DNA of 31,027 bases, taken from IMG/VR virus record IMGVR_UViG_3300025033_000013, one strand, 5' to 3'. This DNA comes from an uncultured virus (IMG/VR IMGVR_UViG_3300025033_000013). Lineage: Duplodnaviria > Heunggongvirae > Uroviricota > Caudoviricetes. Both the position numbers and the translations under genes were made by a program. How positions within the stretch are numbered: the stretch's first letter is position 1; each line of letters starts with the position of its first letter. The notes under the pieces were generated by a model that saw only the letters and a program-made list of their open reading frames with translations, was not told where the DNA came from and did not search any database. This document shows, piece by piece, positions 1 through 31,027 of this stretch.

Positions 1-263
1 TTTACGTGTTCATACGCTGAACCTTTACCTTCATGAATATCATTGAATCCATTCTCTTTAGTGATTACAGATTCTTTAGGTGTTACTGAACCTCTATATT
101 TAGTTCCATAATTACCAGTGAATTTTTTAGTTACTGGGTCGAAATCTCCCCATTTACTATAACCATCACCTATCCATTCAATATAATACTTTTTTCCTGT
201 TTCTGGATAGAACATTATCTCTCTTCCAGTTTCATCTCGATTAAGTAGGAAATTCTTAATCAC
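1..263 (-). CDS. Hypothetical phage protein, runs off the left edge
   Basis: Open frame read manually: (V)IKNFLLNRDETGREIMFYPETGKKYYIEWIGDGYSKWGDFDPVTKKFTGNYGTKYRGSV...; the GTG start at 263 is a guess. Confidence 0.6.
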   Translation of the reverse strand, partial: MIKNFLLNRDETGREIMFYPETGKKYYIEWIGDGYSKWGDFDPVTKKFTGNYGTKYRGSVTPKESVITKENGFNDIHEGKGSAYEHV

Positions 264-300
264 TTCTTTATTTATCCCATGATAATCAAATTTAATTTTG

Positions 301-373
301 CGGATGTCACGGGGGTCGAACCCGCAATCGCTTGAGTGACAGTCAAGCATGTTACCTACAACACCTCACATCC
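301..373 (-). tRNA. tRNA-Asp(GTC)
   Basis: Anticodon arm CTTGA-CTGTCAC-TCAAG, T arm GCGGG-TTCGACC-CCCGT, acceptor GGATGTG/GACATCC (one mismatch), G73; CCA not encoded. Confidence 0.9.
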
Positions 374-382
374 GTTTATAAC

Positions 383-416
383 AAAAAAAAATCTCATCCG
401 ATTTGGATGAGATTTT
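383..416 (-). terminator. Intrinsic terminator (attenuator) upstream of tRNA-Asp
   Basis: AAAATCTCATCC-AAATC-GGATGAGAT followed by a long U run, ending about 10 nt before the tRNA 5' end. Confidence 0.85.
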
Positions 417-447
417 GTCTTATTGTTTTTATTATTTTTTAAATAAC

Positions 448-543
448 TTAACTTTCATTTTTGACAATTCTCATCCTACCCAAGCTAAAATCTGCCTCGG
501 CTGCGAAAAATTCGTTTTCAAATATGTTAATTAAGTTTCTCAT
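448..543 (-). CDS. Putative leader peptide MRNLINIFENEFFAAEADFSLGRMRIVKNES (31 aa)
   Basis: ATG..TAA between promoter and terminator; F/E/A/D-rich block; contains GGATGAGAATTGTC, complementary to the terminator 5' arm. Confidence 0.7.
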   Translation of the reverse strand: MRNLINIFENEFFAAEADFSLGRMRIVKNES

Positions 544-591
544 TACTTTTATTTTGTGGTACTTTATTAATACCGTTATTAATATATAGTG

Positions 592-623
592 CAAATATAG
601 TAAATGTTTCAATATAAAACAAA
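592..623 (-). promoter_or_regulatory. Bacteroidota sigma-A promoter (-33 TTTG, -7 TATATTTG)
   Basis: TTTG-N20-TATATTTG upstream of the leader ORF. Confidence 0.8.
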
Positions 624-691
624 TTTTTTTGCAATTATTTTTAAATTATTTTTAAATTATTTGATTTTCAATTAATTAAAACCTTGATTTT

Positions 692-1141
692 TTAAATTAA
701 TTTCAGAACTTTACCTAATTCAATGCTAAGTATTTCAGAATCATCAAATGCCACATAAGAAAAACCTTTTTCTTTAACCCTATCCATCATAACACTACCA
801 GTGTCATATGGTACACCTAAAGCGTGACATAACTCTCTATATAGCCTTGCTTTTAATATTAATCTATCTAAACGAACTTTGGGGTCCAATAAGATTAATT
901 TGTTATTCAAATCAATTTCAGATAAACCTTCAATTTGCTTATCCTCTTTTGCTATTAGTATATAACTAACTTTACTTAATAATTGTTCTTGAATATCGTA
1001 GCCATTTTGGGCGGCTTCGTCAACGAATTCCTCAAGATATTGAACAATAAGTGAATCGTTCATAATTACTGACCCATTGGTTTGTCCAAAACTAAAGGTT
1101 AATGTCAACATTAATAATACAAGTAGGGCTGTTTTTTTCAT
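692..1141 (-). CDS. Secreted protein with degenerate metzincin-like motif
   Basis: Signal peptide; RELCHALG resembles HExxH with the first His replaced by Arg; SVMM Met-turn-like segment. Confidence 0.55.
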   Translation of the reverse strand: MKKTALLVLLMLTLTFSFGQTNGSVIMNDSLIVQYLEEFVDEAAQNGYDIQEQLLSKVSYILIAKEDKQIEGLSEIDLNNKLILLDPKVRLDRLILKARLYRELCHALGVPYDTGSVMMDRVKEKGFSYVAFDDSEILSIELGKVLKLI

Positions 1142-1167
1142 GTTTTTCTAATTTTAATTCGGCTAAT

Positions 1168-1482
1168 TTATGAATTCTTTTTTAGATAGCCTAATTTTTT
1201 CCATTTTTTTTTCAAAATGCTTATTCTATTTATACCTATTTCGTTGATATGATTGTTTTCATCGACATAATCAGGGTATTGTTCAGCATAAAACTTTTTA
1301 ACATCTTGAGATTTGTTGATTAAAATTTCAGCATTCTCAATCATTTTATTCAAAGCATTTAATTTATCTAATAATTCTTCATCATAAGTTTTTAACAACT
1401 CCTTCCTTAGATTTTCTCTAATTGGGTAGATATTTTTTAATGCTTCAACTAATTCTTCGTTTAAATTTTCATTTAGATTCAT
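1168..1482 (-). CDS. Hypothetical protein
   Basis: 104-aa ORF, ATGA overlap with the upstream ORF. Confidence 0.65.
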   Translation of the reverse strand: MNLNENLNEELVEALKNIYPIRENLRKELLKTYDEELLDKLNALNKMIENAEILINKSQDVKKFYAEQYPDYVDENNHINEIGINRISILKKKWKKLGYLKKNS

Positions 1483-1673
1483 ATAAATAATTTTACCATC
1501 TCTTGTTCTAAAATTGATAACCTATGTCTTAAATGATTAAGTTTATTATCGTATTCTTCGGATGTTGTGTTAATACCAGCATTTGCTGATTGTAATTTTG
1601 ATATCTCCCTTTGGATAACATCACTTTCTCTTGTTAAGCTTTCAAATCTTTCAGCTTTTTCTGTTTGTGTCAT
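1479..1673 (-). CDS. Small coiled-coil hypothetical protein
   Basis: 64-aa ORF with heptad-like pattern; TATTTAT motif upstream. Confidence 0.65.
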   Translation of the reverse strand: MTQTEKAERFESLTRESDVIQREISKLQSANAGINTTSEEYDNKLNHLRHRLSILEQEMVKLFI

Positions 1674-1787
1674 AATATTAATTATTTTATATACCTAATA
1701 TATTCAATAAATAGTATTAATCAATAGTTTAGCTAAAATAATTGTTATTATTTTAGCTACAAAACTTATTCGACTAAATACCAGTAT

Positions 1788-2015
1788 TATAGATTATGTA
1801 TTATTTTATGAATATCTCTAGGGGATACCAATGTGCATTATTTGGTAATTTCTTCAATACGTTTTTTTGGTATATCATAGTGATTCTTATGGAATCAACA
1901 TCGTTTGATGTTTAAATCTTTGGCCATTGCGTGTAGATTTTCAGTGAACTACCCATTAGCTAAAGACCAATGGGTTTTACGCTCCAAAATATAAATATGT
2001 AGAAAGGTACAAAAG
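1788..2015 (-). pseudogene. DUF4031-like pseudogene interrupted by a mini-IS
   Basis: ENLHAMAKDLNIKRC*FHKNHYDIPKKRIEEITK*CTLVSPRDI: LHxMA...WF...HYD pattern with two in-frame stops. Confidence 0.5.
1944..1990 (-). mobile_element. 47-bp minimal non-autonomous IS605/TnpB derivative (left and right ends sharing one hairpin)
   Basis: TTTAT|ATTTTGGAGCGTAAAACCCATTGGTCTTTAGCTAATGGGTAGTTCAC matches both ends of the element at 22920-24279. Confidence 0.8.
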
Positions 2016-2023
2016 TTCCAAAG

Positions 2024-2301
2024 TCCCTCTAGTCAGAATCGAACTGACGAAATCGTGGGGTCTACTTACTTAAAGAACTTTTAATCCATTTTCTAATTGC
2101 GTTATCCGTAACAGTTAGGAAAAATTAAATTATTTTTACTTTAAAATTAATACTTCGGATTGTACCCTTACTCAGAGTCGAACTGAGAACGTTTCTTATG
2201 TTTTCCACTGGGTCTAAACCAGCAAGCTTTGCCATTTTGCTCATAAGGGCAGTTTAATAATAATAAAAGCCACGCTGAATTCCAACGTACAGCATAGAGG
2301 G
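2024..2301 (-). pseudogene. tRNA (probably Leu-TAG) split at the anticodon loop by a ~200-bp insert
   Basis: 5' half 2301-2267 (CCCTCTA TG CTG..CAG C GTGGC TT) and 3' half 2064-2024 (TAG AC CCCAC GATTTC GTCAG TTCGATT CTGAC TAGAGGG A); perfect 7-bp acceptor stem between the halves. Confidence 0.75.
2163..2250 (-). tRNA. tRNA-Leu(TAG), nested inside the split tRNA
   Basis: Acceptor GCCCTTA/TAAGGGT, anticodon arm GCTGG-TTTAGAC-CCAGT, long variable region, T arm CTCAG-TTCGACT-CTGAG, A73. Confidence 0.85.
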
Positions 2302-2448
2302 TTATTTTATTCTAATTGTAATTCTATATATTTTATCTTCATAGTCATGTTCCCACCTAACAACATCAACTCGTTTATGCCATTCACTAATTTCATATTT
2401 AGAACCTTTCATGTCAACTTCCGAAACTTCAATTGTATGCGTTTTCAT
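2302..2448 (-). CDS. Small hypothetical protein (48 aa, MKTHTIEVSEVDMKG...)
   Basis: ORF read manually in the tRNA cluster spacer. Confidence 0.45.
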   Translation of the reverse strand: MKTHTIEVSEVDMKGSKYEISEWHKRVDVVRWEHDYEDKIYRITIRIK

Positions 2449-2629
2449 TGTTTTTAAACTTATTGATTAATTTATATGTTGCAAAATTTTCAGTTACGTT
2501 AAAATTATAACCAAAAAACCTAAAACGAAACCCTTTCACATATTTATATTTTCTATATACCCAAAAATAGTTAATTTTTGGAACATCTTTAAATATTGAA
2601 TACGGAGTTTTTGTTATTCTAATTTCCAT
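2429..2629 (-). CDS. Small hypothetical protein (MEIRITKTPY...)
   Basis: ORF-track entry trimmed to the ATG at 2629 because the longer start overlaps a tRNA. Confidence 0.5.
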   Translation of the reverse strand: MEIRITKTPYSIFKDVPKINYFWVYRKYKYVKGFRFRFFGYNFNVTENFATYKLINKFKNNENAYN

Positions 2630-2642
2630 AATTTTAATTTTG

Positions 2643-2717
2643 TACCCCAGTGGGAATCGAACCCACGAAACGACAGGGCTTAAACCTGTTGTGCATTCCA
2701 ACGTGCACCATGGGGGT
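2643..2717 (-). tRNA. tRNA-Leu(TAA), short variable loop; acceptor 3' strand one G short
   Basis: ACAGG-TTTAAGC-CCTGT, GTGGG-TTCGATT-CCCAC; acceptor ACCCCCA vs TGGGGT-A. Confidence 0.75.
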
Positions 2718-2719
2718 GC

Positions 2720-2881
2720 TTACATAAAAATTGATATATTATTATCGTTTTTTATTATTTTACTACATGTTAATTTTTCTATTATTTCAAAATAACCTTC
2801 TATATTTGATGACTTTGTTTTAACCAATTCATTCATAGACATTTCAACTTTTGGTGCTATTATTTTATTCCAATTTTTCAT
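2720..2881 (-). CDS. Small hypothetical protein (53 aa)
   Basis: ATG..TAA ORF exactly filling the spacer between two tRNAs. Confidence 0.35.
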   Translation of the reverse strand: MKNWNKIIAPKVEMSMNELVKTKSSNIEGYFEIIEKLTCSKIIKNDNNISIFM

Positions 2882-2882
2882 G

Positions 2883-2956
2883 TAGCCCCATTAGGAATCG
2901 AACCTAAGACCTTCTCCGTGTAAAAGAGACGCTCTAAACCACTGAGCTATGGGGCC
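2883..2956 (-). tRNA. tRNA-Val(TAC)
   Basis: Canonical cloverleaf, TCTCT-TTTACAC-GGAGA, A73. Confidence 0.95.
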
Positions 2957-2961
2957 AATTG

Positions 2962-3047
2962 TGGGGATGGTGGGAGTCGAACCCACACGCCCCTTTCGAG
3001 GCACTGATGCTTAAAACCAGCGTGTCTACCAATTCCACCACATCCCC
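2962..3047 (-). tRNA. tRNA-Leu(TAA), class II
   Basis: GGGGATG/CATCCCC, CTGGT-TTTAAGC-ATCAG, variable arm GCCTC-GAAA-GGGGC. Confidence 0.95.
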
Positions 3048-3060
3048 ATTATCATCTAAA

Positions 3061-3192
3061 TAACTGCAATAGGATTCGAACCTATACGTATATGCCTATA
3101 ACAGAGGGTTCACCCTTCAACCCAGATGGCAAGTCTGCGGCTAGTCATTAAGACGGTTAGGTCCCCGTGGCTACCAATTTCACCATACGCTC
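3061..3192 (-). ncRNA. 132-nt tRNA-like RNA with expanded multi-hairpin centre
   Basis: Leu-like D arm GTG-AAATTGGTAGC-CAC and T arm ATAGG-TTCGAAT-CCTAT, but no canonical anticodon loop and an imperfect acceptor. Confidence 0.55.
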
Positions 3193-3252
3193 ATTTAGAT
3201 ATTCAGACCATCATTTTATGTTGCAACATAACAGATGGCCTCACAATTGTTG

Positions 3253-3338
3253 TGCGGCCAGAGGGATTCGAACCCCCGTTATACTATTCGCCCCCACCTT
3301 GTAAGGGTGGTGCTCTTGACCTACTGAACTATGGCCGC
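3253..3338 (-). tRNA. tRNA-Val(TAC) with 16-nt variable region
   Basis: GCGGCCA/TGGCCGC, CCACC-CTTACAA-GGTGG, T arm intact. Confidence 0.85.
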
Positions 3339-3350
3339 ATTTTTATTTTG

Positions 3351-3435
3351 AGCACTAGGTTGGATTCGAACCAACGTTGAGATTTCTCTGGCGGTTTTGC
3401 AGACCACCCCCTTCGACCACTCGGAGCACTAGTGC
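3351..3435 (-). tRNA. tRNA-Cys(GCA) with long variable arm
   Basis: GCACTAG/CTAGTGC, GTGGT-CTGCAAA-ACCGC, U73 Cys discriminator. Confidence 0.9.
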
Positions 3436-3437
3436 AT

Positions 3438-3469
3438 AAAAAAGCTCGATGCGTTAACATCGAGCTTTT
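3438..3469 (-). terminator. Intrinsic terminator (attenuator) abutting tRNA-Cys
   Basis: AAAAGCTCGATG-TTAACG-CATCGAGCTTTTTT, 2 nt before the tRNA 5' end. Confidence 0.85.
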
Positions 3470-3501
3470 ATAACAATTTAAAAAATATATAAATAAATCC
3501 T

Positions 3502-3585
3502 TTAAGTAATTACATAACTCGATGTGTCAGTACACACGACCAACAGACATAAAGATAATAAAGTTACTAAAGTTTTCATTTTCAT
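3502..3585 (-). CDS. Putative leader peptide MKMKTLVTLLSLCLLVVCTDTSSYVIT (27 aa)
   Basis: 11 of codons 6-18 are Leu/Val/Cys; contains ACATCGAGTT, complementary to the terminator 5' arm. Confidence 0.75.
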   Translation of the reverse strand: MKMKTLVTLLSLCLLVVCTDTSSYVIT

Positions 3586-3672
3586 TTTTATTTAAGAGAC
3601 TGTTCAGATTCAATCCTTTCCCATTTGGGTTTGTCCAGATGTATTATCCTATCTCTTGTTAATATATATGTG

Positions 3673-3704
3673 CAAATATAGTAATTGTTTAAATAAAAAA
3701 CAAG
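3673..3704 (-). promoter_or_regulatory. Bacteroidota sigma-A promoter for the leader/tRNA cluster
   Basis: CTTG-N20-TATATTTG. Confidence 0.75.
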
Positions 3705-3726
3705 TTTTTTTATACTTTTTTTTAAA

Positions 3727-4086
3727 TTATTTTTTAACTTCCTCATTATCAAGGTAATAATTCTTATAATTTATAAGAATACCTAAGCATGGTAGGTCTG
3801 ACCTTGTGATTAAATCGATTTCATGCTCATCATCATCATAATGCATATCGAATGTTTTAAGAAAATGAACTTTATCTTGAAATTTGGTAAAGTGTATATT
3901 TTCTTTTTTAATCCCTAATCTATTGGCCACTTTATATAAATACTCATTTGTAAACCCTAGACTATCATCTTCATGTTGCCTAGTGGTGGTAATATGAACT
4001 TCGTCACCATATTTAATATGACGTTTAGCCAACCTTTGAATTAAAGGTGTTGATAGCGTACTATCAAAATCAAAACTAACTTTCAT
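3727..4086 (-). CDS. HAD-superfamily phosphatase-like protein
   Basis: Motif I SFDFDSTL, TTR, conserved K, HYDDD motif IV. Confidence 0.75.
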   Translation of the reverse strand: MKVSFDFDSTLSTPLIQRLAKRHIKYGDEVHITTTRQHEDDSLGFTNEYLYKVANRLGIKKENIHFTKFQDKVHFLKTFDMHYDDDEHEIDLITRSDLPCLGILINYKNYYLDNEEVKK

Positions 4087-4667
4087 TATAATGTTTTTCG
4101 GTAATCCCTAATTTGAGTTAAATAATCGTCTAATTTTGTAACATCTTCTTTTTTAAGTGCGTCTAGTATTAGGGGTTTTAATTTTAATAATAAATTTTTA
4201 AGACCAGTATCCCAGTCTCTCAATCTTGCCGCTTCTTCAAAATCTTCAACTTCTATTGCAAGTGCTAACTGTTCTGTAAATGGTAAAGGTAATATATCTT
4301 CGTAATCAATATCTATAACATTTTCTTTACCGTATGGGTAATTTGGTTTATTGGAATATAATCCATTCATAATATCAAAGGGGTTTTTAAGGTTAAATTG
4401 GCCTATTTTAATTAAATTAACGCTACATATTGGTCCATCAAGGGTATTCCAGATTAATCTAGAAGCTACCCACTCAGTACCTGATATTGTTTTAATATCA
4501 TCAGCATCACCTAGAGTTTTAAAATCAATTGTTTTAAGGTCTTCCTCAGTGATTATTGTCACATTTTCAATACCATTAAAAAATAAGTTTAAAATTTCCT
4601 CAGATATGGGAATTTTTTTCTCATTTAAAAATCTTTTAGCTTTCTCAAATTGCTCGTCTTCCATCAT
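4086..4667 (-). CDS. Hypothetical protein with UVR (UvrB/C) motif
   Basis: LALAIEVEDFEEAARLRD. Confidence 0.7.
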   Translation of the reverse strand: MMEDEQFEKAKRFLNEKKIPISEEILNLFFNGIENVTIITEEDLKTIDFKTLGDADDIKTISGTEWVASRLIWNTLDGPICSVNLIKIGQFNLKNPFDIMNGLYSNKPNYPYGKENVIDIDYEDILPLPFTEQLALAIEVEDFEEAARLRDWDTGLKNLLLKLKPLILDALKKEDVTKLDDYLTQIRDYRKTL

Positions 4668-4719
4668 TAATTTTTATAGTACAAATATATGAATTTATTA
4701 AGTCTTACACAAATAAATA

Positions 4720-5601
4720 TCAATATTCTTTGATAATATCTGTTAAATATTGACCGTATCCACTTTTACCCAACGAATGTGACAGTTCAACGAGTTGTTG
4801 TGAATCAATATATCGCATTCTCCAAGCAACTTCTTCAATACAACCTATTTTAAGGTTTTGAAGATTTTGGGTTGCTTTGACAAAATCACTAGCTTCATTC
4901 AATGAATCAAATGTCCCAGTATCTAACCAAGCAGTACCTCTATTTAATTTAACAACGGCTAAAGAATTATTTTCTAAGTATACTTGATTAATTGAAGATA
5001 TTTCTAATTCACCTCTATCACTAGGTTGTATAGTTTTAGCTATATTAATCACACTATTAGGGTAAAAATATAAACCTGGTATTGCATATCCAGATTTAGG
5101 GGTTTCAGGTTTTTCTTCAATTGATATTACGCTACCTTCAGAATCAAATTCCACAACACCAAATCTTTCAGGGTCTTTTACGTGGTACCCAAAAATAATT
5201 CCAGCTTCAAAACCAGTATCAATATCTTCAACGCATTGCTGTAAAATTTTAGATAAACCACCACTATAAAATATATTATCACCTAATATCAATGCTACAC
5301 TATCACTTCCAATAAATTCTTCACCTATAATAAATGCTTCAGCTAACCCATTGGGCTGTTCTTGAACAGCATACTCAAATCTACAACCTAAATGAGTTCC
5401 ATCACCCAATAATTTTTTAAATAAGTGTTGGTCCTCTGGGGTTGTAATTATAAGTATTTCATTAATTCCAGCCAACATAAGCGTTGATAATGGGTAATAA
5501 ATCATTGGTTTATCGTATATTGGCATTAGTTGTTTACTAACGCTAATTGTGAGTGGGTGCAACCTTGTTCCAGCACCGCCAGCTAATATAATTCCTTTCA
5601 T
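4720..5601 (-). CDS. rmlA: Glucose-1-phosphate thymidylyltransferase
   Basis: [18 protein letters not shown]...[39 protein letters not shown]. Confidence 0.97.
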
Positions 5602-5709
5602 AACTTTATTTTATTATACAATCTCTGCATTCCCAACTGGAACCTACAGAATTACATGCTTGGTCATACAAGAAAGCGTCATCAACCTTTTTCATACCAT
5701 ATTGTTGTT

Positions 5710-5778
5710 CCAAGGTTAGCCTTTGTCGCTTACATCCCATCCACGCAAAAGCGATGGATGGGTTTTACGCTCCATTTT
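5710..5778 (-). mobile_element. Left-end remnant of the TnpB IS element
   Basis: TTTAT|AAAATGGAGCGTAAAACCCATCCATCGC..GCGTGGATGGGATGTAAGCGACAAAGG, near-identical to 22920-22977. Confidence 0.85.
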
Positions 5779-5954
5779 ATAAAACGCCTATCATCTGTAT
5801 TAAATTGGAGTGTCATATAACCATTACCATCCTTATCCTTATGTTGGTCATAATTACATCTATCTTGAATGCCTTCTATAATAACATTTAACATTCTTAA
5901 TCTTTCCTCTAGGTCTAATTTTTCGTCTAAATACTCTTTTAAATGCTTATCCAT
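5730..5954 (-). pseudogene. Hypothetical ORF truncated by the IS left end
   Basis: Last ~16 codons (KWSVKPIHRFCVDGM) derive from the IS end. Confidence 0.55.
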
Positions 5955-6378
5955 GTAATTTTTTTAATATTATTAAACAATTCTTTATTGTTGCTTCGTT
6001 ATATGACTGTCTGGCCAACCAGATGCAATAATTACTCAATTCAGCTTCATCTAAGTCACTATCTTTCTTTCCTTGATGTTTGCCACCAATAAAATGCATT
6101 TCGTCCTTAAAACGTCTGAAAATGTCGCATTTAACCTTTTTATTAATATGTTTGGTTTCACTAATATTAATCAGAACCCCATCTTGGATATCGCCAAATT
6201 TAATGAAGTACCTATCACCAAATTTCAACTTCATATATGCAATAACCATTTGGTTATCAATATAAACTTCACCATCGATTTTTTCACCCAATTCATTAAC
6301 TAAATTATTAAAAACCAATCTCCGACTTACGGTTTGATAGTTGATGAATCTATCAAATGTAGCAAACATTCTATTCAT
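5947..6378 (-). CDS. Hypothetical protein; C-terminal FxGGKHxG..YxxW motif; leaderless promoter
   Basis: 143-aa ORF; TATATTTG 4 nt before the ATG. Confidence 0.7.
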   Translation of the reverse strand: MNRMFATFDRFINYQTVSRRLVFNNLVNELGEKIDGEVYIDNQMVIAYMKLKFGDRYFIKFGDIQDGVLINISETKHINKKVKCDIFRRFKDEMHFIGGKHQGKKDSDLDEAELSNYCIWLARQSYNEATIKNCLIILKKLHG

Positions 6379-6466
6379 AGTACAAATATACTAAAAATTA
6401 ATGATAAATCAAAGTTTTACCTTTACTTAATGGATTATTTTTTCCATATTTCCATAAAATTAAAAT

Positions 6467-6775
6467 ATGGGAGTAATTTATTTATTAACGAACAACAATG
6501 ACCAATATAAGATTGGTATTACCAAATATAACGGTAAAAAGAGAATCAAGAATTTGCAGACAGGAAATGGTGATGTGATTGATGTTGTGGCTGAATTTGA
6601 ATCTAAATACAATAATAAAATTGAAGGTGCGTTGCATAAGCGTTATGGAACCAAGCGATTGAAGGGTGAATGGTTTGTATTAGAAAAAAAAGACATCCAG
6701 AATTTTATTTCTGAATGTCAATCTTTACATAACAATTTCGAGTTTTTGGAGCAATCAGGCAATCCTTTTATTTAA
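6467..6775 (+). CDS. GIY-YIG superfamily (T5orf172/MUG113-like) protein
   Basis: GVIYLL..YKIGIT..RIKNLQTGN..E..LH..RLKGEWF. Confidence 0.85.
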   Translation: MGVIYLLTNNNDQYKIGITKYNGKKRIKNLQTGNGDVIDVVAEFESKYNNKIEGALHKRYGTKRLKGEWFVLEKKDIQNFISECQSLHNNFEFLEQSGNPFI

Positions 6776-7775
6776 TATTGTTGGCTTGTTCGAATAAAGC
6801 ATAGATATATTCTACATCACTATCAACTATAATATCATCAAAATCATTACCATAATACACAGTACATACATAATCTTTAAAAGTATATATAGCTTCACCT
6901 AATTCTTTACCTTGAAGACCATATCTCTCCATTACGGTTTTACCGTTGAACTTCATATTAACCAGCTTTTTCTTGGCAGCTTTATATTCAATTTCAGCTA
7001 ATCTTATATCAATATTAGCCTCTGGAAACCAACTTCTAATAACCTCAATAATATTATTCTTAGCATATTTAACCACATTCTCATTATACTCAGGATGTGC
7101 TGGTTTATCTTCAATGTAATCTAAGAAAGCCATATAAGATGCTCGTTTAAGATTTCTCTCACGGTTAATCTTATTTAATTGACTTAATTGAAACATTTCA
7201 GGGTTGAATAATGATGATGTCATTGTATATTCAAATATATCTTCAAGCGTGTCAAACCCATCTAACCATTTTTGGTAATCTAAACCTAAAAATTGAAAAA
7301 TCTTAGGGTAGTCTTTTGATACCATAATTTTAGTTTTGGTATTAGCATCACTAAAATAATTATACCATAACCCTTCTTGACCACTTTTAAATCCAATTGA
7401 TTGGGCTAATCTTCCCAGAAAATTTCCTAAATCGTTAAACGCTAAGTAGTGATAATTAGAATCATAATCCTCATCGGCACATGTAATGAAATCCACTTGA
7501 AGCTCCTTATAGTCAAATGACCATGCGTTACCATTATGAAAAATTTCATTTGGTTTAAATGTTGCATCAATATAGTCATTCATGTTACCATAAAAACCAT
7601 CCATTGATATAATGATATCGATATCACCAAACGTTTCTTTCTTAGCGAAGAATCGTGGTATGTCGTATCTTAAGAATGTTTTTGAAAGAACATCAAAAAT
7701 TTCATTCTTGATATCTTCAAATTCTTGTCTTTCGTACCTTCTTGTAAAGGTGTTTTTAAGTGCTCTACCTCCTAT
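6768..7775 (-). CDS. PolX/Pol-beta-like nucleotidyltransferase; true start appears to be ATA at 7775
   Basis: Frame open 57 codons upstream of the tracked ATG: IGGRALKNTFTRR...KETFGDIDII; later QVDFI and FNDLGN. Confidence 0.7.
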   Translation of the reverse strand: MGGRALKNTFTRRYERQEFEDIKNEIFDVLSKTFLRYDIPRFFAKKETFGDIDIIISMDGFYGNMNDYIDATFKPNEIFHNGNAWSFDYKELQVDFITCADEDYDSNYHYLAFNDLGNFLGRLAQSIGFKSGQEGLWYNYFSDANTKTKIMVSKDYPKIFQFLGLDYQKWLDGFDTLEDIFEYTMTSSLFNPEMFQLSQLNKINRERNLKRASYMAFLDYIEDKPAHPEYNENVVKYAKNNIIEVIRSWFPEANIDIRLAEIEYKAAKKKLVNMKFNGKTVMERYGLQGKELGEAIYTFKDYVCTVYYGNDFDDIIVDSDVEYIYALFEQANNIK

Positions 7776-7795
7776 GATTTCTAAGTTTTAAATTA

Positions 7796-8008
7796 TTAAT
7801 TTCTTAATCTAGTATTGATAATACCATTTATTTTTTCAATGAAAATTTTACGCATATACTGATAATCACAAACCTCACCAGCAAAATTATCAGGAGTGTC
7901 GATTTTTGTTAATTTATCTAATAACCAATACTTCTCAGCCCATTCAATAAATTCTTGACCAACAGTTACTGGTTCTTTAATTTCTACACAATCACTTAAT
8001 CCATCCAT
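7796..8008 (-). CDS. Hypothetical protein
   Basis: 70-aa ORF. Confidence 0.55.
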   Translation of the reverse strand: MDGLSDCVEIKEPVTVGQEFIEWAEKYWLLDKLTKIDTPDNFAGEVCDYQYMRKIFIEKINGIINTRLRN

Positions 8009-8274
8009 TATTGTTTAATATTTTTAACGGCTTGTACTTCGTTGATATTAATAACTCTATTACTTTTTATTACAATATCCATCCTTTTTTCTAATTCCCT
8101 ATATGGTTGGGATATAATCCATTCATGGTCATTACTACGAACTACAACATTAAAACCATAGTCTTTTAAAACTTATTAAATTAAATATTGAATTGTGCTT
8201 TTACCTGTAGCTGAATAACCAACTACATTGATATCGATTTCATTTCTTTCTAAATCCGATAATTCTCTTTTCAT
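8008..8274 (-). pseudogene. Small P-loop protein pseudogene
   Basis: MKRELSD...VVGYSATGKSTIQYLI**VLKDYGF...; two in-frame TAA codons; TATCTTTG promoter upstream. Confidence 0.55.
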
Positions 8275-8319
8275 TTTATTATATTTTCTACAAAGATACG
8301 TAAAATAAAATTAACTACC

Positions 8320-8762
8320 AAATTTTTTAGTAAAATCTTTAATTACTCTATCAATAACACTAGTACTAGATAAATTTATATTATAACCAAATTTATCGTT
8401 TAAAATAGATATTGTATTTCTCTTACTATTTTTATTTTTAATTGATTTTAAAATAAATTTTATTTCTATCCTACTAAATTTAATAGTTCGTTTATTATTT
8501 TTTTTTACTTTATTTTTAGAATCAATTGTATGTTTACTACCTAATTTACTTAACCTTATTTTTTCTTTAGTTTCTTCAGAAAGTGTTTTACCTACCTGAC
8601 CTTTAGAGCGATTAATTTTACTTTCTTCAGTCTCACGCCTATTTTTACTATTATTTGATTTTATCTTAAATTTTATTTCATTTTCTTCTTCTTTGGGGAT
8701 ATATTTTTTGATAATTTTATCAATAGAATAAACATTCTTAACATCTCTATTAAAATTTTTAT
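8320..8762 (-). pseudogene. NUMOD3 homing-endonuclease remnant
   Basis: GKTLSEETKEKIRLSKLGSKHT; no start codon; bounded by an IS left-end stub. Confidence 0.6.
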
Positions 8763-8778
8763 AAAAAGGAGCGTAAAA
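8763..8778 (+). mobile_element. Short left-end stub of the TnpB IS
   Basis: TTTAT|AAAAAGGAGCGTAAAA identical to 22915-22935. Confidence 0.65.
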
Positions 8779-8782
8779 TAAT

Positions 8783-10072
8783 TTAGACTATCTCAATTAT
8801 ATATTTAATAGTGCACTGTTTTGGGTTATAAATAATGAATTCATCATTTCTTAAATCCGCTCCACCATGTGCATAAACTGAATCATAACCTTCATCATCC
8901 ATTACTTTTTGAGATAATGAGTAACAACTAGAATCATGTTTATAAATATCTTTTTGTTTTCCATGATAAACATCATATAACAATAAATAACCCTTATTAG
9001 AACTACCATTTACCCAATAAGAACCTCTTACTGAAGTATAACCTAATGATTTTTGAGCCTTATTAGCATAATATATTCCATCACCAAACATTGACCCCGT
9101 ATGAACTGCACCTGAAGGTCTAATTAATAATCCTGATTGGATTATATTAAAAATATTTTCATTTCTAGACCCATGCCAGAATAATTTTCTGTCTTTAAAT
9201 CTAGCATTACCGTAATGTTTATCGAATACAGCTTGTGTTTTCTTATTAACACATTTATAAACCTTTTTAAGTCTATCTTTAGTTGGTCCAACCAATCTAT
9301 CTATCAATTCTAATTGTTTAGGGTCAGTTTCAACAGACACCTCTAACCCCATTTGTTCTAATAAGGTAATTTCCCCATCACCATCTAAATCATCATCAAT
9401 GGTTGAACCCTTTTGTTGACTAATAAGTTTTACCTGACCAGCCATTGTATCTAATGTATCTTGTTCGTTAGCTAAGAAGTTTTTTATCTTATCTAAATCA
9501 TCTTTATCATCCGCAGCATCAATCAAATAATCACGAACATCTTTCATTTTTCTTGGAATGATGGTGTACAGTCTTATTAATAAGTCGTTGATTTCTTTAA
9601 CATTAACACCAACTTTAGCCAATCCTGAAGCTTTTGTTAAAACTTCTTGAGCGGCATCAATTTGTGCTTGAGTTACAGCATCTTGTGTAACCTTATAGTT
9701 TCTTTGGATTGATTTATTTGCATAAGCCATTAAATCATCAAATAATTGTTTTACTTGATTATCTTTAATATCAGCTGTTTTTGATGATGTACTATTTGAA
9801 GAGGTTGTTGTGGTTTCAGCAATAAGGTCTGTAACATCTTGATAACCCTTTCTAGGGTTTGTTTTACTTTGAAGAACTTTATTCCATTCGTGTGACCGCT
9901 TGTAGACAGTCACTAAATCTTTACCAACTCGACCATAATCACATTTGATTCTACCATCAGGTTGTTCTTCCATTATATACACCTTATTACTTTGAGATGT
10001 TAACCCATTATCAACTGATACATGGACTAATTTTGCATACCTTAAACCATTTTCTTTAGTAATCATTTTCAA
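8783..10072 (-). CDS. PARP1-like ADP-ribosyltransferase (WGR-like + regulatory + catalytic domains)
   Basis: YGRVG (WGR-like), LYTIIP helical regulatory domain, LFWHGSR..GSMFGDGIYYA..KSLGY..NDEFIIY (H-Y-E triad); start may be ATG at 10066. Confidence 0.9.
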   Translation of the reverse strand: MKMITKENGLRYAKLVHVSVDNGLTSQSNKVYIMEEQPDGRIKCDYGRVGKDLVTVYKRSHEWNKVLQSKTNPRKGYQDVTDLIAETTTTSSNSTSSKTADIKDNQVKQLFDDLMAYANKSIQRNYKVTQDAVTQAQIDAAQEVLTKASGLAKVGVNVKEINDLLIRLYTIIPRKMKDVRDYLIDAADDKDDLDKIKNFLANEQDTLDTMAGQVKLISQQKGSTIDDDLDGDGEITLLEQMGLEVSVETDPKQLELIDRLVGPTKDRLKKVYKCVNKKTQAVFDKHYGNARFKDRKLFWHGSRNENIFNIIQSGLLIRPSGAVHTGSMFGDGIYYANKAQKSLGYTSVRGSYWVNGSSNKGYLLLYDVYHGKQKDIYKHDSSCYSLSQKVMDDEGYDSVYAHGGADLRNDEFIIYNPKQCTIKYIIEIV

Positions 10073-10387
10073 AAAATTTTATATTAACTCTTCAAAGGTA
10101 TGTAAATTATTTTAAATAACTAAATAATTTTTAATATTTAATTGCATCTATATACATAAACCTTTCGGTCTTAACATTACTACAACTACAATCTTTTCTA
10201 CTATTTTCTAATATTTTATCATGAGGTGTTGGTACAACCATAAAAATAAAATCTGGGATTACCAAATGAAATCCCCACTTTTTTTTTAATTTGTTGTAAT
10301 TTAATTGTTTCTTAACGCAATTATACTACATTTTGTCTGATTTTCCAAATTTTCGGCATATTTATATATATAAAAAACAAATATATT

Positions 10388-10576
10388 ATGGTAAACAAAA
10401 TTAAAGAGTGGATTAAAGCCACAGGATTAGGAAATCTAGGATGGGCGGGAGCTTGTGCTGGTTCTTTTATTTTTATTGGAGGTGGTCTTGGGACTTTCTT
10501 AGCGGGAGCTTGTGCGGGATTATTCGTATATTTCAACTATGCAGTCATCAAAGAGTTAATCCAAAAGATTAAATAA
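10388..10576 (+). CDS. Small membrane protein
   Basis: Two Gly-rich hydrophobic segments; ATATTTATA upstream and terminator downstream. Confidence 0.7.
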   Translation: MVNKIKEWIKATGLGNLGWAGACAGSFIFIGGGLGTFLAGACAGLFVYFNYAVIKELIQKIK

Positions 10577-10596
10577 GAGATAATTACCCTAAAACA

Positions 10597-10629
10597 CAAA
10601 ATACCCCACACAACAAATGGGGTATTTTT
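10597..10629. terminator. Bidirectional terminator between convergent genes
   Basis: AAAATACCCCA...TGGGGTATTTTT. Confidence 0.7.
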
Positions 10630-10879
10630 ACTTACTTTCTATCCAAGCGGCAGCTGTTGCAGTACCTTTTTCAACTACTGTAAGCCCTTTATCGACTTGT
10701 ACATAACAATCTGGATGCTCAACCACTAATTCATCAAATTTCTTATCAGAAACTCTTAAAACAACTATATCTGAATCAAGTGGTGTTATACCTAGATTCT
10801 TAACTGCATGTGCTATTTGCGCTGCAACCTTACCTTCAGGCATTTTAAGGTTTTTCTTATATATCGCCTTTATTCTCAT
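10628..10879 (-). CDS. Minimal peptidyl-tRNA hydrolase (Pth2 family)
   Basis: LKMPEGKVAAQIAHA..VVLRV..VDKGLTVVEKGTAT. Confidence 0.8.
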   Translation of the reverse strand: MRIKAIYKKNLKMPEGKVAAQIAHAVKNLGITPLDSDIVVLRVSDKKFDELVVEHPDCYVQVDKGLTVVEKGTATAAAWIESK

Positions 10880-10967
10880 TTCTTAAAATAAGGTTTTTGT
10901 GGGATTTCTTGTCTAATCCAATAACCTATTTTTAAAATAAGTACCCCTAAATTCCATCTAAATCTTT

Positions 10968-11510
10968 TCATGTTATCAATCCTTTATCTATTAATCCAAG
11001 AATGTATCTTGAATGTTCTTCATTTTGTCTAACAGCTCTCACACCGTTACCTTCAAAATCATCATCTTTGGCATCTCTAGCGATACCAAATGTCATATGT
11101 AAACCAAAATAAGGTCTACCTAACCCTAATTCAGCTCTAATCGCATGTAACTCTTCCCTACCTTCTTCTGGTACAACCAACCACCAATTGATACCATCGG
11201 ACCTAACATCAACTGATAAGTTAACTTCAATTGATTTTCCATCCCATTTCTTCTTAACATCATCCCATTTCTTAACATTATCACCCATATCTCTATGACT
11301 GTCGTTTATAAATGTTACATGAGCCTTTCTAATTGATTCTCCTAAAATAAGATTATATCTTTTTTTCACAAACCATCTGTAGTAAGCTTTGATGTCACCA
11401 TCAAATTCTACAAATGCGACTTTCTTCCAATCAGCTTGCTTCTTATGTTTAGAAGTGATGTCTGGTGGGTCAAAAACTATCTTACCTTTTATTTTAAATG
11501 TTGTATTCAC
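10968..11510 (-). CDS. 2H phosphoesterase
   Basis: Two HxT motifs (AHVTF, LHMTF); GTG start 4 nt after TATCTTTG. Confidence 0.75.
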   Translation of the reverse strand: MNTTFKIKGKIVFDPPDITSKHKKQADWKKVAFVEFDGDIKAYYRWFVKKRYNLILGESIRKAHVTFINDSHRDMGDNVKKWDDVKKKWDGKSIEVNLSVDVRSDGINWWLVVPEEGREELHAIRAELGLGRPYFGLHMTFGIARDAKDDDFEGNGVRAVRQNEEHSRYILGLIDKGLIT

Positions 11511-11561
11511 AATACAAAGATACAATAATTTTTTTAAAAAATCAAATTTTTATTTTAGCTT

Positions 11562-13196
11562 TCATATTAAATCTGTTATTTCTCCATTATCATCAAACAC
11601 CAATAATTGACGTTTTCCATTCTCATGAACCAAACAATGTCCGTATGCGTGAGTGCTAACACCCTTTCTAGTGTAGAACTGTTTAACATGCCCTGTAAGA
11701 CCCACAGAAGTCACACCATCCATTATTATAGGTGAGTGGTTATGTCCGTGTATCATTTTAAAGTTCATACGCTTATATTGCGTTATATTACCTCTAGAAC
11801 CATTTGTACCATGGTCACCATGCATAGCTAGGTTAAAACCTTTGATAGTTAAGTGGTCACCGAATTTAAGATATTTAACTTTTTTCTTTTTACCATATTT
11901 TTCGGTTAGTAAATAACCAAATATATTTCCATAAAGCTCTAAATCAATAGTTTGATGAATCATTGCATATTTCAAATAAGCTGGTGAATTATGTAAATCT
12001 CTTTTCCAATTCATATCGTTGATATGTCTATCTAAGAATTCATCATGGTTTGATTGAACCACATACACTTTATCACCACCACATTCTTTTAATACCTTTT
12101 TAGGAAATTTAACAGCTTCATCTACTTCATCTTCAATAAGGTATTTACCATTAACGATTTTTCTTCGTAAGCTAAACATATCTAACCTTTCATGTGGGTT
12201 AAATCTGGCCCCATCTAATAAATCATGCAATACGTGAACTTTAGGTTTTAAAATATCACACAACTCTTTGGTTTTCTCATATATCGCTTCATCAATAACT
12301 TCATTATGGATATCACCCCAAACAATAGCTTCAACATTTTTAACTTTAGTTACACCTTCAGGGGTTACCTTATAACATAAATCAGTAAATTCACCATCAT
12401 CAGTTACATAGATATTTCTAGGAATATGGCATGTACCATCTTCTCTCAACTCAATGATACTAAAACCATATGAATGATGTATAGCGGCAGTGTCACCAGC
12501 TTTACTTCTAGAGTAATTCTTCCTAGTAATCGCACCAGTCGTACTCATAGTTCTTAATGGTGTATTTCTAAGCCTAGCTTGAGTTTTAAAATGAATTCTA
12601 AATGCACCTAAAATCAAATGACCATCATCACTCAATGCATCTAATCCAGTTAATGGCATTTTAGCTGTTGGTGAAATATGTGTGTCAGCTGCTATGGTAG
12701 TATCACCAAATTCAACTTTATTATAATAGATATTATCCTTTATTTCATCAACCCACCACATGTCTTTTTTCTTATTCTGGTCTTCCGTTGGTGTTGTTGG
12801 ATTACGGTACCTAACTGGTATAACCACAATATTGGTCTCCTTATTTAACTTATTGGTAATAAAATCCTTATAAATTAACATTGAAGCTAATTGCTTGTGG
12901 TTAATTGGAGTTTCATTTTGAGCTGATGTTACCATTAAAACTTTTGTATTTAATGGTAGATTTCTATCACGAGCTTCTAATAATTGTGGTGGTAATTTTG
13001 ATGAGACTTTTTGTAAGTCCATTTTTTCTAACCACCATTTTCTTATCGTCCTACCTTCAACACCAAATTTATTTGTGAGAATTTCCATTTTTTCTTTATG
13101 GGTTAATTCCTCATCATAATAAGTCATTCTAATATAGTCCTTATTCTCGTCTGTTAAATCTTTAAATTTAACTTTGTTTGTTTTATCTTTACTCAT
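11562..13196 (-). CDS. HTH + calcineurin-like metallophosphoesterase
   Basis: FGVEGRTIRKW HTH; GDIH, HDLLDG, SNHD, HGD, GHNH motifs. Confidence 0.85.
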   Translation of the reverse strand: MSKDKTNKVKFKDLTDENKDYIRMTYYDEELTHKEKMEILTNKFGVEGRTIRKWWLEKMDLQKVSSKLPPQLLEARDRNLPLNTKVLMVTSAQNETPINHKQLASMLIYKDFITNKLNKETNIVVIPVRYRNPTTPTEDQNKKKDMWWVDEIKDNIYYNKVEFGDTTIAADTHISPTAKMPLTGLDALSDDGHLILGAFRIHFKTQARLRNTPLRTMSTTGAITRKNYSRSKAGDTAAIHHSYGFSIIELREDGTCHIPRNIYVTDDGEFTDLCYKVTPEGVTKVKNVEAIVWGDIHNEVIDEAIYEKTKELCDILKPKVHVLHDLLDGARFNPHERLDMFSLRRKIVNGKYLIEDEVDEAVKFPKKVLKECGGDKVYVVQSNHDEFLDRHINDMNWKRDLHNSPAYLKYAMIHQTIDLELYGNIFGYLLTEKYGKKKKVKYLKFGDHLTIKGFNLAMHGDHGTNGSRGNITQYKRMNFKMIHGHNHSPIIMDGVTSVGLTGHVKQFYTRKGVSTHAYGHCLVHENGKRQLLVFDDNGEITDLI

Positions 13197-13937
13197 TTAT
13201 GCTAATTTTTTATCTTTTAAGAATTCTCTTAAAAAGACATTCTTAGGGCCACCAACTTTTTCAACCCATTTATTATATTGCTCATCATTAACTCTAACCC
13301 ATGAAGCTATTTGGTCATCACTAACATCCCCAACGTAATCTAATGCTGGCATTGGTGAAAAATCAGGGTATAAATTTTTATTAAACACTCTTTCGTCAAC
13401 AAGAAATACTATCGCTGTTAACATAGAGTTTAAATCAGGTTCATAAAATCTTGAAACCTTGATGCCATTTAATGTTAAATCAGCTAAATGTTGTTGCATT
13501 GTGCCAACATATAACTCAGTTTTAAATCCATGTCTTACCTCATGACCTTCATTAGATGTACCGCCATTCAATAAAATATTGGTCATCCATTCAGTTCTGA
13601 ACCAATCATATTTTTCGTTATTCGTTCCCCATTCAAGACTATAAACATCATTTGCGTGATTAAATTGAATTCCTTGTTGAATTGGTGAAAGGTTATATGG
13701 TACTAAACCGTACATTCTTAATTCTAAGAATTTTTCAGGTTTTCCTGGTGTAGAATTATAAACTACTTTATACTCTTCTATAACAGATTTAAATCTCTCA
13801 AGACTAAGTTTATCCAACATATATTCATCATACTCACTCTCTTCTAAATCTAAAATTCTAATATTATTAACTAAACACCACTCATATAATGTATGTTCGG
13901 TTTCCATATTCTTAAAAGTCTCTTGTATCATTTTCAA
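13197..13937 (-). CDS. Phage Pth2-like protein with N-terminal extension
   Basis: RMYGLV..LSPIQQGIQFNHA..ILLNGG..FYEPDLNSMLTAI. Confidence 0.65.
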   Translation of the reverse strand: MKMIQETFKNMETEHTLYEWCLVNNIRILDLEESEYDEYMLDKLSLERFKSVIEEYKVVYNSTPGKPEKFLELRMYGLVPYNLSPIQQGIQFNHANDVYSLEWGTNNEKYDWFRTEWMTNILLNGGTSNEGHEVRHGFKTELYVGTMQQHLADLTLNGIKVSRFYEPDLNSMLTAIVFLVDERVFNKNLYPDFSPMPALDYVGDVSDDQIASWVRVNDEQYNKWVEKVGGPKNVFLREFLKDKKLA

Positions 13938-14121
13938 ATAATGTTGGGTTTTTATCCATCCACGTTTTTATTAAATTTTGGAAATTAAGTTGTAATGGGA
14001 ATCCACCCATGTAAATAACACCACCAATAAGTTCAAATTCTTGACCAGCTTTAAATTCGACACCTTCCATTGGGCTTGAATCTTTTGTTAATCTAAAAAC
14101 TCCGTTTTGTATGTTTTTCAT
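13912..14121 (-). CDS. Hypothetical protein
   Basis: Likely start MKNIQNG at 14121; upstream extension overlaps a promoter-like region. Confidence 0.65.
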   Translation of the reverse strand: MKNIQNGVFRLTKDSSPMEGVEFKAGQEFELIGGVIYMGGFPLQLNFQNLIKTWMDKNPTLFENDTRDF

Positions 14122-14180
14122 AATTTTATAATCTTTGTGCAATGTAACTACAAAAAAAGGAAAAAAACAAGTTTTTAGCA

Positions 14181-14208
14181 AAAAAAAAAACCACTTTTCG
14201 GTGGTTTT
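14181..14208 (-). terminator. Intrinsic terminator after the RNA ligase 2 C-part
   Basis: AAAACCAC-CGAAAA-GTGGTTTTTTTTTT. Confidence 0.75.
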
Positions 14209-14212
14209 ATTA

Positions 14213-15172
14213 TCAAAGTTTATTATATTCCTCTAAAAAGAGTTCTCGAACCTTTGTTGAAATGTATTTGTTGACATCTTTTGATTGGAGGTTATTATCT
14301 TCTAAAACATCCTTTTCTTCGGCCATAATATCATTCACAACCCATCTAATGATATCACCCATTTTTTTAATGTCAATATCTCCGTTAGGGAAAATAATGC
14401 CCATACCTTGTTCAAATCTATTTTGAGTTACAGCGTAACCAACAAATTCATGGATAGAATTTATTTTCTCAGTATCAACTTTAGCTAAAGTCTTAACTTT
14501 AGATGCGCTATGTCGTTCACCCTTCACTTTGAAACGGTAATCATGACCATCAACCGTTGCACACCAAACCACACCCTCACCAATTCCTTCAATACCAAAA
14601 GCTTTACCTACGGGGCATAATTCTTCAACTGCAATGGTAATCTCACTTAATTCATTTTGAGCCAAATCAGGTCTATTAAAATCAATTTCGATTTCATAAG
14701 ATAAGAAATCTTCAACATTATAAATTCTATGGTCAATATCTCTTAAATAGTGAGAAGCTAAATGATATGGTTTAGTACTATCTTCAGGTACAACTTTTAC
14801 GTCAAATATGAAAAATGACTTTTCTATTTGAGATATTGCAACTCCTTTTTGGATGCCTTTACCAGCCCATTCACCGAATACAATAACAGTATCGTTTGGG
14901 TTAATCTTATGGTTTACATATCTAACATGTTCAACCAATTCAAGGAATGCTTGTTTATTATCTTCAACATACCTTGCAAACCCCATATTATCATTTTCAG
15001 GAGTTATAATATTACTTCTAGATTGTGCCCAAATACCATCATTTTCAGTATGTCCAATACCCGCATTTGAATTATGCACCAAAATGTCATTTACAAAAAA
15101 ACAATTTGTGTCTTGTATCGTAAGGTCAAATGACCTTCTTTCTTTTATTTTATTTATCTTTTTTAATTTCAT
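14213..15172 (-). CDS. Split-intein C-part (34 aa) + C-extein of Rnl2-family RNA ligase
   Basis: FDLTIQDTNCFFVNDILVHN|SNAG; QSR, FGEWAG, FFIFDV, EGVV, FKVK ligase motifs. Confidence 0.9.
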   Translation of the reverse strand: MKLKKINKIKERRSFDLTIQDTNCFFVNDILVHNSNAGIGHTENDGIWAQSRSNIITPENDNMGFARYVEDNKQAFLELVEHVRYVNHKINPNDTVIVFGEWAGKGIQKGVAISQIEKSFFIFDVKVVPEDSTKPYHLASHYLRDIDHRIYNVEDFLSYEIEIDFNRPDLAQNELSEITIAVEELCPVGKAFGIEGIGEGVVWCATVDGHDYRFKVKGERHSASKVKTLAKVDTEKINSIHEFVGYAVTQNRFEQGMGIIFPNGDIDIKKMGDIIRWVVNDIMAEEKDVLEDNNLQSKDVNKYISTKVRELFLEEYNKL

Positions 15173-15977
15173 TATTAATAAATTTATTTAATCTATTTTT
15201 AATTTTTTCCCTATTTTTATACCAATCATCTTCCCAAACAACAAAAACTTTATATCCCTTTCTTTTTAATAACCAAGTTCTTTTTCTATCCTTTTCCCAT
15301 TTATCAGAGCAAATCATTTTAATTGCTGTGTTGTAGTAATCACCATCATATTTTCTAGGATTACAATGATATAAATCCCCATTATATTCCACAACGATTT
15401 TTCTATTAACATTACATTCATCAACCTCAAGTTTATCTATTACATGGTGCTGTTTAAATCCATATTCTTTTAAAAAATCATGTAATTCATTATGACCTTT
15501 AGATGTAAAACCAATTTTAGAATTTTTAAAAATCTTTAAATAATGTTTTAATCTAAATTCTTCATCTGAATTTAATTTATCGTGTAATGCCTTATTTGCT
15601 CTTGTTACTTGTTTATTTTGCTCTTTTTTACTCATAGACTCCCACCTTTCCGTTGAAAATCTACCAGAATTGTTATGATTCAAAGATGATGCTTCACCAC
15701 CCAATTTAGCATTTTTGGTTCTATCTTTTTTTGATATTTTACTTAAAGCTTTTTTACCTACCTCTGAAAGTCTTTTAGCTTCTTTCTCTTTAACACAATT
15801 TTTACACAAATCTTTTTCATTTTTTTCAAACCTTTTATTTGTTTTATCAAACCTTTCATTATATATGTGATTACAATCATCACATTTAACCATATTAATC
15901 GGAAATTTTATCTTAGATAGGTGTTTTGAGTAACCCCACCTACCATTTACTAATTCACACCATGTTGTAATTACCAT
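15150..15977 (-). CDS. Free-standing Vsr-like homing endonuclease between the intein halves
   Basis: EVDE..IVVEYNGDLYHCNP..WEKD..GYKVFVVWE. Confidence 0.85.
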   Translation of the reverse strand: MVITTWCELVNGRWGYSKHLSKIKFPINMVKCDDCNHIYNERFDKTNKRFEKNEKDLCKNCVKEKEAKRLSEVGKKALSKISKKDRTKNAKLGGEASSLNHNNSGRFSTERWESMSKKEQNKQVTRANKALHDKLNSDEEFRLKHYLKIFKNSKIGFTSKGHNELHDFLKEYGFKQHHVIDKLEVDECNVNRKIVVEYNGDLYHCNPRKYDGDYYNTAIKMICSDKWEKDRKRTWLLKRKGYKVFVVWEDDWYKNREKIKNRLNKFINNEIKKDK

Positions 15978-16021
15978 ATTTACTTTTTAATATAAATATG
16001 TAGCGTTTCATGAAACTAACT

Positions 16022-16486
16022 TTAATTTTGGTCATTTTCTAAAAAAACATCTTCTTCAGTTAAGTTAATGGCTTCAACCCACCCTCTATTTTTTGTGTAA
16101 ATTTTATGGTCTTCAGTACATTTTATTGAAGAATTATTATCAAATACTAGCTCAACCCAATTTTTATTTGATTTAAAGTTTTCAGTATTTACAACCTTTT
16201 TATCCACAAACCTATTAAATTCAAAATCATAACTCAAAATAGAATCACCAACATTAATTTCACTAATTGGTATTTCTTCACCATTACTTAAAGTAACTAA
16301 AGAGTTTTTATCAAAACACCCATGAAGTTTCACAGTACCTTTAAATTTAATGGTTGGTGCAACTTTAGAATAGTCAAAAATTGCATCACCATTCTCATCT
16401 TTACCTATGTATGCGGCTCTATCTCTAGCTTCTTTTACTACTTGTCTATATTGCCCGATTTTCGGGAATGCACTATGTTTTTTCAT
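16022..16486 (-). CDS. N-extein of Rnl2-family RNA ligase (56 aa) + split-intein N-part (98 aa)
   Basis: TVKLHG|CFDKNSLV..CTEDHKI..GWVEA..L (Hint blocks A and B). Confidence 0.9.
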   Translation of the reverse strand: MKKHSAFPKIGQYRQVVKEARDRAAYIGKDENGDAIFDYSKVAPTIKFKGTVKLHGCFDKNSLVTLSNGEEIPISEINVGDSILSYDFEFNRFVDKKVVNTENFKSNKNWVELVFDNNSSIKCTEDHKIYTKNRGWVEAINLTEEDVFLENDQN

Positions 16487-16763
16487 TATTTAATTTATTT
16501 AAAAATTTTTCACTTTGATTTGAAATGAATTTGAAGAATCCAATGATTCCAATTATAAACCAGAACACTGGCCAAACAAAACTAAAAGATATCCAAGCTG
16601 ATTCATTTGATTCATAATCATCCATCATTACATACCCTCTATCATTATCATCGTAATGGTCTAACCCAAGTTGTTTAGCACACCTCTTCAATGTAATTAA
16701 TGATATTACATACCCAATAACGTAAACCAAAATTATTGTAATAATTATAAATAACTTTCCCAT
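16473..16763 (-). CDS. Two-TM membrane protein
   Basis: Two hydrophobic segments, SFVWP motif. Confidence 0.7.
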   Translation of the reverse strand: MGKLFIIITIILVYVIGYVISLITLKRCAKQLGLDHYDDNDRGYVMMDDYESNESAWISFSFVWPVFWFIIGIIGFFKFISNQSEKFLNKLNNEKT

Positions 16764-18181
16764 TATCCCACTTCTTTACCTAATCCTTTAGCCATTGCTT
16801 CAATCTCTTGACATGACTCTAATGAATCACAAGTATCTTTATCATCTCTCAATTCAACAACTGAAGGATGTAAAGTTGACCAATCACCATTAGAGTTTTG
16901 AGATAAACCACAACAACGTATTTCTACTATTGTCCCCATAAGTTCATCACCTCTTTCAGTAATATCTTTCATCATCTTCTCAGTCATACCAGAAGCATTG
17001 GTTCTTAATTTACCACATGATGATTCAAGGTTTATTGTTGAATAAACATTTTCATTTTTACTTCTTTTTTCACCATATTCAAACCCTATAACTCTAAGGT
17101 CAATATTCATTTCTAATTTCATTTTTATTTGGTGATTTTTCTTACCATCAAACCATCCAGCTGTTGGTGCTTTAAGGATGGTACCTTCTTCACCTCTATT
17201 TAAAATCTCTTGGAAGTGACTCATTGCTTCATCATAAGAATATACTTTCTTACGTTCAACTACTGATACTCTATCACATTCTAAAACTGGAGTCTTTTTA
17301 AATAAGAAATCCAATCTATGTCTATATTCAATATCAGATTTCTTATTAAAATAATCATCTAATGTAATTGAATCCCATACAGTATATCTGATTTTATCAA
17401 CAGCTTCTTTAAAACTACCATGCTTTTTCTCGAATGCCACTAATTTTTTAGCGGTTTCTTCATCACTTCTATCACCCATTTTACCACGACCCTCAATATC
17501 GACAATTGAAGCTATAATACCGTTACTTGTGTATCGGTCTAAATTCTCCATTGTAAGCTCACCATTTAATACACCATCAGGGAATTTTGATAATTCCTCA
17601 AATAATAATGAGTCACTTGGAATATGAGTTGTTTCACCTTGTCTAGACTCTAACTCAACTTCACCACCTTGAATGATTGCGTTAGCATACCTACCATCCA
17701 TTTTAACGTCACTATAAGCGTAACCATATTTCTTAAAAATATCTTTAGCTAATTTTTCATCATATGATTTAGCACCTTGATATGGCGTTTTCTCAATCAA
17801 ATCACCATAGACTTTATTAATGTAGGTTCTACCTAAACCATTCTTAGGGTCTTTATCAATAATTCTCTCAATGATATAAGCATCATCTGGTGATACACTT
17901 TCTAATATGAATTTTAAATGATTTATAGCCGCTTGTCCACTAATTTTTCTGTCAGAAATTTCATCAAGATTATTTAAACCCCACTCTAATGAAGCTGGGA
18001 TTGAACTATTTAATGAAATATATTCAGGTATTTGTTTAATAAAAAACTTCACTCTTTTAGATTTTATTCGATACAAAACTTCTTTAAGTAAGTCGTTGTC
18101 TTTATACTTGCGTAATACATCCATTTTGGCATTATCACCAGCTGTGTTACTTATTTCATCAAATATTGCTTTAATTGTCAT
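16763..18181 (-). CDS. ATP-dependent DNA ligase
   Basis: VKMDGRY, SRQG, LNGEL, VWD, EEGTILK, IKMK motifs and C-terminal OB fold. Confidence 0.92.
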   Translation of the reverse strand: MTIKAIFDEISNTAGDNAKMDVLRKYKDNDLLKEVLYRIKSKRVKFFIKQIPEYISLNSSIPASLEWGLNNLDEISDRKISGQAAINHLKFILESVSPDDAYIIERIIDKDPKNGLGRTYINKVYGDLIEKTPYQGAKSYDEKLAKDIFKKYGYAYSDVKMDGRYANAIIQGGEVELESRQGETTHIPSDSLLFEELSKFPDGVLNGELTMENLDRYTSNGIIASIVDIEGRGKMGDRSDEETAKKLVAFEKKHGSFKEAVDKIRYTVWDSITLDDYFNKKSDIEYRHRLDFLFKKTPVLECDRVSVVERKKVYSYDEAMSHFQEILNRGEEGTILKAPTAGWFDGKKNHQIKMKLEMNIDLRVIGFEYGEKRSKNENVYSTINLESSCGKLRTNASGMTEKMMKDITERGDELMGTIVEIRCCGLSQNSNGDWSTLHPSVVELRDDKDTCDSLESCQEIEAMAKGLGKEVG

Positions 18182-18182
18182 A

Positions 18183-18797
18183 TTATTCTTTTAAATTATT
18201 CATTAGTTTGTCAAAGATACGAAAATAATTTCTAGAATCAAAATTTTCTGGAAGTATTTTTTTAAAATCCGCATATAAATTATTGCATGCTTGAAAATCA
18301 ATAATCTTTTTATGCTCTTTTAATTGTAATCCAAATTGTAATATCCTCAAAGCATGGAACATACTCTTTATTGCATGTTCACCATCACCATTCTTTGATG
18401 CCATATTAGCATAGTGACGACTATCAGATGCCTTTCTGATAACTTGTTTAATCATTTCTTTGGTATTCCAATTGGTTACCTTAAAGGGCCATTTCTTGAA
18501 TACCACTTGAGAATCATCCAATGATAAACACTCCAATGCGATTATATCATACCTATTAATAGCGTCTAAGAATCCACCTCTTGAGTATACTGTACCTTGA
18601 ATTGAATAATCTTCATTAGAAATTGCATTATTCTTAAATGCACCATTATCTAACATAGCACCTTTCATGACTATAATAAAATCATGGTCAGAAGTTTCAG
18701 TCGCTGTACCATATATTTGAGAGCCGTACCCAAAAACCGCTAGAACTTCTCCAGTTATCTTCAATTCACTTAAAATTGTATCTAATGTTAATTTCAT
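18183..18797 (-). CDS. Pol-beta-superfamily nucleotidyltransferase (RlaP-like)
   Basis: YGSQIYGTATETSDHDF; C-terminal KSMFHALRIL. Confidence 0.8.
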   Translation of the reverse strand: MKLTLDTILSELKITGEVLAVFGYGSQIYGTATETSDHDFIIVMKGAMLDNGAFKNNAISNEDYSIQGTVYSRGGFLDAINRYDIIALECLSLDDSQVVFKKWPFKVTNWNTKEMIKQVIRKASDSRHYANMASKNGDGEHAIKSMFHALRILQFGLQLKEHKKIIDFQACNNLYADFKKILPENFDSRNYFRIFDKLMNNLKE

Positions 18798-18900
18798 AAT
18801 GCAAATATACGTAATTTATTTTAAATAAACAAACTTTATTTACCCTTTTGGTTTTTACCGACACCATTCTCGCTTCTCTATAATCTTTTTCCTATGTAAG

Positions 18901-19203
18901 TTATATTAATTCTCCTTTTTTGATTTCTTCTTGTCTTTCTAACAACTTTACTTGTTCGTAAATTTTATCTCTAACCTCTTTCTTTGAGAAGTGTTTGCTT
19001 TCGATATTAAAACCTAGAGTAAAAACTTCTTCATAAATTTCATAATCATATTCAGACCCAAATAGCCAAAATTTCTTTCTTTTTTCAATACCCTTGTATA
19101 CATAAAAAATTGTTTCATAATTTGTAAACATGTCATATTCACCACCTTGATAACTCCTTACTTTATAAAATAACACCCTTCTATATATCTCTAGTTTTTT
19201 CAT
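18901..19203 (-). CDS. Hypothetical protein
   Basis: ATG at 19203 downstream of TATATTTG. Confidence 0.65.
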   Translation of the reverse strand: MKKLEIYRRVLFYKVRSYQGGEYDMFTNYETIFYVYKGIEKRKKFWLFGSEYDYEIYEEVFTLGFNIESKHFSKKEVRDKIYEQVKLLERQEEIKKGELI

Positions 19204-19341
19204 AATACTGTGTTTAATACGCAAATATACGAATAATATTTAAGATAAACAAATAAACTGACATTTTTTCAGGTTTTTTCTAATGGTATATAATTTGTCT
19301 ACATACAAACAAATAATAACAAATAAAAATTTTTAGAACTT

Positions 19342-19776
19342 ATGAAAACTTTAGTACCAATTAAAAAAAACGGTCAGTTATCACCAAGCTTATTTGAATT
19401 TCCAAAATTAGACCCTTGGTTTGATAATCTTTTTGACAGTAGATTAATAACAACCCCTTCGGTTAATGTTATTGAAAATGAGGGAGCTTATCTTATTGAT
19501 GTGGCAACCCCAGGTTTTAACAAATCCAATTTTAATATTGAGATTAATGGTGATAAATTAGAAGTGTCAGCTGAATCATCAATGGAAAATAATCAAGATG
19601 ATTTAAATTATAAGAAAAGAGAATTTTCTTATTCATCGTTTAAAAGAAGCTTTTCTTTACCAAAAAACGTTGAGCATGATAAAATCTCAGCTGATTATGT
19701 TGATGGAATCCTTAAAATATCCATTCCTAAAAGCAATAATAAAGATTCACCCAATAGAAGAATAGAAATTGGATAA
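19342..19776 (+). CDS. Small heat-shock protein (Hsp20/alpha-crystallin)
   Basis: PSVNVIE..PGFNK..REFSYSSFKRSFSLP..ADYVDGILKISIPK. Confidence 0.95.
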   Translation: MKTLVPIKKNGQLSPSLFEFPKLDPWFDNLFDSRLITTPSVNVIENEGAYLIDVATPGFNKSNFNIEINGDKLEVSAESSMENNQDDLNYKKREFSYSSFKRSFSLPKNVEHDKISADYVDGILKISIPKSNNKDSPNRRIEIG

Positions 19777-19800
19777 AAAAGGCCCCATGAGGGCCTTTTA
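19775..19800. terminator. Bidirectional terminator
   Basis: AAAAAGGCCC-CATGA-GGGCCTTTT. Confidence 0.75.
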
Positions 19801-20760
19801 TTTTGTTAATATTTCATATAAATCTTTATTATTCATATTGATTATATATTCTCTAATCGTGTTAATTTTACCATCTTTTAACCCAAAAAACAATCCAGTG
19901 TGACGAGTATTTTTGAAGTGTTTATTAGATACTTCAAATACTTTCATCGCAAACCTCTTTTGTTCTTGTTTAGTTATGTTTTTAGGTTTATATGGTATTA
20001 ATTCTACCCAAGCATTTTCCAAATCATCAGTCAATTTTACTAACCCTTCTTTAAGTTGAATTATTTCTTCAGACCTTTCTGGGAACGTTGCAATCCATTC
20101 ATCAACTTCATTAGTTTTTAACACCTCTAATATATGGTGATTACCTAATTTACTTTTAGTATAATGCATTGCAACATAAGCTGGGTTTTTTAACTTGATT
20201 CTATTGAAATTAGCATCAACTACAACATAACCTTCTTCAGAGAATGACATACCTTCAAATGTCGCCATTAAATGACCAGCATTTGATGCATTAATGTTAA
20301 AAGATTTAACTAATGGTAACCCAATATCAGTAGATATTGTATATAAATCATTAAAACCATACTCATTTAACGTATCTAAATCTCTAACACCTAATAATGA
20401 TACTTTTGATTCTCCATGTGGGCAAACAACAATATTATACGGTGTCATTAATTCAAACATATATGTTCTACCTCTAACCATTCTATCCCAATTAAAACCA
20501 TATTTTGGTGATGTAATTGTATCCCAAAATAATTCAGAAAACTTAGTATTTGGTTTATCATTTACTTCACCTTCACCTTCGGCCATACCAGATGTGCCAG
20601 CACACCATTTTTCAGCTACCCAATCCCAATATACTTGAATCAATGAGTTATGTACCAATATCCCATTAGCAAAGAAATTATTGGTTTCTTTGGTTTGAAT
20701 ATCATACCTCTTAGAGTCACATTCTATCTCTTTAATATGTTTTACCTTAACTATTTTCAT
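19798..20760 (-). CDS. Split-intein C-part (38 aa) + C-extein of T4 Rnl1-like RNA ligase
   Basis: YDIQTKETNNFFANGILVHN|SLI; TYMFELMTPYNIVV, EEGYVV, RIKLKNPAY. Confidence 0.9.
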   Translation of the reverse strand: MKIVKVKHIKEIECDSKRYDIQTKETNNFFANGILVHNSLIQVYWDWVAEKWCAGTSGMAEGEGEVNDKPNTKFSELFWDTITSPKYGFNWDRMVRGRTYMFELMTPYNIVVCPHGESKVSLLGVRDLDTLNEYGFNDLYTISTDIGLPLVKSFNINASNAGHLMATFEGMSFSEEGYVVVDANFNRIKLKNPAYVAMHYTKSKLGNHHILEVLKTNEVDEWIATFPERSEEIIQLKEGLVKLTDDLENAWVELIPYKPKNITKQEQKRFAMKVFEVSNKHFKNTRHTGLFFGLKDGKINTIREYIINMNNKDLYEILTK

Positions 20761-20820
20761 ATTCTATTATTTATTATACTTGTTAGACTCCCCACTAACT
20801 CACAGCGGTCCTACAAATAA

Positions 20821-20883
20821 CGATGAATGGGTTTTACGCCCCCTACTGTGAACTACCCACCCACGCCAAAGGCGATGGGTTGG
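20821..20883 (-). mobile_element. Abutted right-end/left-end junction of the TnpB IS
   Basis: CCAACCCATCGCCTTTGGCGTGGGTGGGTAGTTCAC|AGTAGGGGGCGTAAAACCCATTCATCG. Confidence 0.8.
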
Positions 20884-21150
20884 CATGCCAAAAATCACCA
20901 TTAACTTCAATCAATATATTAGTATTATCAATTTTAATATCATATGTTCGATTATTTAATGGAAATTGTGGCGTGAATGATATGTTCAAATTAGTTAATA
21001 TATTCCTAACTCTAACCTCTAATTTCGATACAAAATTTTTATGTAATCTAATCATTCTTTTATTAAATTCATCATCAGATAAATTAGACCAAACCTCTTT
21101 TAATCCATTACTAATATTTATACTATTAGAAAAGTTTGATAGGTGTCAAG
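20843..21150 (-). pseudogene. Disrupted Vsr-like homing endonuclease between the Rnl1 intein halves
   Basis: SKLE..YDI..LIEVNGDFWHANP, then runs into the IS right end; N-terminus eroded. Confidence 0.75.
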
Positions 21151-21154
21151 TTTT

Positions 21155-21745
21155 TTAAGTAATTAGTAAGAATTCATCATCTTCGGTTAATTCATCAACC
21201 CTACGATAGCACTCTAAATTAGGTAACCATACTTTATGATTACCAGTTAACTTAATAATAGTACCATTTTCTAATTCAATCTCAAACCAATTATTAATAT
21301 TCTTTTTAATTGAATAATCCACTATTTCATCATATATTGGCTCATTAGTTTCTAAATCAAATGATAAAACTTTACCAGAATATTCCGTTTCACATATATC
21401 ACGAATTGTCATTTCACCACCCTCAGTTATCAATATGGTATCCCCGTGACAACACCCATCACATTTTTCTAAAATAAGTGCTGTGTTCCAATCTATTTTA
21501 GCCGCATGTGTTTCAGCTGAATTAAAGAATTTTCTGAATGCCAAAGACATAACCTTCCAAGTATCTTTCTCAAGTATAAGACCTCTACAATCTTGTACTT
21601 CAGGTATAGACATATCAGATTCTATTTGATTGTATTTGAGTAAAATCTTGTATCCATAATCCTTACAAGTTAATTTAAATGTATTAACTGCATTATCCAA
21701 GCCATACTCTTTAATGTACTTAACTATACTTAATTCATTTCCCAT
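21155..21745 (-). CDS. N-extein of Rnl1-like RNA ligase (97 aa) + split-intein N-part (99 aa)
   Basis: CRGLIL..FRKFFN..EKCDG|CCHGDT..LTGNHKV. Confidence 0.9.
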   Translation of the reverse strand: MGNELSIVKYIKEYGLDNAVNTFKLTCKDYGYKILLKYNQIESDMSIPEVQDCRGLILEKDTWKVMSLAFRKFFNSAETHAAKIDWNTALILEKCDGCCHGDTILITEGGEMTIRDICETEYSGKVLSFDLETNEPIYDEIVDYSIKKNINNWFEIELENGTIIKLTGNHKVWLPNLECYRRVDELTEDDEFLLIT

Positions 21746-22257
21746 TTTTTCTTTTTTTCATTGATTCAGAAATCTTCTTTTTAGTTTCCTCACTAACAAC
21801 TCTATTCTTTCTTTTCTTACTCTGCTTTAATTTCATTTCTCGTGCTTTCTCCACACCATAAATTTCTTCGTAAGATTTACCTTTTAATTGTGAATGTTTC
21901 CCTTTATTTGCTTTACCAATATTTTTTTTATGTTCTTCGGTAAAAACTTTTTTCTGTCCTTTATTACCTTCACTAATTTTCTGTTTATGCTCTTCAGTTA
22001 AAGTAGTGCCCTTTAATGGAGATTCTTTACCTATATTACCTTCAGCCATCATCTTAGCTGTTTTTTTAGTCCAAGGTTTTTTCATTCCTTTATGAGCATC
22101 ACTAATTTTCTGTTTATGTTCATCAGATAAAACTTTACCTGAATGAAATTTAGAAACGTTCTCTTTAATAAGTTCAATATCTGGATGATTAGATATTGTA
22201 TCACCACCATCCCCACCTTTTGCTACATTATAACCATTAGAGTTTTTAGAAATTCAT
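21735..22257 (-). pseudogene. GIY-YIG/NUMOD3 homing endonuclease lacking its catalytic N-terminus
   Basis: Frame extends upstream as NGYNVAKGGDGGDT; repeated L(S/T)EEHKQKIS; the promoter-proximal ATG (22257) is out of frame. Confidence 0.7.
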
Positions 22258-22331
22258 AATGCAAATGTACAAAAAAAAAAGTGATAACCAAATTATTATC
22301 ACTTTTTATTTATAAAACTATAGTTTTTTAG

Positions 22332-22841
22332 TTATAATTCATTTTTATTTTCGATTAAATCTACCAAAAAGTTAACCCCAAAAATAACCATAGCTATTGA
22401 TTCTGCCGCAAATAAGGAAATTATATTAATTAAATAATGTAAAACAAATCCTAATACCATTGCGCCAACTAAAAACCACCTAAAACTCTTAAATTCATCA
22501 CTATATCTAATAATATGATATGACATACCACCAAAAAATATAACAGAAGTTATCGTATGTAAGGTTGGGTAGGTTAAATGTGGTGTTAATGGAATTAACA
22601 TTAAATTCAACCCTAATATCCAAGTGAACGTTTGGTCCTTTCTAACTCCAATTGTTGTTATAAGTGTTGCAGCTACTGTTAATAAAAAAACATATATGAA
22701 GCTAATGTCACCATATGCGTAATCACTAATACTACTTCTAGGGCCATCACCTATCCATAATACAAAAGGTAATAAAATACAAGCTAACGCTGCGGATAAA
22801 TCGTATTTAAATAATCTGTTTAATAATCTTTCTAAATTCAT
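22332..22841 (-). CDS. Multi-pass membrane protein
   Basis: About 6 hydrophobic segments; SISDY, H and E motifs. Confidence 0.8.
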   Translation of the reverse strand: MNLERLLNRLFKYDLSAALACILLPFVLWIGDGPRSSISDYAYGDISFIYVFLLTVAATLITTIGVRKDQTFTWILGLNLMLIPLTPHLTYPTLHTITSVIFFGGMSYHIIRYSDEFKSFRWFLVGAMVLGFVLHYLINIISLFAAESIAMVIFGVNFLVDLIENKNEL

Positions 22842-22919
22842 ATTTTTATAATTTATTTATAAATATTTTGAATTTCTTGAATAAATCCAATTACTTTATT
22901 TTTTTTCAAATAACTTTAT

Positions 22920-24279
22920 AAAAAGGAGCGTAAAACCCATTCATCGCAAAGCGTGGATGGGATGTAAGCGACAAAGGTATGATTAACCTTGGCTTAAAAT
23001 ATATTGAACGGCTAAGTATGACAAATTTACATAAAACTATATTTTGGCATAAATTTTGATGTATAATAGGTATGAAAATGATTAATAAGACATATAAGTT
23101 TCGTCTTTTTCCAACAAATGAGCAAGAAGTGCTATTAAATCAACACTTTGGTCACTCTCGTTGGGTGTATAACCATTTTCTAAATGAACGCAAAGAACAA
23201 TACCAAGCGGATAAAAAGTCTGACAATTATTACAAACAAGCTGCCACTTTGACAAAACTTAAAAAAGAAGAAAAGACTATGTGGTTGAAAGAAGTTAATA
23301 GTCAAACTTTACAATTCGCTCTACGCTCTTTAGATACAGCTTTTTTAAACTTTTTTAGAGGTAATGCACAATTCCCAAAGTTTAAATCTCGTAAACATAA
23401 AAATACTTTTACCATACCTCAATTTGGTAGTATAGAAGGAGATAAAATTAATATACCAAAATTTAAAGAAGGTATTAAAGTTAAACTTCACAGAGAAGTC
23501 AAAGGTAAGATTGGTAAAATGATAATTACCAAAACACCAACAGGTAAATATTATGTTTCAATATTTACAGAACAACAGAATAAAGAATTACCTAAAACAA
23601 ATAAACAAGTTGGAATAGATTTAGGTTTAAAGGATTTTGTAATTACTTCTGATAATGCTAAATTCAAAAATAATAGATATACAAAAAAATATGCAAAACA
23701 ATTAAAAAAAGCACAACAACATCTTTCTCGTAAACAAAAAGGTAGTAATGGGTTTGAAAAACAAAAACTCAAAGTTGCTAAAATTCACGAGAAAATTGCA
23801 AGTTGTAGATTAGACACTTTACATAAGGTTTCACATAAACTGGTTAATCAATATGATTTAATATCAGTTGAGGACTTAAATGTAAAAGGTATGATTAAAA
23901 ACCACAAATTATCAAAACATATTGCCGATGCAAGTTGGGGTAATTTTGTTACATTACTTCAATATAAGTGTGATTGGTATGGAAAAGAACTTGTAAAAGT
24001 TAATCGTTTCTATCCTAGCTCGAAGACTTGTGGAGACTGTGGTTGGATAAATCAAAATTTAAAACTTTCTGATAGAGAATGGACTTGTAACTCGTGCGGT
24101 GTAATACACGACAGAGATGTAAATGCAAGTAGAAATATTCTCAAAGAAGGTTTAAAAATAATATCGGGTGGGATGCTCGATAACACTGATGGAGACTCAA
24201 ATAAGACTTCTATAAAGAAGCACAAGTCTGTGAAATCAGAAGCCCAACCCATCGCCTCTGGCGTGGGTGGGTAGTTCAC
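22920..24279 (+). mobile_element. IS200/IS605-family TnpB-only element
   Basis: Subterminal hairpins at both ends; begins after TTTAT and ends GTAGTTCAC; no tnpA. Confidence 0.88.
23072..24274 (+). CDS. tnpB: RNA-guided endonuclease TnpB
   Basis: HTH N-terminus, GIDLG, VEDL, SSKTC..CG..WTC..CG zinc finger, DRDVNA; RuvC D-E-D intact. Confidence 0.95.
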   Translation: MKMINKTYKFRLFPTNEQEVLLNQHFGHSRWVYNHFLNERKEQYQADKKSDNYYKQAATLTKLKKEEKTMWLKEVNSQTLQFALRSLDTAFLNFFRGNAQFPKFKSRKHKNTFTIPQFGSIEGDKINIPKFKEGIKVKLHREVKGKIGKMIITKTPTGKYYVSIFTEQQNKELPKTNKQVGIDLGLKDFVITSDNAKFKNNRYTKKYAKQLKKAQQHLSRKQKGSNGFEKQKLKVAKIHEKIASCRLDTLHKVSHKLVNQYDLISVEDLNVKGMIKNHKLSKHIADASWGNFVTLLQYKCDWYGKELVKVNRFYPSSKTCGDCGWINQNLKLSDREWTCNSCGVIHDRDVNASRNILKEGLKIISGGMLDNTDGDSNKTSIKKHKSVKSEAQPIASGVGG

Positions 24280-24324
24280 TAAATGTTAGTTACAAATATA
24301 CTAAATAAATTACAAATAAACAAG

Positions 24325-24987
24325 TTATGACTTTAATTCTTCAACTACCCCACTTAAATGAATTGGACTATCAAGAGTTTTCCAATCAGTTATCTTATTT
24401 GAAAGAAACGGTTTACCACCTTCCGCAACATTTACCGCTACTGTTATGTGTGGTATGTCATTGGTTGATGGATAGCCAATAACCTTAACAGCCATAGCTA
24501 AATTACTATAACCAACTTCAGTTGCTTTTAAATAAACCGTTCTACCAACTTCATTTTTATCATCCAATCCTTTACCAAAAACTATTGTCATATGATGCGC
24601 AAAAGCTTTCCACCCTTCTGGGATTTCTAAAGAATTTAATAATTTATTTTTAGATTCATTATCTAAAACTACTGCCGCATATAAAATCTTTTCAGGTTTA
24701 TTGTTTTTTAAACCGCCTTCTGATTGTAATATCTTATCTACAGTTAATAGGCCAACACCTTTATGTGATGCCATCATTCTTTGAATTGTTTTCAATGGTA
24801 CGTTATGTGTATTTCTTTTAGCCAAATCTTCAGCAGAAACTCCACCATCACCAACATCAATAATTTTTATATTATTCTCATCAAAACCTAATTTTAATGC
24901 AGCTTCTACGTATTTTTTAGGCTCAGAAGCTTTGATATTTGTATTATCTTCATTAATCATATCATCGTATATTTTTCTCAGTTTCAT
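24325..24987 (-). CDS. Kinase C-half + 2H cyclic phosphodiesterase
   Basis: DNTN..RNTHNVP kinase lid followed by HHMTI and PHITV. Confidence 0.8.
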   Translation of the reverse strand: MKLRKIYDDMINEDNTNIKASEPKKYVEAALKLGFDENNIKIIDVGDGGVSAEDLAKRNTHNVPLKTIQRMMASHKGVGLLTVDKILQSEGGLKNNKPEKILYAAVVLDNESKNKLLNSLEIPEGWKAFAHHMTIVFGKGLDDKNEVGRTVYLKATEVGYSNLAMAVKVIGYPSTNDIPHITVAVNVAEGGKPFLSNKITDWKTLDSPIHLSGVVEELKS

Positions 24988-25109
24988 AAAATATAAATAT
25001 ATTTATATTATCCTTTATTTTTATTAATTTAATACAAAAATACTGAATTTATACCTAATAAACAAATTAATTATTGACTTTATTAACCATTTTACTTATA
25101 TTTACCAAT

Positions 25110-25244
25110 ATGAAACATGAGAAAACTAAAATATCGGTAGCTTTAGATAAAAACCTTCTTAATAAATTAGATGAAGGTAATTACAATAAATCTAAATTAA
25201 TTGATTCACTACTTACCGAACACTTCAAAAATAAATCTAAATAA
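25110..25244 (+). CDS. Small ribbon-helix-helix-like protein (44 aa)
   Basis: KTKISVALDKNLLNKL..NKSKLIDSLL, read manually. Confidence 0.65.
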   Translation: MKHEKTKISVALDKNLLNKLDEGNYNKSKLIDSLLTEHFKNKSK

Positions 25245-25308
25245 AATTCGTATTTAGGCGACTTTTACTTTATTTCTAGATATTTATTAATATAAACAAA
25301 TAAGTATT

Positions 25309-25470
25309 ATGGGAAGAAAAGCATATAAAGAAGAAAACAAGAAAGGTAAGTTATCCATTACCATATCATCAGACAACTACCAACAATTAGTTGATGACGG
25401 AATCAATAAGTCTAAATTAATCAATTGGTTATTAGACCAACATTTTAATACCATTAATCATGGAAACTAA
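25309..25470 (+). CDS. Small ribbon-helix-helix-like protein (53 aa)
   Basis: KLSITISSDNYQQL..NKSKLINWLL; paralogous to the preceding ORF. Confidence 0.65.
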   Translation: MGRKAYKEENKKGKLSITISSDNYQQLVDDGINKSKLINWLLDQHFNTINHGN

Positions 25471-26161
25471 GATTTGTAGTAAATGTGGTGTCTATAAACC
25501 TGTAAAAGAATTTAGTAAATGTTCTAGAATTAAAAGTGGTTTAAAATCACAATGTAAGGGGTGTATATCTATTGCTGGTAAAAAATATAGGGCTAATCCT
25601 GAAGTTAAAAAAGTTAATAAAATTAGGGTTCAGAATTGGGTTAAAGAAAATAAGGAAAAGCGCACCACTTATATTTCTAATTATTATGAAGATAATAAAG
25701 AAGAACGTTTAAAATATTCCAAGAAGTTTTATAAAGATAATCGTGAAAAGTATAAAAAGATGCGTAAAAAGTATTATTATAAAAATAAAGATACTATTTA
25801 TGAACAAATTAAATATAAGAGAAAGACTGACATCATTTATAAATTAAAACACACTGTAGGTGGTATAATTAGACAATCGATTAAAAGGGGTGGTTATGAT
25901 AAAAAATCTAGGAGTCATGAAATATTGGGGTGTACTTATAAAGAATTTAAAAAACATATCGAATCTCAATGGGAACCGTGGATGAATTGGGATAATCATG
26001 GTTTATATAATTATCAATATAATTTTGGTTGGGATTTAGACCATATCATACCACTTGCCTCAGCAACATGTAAAGAAGATATAATTAAATTAAATCATTA
26101 TACAAATTTTCAACCATTGTGTAGTTATGTTAATAGAAACGAAAAAAGGGCTAATTATTAG
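25460..26161 (+). CDS. HNH homing endonuclease
   Basis: CSKC..CKGC N-terminus; WDLDHIIPL..LNHYTNFQPL..N. Confidence 0.85.
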   Translation: METKICSKCGVYKPVKEFSKCSRIKSGLKSQCKGCISIAGKKYRANPEVKKVNKIRVQNWVKENKEKRTTYISNYYEDNKEERLKYSKKFYKDNREKYKKMRKKYYYKNKDTIYEQIKYKRKTDIIYKLKHTVGGIIRQSIKRGGYDKKSRSHEILGCTYKEFKKHIESQWEPWMNWDNHGLYNYQYNFGWDLDHIIPLASATCKEDIIKLNHYTNFQPLCSYVNRNEKRANY

Positions 26162-26719
26162 CCCTTTTCTTTTGTTTATTTAAATAGTTTTCAACAACCC
26201 TAGATACAGTTATCTCACCTACTGAATTATAAGTTTGTATCATTTTTTGAATTGTTTTTAACGGTACGTTATGTGAATTACGTTCTGCCAATACTTCGGC
26301 AGTTTGGCCACCCAAACCTACATCTACAATTTTAATATTGTTTTCATCAAAACCTAATTCAAGAGCTTCAATAATATAATTTTCAACTTCCCTTAATCTT
26401 AGATTAGTGTTGTCGATAACTGGTGTAATACCAGATTCCATAGATTTTTTAGCATTTAAGAAATTCTTATTATGCATCCTACCATGTTCAGACCAATCAC
26501 CTGAATCTACCATTTTTTTAAAGTAACCATTATAGTCACCAGTTGCGTCAATTAAATCATCTGTTGAATGAACAACACCTTCACCAACCAATGTTTTTGC
26601 TTTCGTTGATTTACCAGAACCTGTCACGGTACCCCTCTCATGATAATCAATACCTGAGAGGGGCGAGAAATTTTTACACCTAAACAATTATACCCTTTTA
26701 GACTTTCTAAAAGTTTCAT
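26151..26719 (-). pseudogene. P-loop polynucleotide kinase (AAA_33-like) with a 5-nt frame break in Walker A
   Basis: MKLLESLKGYNCLGVKISRPSQVLIIMRGVP* then GSGKSTKAK..STDD..DNTN..RNSHNVP in another frame. Confidence 0.7.
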
Positions 26720-26727
26720 TTTTATTT

Positions 26728-27573
26728 TTATTTTTTTATCCATTCCTTATATTTTAATTCATATCTTTCTAAAAATTTCAAATCACCATTATTATATAAT
26801 TTTTCAATTTGATTAAATTTTAATCTCCCAATATCAACCATTTTATATTTTAAGTTGTTTTTTTTACAAAACTCGATTGCTCCATTTTTTTTTCTAATTA
26901 CACTATCAGAATTCCACAATTTTTTAGGTTTACTTTCAACCATATATTTATTGTTAAGAACAAAATCTGAAAAATAAGTTTTTTCAACACCATTATAATC
27001 AACATATTTAACTACCCATTTATTTTCCTCACCACTTTCCCAACTAAAACCAAACCTTTCAATCACATTAACCATAAAAGTTAATTCATTTAACGACCTA
27101 AAAAACCAACCTTTATACCAACCAGACCAACCATTACCAGAACCTTTAGGTGACGGTTTACCATACATATTATTATTTTCACCACTATTTAATAAACTTT
27201 GCTTATTTTTATATTTACTAAGTTTATCATCAGCTTTACTTTTACCAAATTTATCAACCCATACATTATAAAATGATTTACCATACATACCATTATTAAC
27301 ACCTTTTGATAATTTAGATAACTTTTCTTTAGTTTTATCAGAATGAGTCTTACCAATTTTAATTTTAGATTGACGCTTTTTTGTTTCTTCACTATGCTTT
27401 TGGCCAAAGAAAGGATTTTTATCACCTTTCATACCATACATCGCATTATTTTCGCCAGATGAAGCACAACTTCTACAAACATTATTATTTTTTTCAGCGT
27501 TAATTCTTACATATTTTGTACTATAATGGATTTCTGAGTTACATTTTGGGCAATTTCTAATATATTTTTCCAT
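26728..27573 (-). CDS. NUMOD3 + TnsA-like PD-(D/E)xK homing endonuclease
   Basis: CPKC..CRSC; HSEETKK repeats; FRSLNE..YFSDF..VESKP. Confidence 0.8.
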   Translation of the reverse strand: MEKYIRNCPKCNSEIHYSTKYVRINAEKNNNVCRSCASSGENNAMYGMKGDKNPFFGQKHSEETKKRQSKIKIGKTHSDKTKEKLSKLSKGVNNGMYGKSFYNVWVDKFGKSKADDKLSKYKNKQSLLNSGENNNMYGKPSPKGSGNGWSGWYKGWFFRSLNELTFMVNVIERFGFSWESGEENKWVVKYVDYNGVEKTYFSDFVLNNKYMVESKPKKLWNSDSVIRKKNGAIEFCKKNNLKYKMVDIGRLKFNQIEKLYNNGDLKFLERYELKYKEWIKK

Positions 27574-27631
27574 ATTCTTTTATCATAAATATGTTAATAA
27601 TTCCAAAATCACGTAATTCCCTCAAAATAAA

Positions 27632-27970
27632 TTACTCTTCTTTATCAGAAGCACCAGAACCTGGAATTCCTCTCATAATAATCAATTCTTGGTTTGGTCT
27701 AGTTATTGGTACATTTAATATATTTTTCTTCATAATAGCTTCTCTAAGTTTTTCTTTAATTCCTAGTCTAAGTTTCTCCATTTTCTTGTCGTTCCCAACC
27801 ATATCAATATATTGATGCTTAGGGCAATATTCAGGAGATAAAGTAATCTCTCCCTCTAACGCATACTTCTCTATTATGTTAAAATCTGGCTCGGTTTTAA
27901 CAACCCTACCACATTTAGAACATAATATCGCCATAACTCCGTTAATTTTTTTAAATATTGCTGTATCCAT
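27632..27970 (-). CDS. Zn-ribbon protein ending in the orphaned kinase N-terminus (RGIPGSG)
   Basis: CSKC..CPKH; ELIIMRGIPGSG then ASDKEE*; ATG at 27970 follows TATATTTG. Confidence 0.65.
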   Translation of the reverse strand: MDTAIFKKINGVMAILCSKCGRVVKTEPDFNIIEKYALEGEITLSPEYCPKHQYIDMVGNDKKMEKLRLGIKEKLREAIMKKNILNVPITRPNQELIIMRGIPGSGASDKEE

Positions 27971-28047
27971 GATATTAATAAATATAGACTTATCCGCAAA
28001 TATACGACAAAAAAAAAGAACTACCAAGTAGTTCTTCATTTTTTTTA

Positions 28048-28647
28048 CTAATTTTTTCGTCTGACTGATGTTGGACGATTACTAGCCGTAGGTGCTGTAC
28101 GAATATTAGCCCTAGGTGCTGTACTACGATTAACAGCGTTTCTCGTAGGTGTACTAATATTAGTATTTCGTGTTGTGTTAATATTAGTATTTCGTGTTGT
28201 GTTAATATTAGTATTTCGTGTTGTGTAATTATTATTAATAGGTGTATTTCTTCTAACTGTTGAGTTTTGTTGTCTAATAGCTGAGTTGTTATTATTTACT
28301 CTTCTAACGGGAATATCTCTATTAATGGTTGTTCTTCTACTATTCACATAAGCTTTTTTATGTGAGTTATTAATATAATAATGATGGTTGGGGGTAAAAT
28401 TCCTTGTATTACAATACCTCACAAAATATGGGTGATTGTAATAATACCTTCTAACACCATATTGGTCGAAATAATAATTATCGTAAAAATAATATGGGTT
28501 TGTTATATATAAACTATGAATTGCGTTATAATCATAATAACCAAAACCATAGGTTACATTAACTGGTTCGGTAGCCAATTGAAATGATGCACATGAAGTC
28601 ATCATACTAATTGTTAATATTACTAAAAGTGCTCTAAGTGTTTTCAT
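28048..28647 (-). CDS. Lipoprotein with Tyr-rich core and R/N/T-rich tail
   Basis: Signal peptide with lipobox MTSC; low-complexity tail. Confidence 0.75.
   Translation of the reverse strand: MKTLRALLVILTISMMTSCASFQLATEPVNVTYGFGYYDYNAIHSLYITNPYYFYDNYYFDQYGVRRYYYNHPYFVRYCNTRNFTPNHHYYINNSHKKAYVNSRRTTINRDIPVRRVNNNNSAIRQQNSTVRRNTPINNNYTTRNTNINTTRNTNINTTRNTNISTPTRNAVNRSTAPRANIRTAPTASNRPTSVRRKN
28156..28226. repeat. 24-bp tandem repeat x3 (TTRNTNIN)
   Basis: TAATATTAGTATTTCGTGTTGTGT repeated in frame. Confidence 0.85.
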
Positions 28648-28701
28648 AGTAGTAATAATATTACTAAAAGTGCTCTAAGTGTTCTCATAGTAGTAATAAT
28701 A
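28615..28701. repeat. 41-bp tandem duplication of the lipoprotein start region
   Basis: TAATATTACTAAAAGTGCTCTAAGTGTT(T/C)TCATAGTAGTAA x2. Confidence 0.9.
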
Positions 28702-28721
28702 TACCAATAAATGTGCCATAG

Positions 28722-28745
28722 TGATTCTAGAGGGATTCGAACCCC
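28722..28745 (-). pseudogene. tRNA 3'-end remnant
   Basis: GGGGTTCGAATCCCTCTAGAATCA, a near copy of the adjacent Arg(ACG) 3' end. Confidence 0.65.
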
Positions 28746-28763
28746 ATTGCTGGTTTATTGTAG

Positions 28764-28836
28764 TGACCCTAGAGGGATTCGAACCCCCGCTCTACTGGTT
28801 CGTAACCAGTGGCATTATCCGCTATGCTATAGAGCC
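28764..28836 (-). tRNA. tRNA-Arg(ACG)
   Basis: Canonical cloverleaf, ACTGG-TTACGAA-CCAGT. Confidence 0.93.
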
Positions 28837-28886
28837 ATAAATAGTTGTGATTAACATTCGGTTTAAGGCACTCGATATAACTATTG

Positions 28887-28966
28887 TGACGGCCAAGAGA
28901 TTCGAACTCTTATTTACAACTCCAATTACGTTTAATGGTTTCGAAGACCACCTCGGTTACACCGCC
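28887..28966 (-). tRNA. Rearranged tRNA-like gene, anticodon TCG (Arg)
   Basis: Acceptor and T arm present; GTGGT-CTTCGAA-ACCAT only 8 nt after the acceptor 5' strand; D-loop-like TAATTGGA follows it. Confidence 0.7.
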
Positions 28967-28976
28967 ATTTTTAAAA

Positions 28977-29014
28977 TCCTTCTCTAGTTTCGAAGACTAG
29001 GGGAATACATCGCC
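28977..29014 (-). pseudogene. 5'-half remnant of a rearranged Arg(TCG) tRNA
   Basis: GGCGATG TATT CCC CTAGT-CTTCGAA-ACTAG AGAAGG. Confidence 0.6.
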
Positions 29015-29048
29015 ATTTTTGGAAGTAAATTGTTTAATAATAAATATG

Positions 29049-29127
29049 TAACGACAGTGGGATTCGAACCCACGTTTTCAGCTCCGCTACCCTTATCGGT
29101 TTAGAAAACCAACGGGGCTACACCCGC
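29049..29127 (-). tRNA. Rearranged tRNA-like gene, anticodon TCT (Arg), chimeric acceptor
   Basis: TAGC CCCG TTGGT-TTTCTAA-ACCGA TAA GGG TAGCGGA GCTG AAAAC GTGGG-TTCGAAT-CCCAC. Confidence 0.6.
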
Positions 29128-29139
29128 ATTTATTTTATA

Positions 29140-29162
29140 AAGACCCCCTCGGCTATGCCGCC
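29140..29162 (-). pseudogene. 5' fragment of a rearranged tRNA ending at the anticodon loop
   Basis: GGCGGCA TAGC CGAG GGGGT CTT; GGCGGCA pairs with TGTCGTT at 29056-29050. Confidence 0.55.
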
Positions 29163-29200
29163 ATTTACCACAATTAAGGTATTGTGGTCAACCATACGTT

Positions 29201-29539
29201 TTAATATTCTTTATATTCAGCTAACCCTTCAGTTACTAGCAAATCATTAATGTTTATAGTTTCCACATCAGTACTTAAAAATATCTCACCCAAATACCTA
29301 CCATATTTACCTTGTTTATCTTTAATTGTGTGAATCGCCACATCCTTATCTAGAATTAATTCTCTAAGCCTATCTCTAGTTATTAAACCAAGTTCACGCT
29401 CTGCGCCACGTATTTCTGGTGTGTTGATTCTAAGTAATCTAATTTTTTCAGTTATCTTTACATTAAACCCTAAGTCTATTTCAGCTGTAACTGTATCACC
29501 ATCATAAACTGATGTTATTTTTGCTTTATATTCGTACAT
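29201..29539 (-). CDS. Thermonuclease (SNase-like)
   Basis: VYDGDT..IRLLRINTPE..GKYGRYLG..LVTEGLA. Confidence 0.9.
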   Translation of the reverse strand: MYEYKAKITSVYDGDTVTAEIDLGFNVKITEKIRLLRINTPEIRGAERELGLITRDRLRELILDKDVAIHTIKDKQGKYGRYLGEIFLSTDVETININDLLVTEGLAEYKEY

Positions 29540-29599
29540 ATTTCATTAATTTGTTTTAAGTAATTCCATTGGAATCGTTTTTATTAGTTTTGCATTATA

Positions 29600-29902
29600 T
29601 TAATTAAATATCCAATGGTTATTGTAAAATTTATAATCTTTTGACTCATAAACCCTAAGATAATACCCATGTTCTTCTAATCTAACGATATCCTCTTTTG
29701 GAAACCATTCAAATAAATTTTCTAATGTATCAGTACACGATAAATAACCAATAATGTTTTCATCAAATGGCATCGGTAATAGATTATTTCTACAAAAATT
29801 AAATTCTTTATGAATAAGACCTGTGAACTCACCATCTATATTATACCATAACCCCTGATTAGTGGTAATATTACCCACCCTATAGAAAATTTTTTTCTTC
29901 AT
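29600..29902 (-). CDS. Hypothetical phage protein (stop may be premature)
   Basis: FYRV..QGLWY..; frame stays open 17 codons past the TAA. Confidence 0.65.
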   Translation of the reverse strand: MKKKIFYRVGNITTNQGLWYNIDGEFTGLIHKEFNFCRNNLLPMPFDENIIGYLSCTDTLENLFEWFPKEDIVRLEEHGYYLRVYESKDYKFYNNHWIFN

Positions 29903-29922
29903 AAAAACTTTGTTAATATTAG

Positions 29923-29954
29923 TGACTCCATCAGGCTTCGAACCTGAATCTAGA
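29923..29954 (-). pseudogene. tRNA 3'-half remnant
   Basis: TCAGG-TTCGAAG-CCTGA TGGAGTC A with no matching 5' half. Confidence 0.6.
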
Positions 29955-29958
29955 GTTG

Positions 29959-30030
29959 TGAACTCGCCCAGAGTCGAACTGAGGTCTTAGCTTTAGGAAA
30001 GCCAGATTTTTCCAATTAAACTACAAGTCC
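29959..30030 (-). tRNA. tRNA-Arg(CCT)
   Basis: GGACTTG/CGAGTTC, TGGCT-TTCCTAA-AGCTA, T arm intact. Confidence 0.85.
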
Positions 30031-30112
30031 GTTTATTTTCCTTCATCGCAATAGTATAAATCTAAATCACCTATAATCAATAAATACCGTAAACTGTCGT
30101 TGGGAAGCGCAA

Positions 30113-30508
30113 TTAATTACTTCTATTTTCTAATCGTTGTAAAACGCTTTTTATTTGTTTTACTTCTTCTTTTGTTTGATACAACTGGTCGGCATTTAAT
30201 AAATTAATTGAATCTGTATATTCTCTAGCTTTTCTTTCTACTATCATTAAAGAATCCCTCACCTTTCTAGATTTAATTGCACTAACATTATTTATACTAT
30301 CTAAATAATATTTTTGCCATTCTTCTTTTGGACTTGGTAAATTTTCTACTTTTTTAACTGTATAAACTTTTTGTTCTGGGGTATCAAATGTTCTACCTTC
30401 GTACTCTTTGCTTTGTTGACCTTGGGTATAAAACCATCCAAACACAGCTATTAATGTACCGCCAAGTACACCTACAATCAATTGCCAATATTTCATAAAC
30501 TTTTCCAT
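30113..30508 (-). CDS. N-terminally anchored membrane protein
   Basis: Single TM segment then a helical region; ATATTTATA upstream. Confidence 0.7.
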   Translation of the reverse strand: MEKFMKYWQLIVGVLGGTLIAVFGWFYTQGQQSKEYEGRTFDTPEQKVYTVKKVENLPSPKEEWQKYYLDSINNVSAIKSRKVRDSLMIVERKAREYTDSINLLNADQLYQTKEEVKQIKSVLQRLENRSN

Positions 30509-30552
30509 AATATGTTTTTATATAAATATAAAATAATTTTGAAAAGTGTTTG

Positions 30553-30622
30553 TTGGGATAAGCGGAGTCGAACCGCCTTGCCACTGGATATGAGCCTATG
30601 GTGTATTCCTATAACTATCCCA
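30553..30622 (-). tRNA. Atypical tRNA with CAT anticodon (Met or Ile2), reduced D arm
   Basis: TGGGATA/TATCCCA, CCATAGG-CTCATAT-CCAGTGG, GGCGG-TTCGACT-CCGCT. Confidence 0.65.
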
Positions 30623-30656
30623 ATTTAAGTGTGGGTATGAACTTTATCTGGACTAT

Positions 30657-30863
30657 GTGAACTACCCACCCACGGCAGAGCCGATGGGTTGGGTTTCATT
30701 GACTCGACCAATGTCAACACCTCCACTTGTTTTTGTTTATACTCCGATTGCATACCACAACCAGAGTTAATAAAAATATACGACTTTATTTTTAAAAGTC
30801 AAATCTTTTTGTCGCTTACATCCCATTCACGCTTTGCGATGAATGGGTTTTACACTCCGTTTT
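30657..30863 (-). mobile_element. 207-bp internally deleted TnpB element retaining both ends
   Basis: Left end after TTTAT; right end ..GGGTGGGTAGTTCAC; retains a tnpB 3'-like segment (SGCGMQSEYKQKQVE). Confidence 0.85.
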
Positions 30864-30873
30864 ATAAAAAAAA

Positions 30874-30996
30874 CAGACCCTGAGAGTGGAGTATTTGTAT
30901 ATACACTTATGGTAGATGTTTCACCGCCACACTTACTCAGGAATATTACCTGTTTAATATCGGGGGTTTTTTAGCTGGTTTGCCCCACCCAGTCTG
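30874..30996 (-). ncRNA. Possible structured ncRNA
   Basis: CAGAC/GTCTG closing stem followed by a U tract; inner CCTGAG/CTCAGG, GGGG/CCCC and TGGCGG/CTACCA stems. Confidence 0.35.
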
Positions 30997-31027
30997 ACAT
31001 TTTATTGGTGATACTTCCAGTATCTTC

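Follow-up and report, generated by a model that had tools for sequence, protein, structure and literature searches.

The analysed window, a stretch of 31,027 nt, corresponds in reverse complement to positions 1-31027 of a virus record of 93,027 bp (31% GC), and its − strand bears all tRNA genes of that record. On this strand, between positions 623 and 300, a promoter, a short ORF, an intrinsic terminator and a tRNA gene follow one another in an arrangement that we designate unit B, with the following features:

592..623, − strand: promoter read from the sequence, with −33 element TTTG (623-620) and −7 box TATATTTG (599-592), 20 nt apart
558..574, − strand: 5'-proximal hairpin of the leader transcript, six pairs in the MFE fold
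448..543, − strand: leader ORF of 31 codons, ATG at 543, stop TAA at 450-448, peptide MRNLINIFENEFFAAEADFSLGRMRIVKNES
487..522, − strand: regulatory block and proposed segment 1, codons 8-19, FENEFFAAEADF
463..476, − strand: segment 2, the proposed antiterminator strand, GGATGAGAATTGTC (that is, GGATGAGA-ATTGTC), within the leader ORF
405..419, − strand: segment 3, GACAA-AA-TCTCATCC, comprising the terminator 5' arm and a 5' extension
383..416, − strand: intrinsic terminator, with a 12-bp stem (416-388), loop AAAUC and a T9 tail (391-383)
300..373, − strand: tRNA-Asp(gtc), called by ARAGORN and scoring 47.8 bits with Rfam, first gene of the putatively gated cluster

The initial annotation had placed the promoter, the 31-aa ORF, the terminator and tRNA-Asp in this segment, and all of these coordinates proved correct, as did the gap of about 10 nt that it described between the block (522-487) and the segment complementary to the terminator, which starts 10 nt later at 476. 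An AT-rich spacer of 31 nt separates the ORF from the terminator, whose hairpin has an energy of −14.9 kcal/mol, and the T run ends 9 nt ahead of tRNA-Asp, leaving no room for a promoter of that gene's own. The leader ORF is nested within a 54-aa ORF with a TTG start (448..612).

The 15-nt motif around the −7 box is present before all three leaders that we identified in this genome (see below) and also occurs in 69 metagenome stretches. TAnnTTTG is given as the sigma-A −7 box of flavobacteria in a Flavobacterium transcriptome study (PMC9723704). The unit B promoter was absent from the output of a scan of the window for the sigma-70 consensus.

Beyond tRNA-Asp, the cluster continues past window position 1 in the order Asp, Phe, Glu, HNH gene, Phe, Glu (ARAGORN), the HNH gene encoding an HTH-HNH endonuclease according to Pfam, and ends with two tRNA-like pieces followed by tRNA-Ala(tgc) at C1 33334-33408. 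The latter lies 2.7 kb downstream, past the HNH gene and a 263-aa ORF, and is supported by an Rfam score of 37.7 bits (gathering score 29) and by ARAGORN at a relaxed threshold only. Between the attenuator and tRNA-Ala, neither a second full promoter nor another + strand terminator was found. First among the genes that unit B would regulate is tRNA-Asp, and the cluster behind it comprises tRNA genes, a few small ORFs and the HNH gene; unit B precedes neither amino-acid biosynthesis nor aminoacyl-tRNA synthetase genes. The initial annotation, for which this downstream sequence was hidden, had forecast Phe, Glu and Ala tRNAs after Asp, and ARAGORN and Rfam indeed returned Asp, Phe, Glu, Phe, Glu and then Ala, while the Asn and Ile tRNAs that it had tentatively added were not found in the cluster. 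The leader has four Asn codons, and the cluster is without tRNA-Asn.

Leader composition tracks the downstream tRNAs

In the block, 11 of the 12 codons have their cognate tRNA (Phe, Glu, Asp or Ala) in the cluster downstream, as the initial annotation had already read from the peptide (11/12 F/E/A/D), a proportion reached by only 20 of 2,000,000 random 30-mers. When the tRNA set is restricted to the strict ARAGORN default, {D,E,F}, the block holds 8/12 such residues (reached by 6062 of 2,000,000 random 30-mers) and the whole leader 9/30 (P 0.09, weak alone). Counted over its 30 codons, the leader has 11 that are cognate by wobble and one that is cognate by amino acid only.

Two further units with the same arrangement lie in the same genome:

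3440..3704, − strand: sister unit A, with −7 box (3680-3673), leader ORF (3585-3502, MKMKTLVTLLSLCLLVVCTDTSSYVIT) and terminator (3469-3440)
2162..3435, − strand: tRNA cluster of unit A, in the order Cys, Val, Leu, Val, Leu, Leu
C1 43273-43492, outside the window: unit C, with leader MRNYTTYTKQYQPKGGKSQGQLSIRCSDITEF

The promoter of unit A is of the same type as that of unit B, and its T run ends 2 nt before tRNA-Cys; with tRNA-Cys 2 nt and tRNA-Asp 9 nt past their respective T runs, both genes can be reached only by read-through of the terminator. Unit C precedes a cluster of Pro, Lys, Thr, Tyr, Gln, Glu and Thr tRNAs, a sigma-70 gene and a Gly tRNA. The three units are built to closely similar dimensions: the distance from stop codon to terminator is 32, 31 and 30 nt, and segment 2 falls at ORF nt 59-76. 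Residues matching the leader's own cluster number 12/26 in A (for the set {C,V,L}, P 2e-4), 12/30 in B (with Ala) and 19/31 in C, and every off-diagonal comparison, in which a leader is set against the amino acids of the other two clusters, shows depletion. The own-cluster fractions of the three leaders are attained by 5, 2 and 1 of the genome's 437 small ORFs. Applied to the full 93 kb, a rule-based detector returned these three units and nothing else. The proposal of the initial annotation that putative sensors occur genome-wide, one for every amino-acid-grouped tRNA cluster, holds for three of the four tRNA groups of the 93-kb record and fails for the fourth, an Arg tRNA group at the other end of the window, which has no leader.

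IMG/VR searches for relatives with the promoter pattern, the cluster C sigma factor and a 149-aa upstream protein yielded only identical copies of the phage, and a comparison of the same sigma factor with cultured phages gave nothing closer than 37% identity. A scan of metagenome contigs with the promoter pattern yielded the 69 stretches mentioned above (55 distinct), which contain diverged orthologues of all three leader families as well as a fourth family absent from the record:

Fourth-family leader, for example MQTISIIHINSIMNWRRNS...: before His, Trp, Ser, Asn and Met tRNAs

For unit B, the window was aligned with eight orthologues (mean column identity 83%). The 31-codon frame, its length and its stop are kept in all nine sequences, and conservation is 0.89-0.95 in the ORF versus 0.70 in the spacer. 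All eight orthologues keep the F/E/D/A block and, where the 1.5-kb flanks reach, are followed by Asp, Asp, Phe or Glu tRNAs. Codon 10 is AAC in five of the nine sequences, TTT in three and GCA in one; in the changes from AAC to TTT or GCA the entire codon is replaced, each time by another cognate one. At codon 11, 7/9 sequences have Glu or Asp.

The same layout in unrelated sequence recurs in the uncultured huge phages LR745206.1, LR756502.1 and LR756501.1 and in the cultured Cellulophaga phage Calle_1. We reached LR745206.1, an uncultured phage of 635 kb, through a weak DNA match, and LR756502.1 was found next; the leaders of these two have only the layout in common with those of the window. 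Each of the two has four large tRNA clusters, every one of them with promoter, leader and terminator, and in each the rule-based detector added three internal units. Leaders of the two kinds include:

Leader MTTMNLNMTMNLTLNVVNITLCNIR...: before Asn, Arg, Leu, Val, Ile, Thr and Met tRNAs
Leader ...STHKNFSKSHKWFSNQSF...: before His, Phe, Trp, Lys, Arg and Ser tRNAs
Leader ...APVNPQPQDQDP...: before Pro, Asp and Gln tRNAs
Internal-unit leader MTTSFQQQQQQQINRTD: before four tRNA-Gln
Internal-unit leader ...SSRSRSS...: before Arg, Ser and Arg tRNAs

Five tRNA-Leu genes of LR756501.1 (anticodons tag, gag, caa, taa, tag) are preceded by a leader of 22 codons, seven of them for Leu, with all six Leu codon types represented. 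That one leader samples all six codons points to sensing at the level of codon and anticodon. Calle_1 (MT732432.1), the host of which is Cellulophaga sp. HaHa_2_95, also has three units; their leader ORFs are unannotated in the stretch of the record examined:

Leader MKTIMNIATDIRTKGVK...: before Lys, Ile, Gly, Met, Asp, Thr, Val and Arg tRNAs
Leader ...NNFSWYSNCSFSS...: before Ser, Ser, Asn, Trp and Phe tRNAs
Leader ...RLLHQEPLEQLRLPSR...: before Pro, Gln, His, Leu and Arg tRNAs

No leader was seen at the single or paired tRNAs of these phages (L011, L012, L013, L014, L020 and L021). In a T5-like Enterobacter phage, the detector gave no candidate beside the 21 tRNAs of the scanned strand. As defined, the detector misses two units, L018 because of an ORF that intervenes between its terminator and the tRNAs and L029 because its first called tRNA is 177 nt away, and it chooses the wrong ORF for the second Calle unit. 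When IMG/VR was searched with a 5'UTR motif conserved among the huge-phage units, six matches came up, all of which were attributable to chance and were without tRNAs.

These comparisons bear on whether AT-rich intergenic DNA, which yields short ORFs and weak complements near any terminator, could have produced the arrangement by chance. Taken alone and with the strict tRNA set, unit B would leave room for that explanation, given its P of only 0.09. Against it, the leader-cluster match over seven independent units from the first two genomes gave a combined p of 1.3e-11 by Fisher's method, and when the seven leaders were reassigned to the seven clusters in all 5040 ways, the true assignment alone attained the observed score. 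Across units, these matches are mostly at the codon level. The composition of the block, rarely equalled by random peptides, the frame kept in 9/9 sequences and the empty T5-like control argue in the same direction. By these counts chance is refuted, as far as sequence statistics can do so, and we regard it as wholly improbable.

Pairing between the leader and its terminator

Segment 2 is a near copy of the 3' arm of the terminator and can therefore pair with the 5' arm. The complementarity between 476-463 and the 5' side of the terminator that was noted in the initial annotation is real: GGATGAGA and TCTCATCC form 8 bp and TTGTC and GACAA another 5 bp, in a duplex of −12.2 kcal/mol, which dinucleotide shuffles of the upstream sequence reached in 6/1000, 3/500, 0/500 and 3/1000 cases in four runs. 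In unit A, the duplex between the equivalent segment, CACATCGAGTTA, and the terminator arm has an energy of −14.0 kcal/mol (reached by 0/1000 shuffles).

Folding of unit B transcripts gave alternative structures. When ORF nt 1-67 were masked, to mimic a ribosome stalled on the final codon of the block, and the transcript was cut within the terminator loop, segments 2 and 3 pair (2:3), whereas the full transcript adopts the 1:2 fold together with the terminator. The energies of 1:2, 2:3 and 3:4 are −14.0, −14.0 and −15.5 kcal/mol, so near to one another that any switch must be kinetic. The 2:3 pairing is no stronger than 3:4, and a partial transcript without any ribosome likewise adopts 2:3, so that the default state of an untranslated leader may be read-through. 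The 1:2 (anti-antiterminator) helix appears in the MFE folds, but 118/500 shuffles equalled that of unit B, and in most other units too it did not rise above shuffles.

Over 15 units, the 2:3 pairing stood above shuffles in 13, each being equalled by at most 80/1000 shuffles, and was no better than shuffles in the remaining two (W2-b and W2-c). Segment 2 lies late in the ORF in all 15 (nt 47-92), ending 1-29 nt before the ORF end; in five of them this distance is 22-29 nt, and there segment 2 probably lies outside a ribosome at the stop codon. We also swapped terminator arms among 36 units picked by rule. Mean pairing energy was −11.05 kcal/mol with a unit's own arm and −7.60 kcal/mol with the arms of other units, and 0/10000 random re-pairings attained the observed own-arm mean; orthologous units share arms, so that ranks within a family are not independent.

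Covariation in the nine aligned unit B sequences was clear for the terminator, with 93.2% of cells paired, three pairs and seven cells changed on both sides, and a score that 0/500 shuffles reached. For the 2:3 helix, 89.7% of cells are paired, versus 24-43% when the partners are slid, and its covariation score was not above controls (330/500 shuffles reach it): 8 of the 13 pairs are invariant, and one pair is A:U in two sequences, U:A in two and broken in five of the nine. In two orthologues, an Arg-to-Ser change in segment 2 (AGA to AGT) is accompanied by the matching T-to-A change in the terminator arm, so that in the U:A sequences it is the RNA pairing, and not the peptide, that is kept. 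Joint change of segment 2 and arm is also seen in other families, where CATCGAGC occurs with GCTCGATG and GCATCAGG with CCTGATGC, and where ATCAGCTG mirrors the 3' arm of the terminator. The arms of the 5' hairpin, read by eye, change together as well among the orthologues (GGTAC/GTACC, GACAC/GTGTC, ACACTT/AAGTGT and GGACA/TGTCC).

A leader could also sense its cognate codons and act by a route other than the choice between 2:3 and 3:4, be it access of Rho, an effect of terminator proximity, or processing or stability of the tRNA precursor. Such an output would fit the 2:3 covariation of the unit B family, indistinguishable from shuffles, the unsupported 1:2 helix, a 2:3 pairing not stronger than 3:4, and the two units of 15 without significant 2:3 pairing. 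It would leave unexplained why 13 of 15 leaders hold a copy of the terminator 3' arm at ORF nt 47-92, why pairing is best with a unit's own arm, and why segment 2 and arm change jointly in other families; we consider it unlikely.

Within the ORF, conservation is highest in the C-terminal tail SLGRMRIVKNES (identity 0.95), which would suit a different reading, namely that the ORFs encode functional small peptides or arrest peptides, with the terminator ending a small gene and the tRNAs arising from constitutive leak-through. Leader A, moreover, resembles by eye a lipoprotein signal peptide. Yet conservation of the tail, which encodes segment 2, extends to its synonymous sites, its Arg-to-Ser change goes with the complementary change in the arm, and across families the leaders share only a composition that tracks the tRNAs. 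A role of this kind for the peptides thus appears very unlikely.

A putative codon-sensing attenuator of tRNA genes

Given the parts, their conservation, the complementarity and the leader-cluster match, all of them observed, unit B is very probably a ribosome-mediated (leader-peptide) transcription attenuator that acts on the phage's own tRNA genes. That the leader is translated, that its translation is coupled to transcription and that the switch works in the direction given below are our inferences from the sequence. Transcription would start at the Bacteroidota-type promoter, and the 31-codon leader, the middle of which (FENEFFAAEADF) is written in codons of the downstream Phe, Glu, Asp and Ala tRNAs, would be translated. 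A ribosome slowed on the block codons would stay upstream of segment 2 (GGAUGAGA-AUUGUC), the 10 nt from the end of the block to segment 2 being the approximate reach of the ribosome's leading edge. Segment 2, left free, would pair with the emerging 5' arm of the terminator, no terminator would form, and the polymerase would proceed into tRNA-Asp and the cluster. Under fast decoding, the ribosome would instead cross segment 2 and reach the stop codon, 20 nt beyond it; with segment 2 covered, the terminator would form and transcription would end 9 nt before tRNA-Asp. Each tRNA sub-cluster would in this way be switched on by a decoding shortage for exactly its own codons. As the output is tRNA and not an amino acid, the useful signal would be a lack of tRNA, which might come from decay of host tRNAs, from mismatch in codon usage or from anticodon nucleases.

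The closest parallels are the multivalent leader-peptide attenuators of enterobacterial amino-acid operons, thrL (Thr/Ile) and ilvL (Ile/Leu/Val). As in these, a promoter-proximal short ORF with a block of codons for several amino acids is followed by a terminator, an upstream segment can pair with the 5' arm, and the position of the ribosome would pick between two folds. Unlike thrL and ilvL, the phage units precede tRNA genes and not biosynthetic enzymes, so that the signal would act back on the capacity for decoding and not on the synthesis of amino acids; they also differ in the Bacteroidota-type host, the TAnnTTTG promoter, the lack of a Shine-Dalgarno sequence and the unsupported 1:2 helix. 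The single-amino-acid leaders hisL, leuL and pheL, with runs of one codon family, have their counterparts in related phages, in MTTSFQQQQQQQINRTD before four tRNA-Gln and in the Leu leader before five tRNA-Leu, although the target in the phages is the tRNA itself. In E. coli, the pheST attenuator (pheM leader) resembles the phage units in that a leader peptide governs part of the translation machinery for the very amino acid that is sensed; it differs from them in that its target is an aminoacyl-tRNA synthetase, not a tRNA, and in responding to a single amino acid. T-boxes, terminator/antiterminator switches that bind uncharged tRNA directly and need no translation, also lie upstream of genes of the translation apparatus and read tRNA status; the phage unit differs in having a conserved ORF and no T-box match. 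Against Rfam, cmscan of the window at gathering score gave only tRNA, with no leader family and no T-box, and cmscan of L001, which holds the unit B leader, at E up to 1 gave tRNA and two chance matches only.

For the presumed host group itself, the Flavobacterium transcriptome study describes 'strong clues' for leader-peptide attenuation before amino-acid operons (PMC9723704), which makes such attenuation plausible in that group. The candidates described there, in Flavobacterium psychrophilum, share presumed host group and promoter type with the phage units and differ in lying before operons for amino-acid biosynthesis; tRNA genes do not come up in the passages concerned. Searches of open-access papers and bioRxiv found no account of leader-peptide control of tRNA genes. 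The paper on the isolation of Calle contains no occurrence of 'leader' or 'attenuat' and mentions just '20 tRNAs and one tmRNA'.

Leader-peptide attenuation is a textbook mechanism for genes of amino-acid supply, and tRNA genes are usually treated as constitutively or growth-rate controlled. The switch suggested here would be of the textbook type, but not so its targets, which are tRNA genes, its leaders, which are composite and cluster-specific, or its setting in a phage; if the reading is true, unit B and its relatives would be the first case of leader-peptide attenuation of tRNA genes. More broadly, we think it likely that Bacteroidota phages control their tRNA pool by supply and demand, each sub-cluster having a translated codon sensor and being transcribed only upon stalling at its codons. 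This would give the phages a response, per isoacceptor group, to loss of host tRNAs, codon mismatch and tRNA-cleaving defences; it would account for the grouping of phage tRNA genes and imply that phages gauge decoding capacity codon by codon. It bears, moreover, on the purposes discussed for phage tRNAs, namely compensation of codon usage, replacement of degraded tRNAs and escape from anticodon nucleases. As natural, compact multi-codon sensors of translation speed, the leaders could serve as reporters and, because a cultured phage-host pair (Calle_1) has three of these units, the idea is testable by ordinary methods.

Leader peptides and the region behind the promoter

In one of the compared stretches, L029 (LR756501.1), a short leader precedes a set of five genes for tRNA-Leu, which between them carry four different anticodons:

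5421-5489 of LR756501.1, reverse strand: 22-codon leader.

All six Leu codons are present in this leader, TTG twice, and from sequence it looks like a sensor at the level of the codon rather than of the amino acid. A fourth leader family (MQTISIIHINSIMNWRRNS...), with the same promoter, was found in metagenome relatives ahead of His, Trp, Ser, Asn and Met tRNAs (stretches L034, L036, L042, L044, L047, L051, L053, L067, L070, L072 and L090). None of the His, Trp, Ser, Asn and Met tRNAs of this family is present in the 93-kb record; either the genome in that record is incomplete or the fourth leader unit may have been lost from it.

Many otherwise unrelated leaders, among them that of unit B (ORF start, window 543-523) and those in stretches L009, L010, L016, L017, L019, L028 and L029, open with M-x-(T/N)-(I/L)-x-N-I, the N-termini of this type being MRNLINI, MKTINVNI, MNTITNI, MNRFTNI, MKNLILNI, MKTIMNI and MNNILHI. 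This likeness suggests common descent, or a common requirement for initiating translation where the host uses no Shine-Dalgarno sequence. Directly downstream of the −7 box of unit B lies a hairpin (window 574-558) found at the same position in L033, L039, L055, L092, L096 and L100. Both of its arms, read by eye, vary among the diverged metagenomic orthologues (GGTAC/GTACC, GACAC/GTGTC, ACACTT/AAGTGT, GGACA/TGTCC), and the hairpin may act as a 5' stabiliser or a pause element.

Composition of the tRNA clusters

Several tRNA genes of the 93-kb record (contig C1) are of odd length:

window 3350-3435: tRNA-Cys, 86 nt
window 3252-3338: tRNA-Val, 87 nt
window 2641-2719: tRNA-Leu, 79 nt
C1 31240-31330: second tRNA-Asp, 91 nt

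Interspersed with the good tRNAs are tRNA halves or tRNA-like pieces (further spans at C1 32229-32270, 32466-32531 and 32544-32618), and there are duplicates, among them Asp/Asp and Phe-Glu/Phe-Glu. With these odd lengths, pieces and duplicates, the clusters look as if they are undergoing reshuffling. The Arg group, which has no leader, contains a further match to the Rfam tRNA family for which ARAGORN at default settings made no call, and which may be a tRNA carrying an insertion:

window 29049-29162, − strand: Rfam tRNA match, 114 nt, 33.6 bits.

Protein-coding genes in and beside the clusters

Two protein genes lie inside tRNA clusters and a third open frame overlaps a tRNA (L001 is the part of the record holding the unit B leader):

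C1 31647-32135 (L001 1348-1836): HTH-HNH endonuclease gene, separating the first Phe-Glu pair of cluster B from the second
C1 45163-46035 (L001 14864-15736): sigma-70 family gene, within cluster C, with Thr on one side and Gly on the other
window 3-350, running on to C1 31070, − strand: open frame reaching from within tRNA-Asp into a gene of >100 aa downstream of it

The sigma-70 family gene is complete, with regions 1.2, 2, 3 and 4. For the open frame, a Pfam search matched no family to the product, and the start is ambiguous because the in-frame ATG falls within tRNA-Asp; a GTG and a later ATG are the candidates. The window differs from C1:1-31027 of the genome record at five positions (0-based C1 indices 1995, 10140, 10189, 10196 and 10218), all outside the described leader-tRNA units.

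Follow-up and report, generated by a model that had tools for sequence, protein, structure and literature searches.

Phage tRNA genes are commonly viewed either as a fixed supplement matched to codon usage or as a reserve against defenses that cut tRNAs and, to our knowledge, little has been described of the control of their expression. In the stretch of phage DNA analyzed here (the window, 31,027 nt, within a 93-kb contig) a tRNA array lies immediately behind a strong intrinsic terminator, which raises the question of how, and when, RNA polymerase is able to enter it. The answer that we favor, with a probability of about 0.8, is that the terminator is part of a ribosome-mediated leader-peptide transcription attenuator, and that each such unit of the phage gates a tRNA operon. 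The unit preceding this array (unit A) comprises the following elements, listed in the order of transcription:

3673 to 3704, minus strand: promoter of unit A, cTTG (3704-3701), a 20-nt spacer and TATATTTG (3680-3673), read from the sequence
3502 to 3585, minus strand: leader ORF A, 27 codons and a stop, MKMKTLVTLLSLCLLVVCTDTSSYVIT
3532 to 3570, minus strand: regulatory codon block of leader A, codons 6-18, 11/13 Leu/Val/Cys
3544 to 3555, minus strand: segment 1, codons 11-14 (SLCL), predicted pre-terminator partner of segment 2 in MFE folds
3515 to 3526, minus strand: segment 2 (antiterminator strand), CACATCGAGTTA, codons 20-24, pairs with the 5' arm of the terminator
3438 to 3469, minus strand: intrinsic terminator, arms 3469-3458 and 3451-3440, T-run to 3438, -17.2 to -17.4 kcal/mol

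The original prediction had placed a promoter at 3704-3673, where the cTTG, the 20-nt spacer and TATATTTG are indeed present; comparison with consensus sequences assigns it to the Bacteroidetes -33/-7 type and excludes an E. coli-type sigma-70 site, the Bacteroidetes consensus being TTTG/TAnnTTTG (PMC6847099). Together with the first transcribed bases, this promoter is repeated before two further units of the contig (B and C) and before four units of a relative (G001). A scan for sigma-70 and terminator consensus sequences lists neither the promoter nor the terminator of unit A, the former because the scan seeks sigma-70 hexamers and the latter presumably because basal A:U pairs consume part of the T-run, and its 15 promoter-like sites against 16.5 expected are uninformative here. 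The 27-residue ORF predicted at 3585-3502 was found to read as proposed, the count of 11 Leu, Val or Cys codons among codons 6-18 was reproduced, and the strong terminator at 3469-3438, which begins 32 nt past the stop of the leader and leaves 2 nt between its end and tRNA-Cys, was likewise confirmed. The start region of leader A is A-rich, with A at -3 and -6, and the A-rich start regions of the leaders agree with Bacteroidetes initiation (PMC6847099). In two relatives, G001 and G002, leader A is kept and its codons 3-16 have the same DNA sequence; leader A also contains five Thr and three Ser, amino acids for which array A has no tRNAs. The stretch ACATCGAGTT (3525-3516), claimed to pair with the 5' arm of the terminator, forms with it a duplex of -14.0 kcal/mol, a value that 0 of 500 versions of the ORF with shuffled dinucleotides reach, and the same pairing of segment 2 with the 5' arm appears in the nascent-RNA fold; folding of nascent RNA predicts the antiterminator for unit B as well. 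The core of segment 2, CACATCGAG, is unchanged in 3/3 genomes, and both the terminator and the antiterminator state foreseen for unit A are predicted by folding.

Downstream of the terminator, the following tRNA genes were called:

3350 to 3435, minus strand: tRNA-Cys(GCA), 86 nt, long variable arm; ARAGORN; Infernal 42.8 bits
3252 to 3338, minus strand: tRNA-Val(UAC), 87 nt, 13-nt variable-region insertion; ARAGORN; Infernal 61.8 bits
2961 to 3047, minus strand: tRNA-Leu(UAA), 87 nt; ARAGORN; Infernal 56.4 bits
2882 to 2956, minus strand: tRNA-Val(UAC), 75 nt, canonical; ARAGORN; Infernal 69.3 bits
2641 to 2719, minus strand: tRNA-Leu(UAA), 79 nt, atypical; ARAGORN; Infernal 36.7 bits
2162 to 2250, minus strand: tRNA-Leu(UAG), 89 nt; ARAGORN only, absent from the Infernal list at E<=1

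The proposed order Cys, Val, Leu, Val, Leu, Leu is thus that obtained with ARAGORN, the last Leu having no Infernal support. Two more stretches of array A are degenerate or split tRNA-like sequences called by neither program, and the tRNAs downstream of the units are interspersed with a few small ORFs and with genes resembling homing endonucleases. In a blastn comparison of the region with 50,697 phage records, tRNA genes were the only matches and no record covered at least 80% of the query.

The arrangement of promoter, leader, terminator and tRNAs is present three times in the 93-kb contig. Unit B lies at the beginning of the window:

592 to 622, minus strand: promoter of unit B, TTG, a 20-nt spacer and TATATTTG
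448 to 543, minus strand: leader ORF B, MRNLINIFENEFFAAEADFSLGRMRIVKNES, with segment 2, AGGATGAGAA, at 477-468
383 to 416, minus strand: terminator of unit B, arms 416-405 and 399-388, T-run to 383, -14.9 to -15.2 kcal/mol
300 to 373, minus strand: tRNA-Asp(GUC), first gene of array B

Past this first gene, array B continues outside the window (Asp, Phe, Glu, Phe, Glu, Ala). The three leaders are 27, 31 and 32 codons long, and the gaps between stop codon and terminator measure 32, 31 and 30 nt in units A, B and C, respectively. From terminator to first tRNA there are only 2 nt in unit A (in 3/3 genomes) and 9 nt in unit B, gaps too short for a promoter, so that these tRNAs would be made only through readthrough of the terminator. 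Other sites in the genome with at most three mismatches to the core promoter motif (positions 6723, 24633, 50367 and 79068) have no such succession of leader, terminator and tRNAs behind them. The Arg tRNAs of the contig have no leader, and reading TAG or TGA as sense codons brings no real rise in ORF coverage.

Each of the three leaders carries a different codon block, and each block fits its own array. The block of leader B, FENEFFAAEADF, has 11/12 Phe, Glu, Ala or Asp and precedes Asp, Phe, Glu and Ala tRNAs, and that of leader C, YTTYTKQYQPKGGKSQGQ, precedes tRNAs for Pro, Lys, Thr, Tyr, Gln and Gly. The match was scored as the best 12-residue window, with 437 small ORFs of 20-45 codons in six frames as background. 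With the default ARAGORN calls, leaders A, B and C scored 10, 8 and 12 on their own arrays and at most 4 on a wrong one; upon addition of a tRNA-Ala found by Infernal and by relaxed ARAGORN, and removal of one doubtful Glu call, the own-array scores became 10, 11 and 12 of 12, again against at most 4. For leader A, the best window reaches 10/12 with its own array, against 1 and 4 with the sets of the other two. Each leader is the sole ORF of the 437 to reach its own score, the runners-up standing at 9, 7 and 10 for A, B and C. The original prediction, which had matched the codons of one leader to the tRNAs downstream, therefore extends to three different blocks.

The same relation is found in other phages. 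The complete 360-kb genome of the relative G001 has all three units and a fourth, whose leader block, ISIHINSIMNWRRNSS, precedes His, His, Trp, Ser, four Asn, Ser, Arg and Ile tRNAs; tRNAs for 19 amino acids are divided among these four units, and a 19-nt motif at the promoter and transcript start occurs in exactly four copies, all before tRNA arrays. In the 4x4 matrix of leaders and arrays of this genome, the diagonal scores are 10, 9, 12 and 11 and the off-diagonal ones at most 7. In its unit B the attenuator is followed by protein-coding ORFs, with a further promoter-like site before the Asp tRNA, and control there is consequently not strictly limited to tRNAs. One unit is also present on a 20-kb contig of another relative. 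In addition, 20/20 metagenome loci that encode the core of the third leader type, TYTKQYQPKGGK, continue with same-strand tRNAs from the set Pro, Lys, Gly, Gln, Tyr and Thr, the loci having been chosen by this core peptide, whose conservation among them is by construction; the first tRNA begins 121-170 nt past the leader stop in 19 of them and 794 nt past it in one. The doubtful ARAGORN Glu call recurs in the arrays of 4/20 of these loci, which are near-identical copies of the present phage. For the remaining leader types the distinct sequences number three for the first, two for the second and one, that of G001, for the fourth. The correspondence between leader codons and tRNA identity, to be sought in related phages according to the original prediction, is seen in the four units of G001 and in the 20 loci of the third type. 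Across units the leader ORFs have 25-36 codons (25-33 without the fourth type), and the only clear indel within a leader is of 3 nt.

These elements are shared by phages that differ considerably in the vicinity. The adjacent gene encodes a host-like RfbA of 293 aa, most homologues of which are bacterial, and this protein is just 71-72% identical between phages that share the elements. Of the RfbA matches listed (80 IMG/VR loci), only three, L017, L015 and the unrelated L025, belong to a diverged relative or to an unrelated phage that carries a tRNA array. When the sigma factor of the phage was used as a marker, only the present phage was matched in IMG/VR, and against the phage collection all matches were below 60% identity, the best among the matches listed being 37%. 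The stretch itself was found in 23 DNA sequencing runs labelled groundwater or aquifer metagenome, from which it may derive; one metatranscriptome run contained 0.07 of the sampled words, which does not count as evidence.

The ribosome-mediated reading put forward in the original prediction is supported by the three units of the contig, by the four of G001 and by a geometry common to nine units. In 9/9 the antiterminator strand is located at codons 18-27, its pre-terminator partner falls within the codon block at codons 7-14, and a terminator hairpin of -12 to -17.5 kcal/mol is followed by a T-run; the stop codon is separated from the terminator arm by 26-32 nt, and the best duplex between ORF and arm is equalled by 0-35 of 500 shuffles. 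What is observed is thus the anatomy of the units, the fit between codons and arrays and the alternative pairings, together with the conservation of these features. When nine distinct units of the third type were aligned, 88% of the cells were paired both in the hairpins and in the antiterminator, whereas slid controls gave 13-46%. A change at one position of a terminator 5' arm in G001 is accompanied by changes at the two positions with which it can alternatively pair (columns 138, 165 and 72). Covariation is thin overall, with five pairs changed on both sides among closely related sequences.

Based on this arrangement, we hypothesize that transcription would begin at the host-type Bacteroidetes promoter and that the leader, of 27-32 codons, would be translated through its central run of codons for the amino acids of the downstream tRNAs. 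Under fast decoding, the ribosome would cover segment 2 (codons 18-27), or this segment would pair again with segment 1; the terminator hairpin could then form, and transcription would end just short of the first tRNA. When usable charged tRNA is scarce, owing possibly to an anticodon nuclease or to starvation, decoding would slow and the ribosome may stall within the codon block, leaving segment 2 free to pair with the 5' arm of the terminator, so that RNA polymerase would enter the array. Translation of the leader, this direction of the switch, from stall to readthrough, and its physiological trigger are what we infer from the arrangement. The fresh tRNAs would in turn lift the stall, resulting in a self-regulated supply for each array.

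Modelling of the switch gave different results for the three units of the contig, since pairing of segments 1 and 2 is dominant in unit C only and units A and B favor that of segments 2 and 3. In a crude ribosome-mask model of unit C, the 5' arm is free when no ribosome is present or when one is placed at the stop codon, and a stall at codons 2-16 results in 8-9 arm bases paired with segment 2; in this model, unit C would behave like a trp leader. At equilibrium, an uncovered segment 2 leads to the antiterminator in unit A without a ribosome, and in unit B without a ribosome or with one at the stop codon. With such a default, termination in units A and B would hinge on timing, the ribosome being over segment 2 while the terminator is synthesized. 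The modelled antiterminator of units A and B, which needs no ribosome on segment 2 and forms even at zero translation, is also what would be expected of a general sensor of translation, in which ribosomes uncoupled by host shut-off, global stress or translation-blocking toxins open the terminator and the codon match is a secondary tuning. We consider this improbable, because four nearly disjoint codon blocks in one common frame, each matched to its own array, would be left unexplained, and because for unit C the model predicts termination in the absence of translation.

Small hydrophobic peptides are common in phages, and leader A, which starts MKMKTLVTLLSLCLLVVC, resembles by eye a lipoprotein signal peptide, with a basic N-terminus, a hydrophobic core and a Cys. 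The units could then be independent micro-genes with their own promoter and terminator, that of unit A encoding a small lipoprotein or membrane peptide, and the tRNAs would derive from constitutive leakage. This is very unlikely, however, as the mature part of leader A would have just nine residues, counted after a second Cys that is itself replaced in relatives (LLVLVT). Moreover, the resemblance is restricted to leader A and leaves the other three leader types unexplained: a hydrophobic core is absent from leaders B, C and D, which nonetheless have the promoter, the length, the position of segment 2 and the spacing of the terminator in common with leader A. Neither the pairing between ORF and terminator arm nor a codon match found three- and fourfold is predicted for such genes.

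Equally doubtful is a translation-independent mechanism in which the codon run itself pairs with the anticodons of free tRNAs, in the manner of a T-box with many specifiers. Control of a terminator and a relation to tRNA identity are, in fact, shared with T-boxes, but neither a T-box nor any other Rfam leader family was found at E<=1 in positions 1-5000 of the window or in the 17-kb locus L001, which holds units B and C. All units have an ATG in an A-rich context and an in-frame stop after 25-36 codons, the one clear indel within a leader is of 3 nt, and we know of no precedent for 12 to 18 consecutive specifier codons. Finally, signal-peptide-like ORFs are all rich in Leu and Val, and the runner-up small ORF for unit A scores 9/12, but the chance that a hydrophobic small ORF merely happens to precede a Leu/Val/Cys array, with an accidental 8-10-nt complement to the terminator, is negligible given that 3/3 units of the contig and 4/4 of G001 match their own arrays and not others, that every leader ranks first of 437 small ORFs and that the elements are kept across phages with RfbA only 71-72% identical.

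The attenuator that we propose has its closest counterparts in enterobacteria, where trpL, hisL, leuL, thrL and the multivalent ilvGMEDA and thr leaders control amino-acid operons. As in those systems, a short promoter-proximal ORF with a regulatory codon run is followed by segments able to pair as 1:2, 2:3 and 3:4 and by an intrinsic terminator; in enterobacteria, stalling of the ribosome within that run releases segment 2 for the antiterminator, and the same is predicted for the phage units. The differences concern what is regulated and where. The phage units control tRNAs instead of biosynthetic enzymes and belong to a phage of Bacteroidetes-type hosts, without a Shine-Dalgarno sequence; each leader samples three to six amino acids, up to four units per genome share out the tRNAs for 19 amino acids, and no Rfam leader family matches the phage units in the two regions searched. 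Since the downstream genes are tRNAs and not proteins of biosynthesis or aminoacylation, the units fall outside the described classes of attenuator operons. The model for pheL, a further leader of this enterobacterial kind, is described in PMC3082878.

Other systems show a partial resemblance. The E. coli pheST attenuator, with its pheM leader, governs an aminoacyl-tRNA synthetase, so that here too, as in the phage units, a leader peptide controls part of the decoding machinery and not a biosynthetic pathway; pheST is nevertheless cellular, encodes a protein and responds to a single amino acid, whereas the phage units are viral. In T-box riboswitches the choice between terminator and antiterminator is similarly tied to the state of a specific tRNA, but there a single uncharged tRNA is bound by the RNA itself, which uses a specifier codon and a conserved T-box sequence and needs no translation, whereas the phage element is an ORF that the T-box family does not match at the same threshold in the two regions searched. 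An attenuator-like leader at E. coli pheV/pheU was also considered and dropped, since upstream of the MG1655 pheV gene there are only a promoter and some 105 nt. Of the cultured relatives that carry tRNAs, the closest is the Tenacibaculum phage pT24, a jumbo phage of Flavobacteriia, whose A1-like protein is 49% identical to that of the present phage and which also has clustered tRNAs (four) behind a TAnnTTTG-type promoter; in contrast to the present phage, this promoter lies directly before the first tRNA, with no leader ORF or terminator in between. Another cultured relative, the Tenacibaculum phage PTm1, gave no tRNA match.

Full-text literature searches returned no description of such control of tRNA genes, in agreement with the earlier statement that none was known for phage tRNA arrays. 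We may also speculate, tentatively, that the phage lineage has distributed an almost complete tRNA set, covering 19 amino acids in G001, over four separately gated operons with multivalent leaders and uses them as a counter-defense sensor with codon resolution, that it identifies in this way which class of host tRNA is limiting or has been cleaved, for instance by an anticodon nuclease defense, replaces only that class and shuts off its supply by feedback, and that the nearby genes for an RNA ligase, a nucleotidyltransferase and a phosphatase could belong to the same tRNA-maintenance program. The control logic legible from the sequence is that of a demand sensor, gauging the speed of decoding on the codons of its own tRNAs. 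If this is correct, leader-peptide attenuation would reach from the supply of amino acids to that of tRNAs, and the mechanism would be widened to viruses and to Bacteroidetes, which lack Shine-Dalgarno sequences. It would also give a direct handle on which host tRNAs become limiting during infection, and the four units would be available for Bacteroidetes hosts as ready-made transcriptional switches, orthogonal to one another and codon-specific.

The original prediction placed a leader-peptide attenuator, with codons matching the tRNAs that follow (Leu, Val and Cys), at the head of a tRNA cluster on the minus strand of the window (3704-2024, hereafter unit A), and this observation is confirmed. 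A promoter site spanning 3704-3673, a 27-codon ORF, a terminator and tRNAs in the order Cys-Val-Leu-Val-Leu-Leu are all present, and in leader codons 6-18 Leu, Val and Cys occupy 11 of the 13 positions. Unit A comprises, in window coordinates:

3704-3701 and 3680-3673, minus strand: promoter of the Bacteroidetes -33/-7 type, cTTG, a 20-nt spacer and TATATTTG
3585-3502, minus strand: leader ORF A, 27 codons, MKMKTLVTLLSLCLLVVCTDTSSYVIT, with A at -3 and -6
3526-3515, minus strand: segment 2, CACATCGAGTTA, codons 20-24, predicted to form a duplex with the terminator 5' arm
3469-3458 and 3451-3440, minus strand: terminator arms, T-run to 3438, about -17 kcal/mol
from 3435, minus strand: tRNA-Cys(GCA), first in array A (ARAGORN)
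after tRNA-Cys, minus strand: Val(UAC), Leu(UAA), Val(UAC), Leu(UAA), Leu(UAG) (ARAGORN)

Five of these six tRNAs were also detected by Infernal. The promoter was typed by the Bacteroidetes consensus TTTG/TAnnTTTG, and Shine-Dalgarno sequences are absent from this phylum, according to excerpts of PMC6847099. A simple consensus scan (sigma-70 hexamers) picked up neither promoter nor terminator of unit A; we infer that the T-run is missed because A:U pairs at the hairpin base consume it. The proposed pairing between the ORF and the terminator arm is also predicted: of 500 dinucleotide-shuffled versions of the ORF, none attained the segment 2 duplex (-14.0 kcal/mol).

The window corresponds, in reverse complement, to the initial 31 kb of a contig of 93,027 bp that has a G+C content of about 30% and 22 tRNA genes (ARAGORN), and the contig contains two further units whose promoter and first transcribed bases are nearly identical to those of unit A:

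window 622-383, minus strand: unit B, leader MRNLINIFENEFFAAEADFSLGRMRIVKNES, with tRNA-Asp then at 373-300
downstream of unit B: array B, in order Asp, Asp, Phe, Glu, Phe, Glu
contig 43,272-43,492: unit C, leader MRNYTTYTKQYQPKGGKSQGQLSIRCSDITEF
array C: Pro, Lys, Thr, Tyr, Gln, a second Lys-like gene (Glu according to ARAGORN), Thr, Gly

Between the stop codon and the terminator arm lie 32, 31 and 30 nt in units A, B and C, respectively. Infernal, and ARAGORN when its threshold was relaxed, also detected a tRNA-Ala(UGC) further 3' of array B. The second Lys-like gene of array C (contig 44779-44858; 14780-14859 of locus L001) is called Glu(UUC) by ARAGORN, has by eye the anticodon loop CTTTTAA (Lys, UUU) and an enlarged D loop, and is matched by Infernal in its 3' part only, at 27.6 bits, below the cut-off. 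About 20 nt immediately 5' of tRNA-Pro (contig about 43530-43552) are kept in all three inspected C-type units, including the equivalents in loci L093 and L103; this stretch is probably not a promoter, since it does not have the G that is invariant in the -7 box, and may be a processing signal.

With default ARAGORN calls, the best 12-residue windows of leaders A, B and C scored 10, 8 and 12 against their own arrays and at most 4 against any other. When set B was extended by tRNA-Ala and set C was stripped of the doubtful Glu, the own-array scores became 10, 11 and 12, the off-diagonal values still being at most 4. Among 437 ATG-started ORFs of 20-45 codons, taken from all six frames, each leader is the only one at its score (runners-up 9, 7 and 10). 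The match sits in the central block of the leader and is weaker over whole leaders (12/26, 12/30 and 18/31 residues). Leader A contains Thr and Ser codons with no partner tRNA in array A, and it resembles a signal peptide.

The correspondence between leader codons and tRNAs extends to related phages. G001, a complete relative of 360,451 bp with terminal repeats, has the same gene order as the contig, which is a piece of a larger phage. A 19-nt promoter-start motif occurs in G001 exactly four times, each time 5' of a tRNA array; three of these units are orthologous to A, B and C, and the fourth, of a type known from G001 alone, has the leader MMMQTISIHINSIMNWRRNSSTGQGMFILNGGTVAT and an array of His, His, Trp, Ser, four Asn, Ser, Arg and Ile. 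The four leaders scored 10, 9, 12 and 11 on the diagonal and at most 7 off it, and their amino-acid sets are disjoint, jointly covering 19 amino acids. A 20-kb contig (G002) holds unit A followed by Cys, Val, Leu, Leu, Val, Leu, and a 110-kb contig (G003) holds unit C with a different promoter. The three genomes with unit A share the same DNA in codons 3-16, in segment 2 and in the arm core, while the neighboring RfbA is only 71-72% identical, and in each of them tRNA-Cys starts 2 nt past the T-run. A degenerate pattern for TYTKQYQPKGGK retrieved 20 metagenome loci, 11 of them distinct across the leader plus 120 nt, among which conservation of the core peptide holds by construction and adjacency to arrays does not. 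All 20 have tRNAs downstream that belong to the set Pro, Lys, Gly, Gln, Tyr and Thr, the doubtful ARAGORN Glu being extra in the four copies of the present phage; the first tRNA lies 121-170 nt past the stop codon in 19 loci and 794 nt in one. In unit B of G001 protein ORFs come first after the attenuator, and a promoter-like site lies 5' of the tRNAs. Some tRNAs of these phages have no leader (Arg in the contig; Met, Phe and others in G001), nor do those of the Tenacibaculum phage pT24.

Folding predicts mutually exclusive terminator and antiterminator pairings. In all nine units examined, the ORF is predicted to pair best with the terminator arm at codons 18-27, in a duplex that was reached by 0-35 of 500 shuffles, and in the predicted pre-terminator fold the partner of segment 2 lies within codons 7-14, inside the codon block, so that all four segments of a classical attenuator would be present. 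When nine distinct C-type units were aligned, 88% of cells were paired in the hairpins, against 27-38% with partners slid, and 88% against 13-46% in the antiterminator. In the hairpin comparison, five pairs have changed on both sides, as matched by 1 of 500 shuffles, the sequences being few and related to each other. In G001, one 5'-arm position has changed from C to U and both alternative partners from G to A, a single event. In a crude ribosome model, in which 30 nt around the A-site are barred from pairing and nascent RNA ending at the loop is folded, the arm of unit C would be free with no ribosome or with one at the stop codon, and stalls at codons 2-16 would lead to the antiterminator. 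In units A and B the model yields the antiterminator in every state with segment 2 uncovered, and loses it only while the ribosome occupies codons 19-21 (A) or later; consequently, termination in both would require that a ribosome keep up with the polymerase.

Among cultured phages, the closest relatives are Tenacibaculum (Flavobacteriia) jumbo phages, with 49-52% identity in the A1-like protein. The contig encodes two sigma factors and three TnpB/IS605-like transposases (window 23072-24271, plus; L001 3586-4701, minus; L007 16376-17206, minus; phrog_506 matches, E down to 1e-141). From 77,500 to 93,000 (L008, L009) open frames of at least 150 codons between stops cover 14%, against 35-66% in other 15.5-kb stretches, and this region appears to be non-coding or made up of many very small genes. 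Treating TAG or TGA as sense codons brought no real gain in ORF coverage in the contig; a tRNA with a CUA anticodon (amber-suppressor type) occurs in or heads arrays of relatives (G003, L105, contig 23790-23863; pT24, 191520-191593).

Many tRNAs for amino acids whose tRNAs normally have a short arm are present in two forms, a canonical copy of 72-76 nt and one of 84-97 nt bearing an insertion, mostly a long variable arm. Long copies are Cys (86 nt, window 3435-3350), Val (87 nt, window 3338-3252), Asp (91 nt, contig 31240-31330) and Pro (88 nt, contig 43553-43640); in G001 (L017, L093-L095) they are Cys 85, Val 86, Asp 85, Gln 87, Lys 88, Gly 88, Thr 89, His 86, Trp 84, Asn 86, Ile 97 and Met 85 nt. 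In array A, two tRNA-like halves with complementary acceptor strands (window about 2297-2262 and about 2075-2024) flank a complete tRNA-Leu(UAG) at 2250-2162 and look like a tRNA gene split by insertion, and between Val and Leu there is a degenerate tRNA-like stretch (about 3190-3060); neither ARAGORN nor Infernal called the halves or this stretch. CCA is encoded by no tRNA gene. Two RNA-ligase family ORFs, a nucleotidyltransferase and a metallophosphatase (window 14216-15172, 19801-20760, 18186-18797; L007 6225-7151), in a contig that also encodes a DNA ligase, resemble a tRNA-repair tool kit. Both ligase-family ORFs have at their start a sub-threshold match to a C-terminal intein splicing motif, and may thus be intein-interrupted.

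Enterobacterial attenuators other than pheL have the anatomy seen in these phage units. So does pheL in its published attenuator model (PMC3082878). Units A-C matched no leader or T-box family in Rfam at E<=1. The possibility of an attenuator preceding E. coli pheV found no support at that locus. Leader-peptide control of tRNA genes was not found in excerpts of the full-text literature on phages and tRNA genes, mostly outside subscription journals, and older work may exist.

The layout repeated in the contig and its relatives, the codon match and the pairings support, at the level of sequence, leader-peptide attenuation of phage tRNA arrays, as originally proposed. Slow decoding of the codon block would leave segment 2 free to form the antiterminator, the polymerase would enter the array, and the new tRNAs would speed decoding and close the switch. 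As only 2 nt (A) and 9 nt (B) separate the T-run from the first tRNA, these tRNAs can be reached only via readthrough. The trigger could be a mismatch in codon usage, decay of host tRNAs, an anticodon nuclease or starvation. The nearby RNA-ligase and related genes are only suggestive as context. These phages would present a known mechanism, leader-peptide attenuation, placed before tRNA genes.

Follow-up and report, generated by a model that had tools for sequence, protein, structure and literature searches.

Both RNA-repair ligases of an uncultured phage are two-piece genes on the minus strand of the DNA analysed here, a window of 31,027 nucleotides (IMGVR_UViG_3300025033_000013). The Rnl2-like ligase, gene A, occupies 14213-16486 (-) and the Rnl1-like ligase, gene B, 19798-21745 (-), each consisting of two open reading frames (ORFs); the two genes lie 3.3 kb apart in the same genome. 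The features of the region are as follows.

14213-15172, minus strand: gene A C-part (IntC + C-extein), 34 aa + 285 aa
14213-15070, minus strand: gene A C-extein, 285 aa + stop, starting SNAGIGH... at Ser+1 (PF09414, PHROG 548, 2hvq)
15071-15172, minus strand: intein A IntC, 34 aa, ending ...ILVHN (Pfam Intein_splicing positions 122-155, E 7.4e-4)
15150-15977, minus strand: homing endonuclease gene (HEG) of intein A, free-standing, Vsr/DUF559-like, 275 aa, intact (Pfam DUF559, MTES_1575)
16022-16486, minus strand: gene A N-part (N-extein + IntN), 56 aa + 98 aa
16022-16318, minus strand: intein A IntN, 98 aa + stop, Cys1, block B CTEDH (Pfam Hint, Intein_splicing)
16319-16486, minus strand: gene A N-extein, 56 aa, motif-I end ...TVKLHG, T4 Rnl2-like RNA ligase
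16763-18181, minus strand: ATP-dependent DNA ligase between the split genes (PF01068 + PF04675), genomic context outside the split elements
19798-20760, minus strand: gene B C-part (IntC + C-extein), 38 aa + 282 aa
19798-20646, minus strand: gene B C-extein, 282 aa + stop, starting SLIQVYW... at Ser+1 (2c5u, PHROG 562)
20647-20760, minus strand: intein B IntC, 38 aa, ending ...ILVHN (Pfam Intein_splicing 121-155, E 3.3e-6)
20820-20883, minus strand: 64-nt fragment that matches the window's IS605/TnpB element at its ends (repeat families D9, D14, I3)
20876-21139, minus strand: HEG remnant of intein B, ~86 residues, both ends missing (85% identity to the L032 HEG)
21155-21745, minus strand: gene B N-part (N-extein + IntN), 97 aa + 99 aa
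21155-21454, minus strand: intein B IntN, 99 aa + stop, Cys-Cys start CCHGDT..., block B LTGNH (Pfam Intein_splicing E 1.7e-8)
21455-21745, minus strand: gene B N-extein, 97 aa, motif-I end ...LEKCDG, T4 Rnl1/RnlA-like RNA ligase

Each gene is cut directly 3' of the motif-I glycine, as KLHG|C...HN|S in gene A and KCDG|C...HN|S in gene B, with an IntN of 98-99 aa closing the N-part and an IntC of 34-38 aa opening the C-part. Each of the four ORFs is open and begins at an ATG of its own. The layout at both loci is that of a fractured gene, in which adjacent ORFs share a strand, IntN forming the end of the N-ORF and IntC the beginning of the C-ORF. The class 1 residues are present in intein A (C...CTEDH...VHN|S) and in intein B (C...LTGNH...VHN|S). 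Between the halves lies an endonuclease gene, intact at locus A as a 275 aa Vsr-like ORF and reduced at locus B to a remnant of 86 residues. The initial annotation had given the coordinates and residues of gene B (EKCDG|CCH, a 99-aa IntN, a 38-aa IntC and VHN|SLI), and all of these hold. Its view that genuine split inteins interrupt both genes, at motif-I positions that are equivalent, is borne out by Pfam matches in the four pieces and by extein parts that adjoin on the ligase profiles; as it had also noted, both C-exteins begin with Ser (Ser+1 at 15070-15068 in A and at 20646-20644 in B).

Gene A belongs to the Rnl2 type, with a motif I of the form KxHG and a C-extein that passes the gathering score of PF09414 RNA_ligase (35.7 bits, cut-off 27, profile positions 10-171). 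Its C-part matches the PHROG 548 RNA ligase (E 5.6e-57, positions 39-339 of 341), the C-extein matches T4 Rnl2 (2hvq, E 7e-5), and in the HMMER alignment to 2hvq Ser+1 falls on the Thr of KIHG|TN. The score against the equivalog TIGR02307 (Rnl2) is far under the cut-off (42.4 vs 197), and gene A is therefore not a T4 Rnl2 orthologue. The IntN opens at the Cys codon 16318-16316, and the N-part is matched by the Pfam families Hint (E 4.3e-10) and Intein_splicing (E 2.9e-7). Residues K53, H55 and G56 of the extein are invariant across 34 aligned A-type N-parts, as are C57, T124 and H127 of the IntN in 34 sequences. The IntC reads ...NCFFVNDILVHN and leads directly into Ser+1. The 3' end of the HEG runs 23 nt into the start of the IntC. 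In Pfam the HEG is detected by DUF559, with 24.3 bits over a cut-off of 20.6, and by MTES_1575 (E 8.3e-7); it carries the motifs ..YNGDLYHCNP.. and ..VVWEDDW.., and shares 85% identity with the HEG that a related contig (L057) has in this position. A terminator-like hairpin is found at 14208-14187, after the C-extein.

The two parts of gene B abut on PHROG 562 (T4 RnlA type), the N-part covering 35-108 and the C-part 107-363. The N-extein matches PF09511 at positions 2-55 (E 3e-5) under the cut-off (24.4 vs 28.3), and the C-extein matches T4 Rnl1 (2c5u, E 1.6e-7), with ..FELMTPYN.. and ..EGYVVV..IKLKNP.. aligning to the T4 motifs; at the junction, HMMER places ..EKCDG|C of gene B on ..TKEDG|S of 2c5u. 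Against TIGR02308, the RnlA equivalog, the gene scores 37.7 with a cut-off of 242, and by these scores it is a distant T4 RnlA-family member, best named Rnl1-like. K94, D96 and G97 of the N-extein are invariant in 36 sequences, and so are C98, T167 and H170 of the IntN. The IntC reads ...NNFFANGILVHN, immediately before Ser+1; it is identical at 29-35/38 positions in five relatives, and NCBIfam intein_Cterm recognizes it in the C-part with 30.1 bits (cut-off 15.6). Both genes can be aligned with T4 structures at motif I and at the nucleotidyltransferase motifs further downstream (T4 RnlA 2c5u and 5tt6 for gene B, T4 Rnl2 2hvq and 1s68 for gene A), and PHROG 562 and PHROG 548 span both halves from one end to the other. 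The T4 genes are uninterrupted, and the relation is distant, with the NCBIfam equivalogs far under cut-off.

Intein-free alleles are found in related contigs. The Rnl2-like gene reads straight through as KLHG|TNAG in L011-L017 and L058, and the Rnl1-like gene as K.DG|(T/S)(M/L)IQ in L015 and L036-L046. Pfam matches in all four pieces, the profile junctions, the HMMER alignments and these alleles mean that the split-intein anatomy of both ligases is not due to chance. The two insertions vary separately: both ligase genes are whole in L015, L036 and L059, Rnl1 alone is split in L029, Rnl2 alone is split in L043 and L044, and the combination of two split genes is confined to near-identical copies of this phage. 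Other viral contigs carrying the locus are 99.5-100% identical to it, megablast of 14000-22000 against named phage records gave no match, and a scan for promoters gave no signal (56 sites vs 51.1 expected). A look for RNA runs covering 14213-21745 gave none.

The closest precedents are the fractured genes of Dassa et al. 2009 (PMC2677866). The text available from that paper describes the same arrangement of two adjacent same-strand ORFs of a phage enzyme with IntN and IntC ends, a free-standing Vsr-like endonuclease gene between the halves, as at locus A, and a gp41-7 variant without endonuclease that is comparable to locus B. DNA ligase is among its eight host types. The hosts here differ in being Rnl1/Rnl2-type ATP-dependent RNA ligases, which that text does not list, and in being two genes 3.3 kb apart that are interrupted at the equivalent catalytic motif by two different intein lineages. 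Split inteins in fractured genes are already known, and what this genome adds is a pair of them at the equivalent spot.

The Rnl1-locus endonuclease had been called dead and the split persistent, and this is confirmed by the remnant: only residues 229-314 of an endonuclease of the 380 aa L032 type survive, with 85% identity over 86 aa, and Pfam Vsr scores the piece below its cut-off (E 0.0027, 18 bits vs 27). The motifs ..NGDLYH.. and ..NGDFWH.. are present among the HEG sequences. The 64-nt IS-end piece sits exactly where the remnant loses homology, and the HEG was apparently lost together with an IS-end insertion; metagenome contigs break at the repeat 20847-20883. Reads and contigs of four DNA runs gave no well-supported joint removing an intein or a HEG, the two candidate skips having sides of 21-22 letters with a threshold of 30. 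Relatives of the Rnl1 locus have the HEG intact (L029, L031, L032, L034), frameshifted (L035) or absent (L030, L033), and together with the truncated copy here a single gene family displays every stage of the homing cycle.

A HEG truncated at both ends, with an IS-end piece in the gap, might also be a sign that pseudogene decay is under way in one or both of the split ligases, with an inactive intein, the Rnl1 locus being the likeliest case and other ligases being used instead; the phage has three ligases, and redundancy is therefore possible. We hold this to be decidedly unlikely. The four ORFs remain open, each with its ATG; the catalytic residues of the inteins and motif I of the ligases are intact and invariant in their families; split alleles lacking the HEG are common and conserved (L030, L033); and the locus is preserved at 99.5-100% identity in the other viral contigs. 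The halves of intein B have dN/dS values of 0.04-0.13 against six relatives, which indicates strong purifying selection, and the IntN half of intein A has a value of 0.30 against one relative (L057). From the conserved residues and these ratios we infer that both inteins are probably active in splicing.

The relationship between inteins A and B bears directly on how their halves would behave. Their IntNs are identical at 28/96 positions (29%), with indels, and BLASTP gives 40.4 bits. IntN A reaches 61.6 bits and 45% identity with split inteins of ribonucleotide reductase (RNR) and 61.2 bits with those of terminase, comparators that were chosen as the best matches to intein A, which biases the comparison towards its near relatives. 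The best of 149 IntNs of the clade of intein B (clade B) scores 45.1 bits, with 134/149 matched at a median of 30.0 bits. A word-based search with IntN A alone returned only Rnl2-type N-parts (19/19 matches, 133-158 aa), and its relatives in other host proteins come from the viral-contig scan. The HEGs of the two loci are 27-37% identical, and the DNA target sites 15/42. Intein phylogeny had been proposed as a check: the A-type inteins do form their own clade (SH-aLRT 100), but the trees are poorly resolved overall, with few starred branches. We conclude from these comparisons that A and B are separate lineages, and the scores suggest that they are not sisters.

Alternatively, A and B could descend from a single element that passed from one ligase gene to the other within one genome, by ectopic homing through the shared motif I, and has diverged since. 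Such a history would account for the same insertion position in two members of a superfamily with Vsr-like HEGs at both loci, clade-B inteins do occur at motif I of several ligase families, and the BLASTP match between the two IntNs is significant at 40.4 bits. Nevertheless it appears very unlikely to us, given that IntN A scores higher with RNR and terminase inteins than with any clade-B IntN, that the 150 relatives scoring best with IntN B include no A-type sequence, that the HEGs and target DNAs are as divergent as stated, and that in relatives either element can occur without the other.

The similarity of the IntCs had been put forward as a hint of cross-reactivity, and in this role it finds no support. 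IntC A and IntC B are identical at 17/34 positions, and the RNR IntCs are comparably similar: seven of them share 11-15 of 32-33 residues with IntC A and 13-17 of 33-34 with IntC B. IntC A is slightly nearer to B-type IntCs (15-19 of 33-34 in six, including the window's own IntC B) than to those of RNR. The tail NxFFANxILVHN is the class-wide block F/G tail and indicates no special link between A and B. It recurs as ...NFFANDILVH in NrdJ-1 (PDB 8ubs/9omb), the closest solved intein, to which the N-parts of A (E 1.1e-6) and B (2.7e-3) give partial alignments. NrdJ-1 shares its block B ...CT.DH.(I/V)YTKNRG(Y/W)V.A with intein A, and its host is a ribonucleotide reductase, unlike the ligases here. 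A weaker match is gp41-1 (6qaz), with E 0.34 on IntC A.

We favour, as the highly probable reading, two independent fractured genes, with separate intein lineages at an equivalent site and each pair splicing its own ligase only. A class-1 split intein and a free-standing Vsr-like HEG would have invaded the motif-I (KxxG) DNA of each ligase, the two lineages reaching the equivalent site separately, after which each ligase would be made as two polypeptides. Each cognate IntN/IntC pair would associate and splice by an N-S acyl shift at Cys1, transesterification to Ser+1 and Asn cyclisation, yielding intact Rnl2-like (...KLHG-SNAG...) and Rnl1-like (...KCDG-SLIQ...) ligases. The Rnl1 element, having lost its endonuclease, would survive as a fixed split intein.

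If the two loci are co-expressed, as we assume, the earlier dichotomy is logically sound: the halves are either orthogonal or give chimeric ligases. The textbook example of a cross-reacting pair is that of the DnaE split inteins from cyanobacteria (Npu/Ssp), class-1 inteins that are split in nature and whose halves meet in trans; their cross-reaction is explained by their being alleles of a single intein, inserted at one site in orthologous genes. A and B, unlike them, have IntNs only 29% identical and occupy different genes, and since the lineages differ, splicing with their own partners only is to be expected. Some features would nonetheless favour cross-reaction, with chimeras Rnl1N-Rnl2C (KCDG-SN) and Rnl2N-Rnl1C (KLHG-SL) or dead-end mixed complexes at a meaningful level. 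Each intein is flanked by Gly at -1 and Ser at +1, LTE(E/D)D.FL is common to the two IntN tails and MK(L/I).K(I/V).(K/H)IKE to the two IntC heads, and 17/34 IntC residues are identical. Charge polarity is also alike, with IntN -9 and -14 and IntC +3 and +2, so that electrostatics give no obvious discrimination; the acidic IntN and basic IntC follow the polarity given for NrdJ-1 in the available text of Dassa et al. 2009 (PMC2677866). Against this stand the divergent IntNs with their indels, the separate lineages and the 24 x 24 matrix of Pinto et al. 2020, in which inteins of the same class with the same C-terminal tail are orthogonal. In that matrix (Supplementary Data 1) the non-cognate signals of NrdJ-1/IMPDH-1 amount to at most ~1% of the cognate ones; IMPDH-1 N combined with NrdJ-1 C gave 100-346 a.u. 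vs 32,000-40,000 for cognate pairs. Selection in a genome keeping both inteins should, moreover, remove cross-talk. Cross-reaction seems improbable, and cognate-only (orthogonal) trans-splicing is, by precedent, likely.

Clade B is a very large set of naturally split inteins, nearly all at ligase motif I; relatives of IntN B at E<=1e-3 fall into 814 clusters (50% identity). The hosts comprise T4 RnlA-type and DraRnl/DRB0094-type ligases, short Rnl2-like N-parts, Pnk-ligase fusions and ATP-dependent DNA ligases, and this spread implies that host-protein switches at motif I happen. Repeated switching within clade B is unsupported by the trees, which are poorly resolved (starred branches 10/185 and 6/68): an AU test did not reject a single clade of 20 Rnl1-hosted inteins (p 0.87), and the tree constrained to it lay 49.5 log-likelihood units above a quick free search.

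IPR021122 is, we presume, the REL/Rnl2-type ligase domain. If so, an Rnl2-type ligase intein has already been recorded in a survey of actinobacteriophages (10.1101/2025.01.02.630785). The accessible text of that survey describes extein switching, in which one intein lineage occupies similar nucleotide-binding motifs of otherwise unrelated proteins, and clade B at motif I resembles this; its inteins are mostly contiguous and from cultured actinophages, unlike the split inteins here, and the text does not give the site of insertion in the ligase. It was the only paper in the open literature that joined split intein, phage, RNA ligase and homing endonuclease. No paper on a naturally split intein in an RNA ligase from metagenomes, and none on inteins of RNA or DNA ligases as such, was found in the open literature, and none of the matches listed was an intein paper on Rnl1 or Rnl2. 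The searchable open literature yielded no description of a split-intein family at ligase motif I.

We suggest tentatively, as a possibility somewhat short of even, that motif I (KxxG) is a split-intein super-hotspot owned by clade B, which moves between non-orthologous ligase families, and that this phage represents an end state in which two lineages were selected to ignore each other, a natural orthogonal pair with the same Gly(-1)/Ser(+1) junction. Ligase motif I would then be a preferred landing site for a large split-intein family. A practical consequence of such splits is that, in many uncultured phages, the RNA-repair ligases will go unrecognised or be wrongly annotated as fragments. Protein ligation makes use of split inteins, and pairs without cross-talk are in demand for it; a natural pair that has shared one cytoplasm and uses a common Gly|Ser junction is a good candidate for an orthogonal tool. 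Two of the three ligases of this phage are occupied by inteins at motif I. In the third, the DNA ligase at 16763-18181, motif I (KMDG) is uninterrupted, and its residues 3-163 align to the N-extein of P0113, where a clade-B intein follows KLDG directly.

The two RNA ligase genes of this phage, Rnl2-like gene A and Rnl1-like gene B, are each divided among separate ORFs, three in gene A and two, separated by a 394-nt gap, in gene B. The broken ends carry the intein halves (IntN and IntC).

Parts of the two split ligase genes
16022-16486, minus strand: gene A N-part, 56 aa of ligase to ...TVKLHG, then a 98 aa IntN from CFDKNS
15150-15977, minus strand: gene A middle ORF, 275 aa
14213-15172, minus strand: gene A C-part, a 34 aa IntC to ...ILVHN, then SNAGIGH..., 285 aa
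21155-21745, minus strand: gene B N-part, 97 aa to ...LEKCDG, then a 99 aa IntN from CCHGDT
19798-20760, minus strand: gene B C-part, a 38 aa IntC to ...ILVHN, then SLIQVYW..., 282 aa

All four junction pieces match Pfam intein and Hint models, and the gene B C-part is over the cut-off of NCBIfam intein_Cterm. Gene A exceeds the PF09414 threshold (35.7 bits vs a cut-off of 27), spans positions 39-339 of 341 of PHROG 548 'RNA ligase' and can be aligned with T4 Rnl2 (E 7e-5). Alignments with T4 Rnl1 were obtained for both halves of gene B, and in PHROG 562 (T4 RnlA type) the N-part stops at position 108 and the C-part begins at 107. Judged by such scores, both genes are distant from the T4 enzymes; their NCBIfam equivalog scores are far under the cut-off, and 'Rnl2-like' and 'Rnl1-like' are therefore the right names.

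In HMMER alignments (hyphens mark insertion points), ...EKCDG-C of gene B falls on ...TKEDG-S of T4 Rnl1, and the first C-extein residue of gene A, Ser+1, falls on the Thr of KIHG-TN in T4 Rnl2. Related viral contigs carry empty alleles, ...GTVKLHG-TNAG... for the Rnl2-like gene (L011-L017, L058) and ...K.DG-(T/S)(M/L)IQ... for the Rnl1-like gene (L015, L036-L046). Both inteins therefore lie between the Gly of motif I, the catalytic KxxG, and the next residue, which is Ser where an intein is present and Thr or Ser where the site is empty. The initial annotation had read both genes as split by inteins at an equivalent motif-I site; the ORF anatomy and the intein and Hint matches of the four pieces bear out the split, and the alignments and uninterrupted alleles confirm the site.

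Judged by comparison scores, inteins A and B are not close kin. Their IntNs share 28/96 residues (40.4 bits). The similarity of the IntCs, also pointed out in the initial annotation, holds as such (17/34 identical), but the tail NxF(F/Y)ANxILVHN is class-wide: it ends seven ribonucleotide-reductase (RNR) IntCs, which share 11-15 of 32-33 residues with IntC A and 13-17 of 33-34 with IntC B, and also occurs in NrdJ-1. When viral contigs were scanned with the A N-part, split inteins resembling IntN A (33-45% identical) turned up in RNRs (SNL-C, SNP-C) and terminases. In local BLASTP, the highest score of IntN A is 61.6 bits with the RNR inteins and 61.2 bits with the terminase inteins, a comparison set picked as matches to intein A; against 149 clade-B IntNs (the split-intein clade of intein B) its top score is 45.1 bits, with 134/149 matched and a median of 30.0 bits. 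Median scores of IntN B are 90.5 bits within its own clade, 35.4 against A-type inteins and 26.9 against the RNR set. The suggested intein phylogeny was run and recovers the A-type inteins as one clade (SH-like support 99 in one tree, SH-aLRT 100 in another), but only 6/68 branches of the latter tree are well supported. Within clade B, Rnl1-hosted and DRB0094-hosted inteins appear intermixed (12 label changes), and an AU test did not reject the grouping of all 20 Rnl1-hosted inteins as a single clade (p 0.87).

Intein B is, by its relatives, a member of a very large clade at ligase motif I. When 1.84 billion representatives were searched using just the 99 aa of IntN B and no extein, 814 clusters matched at E<=1e-3 and 321 did so at E<=1e-10. 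Among the best 150 of the 814, the match ends within 12 residues of the C-terminus in 144, and those proteins are therefore split.

Residues before Cys1 in the best 150 relatives of IntN B
K..G directly before Cys1: 118 (86 KxDG, 26 KxHG, 6 KxEG)
K..G, one residue later: 6
K..G, two residues later: 8
second site, (K/R)TDxxx-C: 14
other junction: 3
N-truncated: 1

The second site, used by P0197, P0214, P0215, P0227, P0229, P0232, P0233, P0244, P0251, P0256, P0258, P0281, P0286 and P0288, precedes motif I of DRB0094-type RNA ligases by ~20 residues. Pfam matches on the same 150, counted by hand, comprise the PHA02142 OB-fold module in 60, the Rnl1 N-terminus in 19, an AAA_33 kinase module in two, and one each of the NAD-ligase adenylation domain and DNA_ligase_A_N; the remainder have intein domains alone or no Pfam match. 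The PHA02142 type is named RNA_lig_DRB0094 in NCBIfam; N-parts stop at profile positions 166-176, and the ligase portion ends at, or a few residues from, the intein start. As far as these matches go, clade B spans several host families, and IntN B shares 59% identity with Rnl1-hosted P0155 and likewise with DRB0094-hosted P0156. One contiguous mini-intein form, P0194, was found. Word-based searches are in agreement: K..G, Cys1 and TxxH are all present, and the intein reaches the protein end, in 95/120 relatives of the B N-part, among the matches listed, and in 30/34 of the A N-part. In P0113, a protein with a clade-B intein right after KLDG, the N-extein can be aligned with residues 3-163 of the DNA ligase encoded in the window, as far as its KMDG; by this alignment, the window's third ligase is of a type invaded elsewhere and is empty here. 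In another relative, P0282, the intein follows RGDG of a NAD-dependent DNA ligase.

Both inteins look functional from their conservation. Alignment of 36 B-type N-parts (identity as low as 38%) shows no variation at K94, D96, G97, Cys1 and the block-B Thr and His, and the same is true of K53, H55, G56, Cys1, T124 and H127 among 34 N-parts of the A type (as low as 48%). The dN/dS is 0.04-0.13 for the intein B halves against six relatives and 0.30 for IntN A against L057, several comparisons having a dS close to saturation and four yielding no computable value. The lower dN of the intein B halves (0.04-0.20, vs 0.20-0.50 in the flanking exteins) suggests that the sharing of intein B is more recent than that of its host gene, as would be expected of a homing element. 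Intein B begins Cys-Cys (21449-21454), like most Rnl1-hosted relatives (CCHEDT), and C118 and C179 of the gene B N-part hardly vary; intein B splicing might conceivably respond to redox state.

The initial annotation asked whether the two pairs are orthogonal or yield chimeric ligases. Provided that both are active, we consider it highly probable, from sequence and by analogy, that they would splice orthogonally. Cross-reaction at a meaningful level in the infected cell would find some footing in the identical Gly(-1) and Ser(+1), the shared charge polarity (IntN -9 and -14, IntC +3 and +2) and the alike IntN tails and IntC heads, yet the IntNs are only 29% identical, with indels, the inteins come from separate lineages, and published experiment on inteins of the same class (Pinto et al., 2020) points against it, so that we regard it as very unlikely. 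In that study, one pot brought together gp41-1, gp41-8, NrdJ-1 and IMPDH-1. The signal was 100-346 a.u. for NrdJ-1 C paired with IMPDH-1 N, where the cognate pair reached 32,000-40,000, and -17 to 69 a.u. for IMPDH-1 C paired with NrdJ-1 N, vs ~21,000-24,000 (Pinto et al., 2020, Supplementary Data 1). An acidic-N, basic-C polarity is common to NrdJ-1 and IMPDH-1 in the portion available of Dassa et al. (2009; PMC2677866).

The same portion describes fractured phage enzyme genes, in which the halves left by a split intein flank a free-standing endonuclease gene (GIY-YIG or Vsr-like), and one such locus without an endonuclease. Genes A and B have this 'fractured gene' layout, known since 2009. 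Like those genes, gene A has an endonuclease-like ORF between its halves: the 275 aa product is over the DUF559 cut-off, matches REase_MTES_1575, contains ..NGDLYH.. and ..VVWEDDW.., and is 85% identical to the same-place ORF of L057, a 75%-identical relative. The gene B endonuclease had been called dead while the split persists, and this is so: 86 residues are left, which match residues 229-314 of the L032 endonuclease (380 aa) at 85% identity, and homology stops at ..GDFWHANP, followed by a 64-nt piece (20820-20883) matching the ends of the window's IS605/TnpB element. Among gene B relatives, the homing endonuclease gene is intact in L029, L031, L032 and L034, frameshifted in L035 and absent, with a gap of ~100 nt, in L030 and L033; by this series, a split with a dead endonuclease gene is a common state. 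The two endonucleases are 27-37% identical, and the 42-nt target sites of the inteins share 15/42 positions.

On the minus strand of the 64-nt piece, a right-end-like IS605/TnpB segment is directly joined to a left-end-like one, inside the dead gene; metagenome contigs break at 20847-20883. The element's tnpB lies at 23072-24274, with related places at 22915-22975, 24239-24279, 5751-5784 and 1963-1996 and a tnpB-less copy with both ends at 30657-30868. Overlapping the start of the gene B N-part, a 116 aa ORF of NUMOD3 repeats (21735-22085), similar to a same-place ORF in L033 and beside a 123-nt direct repeat (21880-22131), probably represents the DNA-binding part left over from a further free-standing endonuclease.

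We found no paper in the open literature describing naturally split inteins within ligases of the Rnl1 or Rnl2 type. InterPro IPR021122 is an entry that we take to be the REL/Rnl2-type domain. An actinophage RNA-ligase intein host appears under IPR021122 in the available part of a preprint (10.1101/2025.01.02.630785). What seems new in this window is the double occupation of the equivalent site by two intein lineages within one genome. Presence and absence of the two splits are uncoupled, with all four combinations found, and among the relatives compared both genes are split only in copies of this phage itself.

Reverse-complemented, the window corresponds to the first 31 kb of an IMG/VR virus record of 93,027 bases; it is AT-rich (23-36% G+C), and the minus strand carries nearly all its genes. 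The same phage occurs in 11 loci of other viral contigs (L005-L010, L019-L023; region 99.5-100% identical) and in 24 DNA runs among those listed, mostly labelled aquifer metagenome. The exact N-part proteins of genes A and B also occur on a 314,960-base contig; the 93,027-base record is rated complete, and the phage may be larger than it. One viral contig (L022/L009), like contigs from 3/4 DNA runs compared, has 538 different letters in place of the 149 nt at 18722-18872; this strain polymorphism lies outside the split genes. Downstream of a conserved three-gene block, which in relatives follows the Rnl2-like ligase, is the gene for a 429 aa protein (8783-10072) that has a PARP catalytic domain (E 4.8e-24). 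Two clusters (300-3435 and 28763-30030) hold 8-9 tRNA genes, among them one 114-nt Rfam match (29049-29162) that may contain an insertion.

Follow-up and report, generated by a model that had tools for sequence, protein, structure and literature searches.

The cloverleaf order of tRNA elements is regarded as near-universal, and its known exceptions have arms shortened or lost, as in mitochondria, or helix lengths changed, as in Sec, Pyl and allo-tRNA. The T5 tRNA-Lys set against PARIS and the retron-bypassing tRNAs are cloverleaves of the usual kind with minor changes; they resemble the genes described here in being phage tRNAs whose difference from host tRNA is thought relevant in conflict. 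That tRNAs encoded by phages enable infection to escape tRNA-targeting defences is reported in PMC11464382 and PMC11555353. The D-arm-lacking mitochondrial tRNAs (mammalian mt-tRNA-Ser(AGY), nematode) have lost the D element and are flexible, as stated in a tRNA review (PMC7609411) in which the word "phage" occurs 0 times. Natural non-canonical tRNAs, some of them in phages, have also come from metagenome mining (tRNA-Sec, selC*-type tRNA-Cys and allo-tRNAs, with acceptor/T branches of 8/4, 9/3 and 9/4), and PMC5389517 gives only 8/4 and 9/3 forms for phages. Finally, in split or permuted tRNA genes (Cyanidioschyzon, Nanoarchaeum) the order of elements in the gene departs from the cloverleaf, and the permuted ones are processed to a normal cloverleaf, as described in PMC3978253 and PMC3728597.

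The window analysed here is a 31,027-nt stretch of DNA from an uncultured virus (IMG/VR IMGVR_UViG_3300025033_000013; Caudoviricetes), in which an earlier note had read positions 28887-29162 as Arg tRNA-like genes with the anticodon arm inserted inside the D-arm. We consider it probable that two genes and two 5' fragments in this interval belong to a widespread family of tRNA-Arg with a rewired core, 79-82 nt long and carried by phages. The acceptor stem (7 bp), the T arm (5 bp and a TTCGAAT-type loop) and the anticodon stem-loop are canonical, but the core elements come in a different order. In the proposed fold, U8-A9 is followed by the 5' strand of the D-stem, which would run directly into the anticodon arm. 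On the 3' side of this arm stand two nt of the 3' D-stem strand, a 7-8-nt bulge with a D-loop signature (UA and R, then two variable positions, GG and A), the closing nucleotides of the same D-stem strand, a linker of 5 nt and the T arm. The four-way junction would become a three-way junction with one long, bulge-bearing helix, and the RNA would be expected to fold to an L shape of normal dimensions.

With canonical tRNA-Arg (RF00005) the family shares the 7-bp acceptor, the 5-bp T stem, the TTCGAAT-type T loop, an anticodon loop of 7 nt that contains U33 and a purine at 37, anticodons for Arg, U8-A9 following the acceptor, a D-stem of 4 bp and of G10-C25/C11-G24 flavour, GG then A in the D-loop element, the 19-56 and 15-48 pairs, the location in tRNA clusters and an often encoded CCA. 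It differs in that D-stem positions 13 and 22 flank the inserted anticodon arm and the D-loop is a bulge between 3'-strand positions 23 and 24, so that there is neither a D hairpin nor a four-way junction; with respect to the anticodon stem the D-stem has inverted polarity, and the RF00005 model returns marginal scores of 25-38 bits. The D-arm-lacking mitochondrial tRNAs likewise have no D hairpin and a short 5' connector, whereas the phage family is longer than a standard tRNA and keeps a D-stem, a GG-bearing D-loop element and a covarying contact with the T loop; the mitochondrial type was ruled out by the covariation of the D-stem pairs and the 19-56 contact. While tRNA-Sec, selC*-type tRNA-Cys and allo-tRNAs keep the cloverleaf order with changed helix lengths, in the phage family it is the order of the elements that has changed and the 7/5 branch that is kept; membership in the allo-tRNA or tRNA-Sec groups was ruled out by 7/5 throughout, and the Rfam tRNA-Sec model matched the full-length copy U4 weakly (22.2 bits). 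In contrast to permuted tRNA genes, the mature ends lie in the usual places and the rearrangement is internal and permanent, and a permuted or split gene was rejected on the position of both acceptor strands at opposite ends of one 79-82-nt gene.

Gene units in the interval

The features of the interval and its surroundings are given below, with scores from R1, a covariance model built from 65 homologs in other viruses only.

28722..28745, minus strand: tRNA 3' fragment (T arm and acceptor strand) duplicated from the adjacent tRNA-Arg(ACG); sequence reading, partial R1 match at 28731-28745
28763..28836, minus strand: canonical tRNA-Arg(ACG), immediate downstream neighbour; ARAGORN, RF00005 61.9 bits
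28887..28966, minus strand: U4, full-length rewired tRNA-Arg(UCG); R1 82.8 bits, E 1.3e-21
28960-28966 with 28888-28894, minus strand: U4 acceptor stem, discriminator at 28887
28956-28959 (TAAC) with 28917-28920 (GTTG), minus strand: U4 outer D-stem
28954-28955 (CG) with 28929-28930 (CG), minus strand: U4 inner D-stem
28934-28952, minus strand: U4 anticodon arm, loop 28940-28946, anticodon TCG 28942-28944
28921-28928, minus strand: U4 D-loop-like bulge, TAATTGGA
28912-28916, minus strand: U4 linker, 5 nt
28895-28911, minus strand: U4 T arm
28977..29014, minus strand: U3, 5' fragment of a family member; sequence reading, R1 model positions 16-32 only, 6.9 bits
29049..29127, minus strand: U2, rewired tRNA-Arg(UCU) body with a probably foreign 3' acceptor strand; R1 68.9 bits
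29103-29105, minus strand: U2 anticodon TCT
29083-29089, minus strand: U2 bulge, TAGCGGA
29057-29073, minus strand: U2 T arm
29050-29056 (3') and 29121-29127 (5'), minus strand: U2 acceptor strands, mutually mismatched
29142..29162, minus strand: U1, 5' fragment; acceptor strand, TAGC, CG and anticodon-stem 5' strand only
29923..29957, minus strand: tRNA 3' fragment (T arm and acceptor strand) directly after tRNA-Arg(CCT); R1 match at 29923-29975, 21.8 bits
29958..30030, minus strand: canonical tRNA-Arg(CCT), neighbour lying upstream within this small Arg cluster; ARAGORN, RF00005 51.8 bits

All four units lie on the minus strand, and this reading of the sequence agrees with the earlier note on two full-length copies and two 5' fragments within 28887-29162 and on the stem variants, namely TAAC/GTTG with CG/CG in U4, TAGC/GCTG with CCC/GGG in U2, and CC/GG in U3. 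The element order that it had ascribed to all four units holds for U4 and U2, but U1 shares less of it, ending in the 5' strand of the anticodon stem. The U4 anticodon stem has 6 bp and closes the loop CTTCGAA. Its acceptor is paired at 6 of 7 positions, with a G.G at 7-66 that also occurs in 3 of 65 family members and in the canonical Asp and Lys tRNAs of the same phage, and its RF00005 score of 25.0 bits lies below the 29-bit gathering cut-off. From its sequence, U4 looks intact and functional, and it is the sole such copy in the window. The fragment U3 consists of an acceptor strand, TATT, CC, a complete TCG anticodon hairpin and GG, at which it ends without the bulge, the T arm or the 3' acceptor strand; its acceptor strand is identical to that of an intact TCT gene at another family locus (L045).

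U2 has the element order of U4. Its own acceptor strands could pair at 5 of 7 positions, only 1 of them Watson-Crick, and the minimum-free-energy fold of U2 alone lacks an acceptor stem, whereas the acceptor strand of U1 pairs at 7 of 7 positions (three G.U) with the 3' strand that ends U2. In the minimum-free-energy fold of the 114 nt spanning U1 and U2, the U1 acceptor strand was joined to the U2 3' strand. As part of the favoured explanation, U2 is in all likelihood a chimera, in which a UCU body and the 3' acceptor strand of an older gene were fused at a point in the conserved T arm, and U1 would, with good probability, be the surviving 5' end of that older gene. An equivalent chimera, joined in the T loop, was found at one family locus (L340), and the two adjacent genes that it combines are seen at another (L371). 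The UCU copy is probably defective, and U1 and U3 look like recombination scars rather than parts of a working unit. Of the four units, a single one is probably a working gene; the others would be a chimera and a pair of scars.

The RF00005 model fits a single tRNA to 29049-29162, its D region interrupted by a 38-nt insert (33.6 bits), a score that U2 reaches only because the U1 acceptor strand is borrowed. This match could be taken as a sign of a split, permuted or intron-bearing gene whose transcript is processed to a normal cloverleaf, but the near-constant length in the family (80 nt in 49 of 64 members, 79 nt in 11 of 64), the canonical ends and the fact that no removable segment leaves both a D hairpin and an anticodon arm make this explanation almost negligible in probability; the insert reading is unique to the U1-U2 pair of this phage, and the chimera accounts for it. 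DNA contigs from the 4 sequencing runs that cover the stretch had 0-1 differences across it, one being a G>A at 29032, and contained no structural variants of the remnants. The sequencing runs listed as containing this DNA included no RNA run. A promoter and terminator scan of 28600-30200 gave nothing useful, with 3 promoter-like sites versus a mean of 7.6 in shuffles.

Covariation of the helices and tertiary contacts

Helix statistics were obtained from 65 homologs, with the window's own copies excluded. Paired cells amounted to 95.3%, versus 66.1% in shuffles and at most 49% with the partners slid, and RNAalifold, uninformed of the fold, predicted the same fold. The acceptor cells were paired in 98.0%, with double changes at all 7 pairs, the T-stem cells in 99.1%, and all anticodon-stem pairs from 16-32 to 20-28 covaried. 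Within the D-stem, pair 13-39 occurred as five pair types and was never unpaired, and pair 10-50, the 5' side of which was left free by the scan pattern, was G-C in 39 homologs, A-U in 26 and unpaired in none. In eight disjoint sequence pairs with 80% identity or more elsewhere, the state of 10-50 differed, both sides having changed. The best tree held 16 changes of this state, with 2 independent pairs on supported branches, both in the same direction; this tree of 80-nt sequences is poorly resolved, and 2 supported pairs do not suffice for a sign test. Pairs 8-52 and 9-51 never vary and so give no proof of the outer half of the outer helix, and U8 may make its usual tertiary contact instead of pairing in this helix. 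Folding of single sequences left the fold unrecovered for U4 (z -0.86) and locus L006 (z -0.97) and recovered it partially for locus L001 (z -4.15).

In the family, the 13 nt from the acceptor to the anticodon loop form one continuous strand, the partner strand of the D-stem lies 3' of the anticodon arm, and the canonical D hairpin before the anticodon arm, with its four-way junction, is absent. An ordinary tRNA without a D arm, in which a long variable region bears its own local hairpin as in class II, would be aligned as RF00005 aligns the members (16 of 20 loci pass 29 bits), and the start of the U4 bulge, TAAT, is able to pair locally with GTTG. However, 32 of 65 homologs leave the informative pair of this local hairpin, 43-50, unpaired, all 65 form the long-range pair 10-50, which shows 26 double changes, and the segment bears D-loop signatures and pairs with the T loop, which makes such a variable region highly improbable.

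Statistics for the tertiary pairs came from two scans in which the bulge and the T loop were unconstrained, with 116 of 139 distinct sequences passing the filters. The 19-56-like pair was G-C in 110 members (two of these re-read by eye), A-U in 4, C-G in 1, U-A in 1 and mismatched in 0, such that all six departures from G-C were compensatory. The 15-48-like pair was A-U in 103 members and G-C in 13, with no other state, and within the window it differs in a compensatory manner between U4 (A-U) and U2 (G-C). These comparative counts show that the bulge keeps a G19-C56-type contact with the T loop and an R15-Y48-type contact with the last base of the linker. Taken with the covariation in the 65 independent viral homologs, they bear out the earlier proposal of a topologically rearranged tRNA fold whose D-stem encloses the anticodon arm, and a non-cloverleaf wiring, with the anticodon arm inside the D-arm, is strongly supported by sequence comparison. 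The covariation of both tertiary pairs had passed unremarked in the first reading.

The possibility that all four units are functionless, decayed or rearranged copies of ordinary tRNA-Arg, produced by recombination in a mobile-element-rich cluster, has to be considered in view of the truncation of U1 and U3, the mismatched acceptor of U2, the further tRNA fragments at 28722-28745 and 29923-29957, the intein, NUMOD3 endonuclease, SNase-like nuclease and transposase genes in the window, and the rejection of U4 by ARAGORN and by the RF00005 cut-off. As an account of the whole interval it is distinctly improbable: U4 scores 82.8 bits in a model from 65 homologs of unrelated viruses, and debris would not conserve the paired acceptor cells of those homologs (98%), compensatory changes affecting each helix and two tertiary pairs, or a set of Arg anticodons only. 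For single units, decay is probably the right reading of U1 and U3 and likely that of U2; it is not the right one for U4 or for the architecture.

Extent and detection of the family

Homologs with the same element order were found by blastn in Pseudomonas, Maribacter and megaphage records. Scanning viral contigs with a sequence pattern returned 101 stretches with 70 distinct sequences, 66 of the 70 with the rewired architecture, and across the pattern scans of viral contigs the distinct homologs of this order numbered well over 100. Every homolog set was drawn by sequence patterns derived from the family, on which both its breadth and the all-Arg result are conditional; a relaxed model search also found Ile-type relatives. 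The covariance model and homolog search proposed in the earlier note came out in its favour, with high scores for U4 and U2 and with homologs whose stems covary. R1, built without this phage, scores U4 (82.8 bits) and U2 (68.9 bits) far above the canonical tRNAs of the window (at most 27.6 bits), and the resemblance of the two copies to the family is therefore beyond chance. Gene length in the family is 79-82 nt.

Members of the family sit in tRNA clusters, and in Pseudomonas phage HHBS10_2 a member is the sole candidate in the whole record (first-look R1 search, 1 candidate, 1 scored). ARAGORN missed 123 of 133 members, and six GenBank records of cultured Caulobacter, Brevundimonas, Pseudomonas, Microbacterium and Maribacter phages had no tRNA feature at the positions concerned. 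RF00005 scored the family loci at 28.9-38.2 bits, with 16 of 20 passing the 29-bit cut-off, at 29.9-38.2 bits, and a permissive Rfam search of the units and 20 family loci matched no family except tRNA and tRNA-Sec. A full-text literature search of the main texts of open-access papers returned no description of the architecture. The genes appear to form a large family of arginine tRNAs in phages that has so far gone unannotated and matches no described tRNA class we found. With so many members missed by ARAGORN and no annotation in any of the six cultured-phage records, phage tRNA censuses, and the codon-usage arguments built on them, are incomplete. The presence of members in cultured, tractable Caulobacter, Brevundimonas, Pseudomonas, Microbacterium and Maribacter phages makes direct tests possible. 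Cultured carriers are, for instance, Caulobacter phages CcrColossus and Ccr10, Brevundimonas phage Kabachok, PA11-like Pseudomonas phages, Maribacter phage Panino and Microbacterium phage Pumpernickel.

Arginine identity and possible roles

All anticodons of the 116 members were of the Arg type (TCT 68, ACG 26, TCG 18, CCT 2, GCG 1 and CCG 1). U33 and purine 37 were present in 64 of 64 members and an encoded CCA in 35 of 64, and the acceptor/T domain was 7/5, counted in base pairs, throughout. Both U2 and U4 have TTCGAAT as their T loop, and T-loop positions 54/58 were T/A in 115 of 116 members and A/T in the remaining one. The discriminator was U in 37 of 116 members, which is unusual in bacterial tRNA-Arg. 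The E. coli ArgRS identity set comprises A20 and C35; the A after GG sits at what would be the A20 place, and C35 is present in 116 of 116, as follows from the Arg anticodons. GGA was invariant in alignment A1 but fixed by the scan pattern, and in the free scans the pattern likewise prescribed the A. In the Ile-type relatives, GGT stands in place of GGA, the anticodon having changed together with the base after GG. We infer that the RNA would be cut by RNase P, receive CCA or have it already encoded, be charged by the host ArgRS and decode AGA (UCU) or CGA (UCG) for an AT-rich phage with AGA as its main Arg codon.

To our knowledge, the core wiring is unlike that of every known translating bacterial tRNA. 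A non-translational tRNA mimic, whether a decoy or sponge for an anticodon nuclease, a tRNA-modifying enzyme or ArgRS, or a primer or regulator, is unlikely. In this case the rewiring would keep the RNA off the ribosome, as might be suggested by this departure of the core wiring (compare PMC7609411), and the window also codes for RNA ligases, of the kind used by phages to mend cut tRNAs, which points to tRNA conflict as a matter of importance to this phage. A decoy has no evident need, however, for the 7/5 domain, the discriminator and often encoded CCA, the preserved elbow, U33 and purine 37 (64 of 64) or the set of Arg-box anticodons, and the joint switch of anticodon and post-GG base in the Ile-type sister group is what identity rules predict. 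A lone phage tRNA-Arg(UCU) is the usual pattern of codon supplementation, and the HHBS10_2 member, as the sole first-look R1 candidate, resembles such a lone codon-supplementing tRNA.

On the favoured explanation of a rewired tRNA-Arg family, a further step would be that phages have evolved and widely spread a working non-cloverleaf tRNA (Arg, with an Ile sister group) whose rewiring is adaptive against host nucleases or other enzymes, which we regard as tentative and rather doubtful. The outer L shape would be kept here, as would the anticodon and the signals for charging, and a continuous helix with a D-loop bulge would replace the junction and part of the core, so that tRNAs for AT-rich codons (AGA, AUA) might become invisible to enzymes that read the canonical geometry of the D-arm and anticodon stem. 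We know of no nuclease that is evaded by the rewired fold, and the evasion of host tRNases or decoy role put forward in the earlier note is speculation. If the rewired fold is real, the L shape would be reachable from another secondary structure with all arms and elbow contacts kept, and rewired scaffolds, if still charged, might be of interest for orthogonal tRNA design.

With respect to the tRNA complement of the phage, ARAGORN called only Arg-ACG and Arg-CCT for arginine in the whole 93-kb genome, missing U2 and U4. No canonical Arg gene with TCG or TCT was present, and four RF00005 matches without an ARAGORN call, read by eye, included none for Arg. The earlier claim that the two copies supply the TCG and TCT isoacceptors stands in terms of gene content, but the TCT copy, with its mismatched acceptor, is probably defective. 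In 49 long ORFs, AGA made up 326 of the 538 Arg codons; U2, the copy for this commonest Arg codon of the phage, is the damaged one, which fits badly with strong selection for decoding.

Arrangement of the arginine tRNA-like units

Four tRNA-Arg-like units, two full length and two 5' fragments, were resolved on the minus strand near two canonical tRNA-Arg genes called by ARAGORN and two 3' tRNA fragments:

28722-28745: 3' tRNA fragment
28763-28836: canonical tRNA-Arg-ACG
28887-28966, minus: U4, full-length unit, anticodon TCG, loop CTTCGAA
28977-29014, minus: U3, ends past the anticodon hairpin and GG
29049-29127, minus: U2, full-length unit, anticodon TCT, loop TTTCTAA
29142-29162, minus: U1, ends within the 5' strand of its own anticodon stem
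29923-29957: 3' tRNA fragment
29958-30030: canonical tRNA-Arg-CCT

U4 and U2 both open with a 7-nt acceptor strand, TA(A/G)C, a 2-3-nt strand and a hairpin of 6 bp whose loop has 7 nt. The short strand's partner comes next, and after it a segment of 7-8 nt containing GG, then G(T/C)TG, a linker of 5 nt, a T arm of canonical form and the 3' acceptor strand. The earlier note had ascribed this element order to all the units; its description is accurate, except that U1, read on the minus strand, has the first elements only. The ARAGORN calls, nine for the window and 22 for the complete virus genome (93,027 bp), do not include U2 or U4. Between 28887 and 29162, the Rfam tRNA model RF00005 reported only 29049-29162 (33.6 bits), pairing U2's 3' end to the acceptor strand of U1 and passing over 38 nt, and U4 reached 25.0 bits, below the 29-bit cut-off. 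As had been proposed, neither TCG nor TCT is supplied by any canonical tRNA gene of the phage. The phage has a G+C content of 30.9%. Across 49 long ORFs there are 538 codons for Arg, 326 of them AGA and 39 CGA.

Covariation, tertiary contacts and place among known tRNAs

A blastn search of phage records recovered this order, with acceptor stems fully paired, from Pseudomonas phage HHBS10_2, Maribacter phage Panino and an uncultured phage of 635 kb. A first pattern covering the GG segment, linker and T loop gave 101 stretches in IMG/VR contigs, and with the three phage loci added there were 108 matches comprising 70 distinct sequences. Four distinct sequences were dropped (one canonical tRNA at three loci, and L030, L043 and L057, which hold the 3' part only), two that duplicate genes of the window itself were excluded (L014, L067, L097) and the megaphage gene was added, giving an alignment of 65. 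Two further scans fixed the 5' strand, bulge start and linker, with no constraint on the inner bulge bases or on any part of the T arm; 116 of their 139 distinct sequences passed (acceptor with at least 6/7 pairs, T stem with at least 4/5), the remaining 23 being chance matches or damaged genes. All homologs were thus ascertained through sequence patterns, and, as judged from these sequences, the window units are members of a large family.

In the 65-sequence alignment, 95.3% of cells were paired, versus 66.1% in column shuffles and 37-49% when partners were slid. Pair 10-50 of the outer helix, the 5' side of which was free in the search pattern, is G-C in 39 and A-U in 26 sequences, and pair 13-39 of the inner helix occurs as five pair types; neither is ever unpaired in these foreign homologs. 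The covariation of the unusual stems asserted in the earlier note is thereby upheld, and these two pairs are regarded as the decisive ones for the fold. A local hairpin closed by the GG segment was rejected, its informative pair being unpaired in 32/65, and RNAalifold with the alignment as sole input returned the same rewired fold. A tree test of the 10-50 state was underpowered: the best tree needs 16 changes, with only two pairs on supported branches. Eight disjoint sequence pairs that share at least 80% identity outside 10-50 have different states there, both positions having changed, and kinship therefore cannot account for all of this covariation. Pairs 8-52 and 9-51 are invariant among the 65 sequences, hence offer no covariation evidence either way, and are therefore neither supported nor refuted.

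In the 116 members, the second bulge G acts with T-loop position 3 as G19-C56. The script counted G-C in 108, A-U in four (L295, L330, L382, L388), C-G in one (L203), U-A in one (L392) and 'A-C' in two, the last being mis-parsed GGAA bulges that are G-C by eye, so that true mismatches number 0/116. The third bulge base acts with the last linker base as R15-Y48 (A-U 103, G-C 13, other 0; n = 116), and within the window this pair shows a compensatory difference, A-U in U4 versus G-C in U2. The two contacts identify the bulge as a functional D loop and speak for an L shape like that of tRNA. In L251, T-loop positions 54/58 are swapped from T/A to A/T (loop ATCGTAC), a double change that would keep the reverse-Hoogsteen T54-A58 pair.

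The anticodons of the 116 pattern-drawn members are all Arg (TCT 68, ACG 26, TCG 18, CCT 2, GCG 1, CCG 1). Of 64 members of the first set, all have U33 and a purine at 37, 35 encode CCA and 49 are exactly 80 nt long; canonical tRNAs adjoin family members. We infer that these are genuine tRNA-Arg charged by the host enzyme. ARAGORN made no call in 123 of 133 distinct members and called Arg just once, and 16/20 family loci reached the RF00005 cut-off, at 29.9-38.2 bits with a wrong alignment, versus 46-66 bits for adjoining canonical tRNAs.

Compared with the canonical cloverleaf, the family breaks the defining order but shows the other structural tRNA features examined. Retention of the D element and the elbow contact sets it apart from D-armless mitochondrial tRNAs, and its 7/5 acceptor/T branch from allo-tRNA and tRNA-Sec; it is neither class II nor permuted. 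In a stacking-layer scheme drawn from the secondary structure, the anticodon stem (5), the 15-33 layer and four D-stem pairs would make up the canonical 10, and helix 8-11/49-52 would occupy the usual stacking place of the tertiary core layers. No description of the rewired architecture was found in full-text searches of the open-access literature, and Rfam 15 holds no family for rewired tRNAs.

State of U4 and U2 and the surrounding genes

Scored with a covariance model trained on the 65 foreign sequences, U4 reached 82.8 bits and U2 68.9 bits, versus at most 27.6 bits for canonical tRNAs. The U4 acceptor has 6/7 pairs, with a G.G at 7-66 that also occurs in 3/65 family members and in the phage's canonical Asp and Lys tRNAs; U4 is probably functional. 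The acceptor strands of U2 itself form one Watson-Crick pair, four wobbles and two mismatches, and the acceptor stem is absent when U2 is folded alone. The 5' strand of U1 and the 3' strand of U2 pair 7/7 in exact register. In the simplest reading, a UCU gene body with its leader would have taken the place of an older gene's interior, leaving U1 and the old 3' strand as leftovers, and one junction of the chimera would lie in the T arm, which is near-identical across all these genes. Locus L340, which is identical to one L371 gene up to the T loop and to the neighbouring L371 gene beyond, with a mismatched acceptor (4/7), is a chimera of this kind and a natural precedent for U2.

Frequent recombination also fits U3, together with the two 3' fragments (28722-28745, 29923-29957). 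L224 and L243 have family bodies with poor acceptors. In L030, L043 and L057, the 3' part of a family gene, beginning with the GG segment and including the T arm, acceptor strand and CCA, follows an AT-rich stretch unrelated to the family; such loci may be scars or may be genes that an insertion has interrupted. A tandem duplication of ~41 nt (window 28616-28700), directly downstream of the fragment 28722-28745, spans the start codon and the opening codons of the minus-strand ORF 28048-28647. At 29032, in the U2-U3 spacer, G>A was present in contigs of two of four DNA runs, and no structural variant of the surrounding region was seen in the contigs of the four runs.

Several mobile and nuclease genes crowd around the tRNA genes, and the window also has inteins:

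14213-15172, 19798-20760, 21155-21745, 26151-26687: four ligase/kinase ORFs
23072-24274, plus: transposase gene (phrog_506, E 1.3e-141)
26728-27573, minus: NUMOD3-motif endonuclease-like gene
29201-29539, minus: SNase-like nuclease gene, immediately upstream of U1

The four ORFs comprise an RNA ligase gene of the Rnl2 type whose end is intein-like, a T4 Rnl1-type ligase gene that is apparently intein-split, with Hint and intein-splicing matches on both of its ORFs, and an AAA_33 kinase-like gene. Phages mend tRNAs cut by anticodon nucleases with RNA ligases of such types, and the two ligase genes and the kinase-like gene resemble a tRNA repair set.

Distribution and related specificities

Building a covariance model and searching phages, as the earlier note had suggested, gave matches in 24/24 whole viral records, with at most four copies per record. 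Cultured carriers include Caulobacter phages CcrColossus (80.7 bits) and Ccr10 (80.1 bits), Brevundimonas phage Kabachok (74.9 bits) and Microbacterium phage Pumpernickel (66.6 bits); a tRNA feature was annotated at the family locus in 0/6 records inspected (four model-confirmed carriers and two others). Against bacteria and archaea (one genome per species, 185,579), the first pattern gave 98 stretches, of which only 8 matches, at 7 loci, belong to the family, each scoring at least 73 bits; the others are canonical tRNAs, mostly archaeal.

Among the lower-scoring matches of the family model is a sister group that is wired alike but has Ile anticodons, mostly TAT, with GAT in L431 and L447. These 81-nt genes have the 5' strand TAC, a 9-nt bulge TAG(C/T)GGTA(A/C) and GGT instead of GGA, and their inner stem covaries (CAG/CTG, CGA/TCG, CAT/ATG, CGT/ACG, CGC/GCG). 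By reading of the listing, they make up 17 of 33 distinct sequences from 40 stretches; 16 loci in viral contigs were checked singly (L427, L428, L431, L435, L439, L441, L442, L444, L445, L447, L452, L455, L456, L459, L461, L462), and L400, L412 and L421 are further ones. Given this sister group with the same order, the rewired plan, as read from these genes, extends beyond Arg.

A third match to the family model in the virus's own genome lies outside the window (G000:C1:42758-42834, plus strand, 50.4 bits), with CA for GG in the bulge, the T loop TGTGAAT and an anticodon region without a standard 7-nt loop; through a double change it would keep both elbow pairs. RF00005 matches without an ARAGORN call occur at genome 32466-32531, 33335-33407 and 42661-42750. 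Bacterial long variable arms are expected only in Leu, Ser, Tyr and Sec tRNAs; in ARAGORN drawings, tRNAs of 86-91 nt for Val, Cys, Asp and Pro are cloverleaves that have a long variable region or arm; they are located at window 3252-3338 and 3350-3435 (minus) and genome 31240-31330 and 43553-43640.
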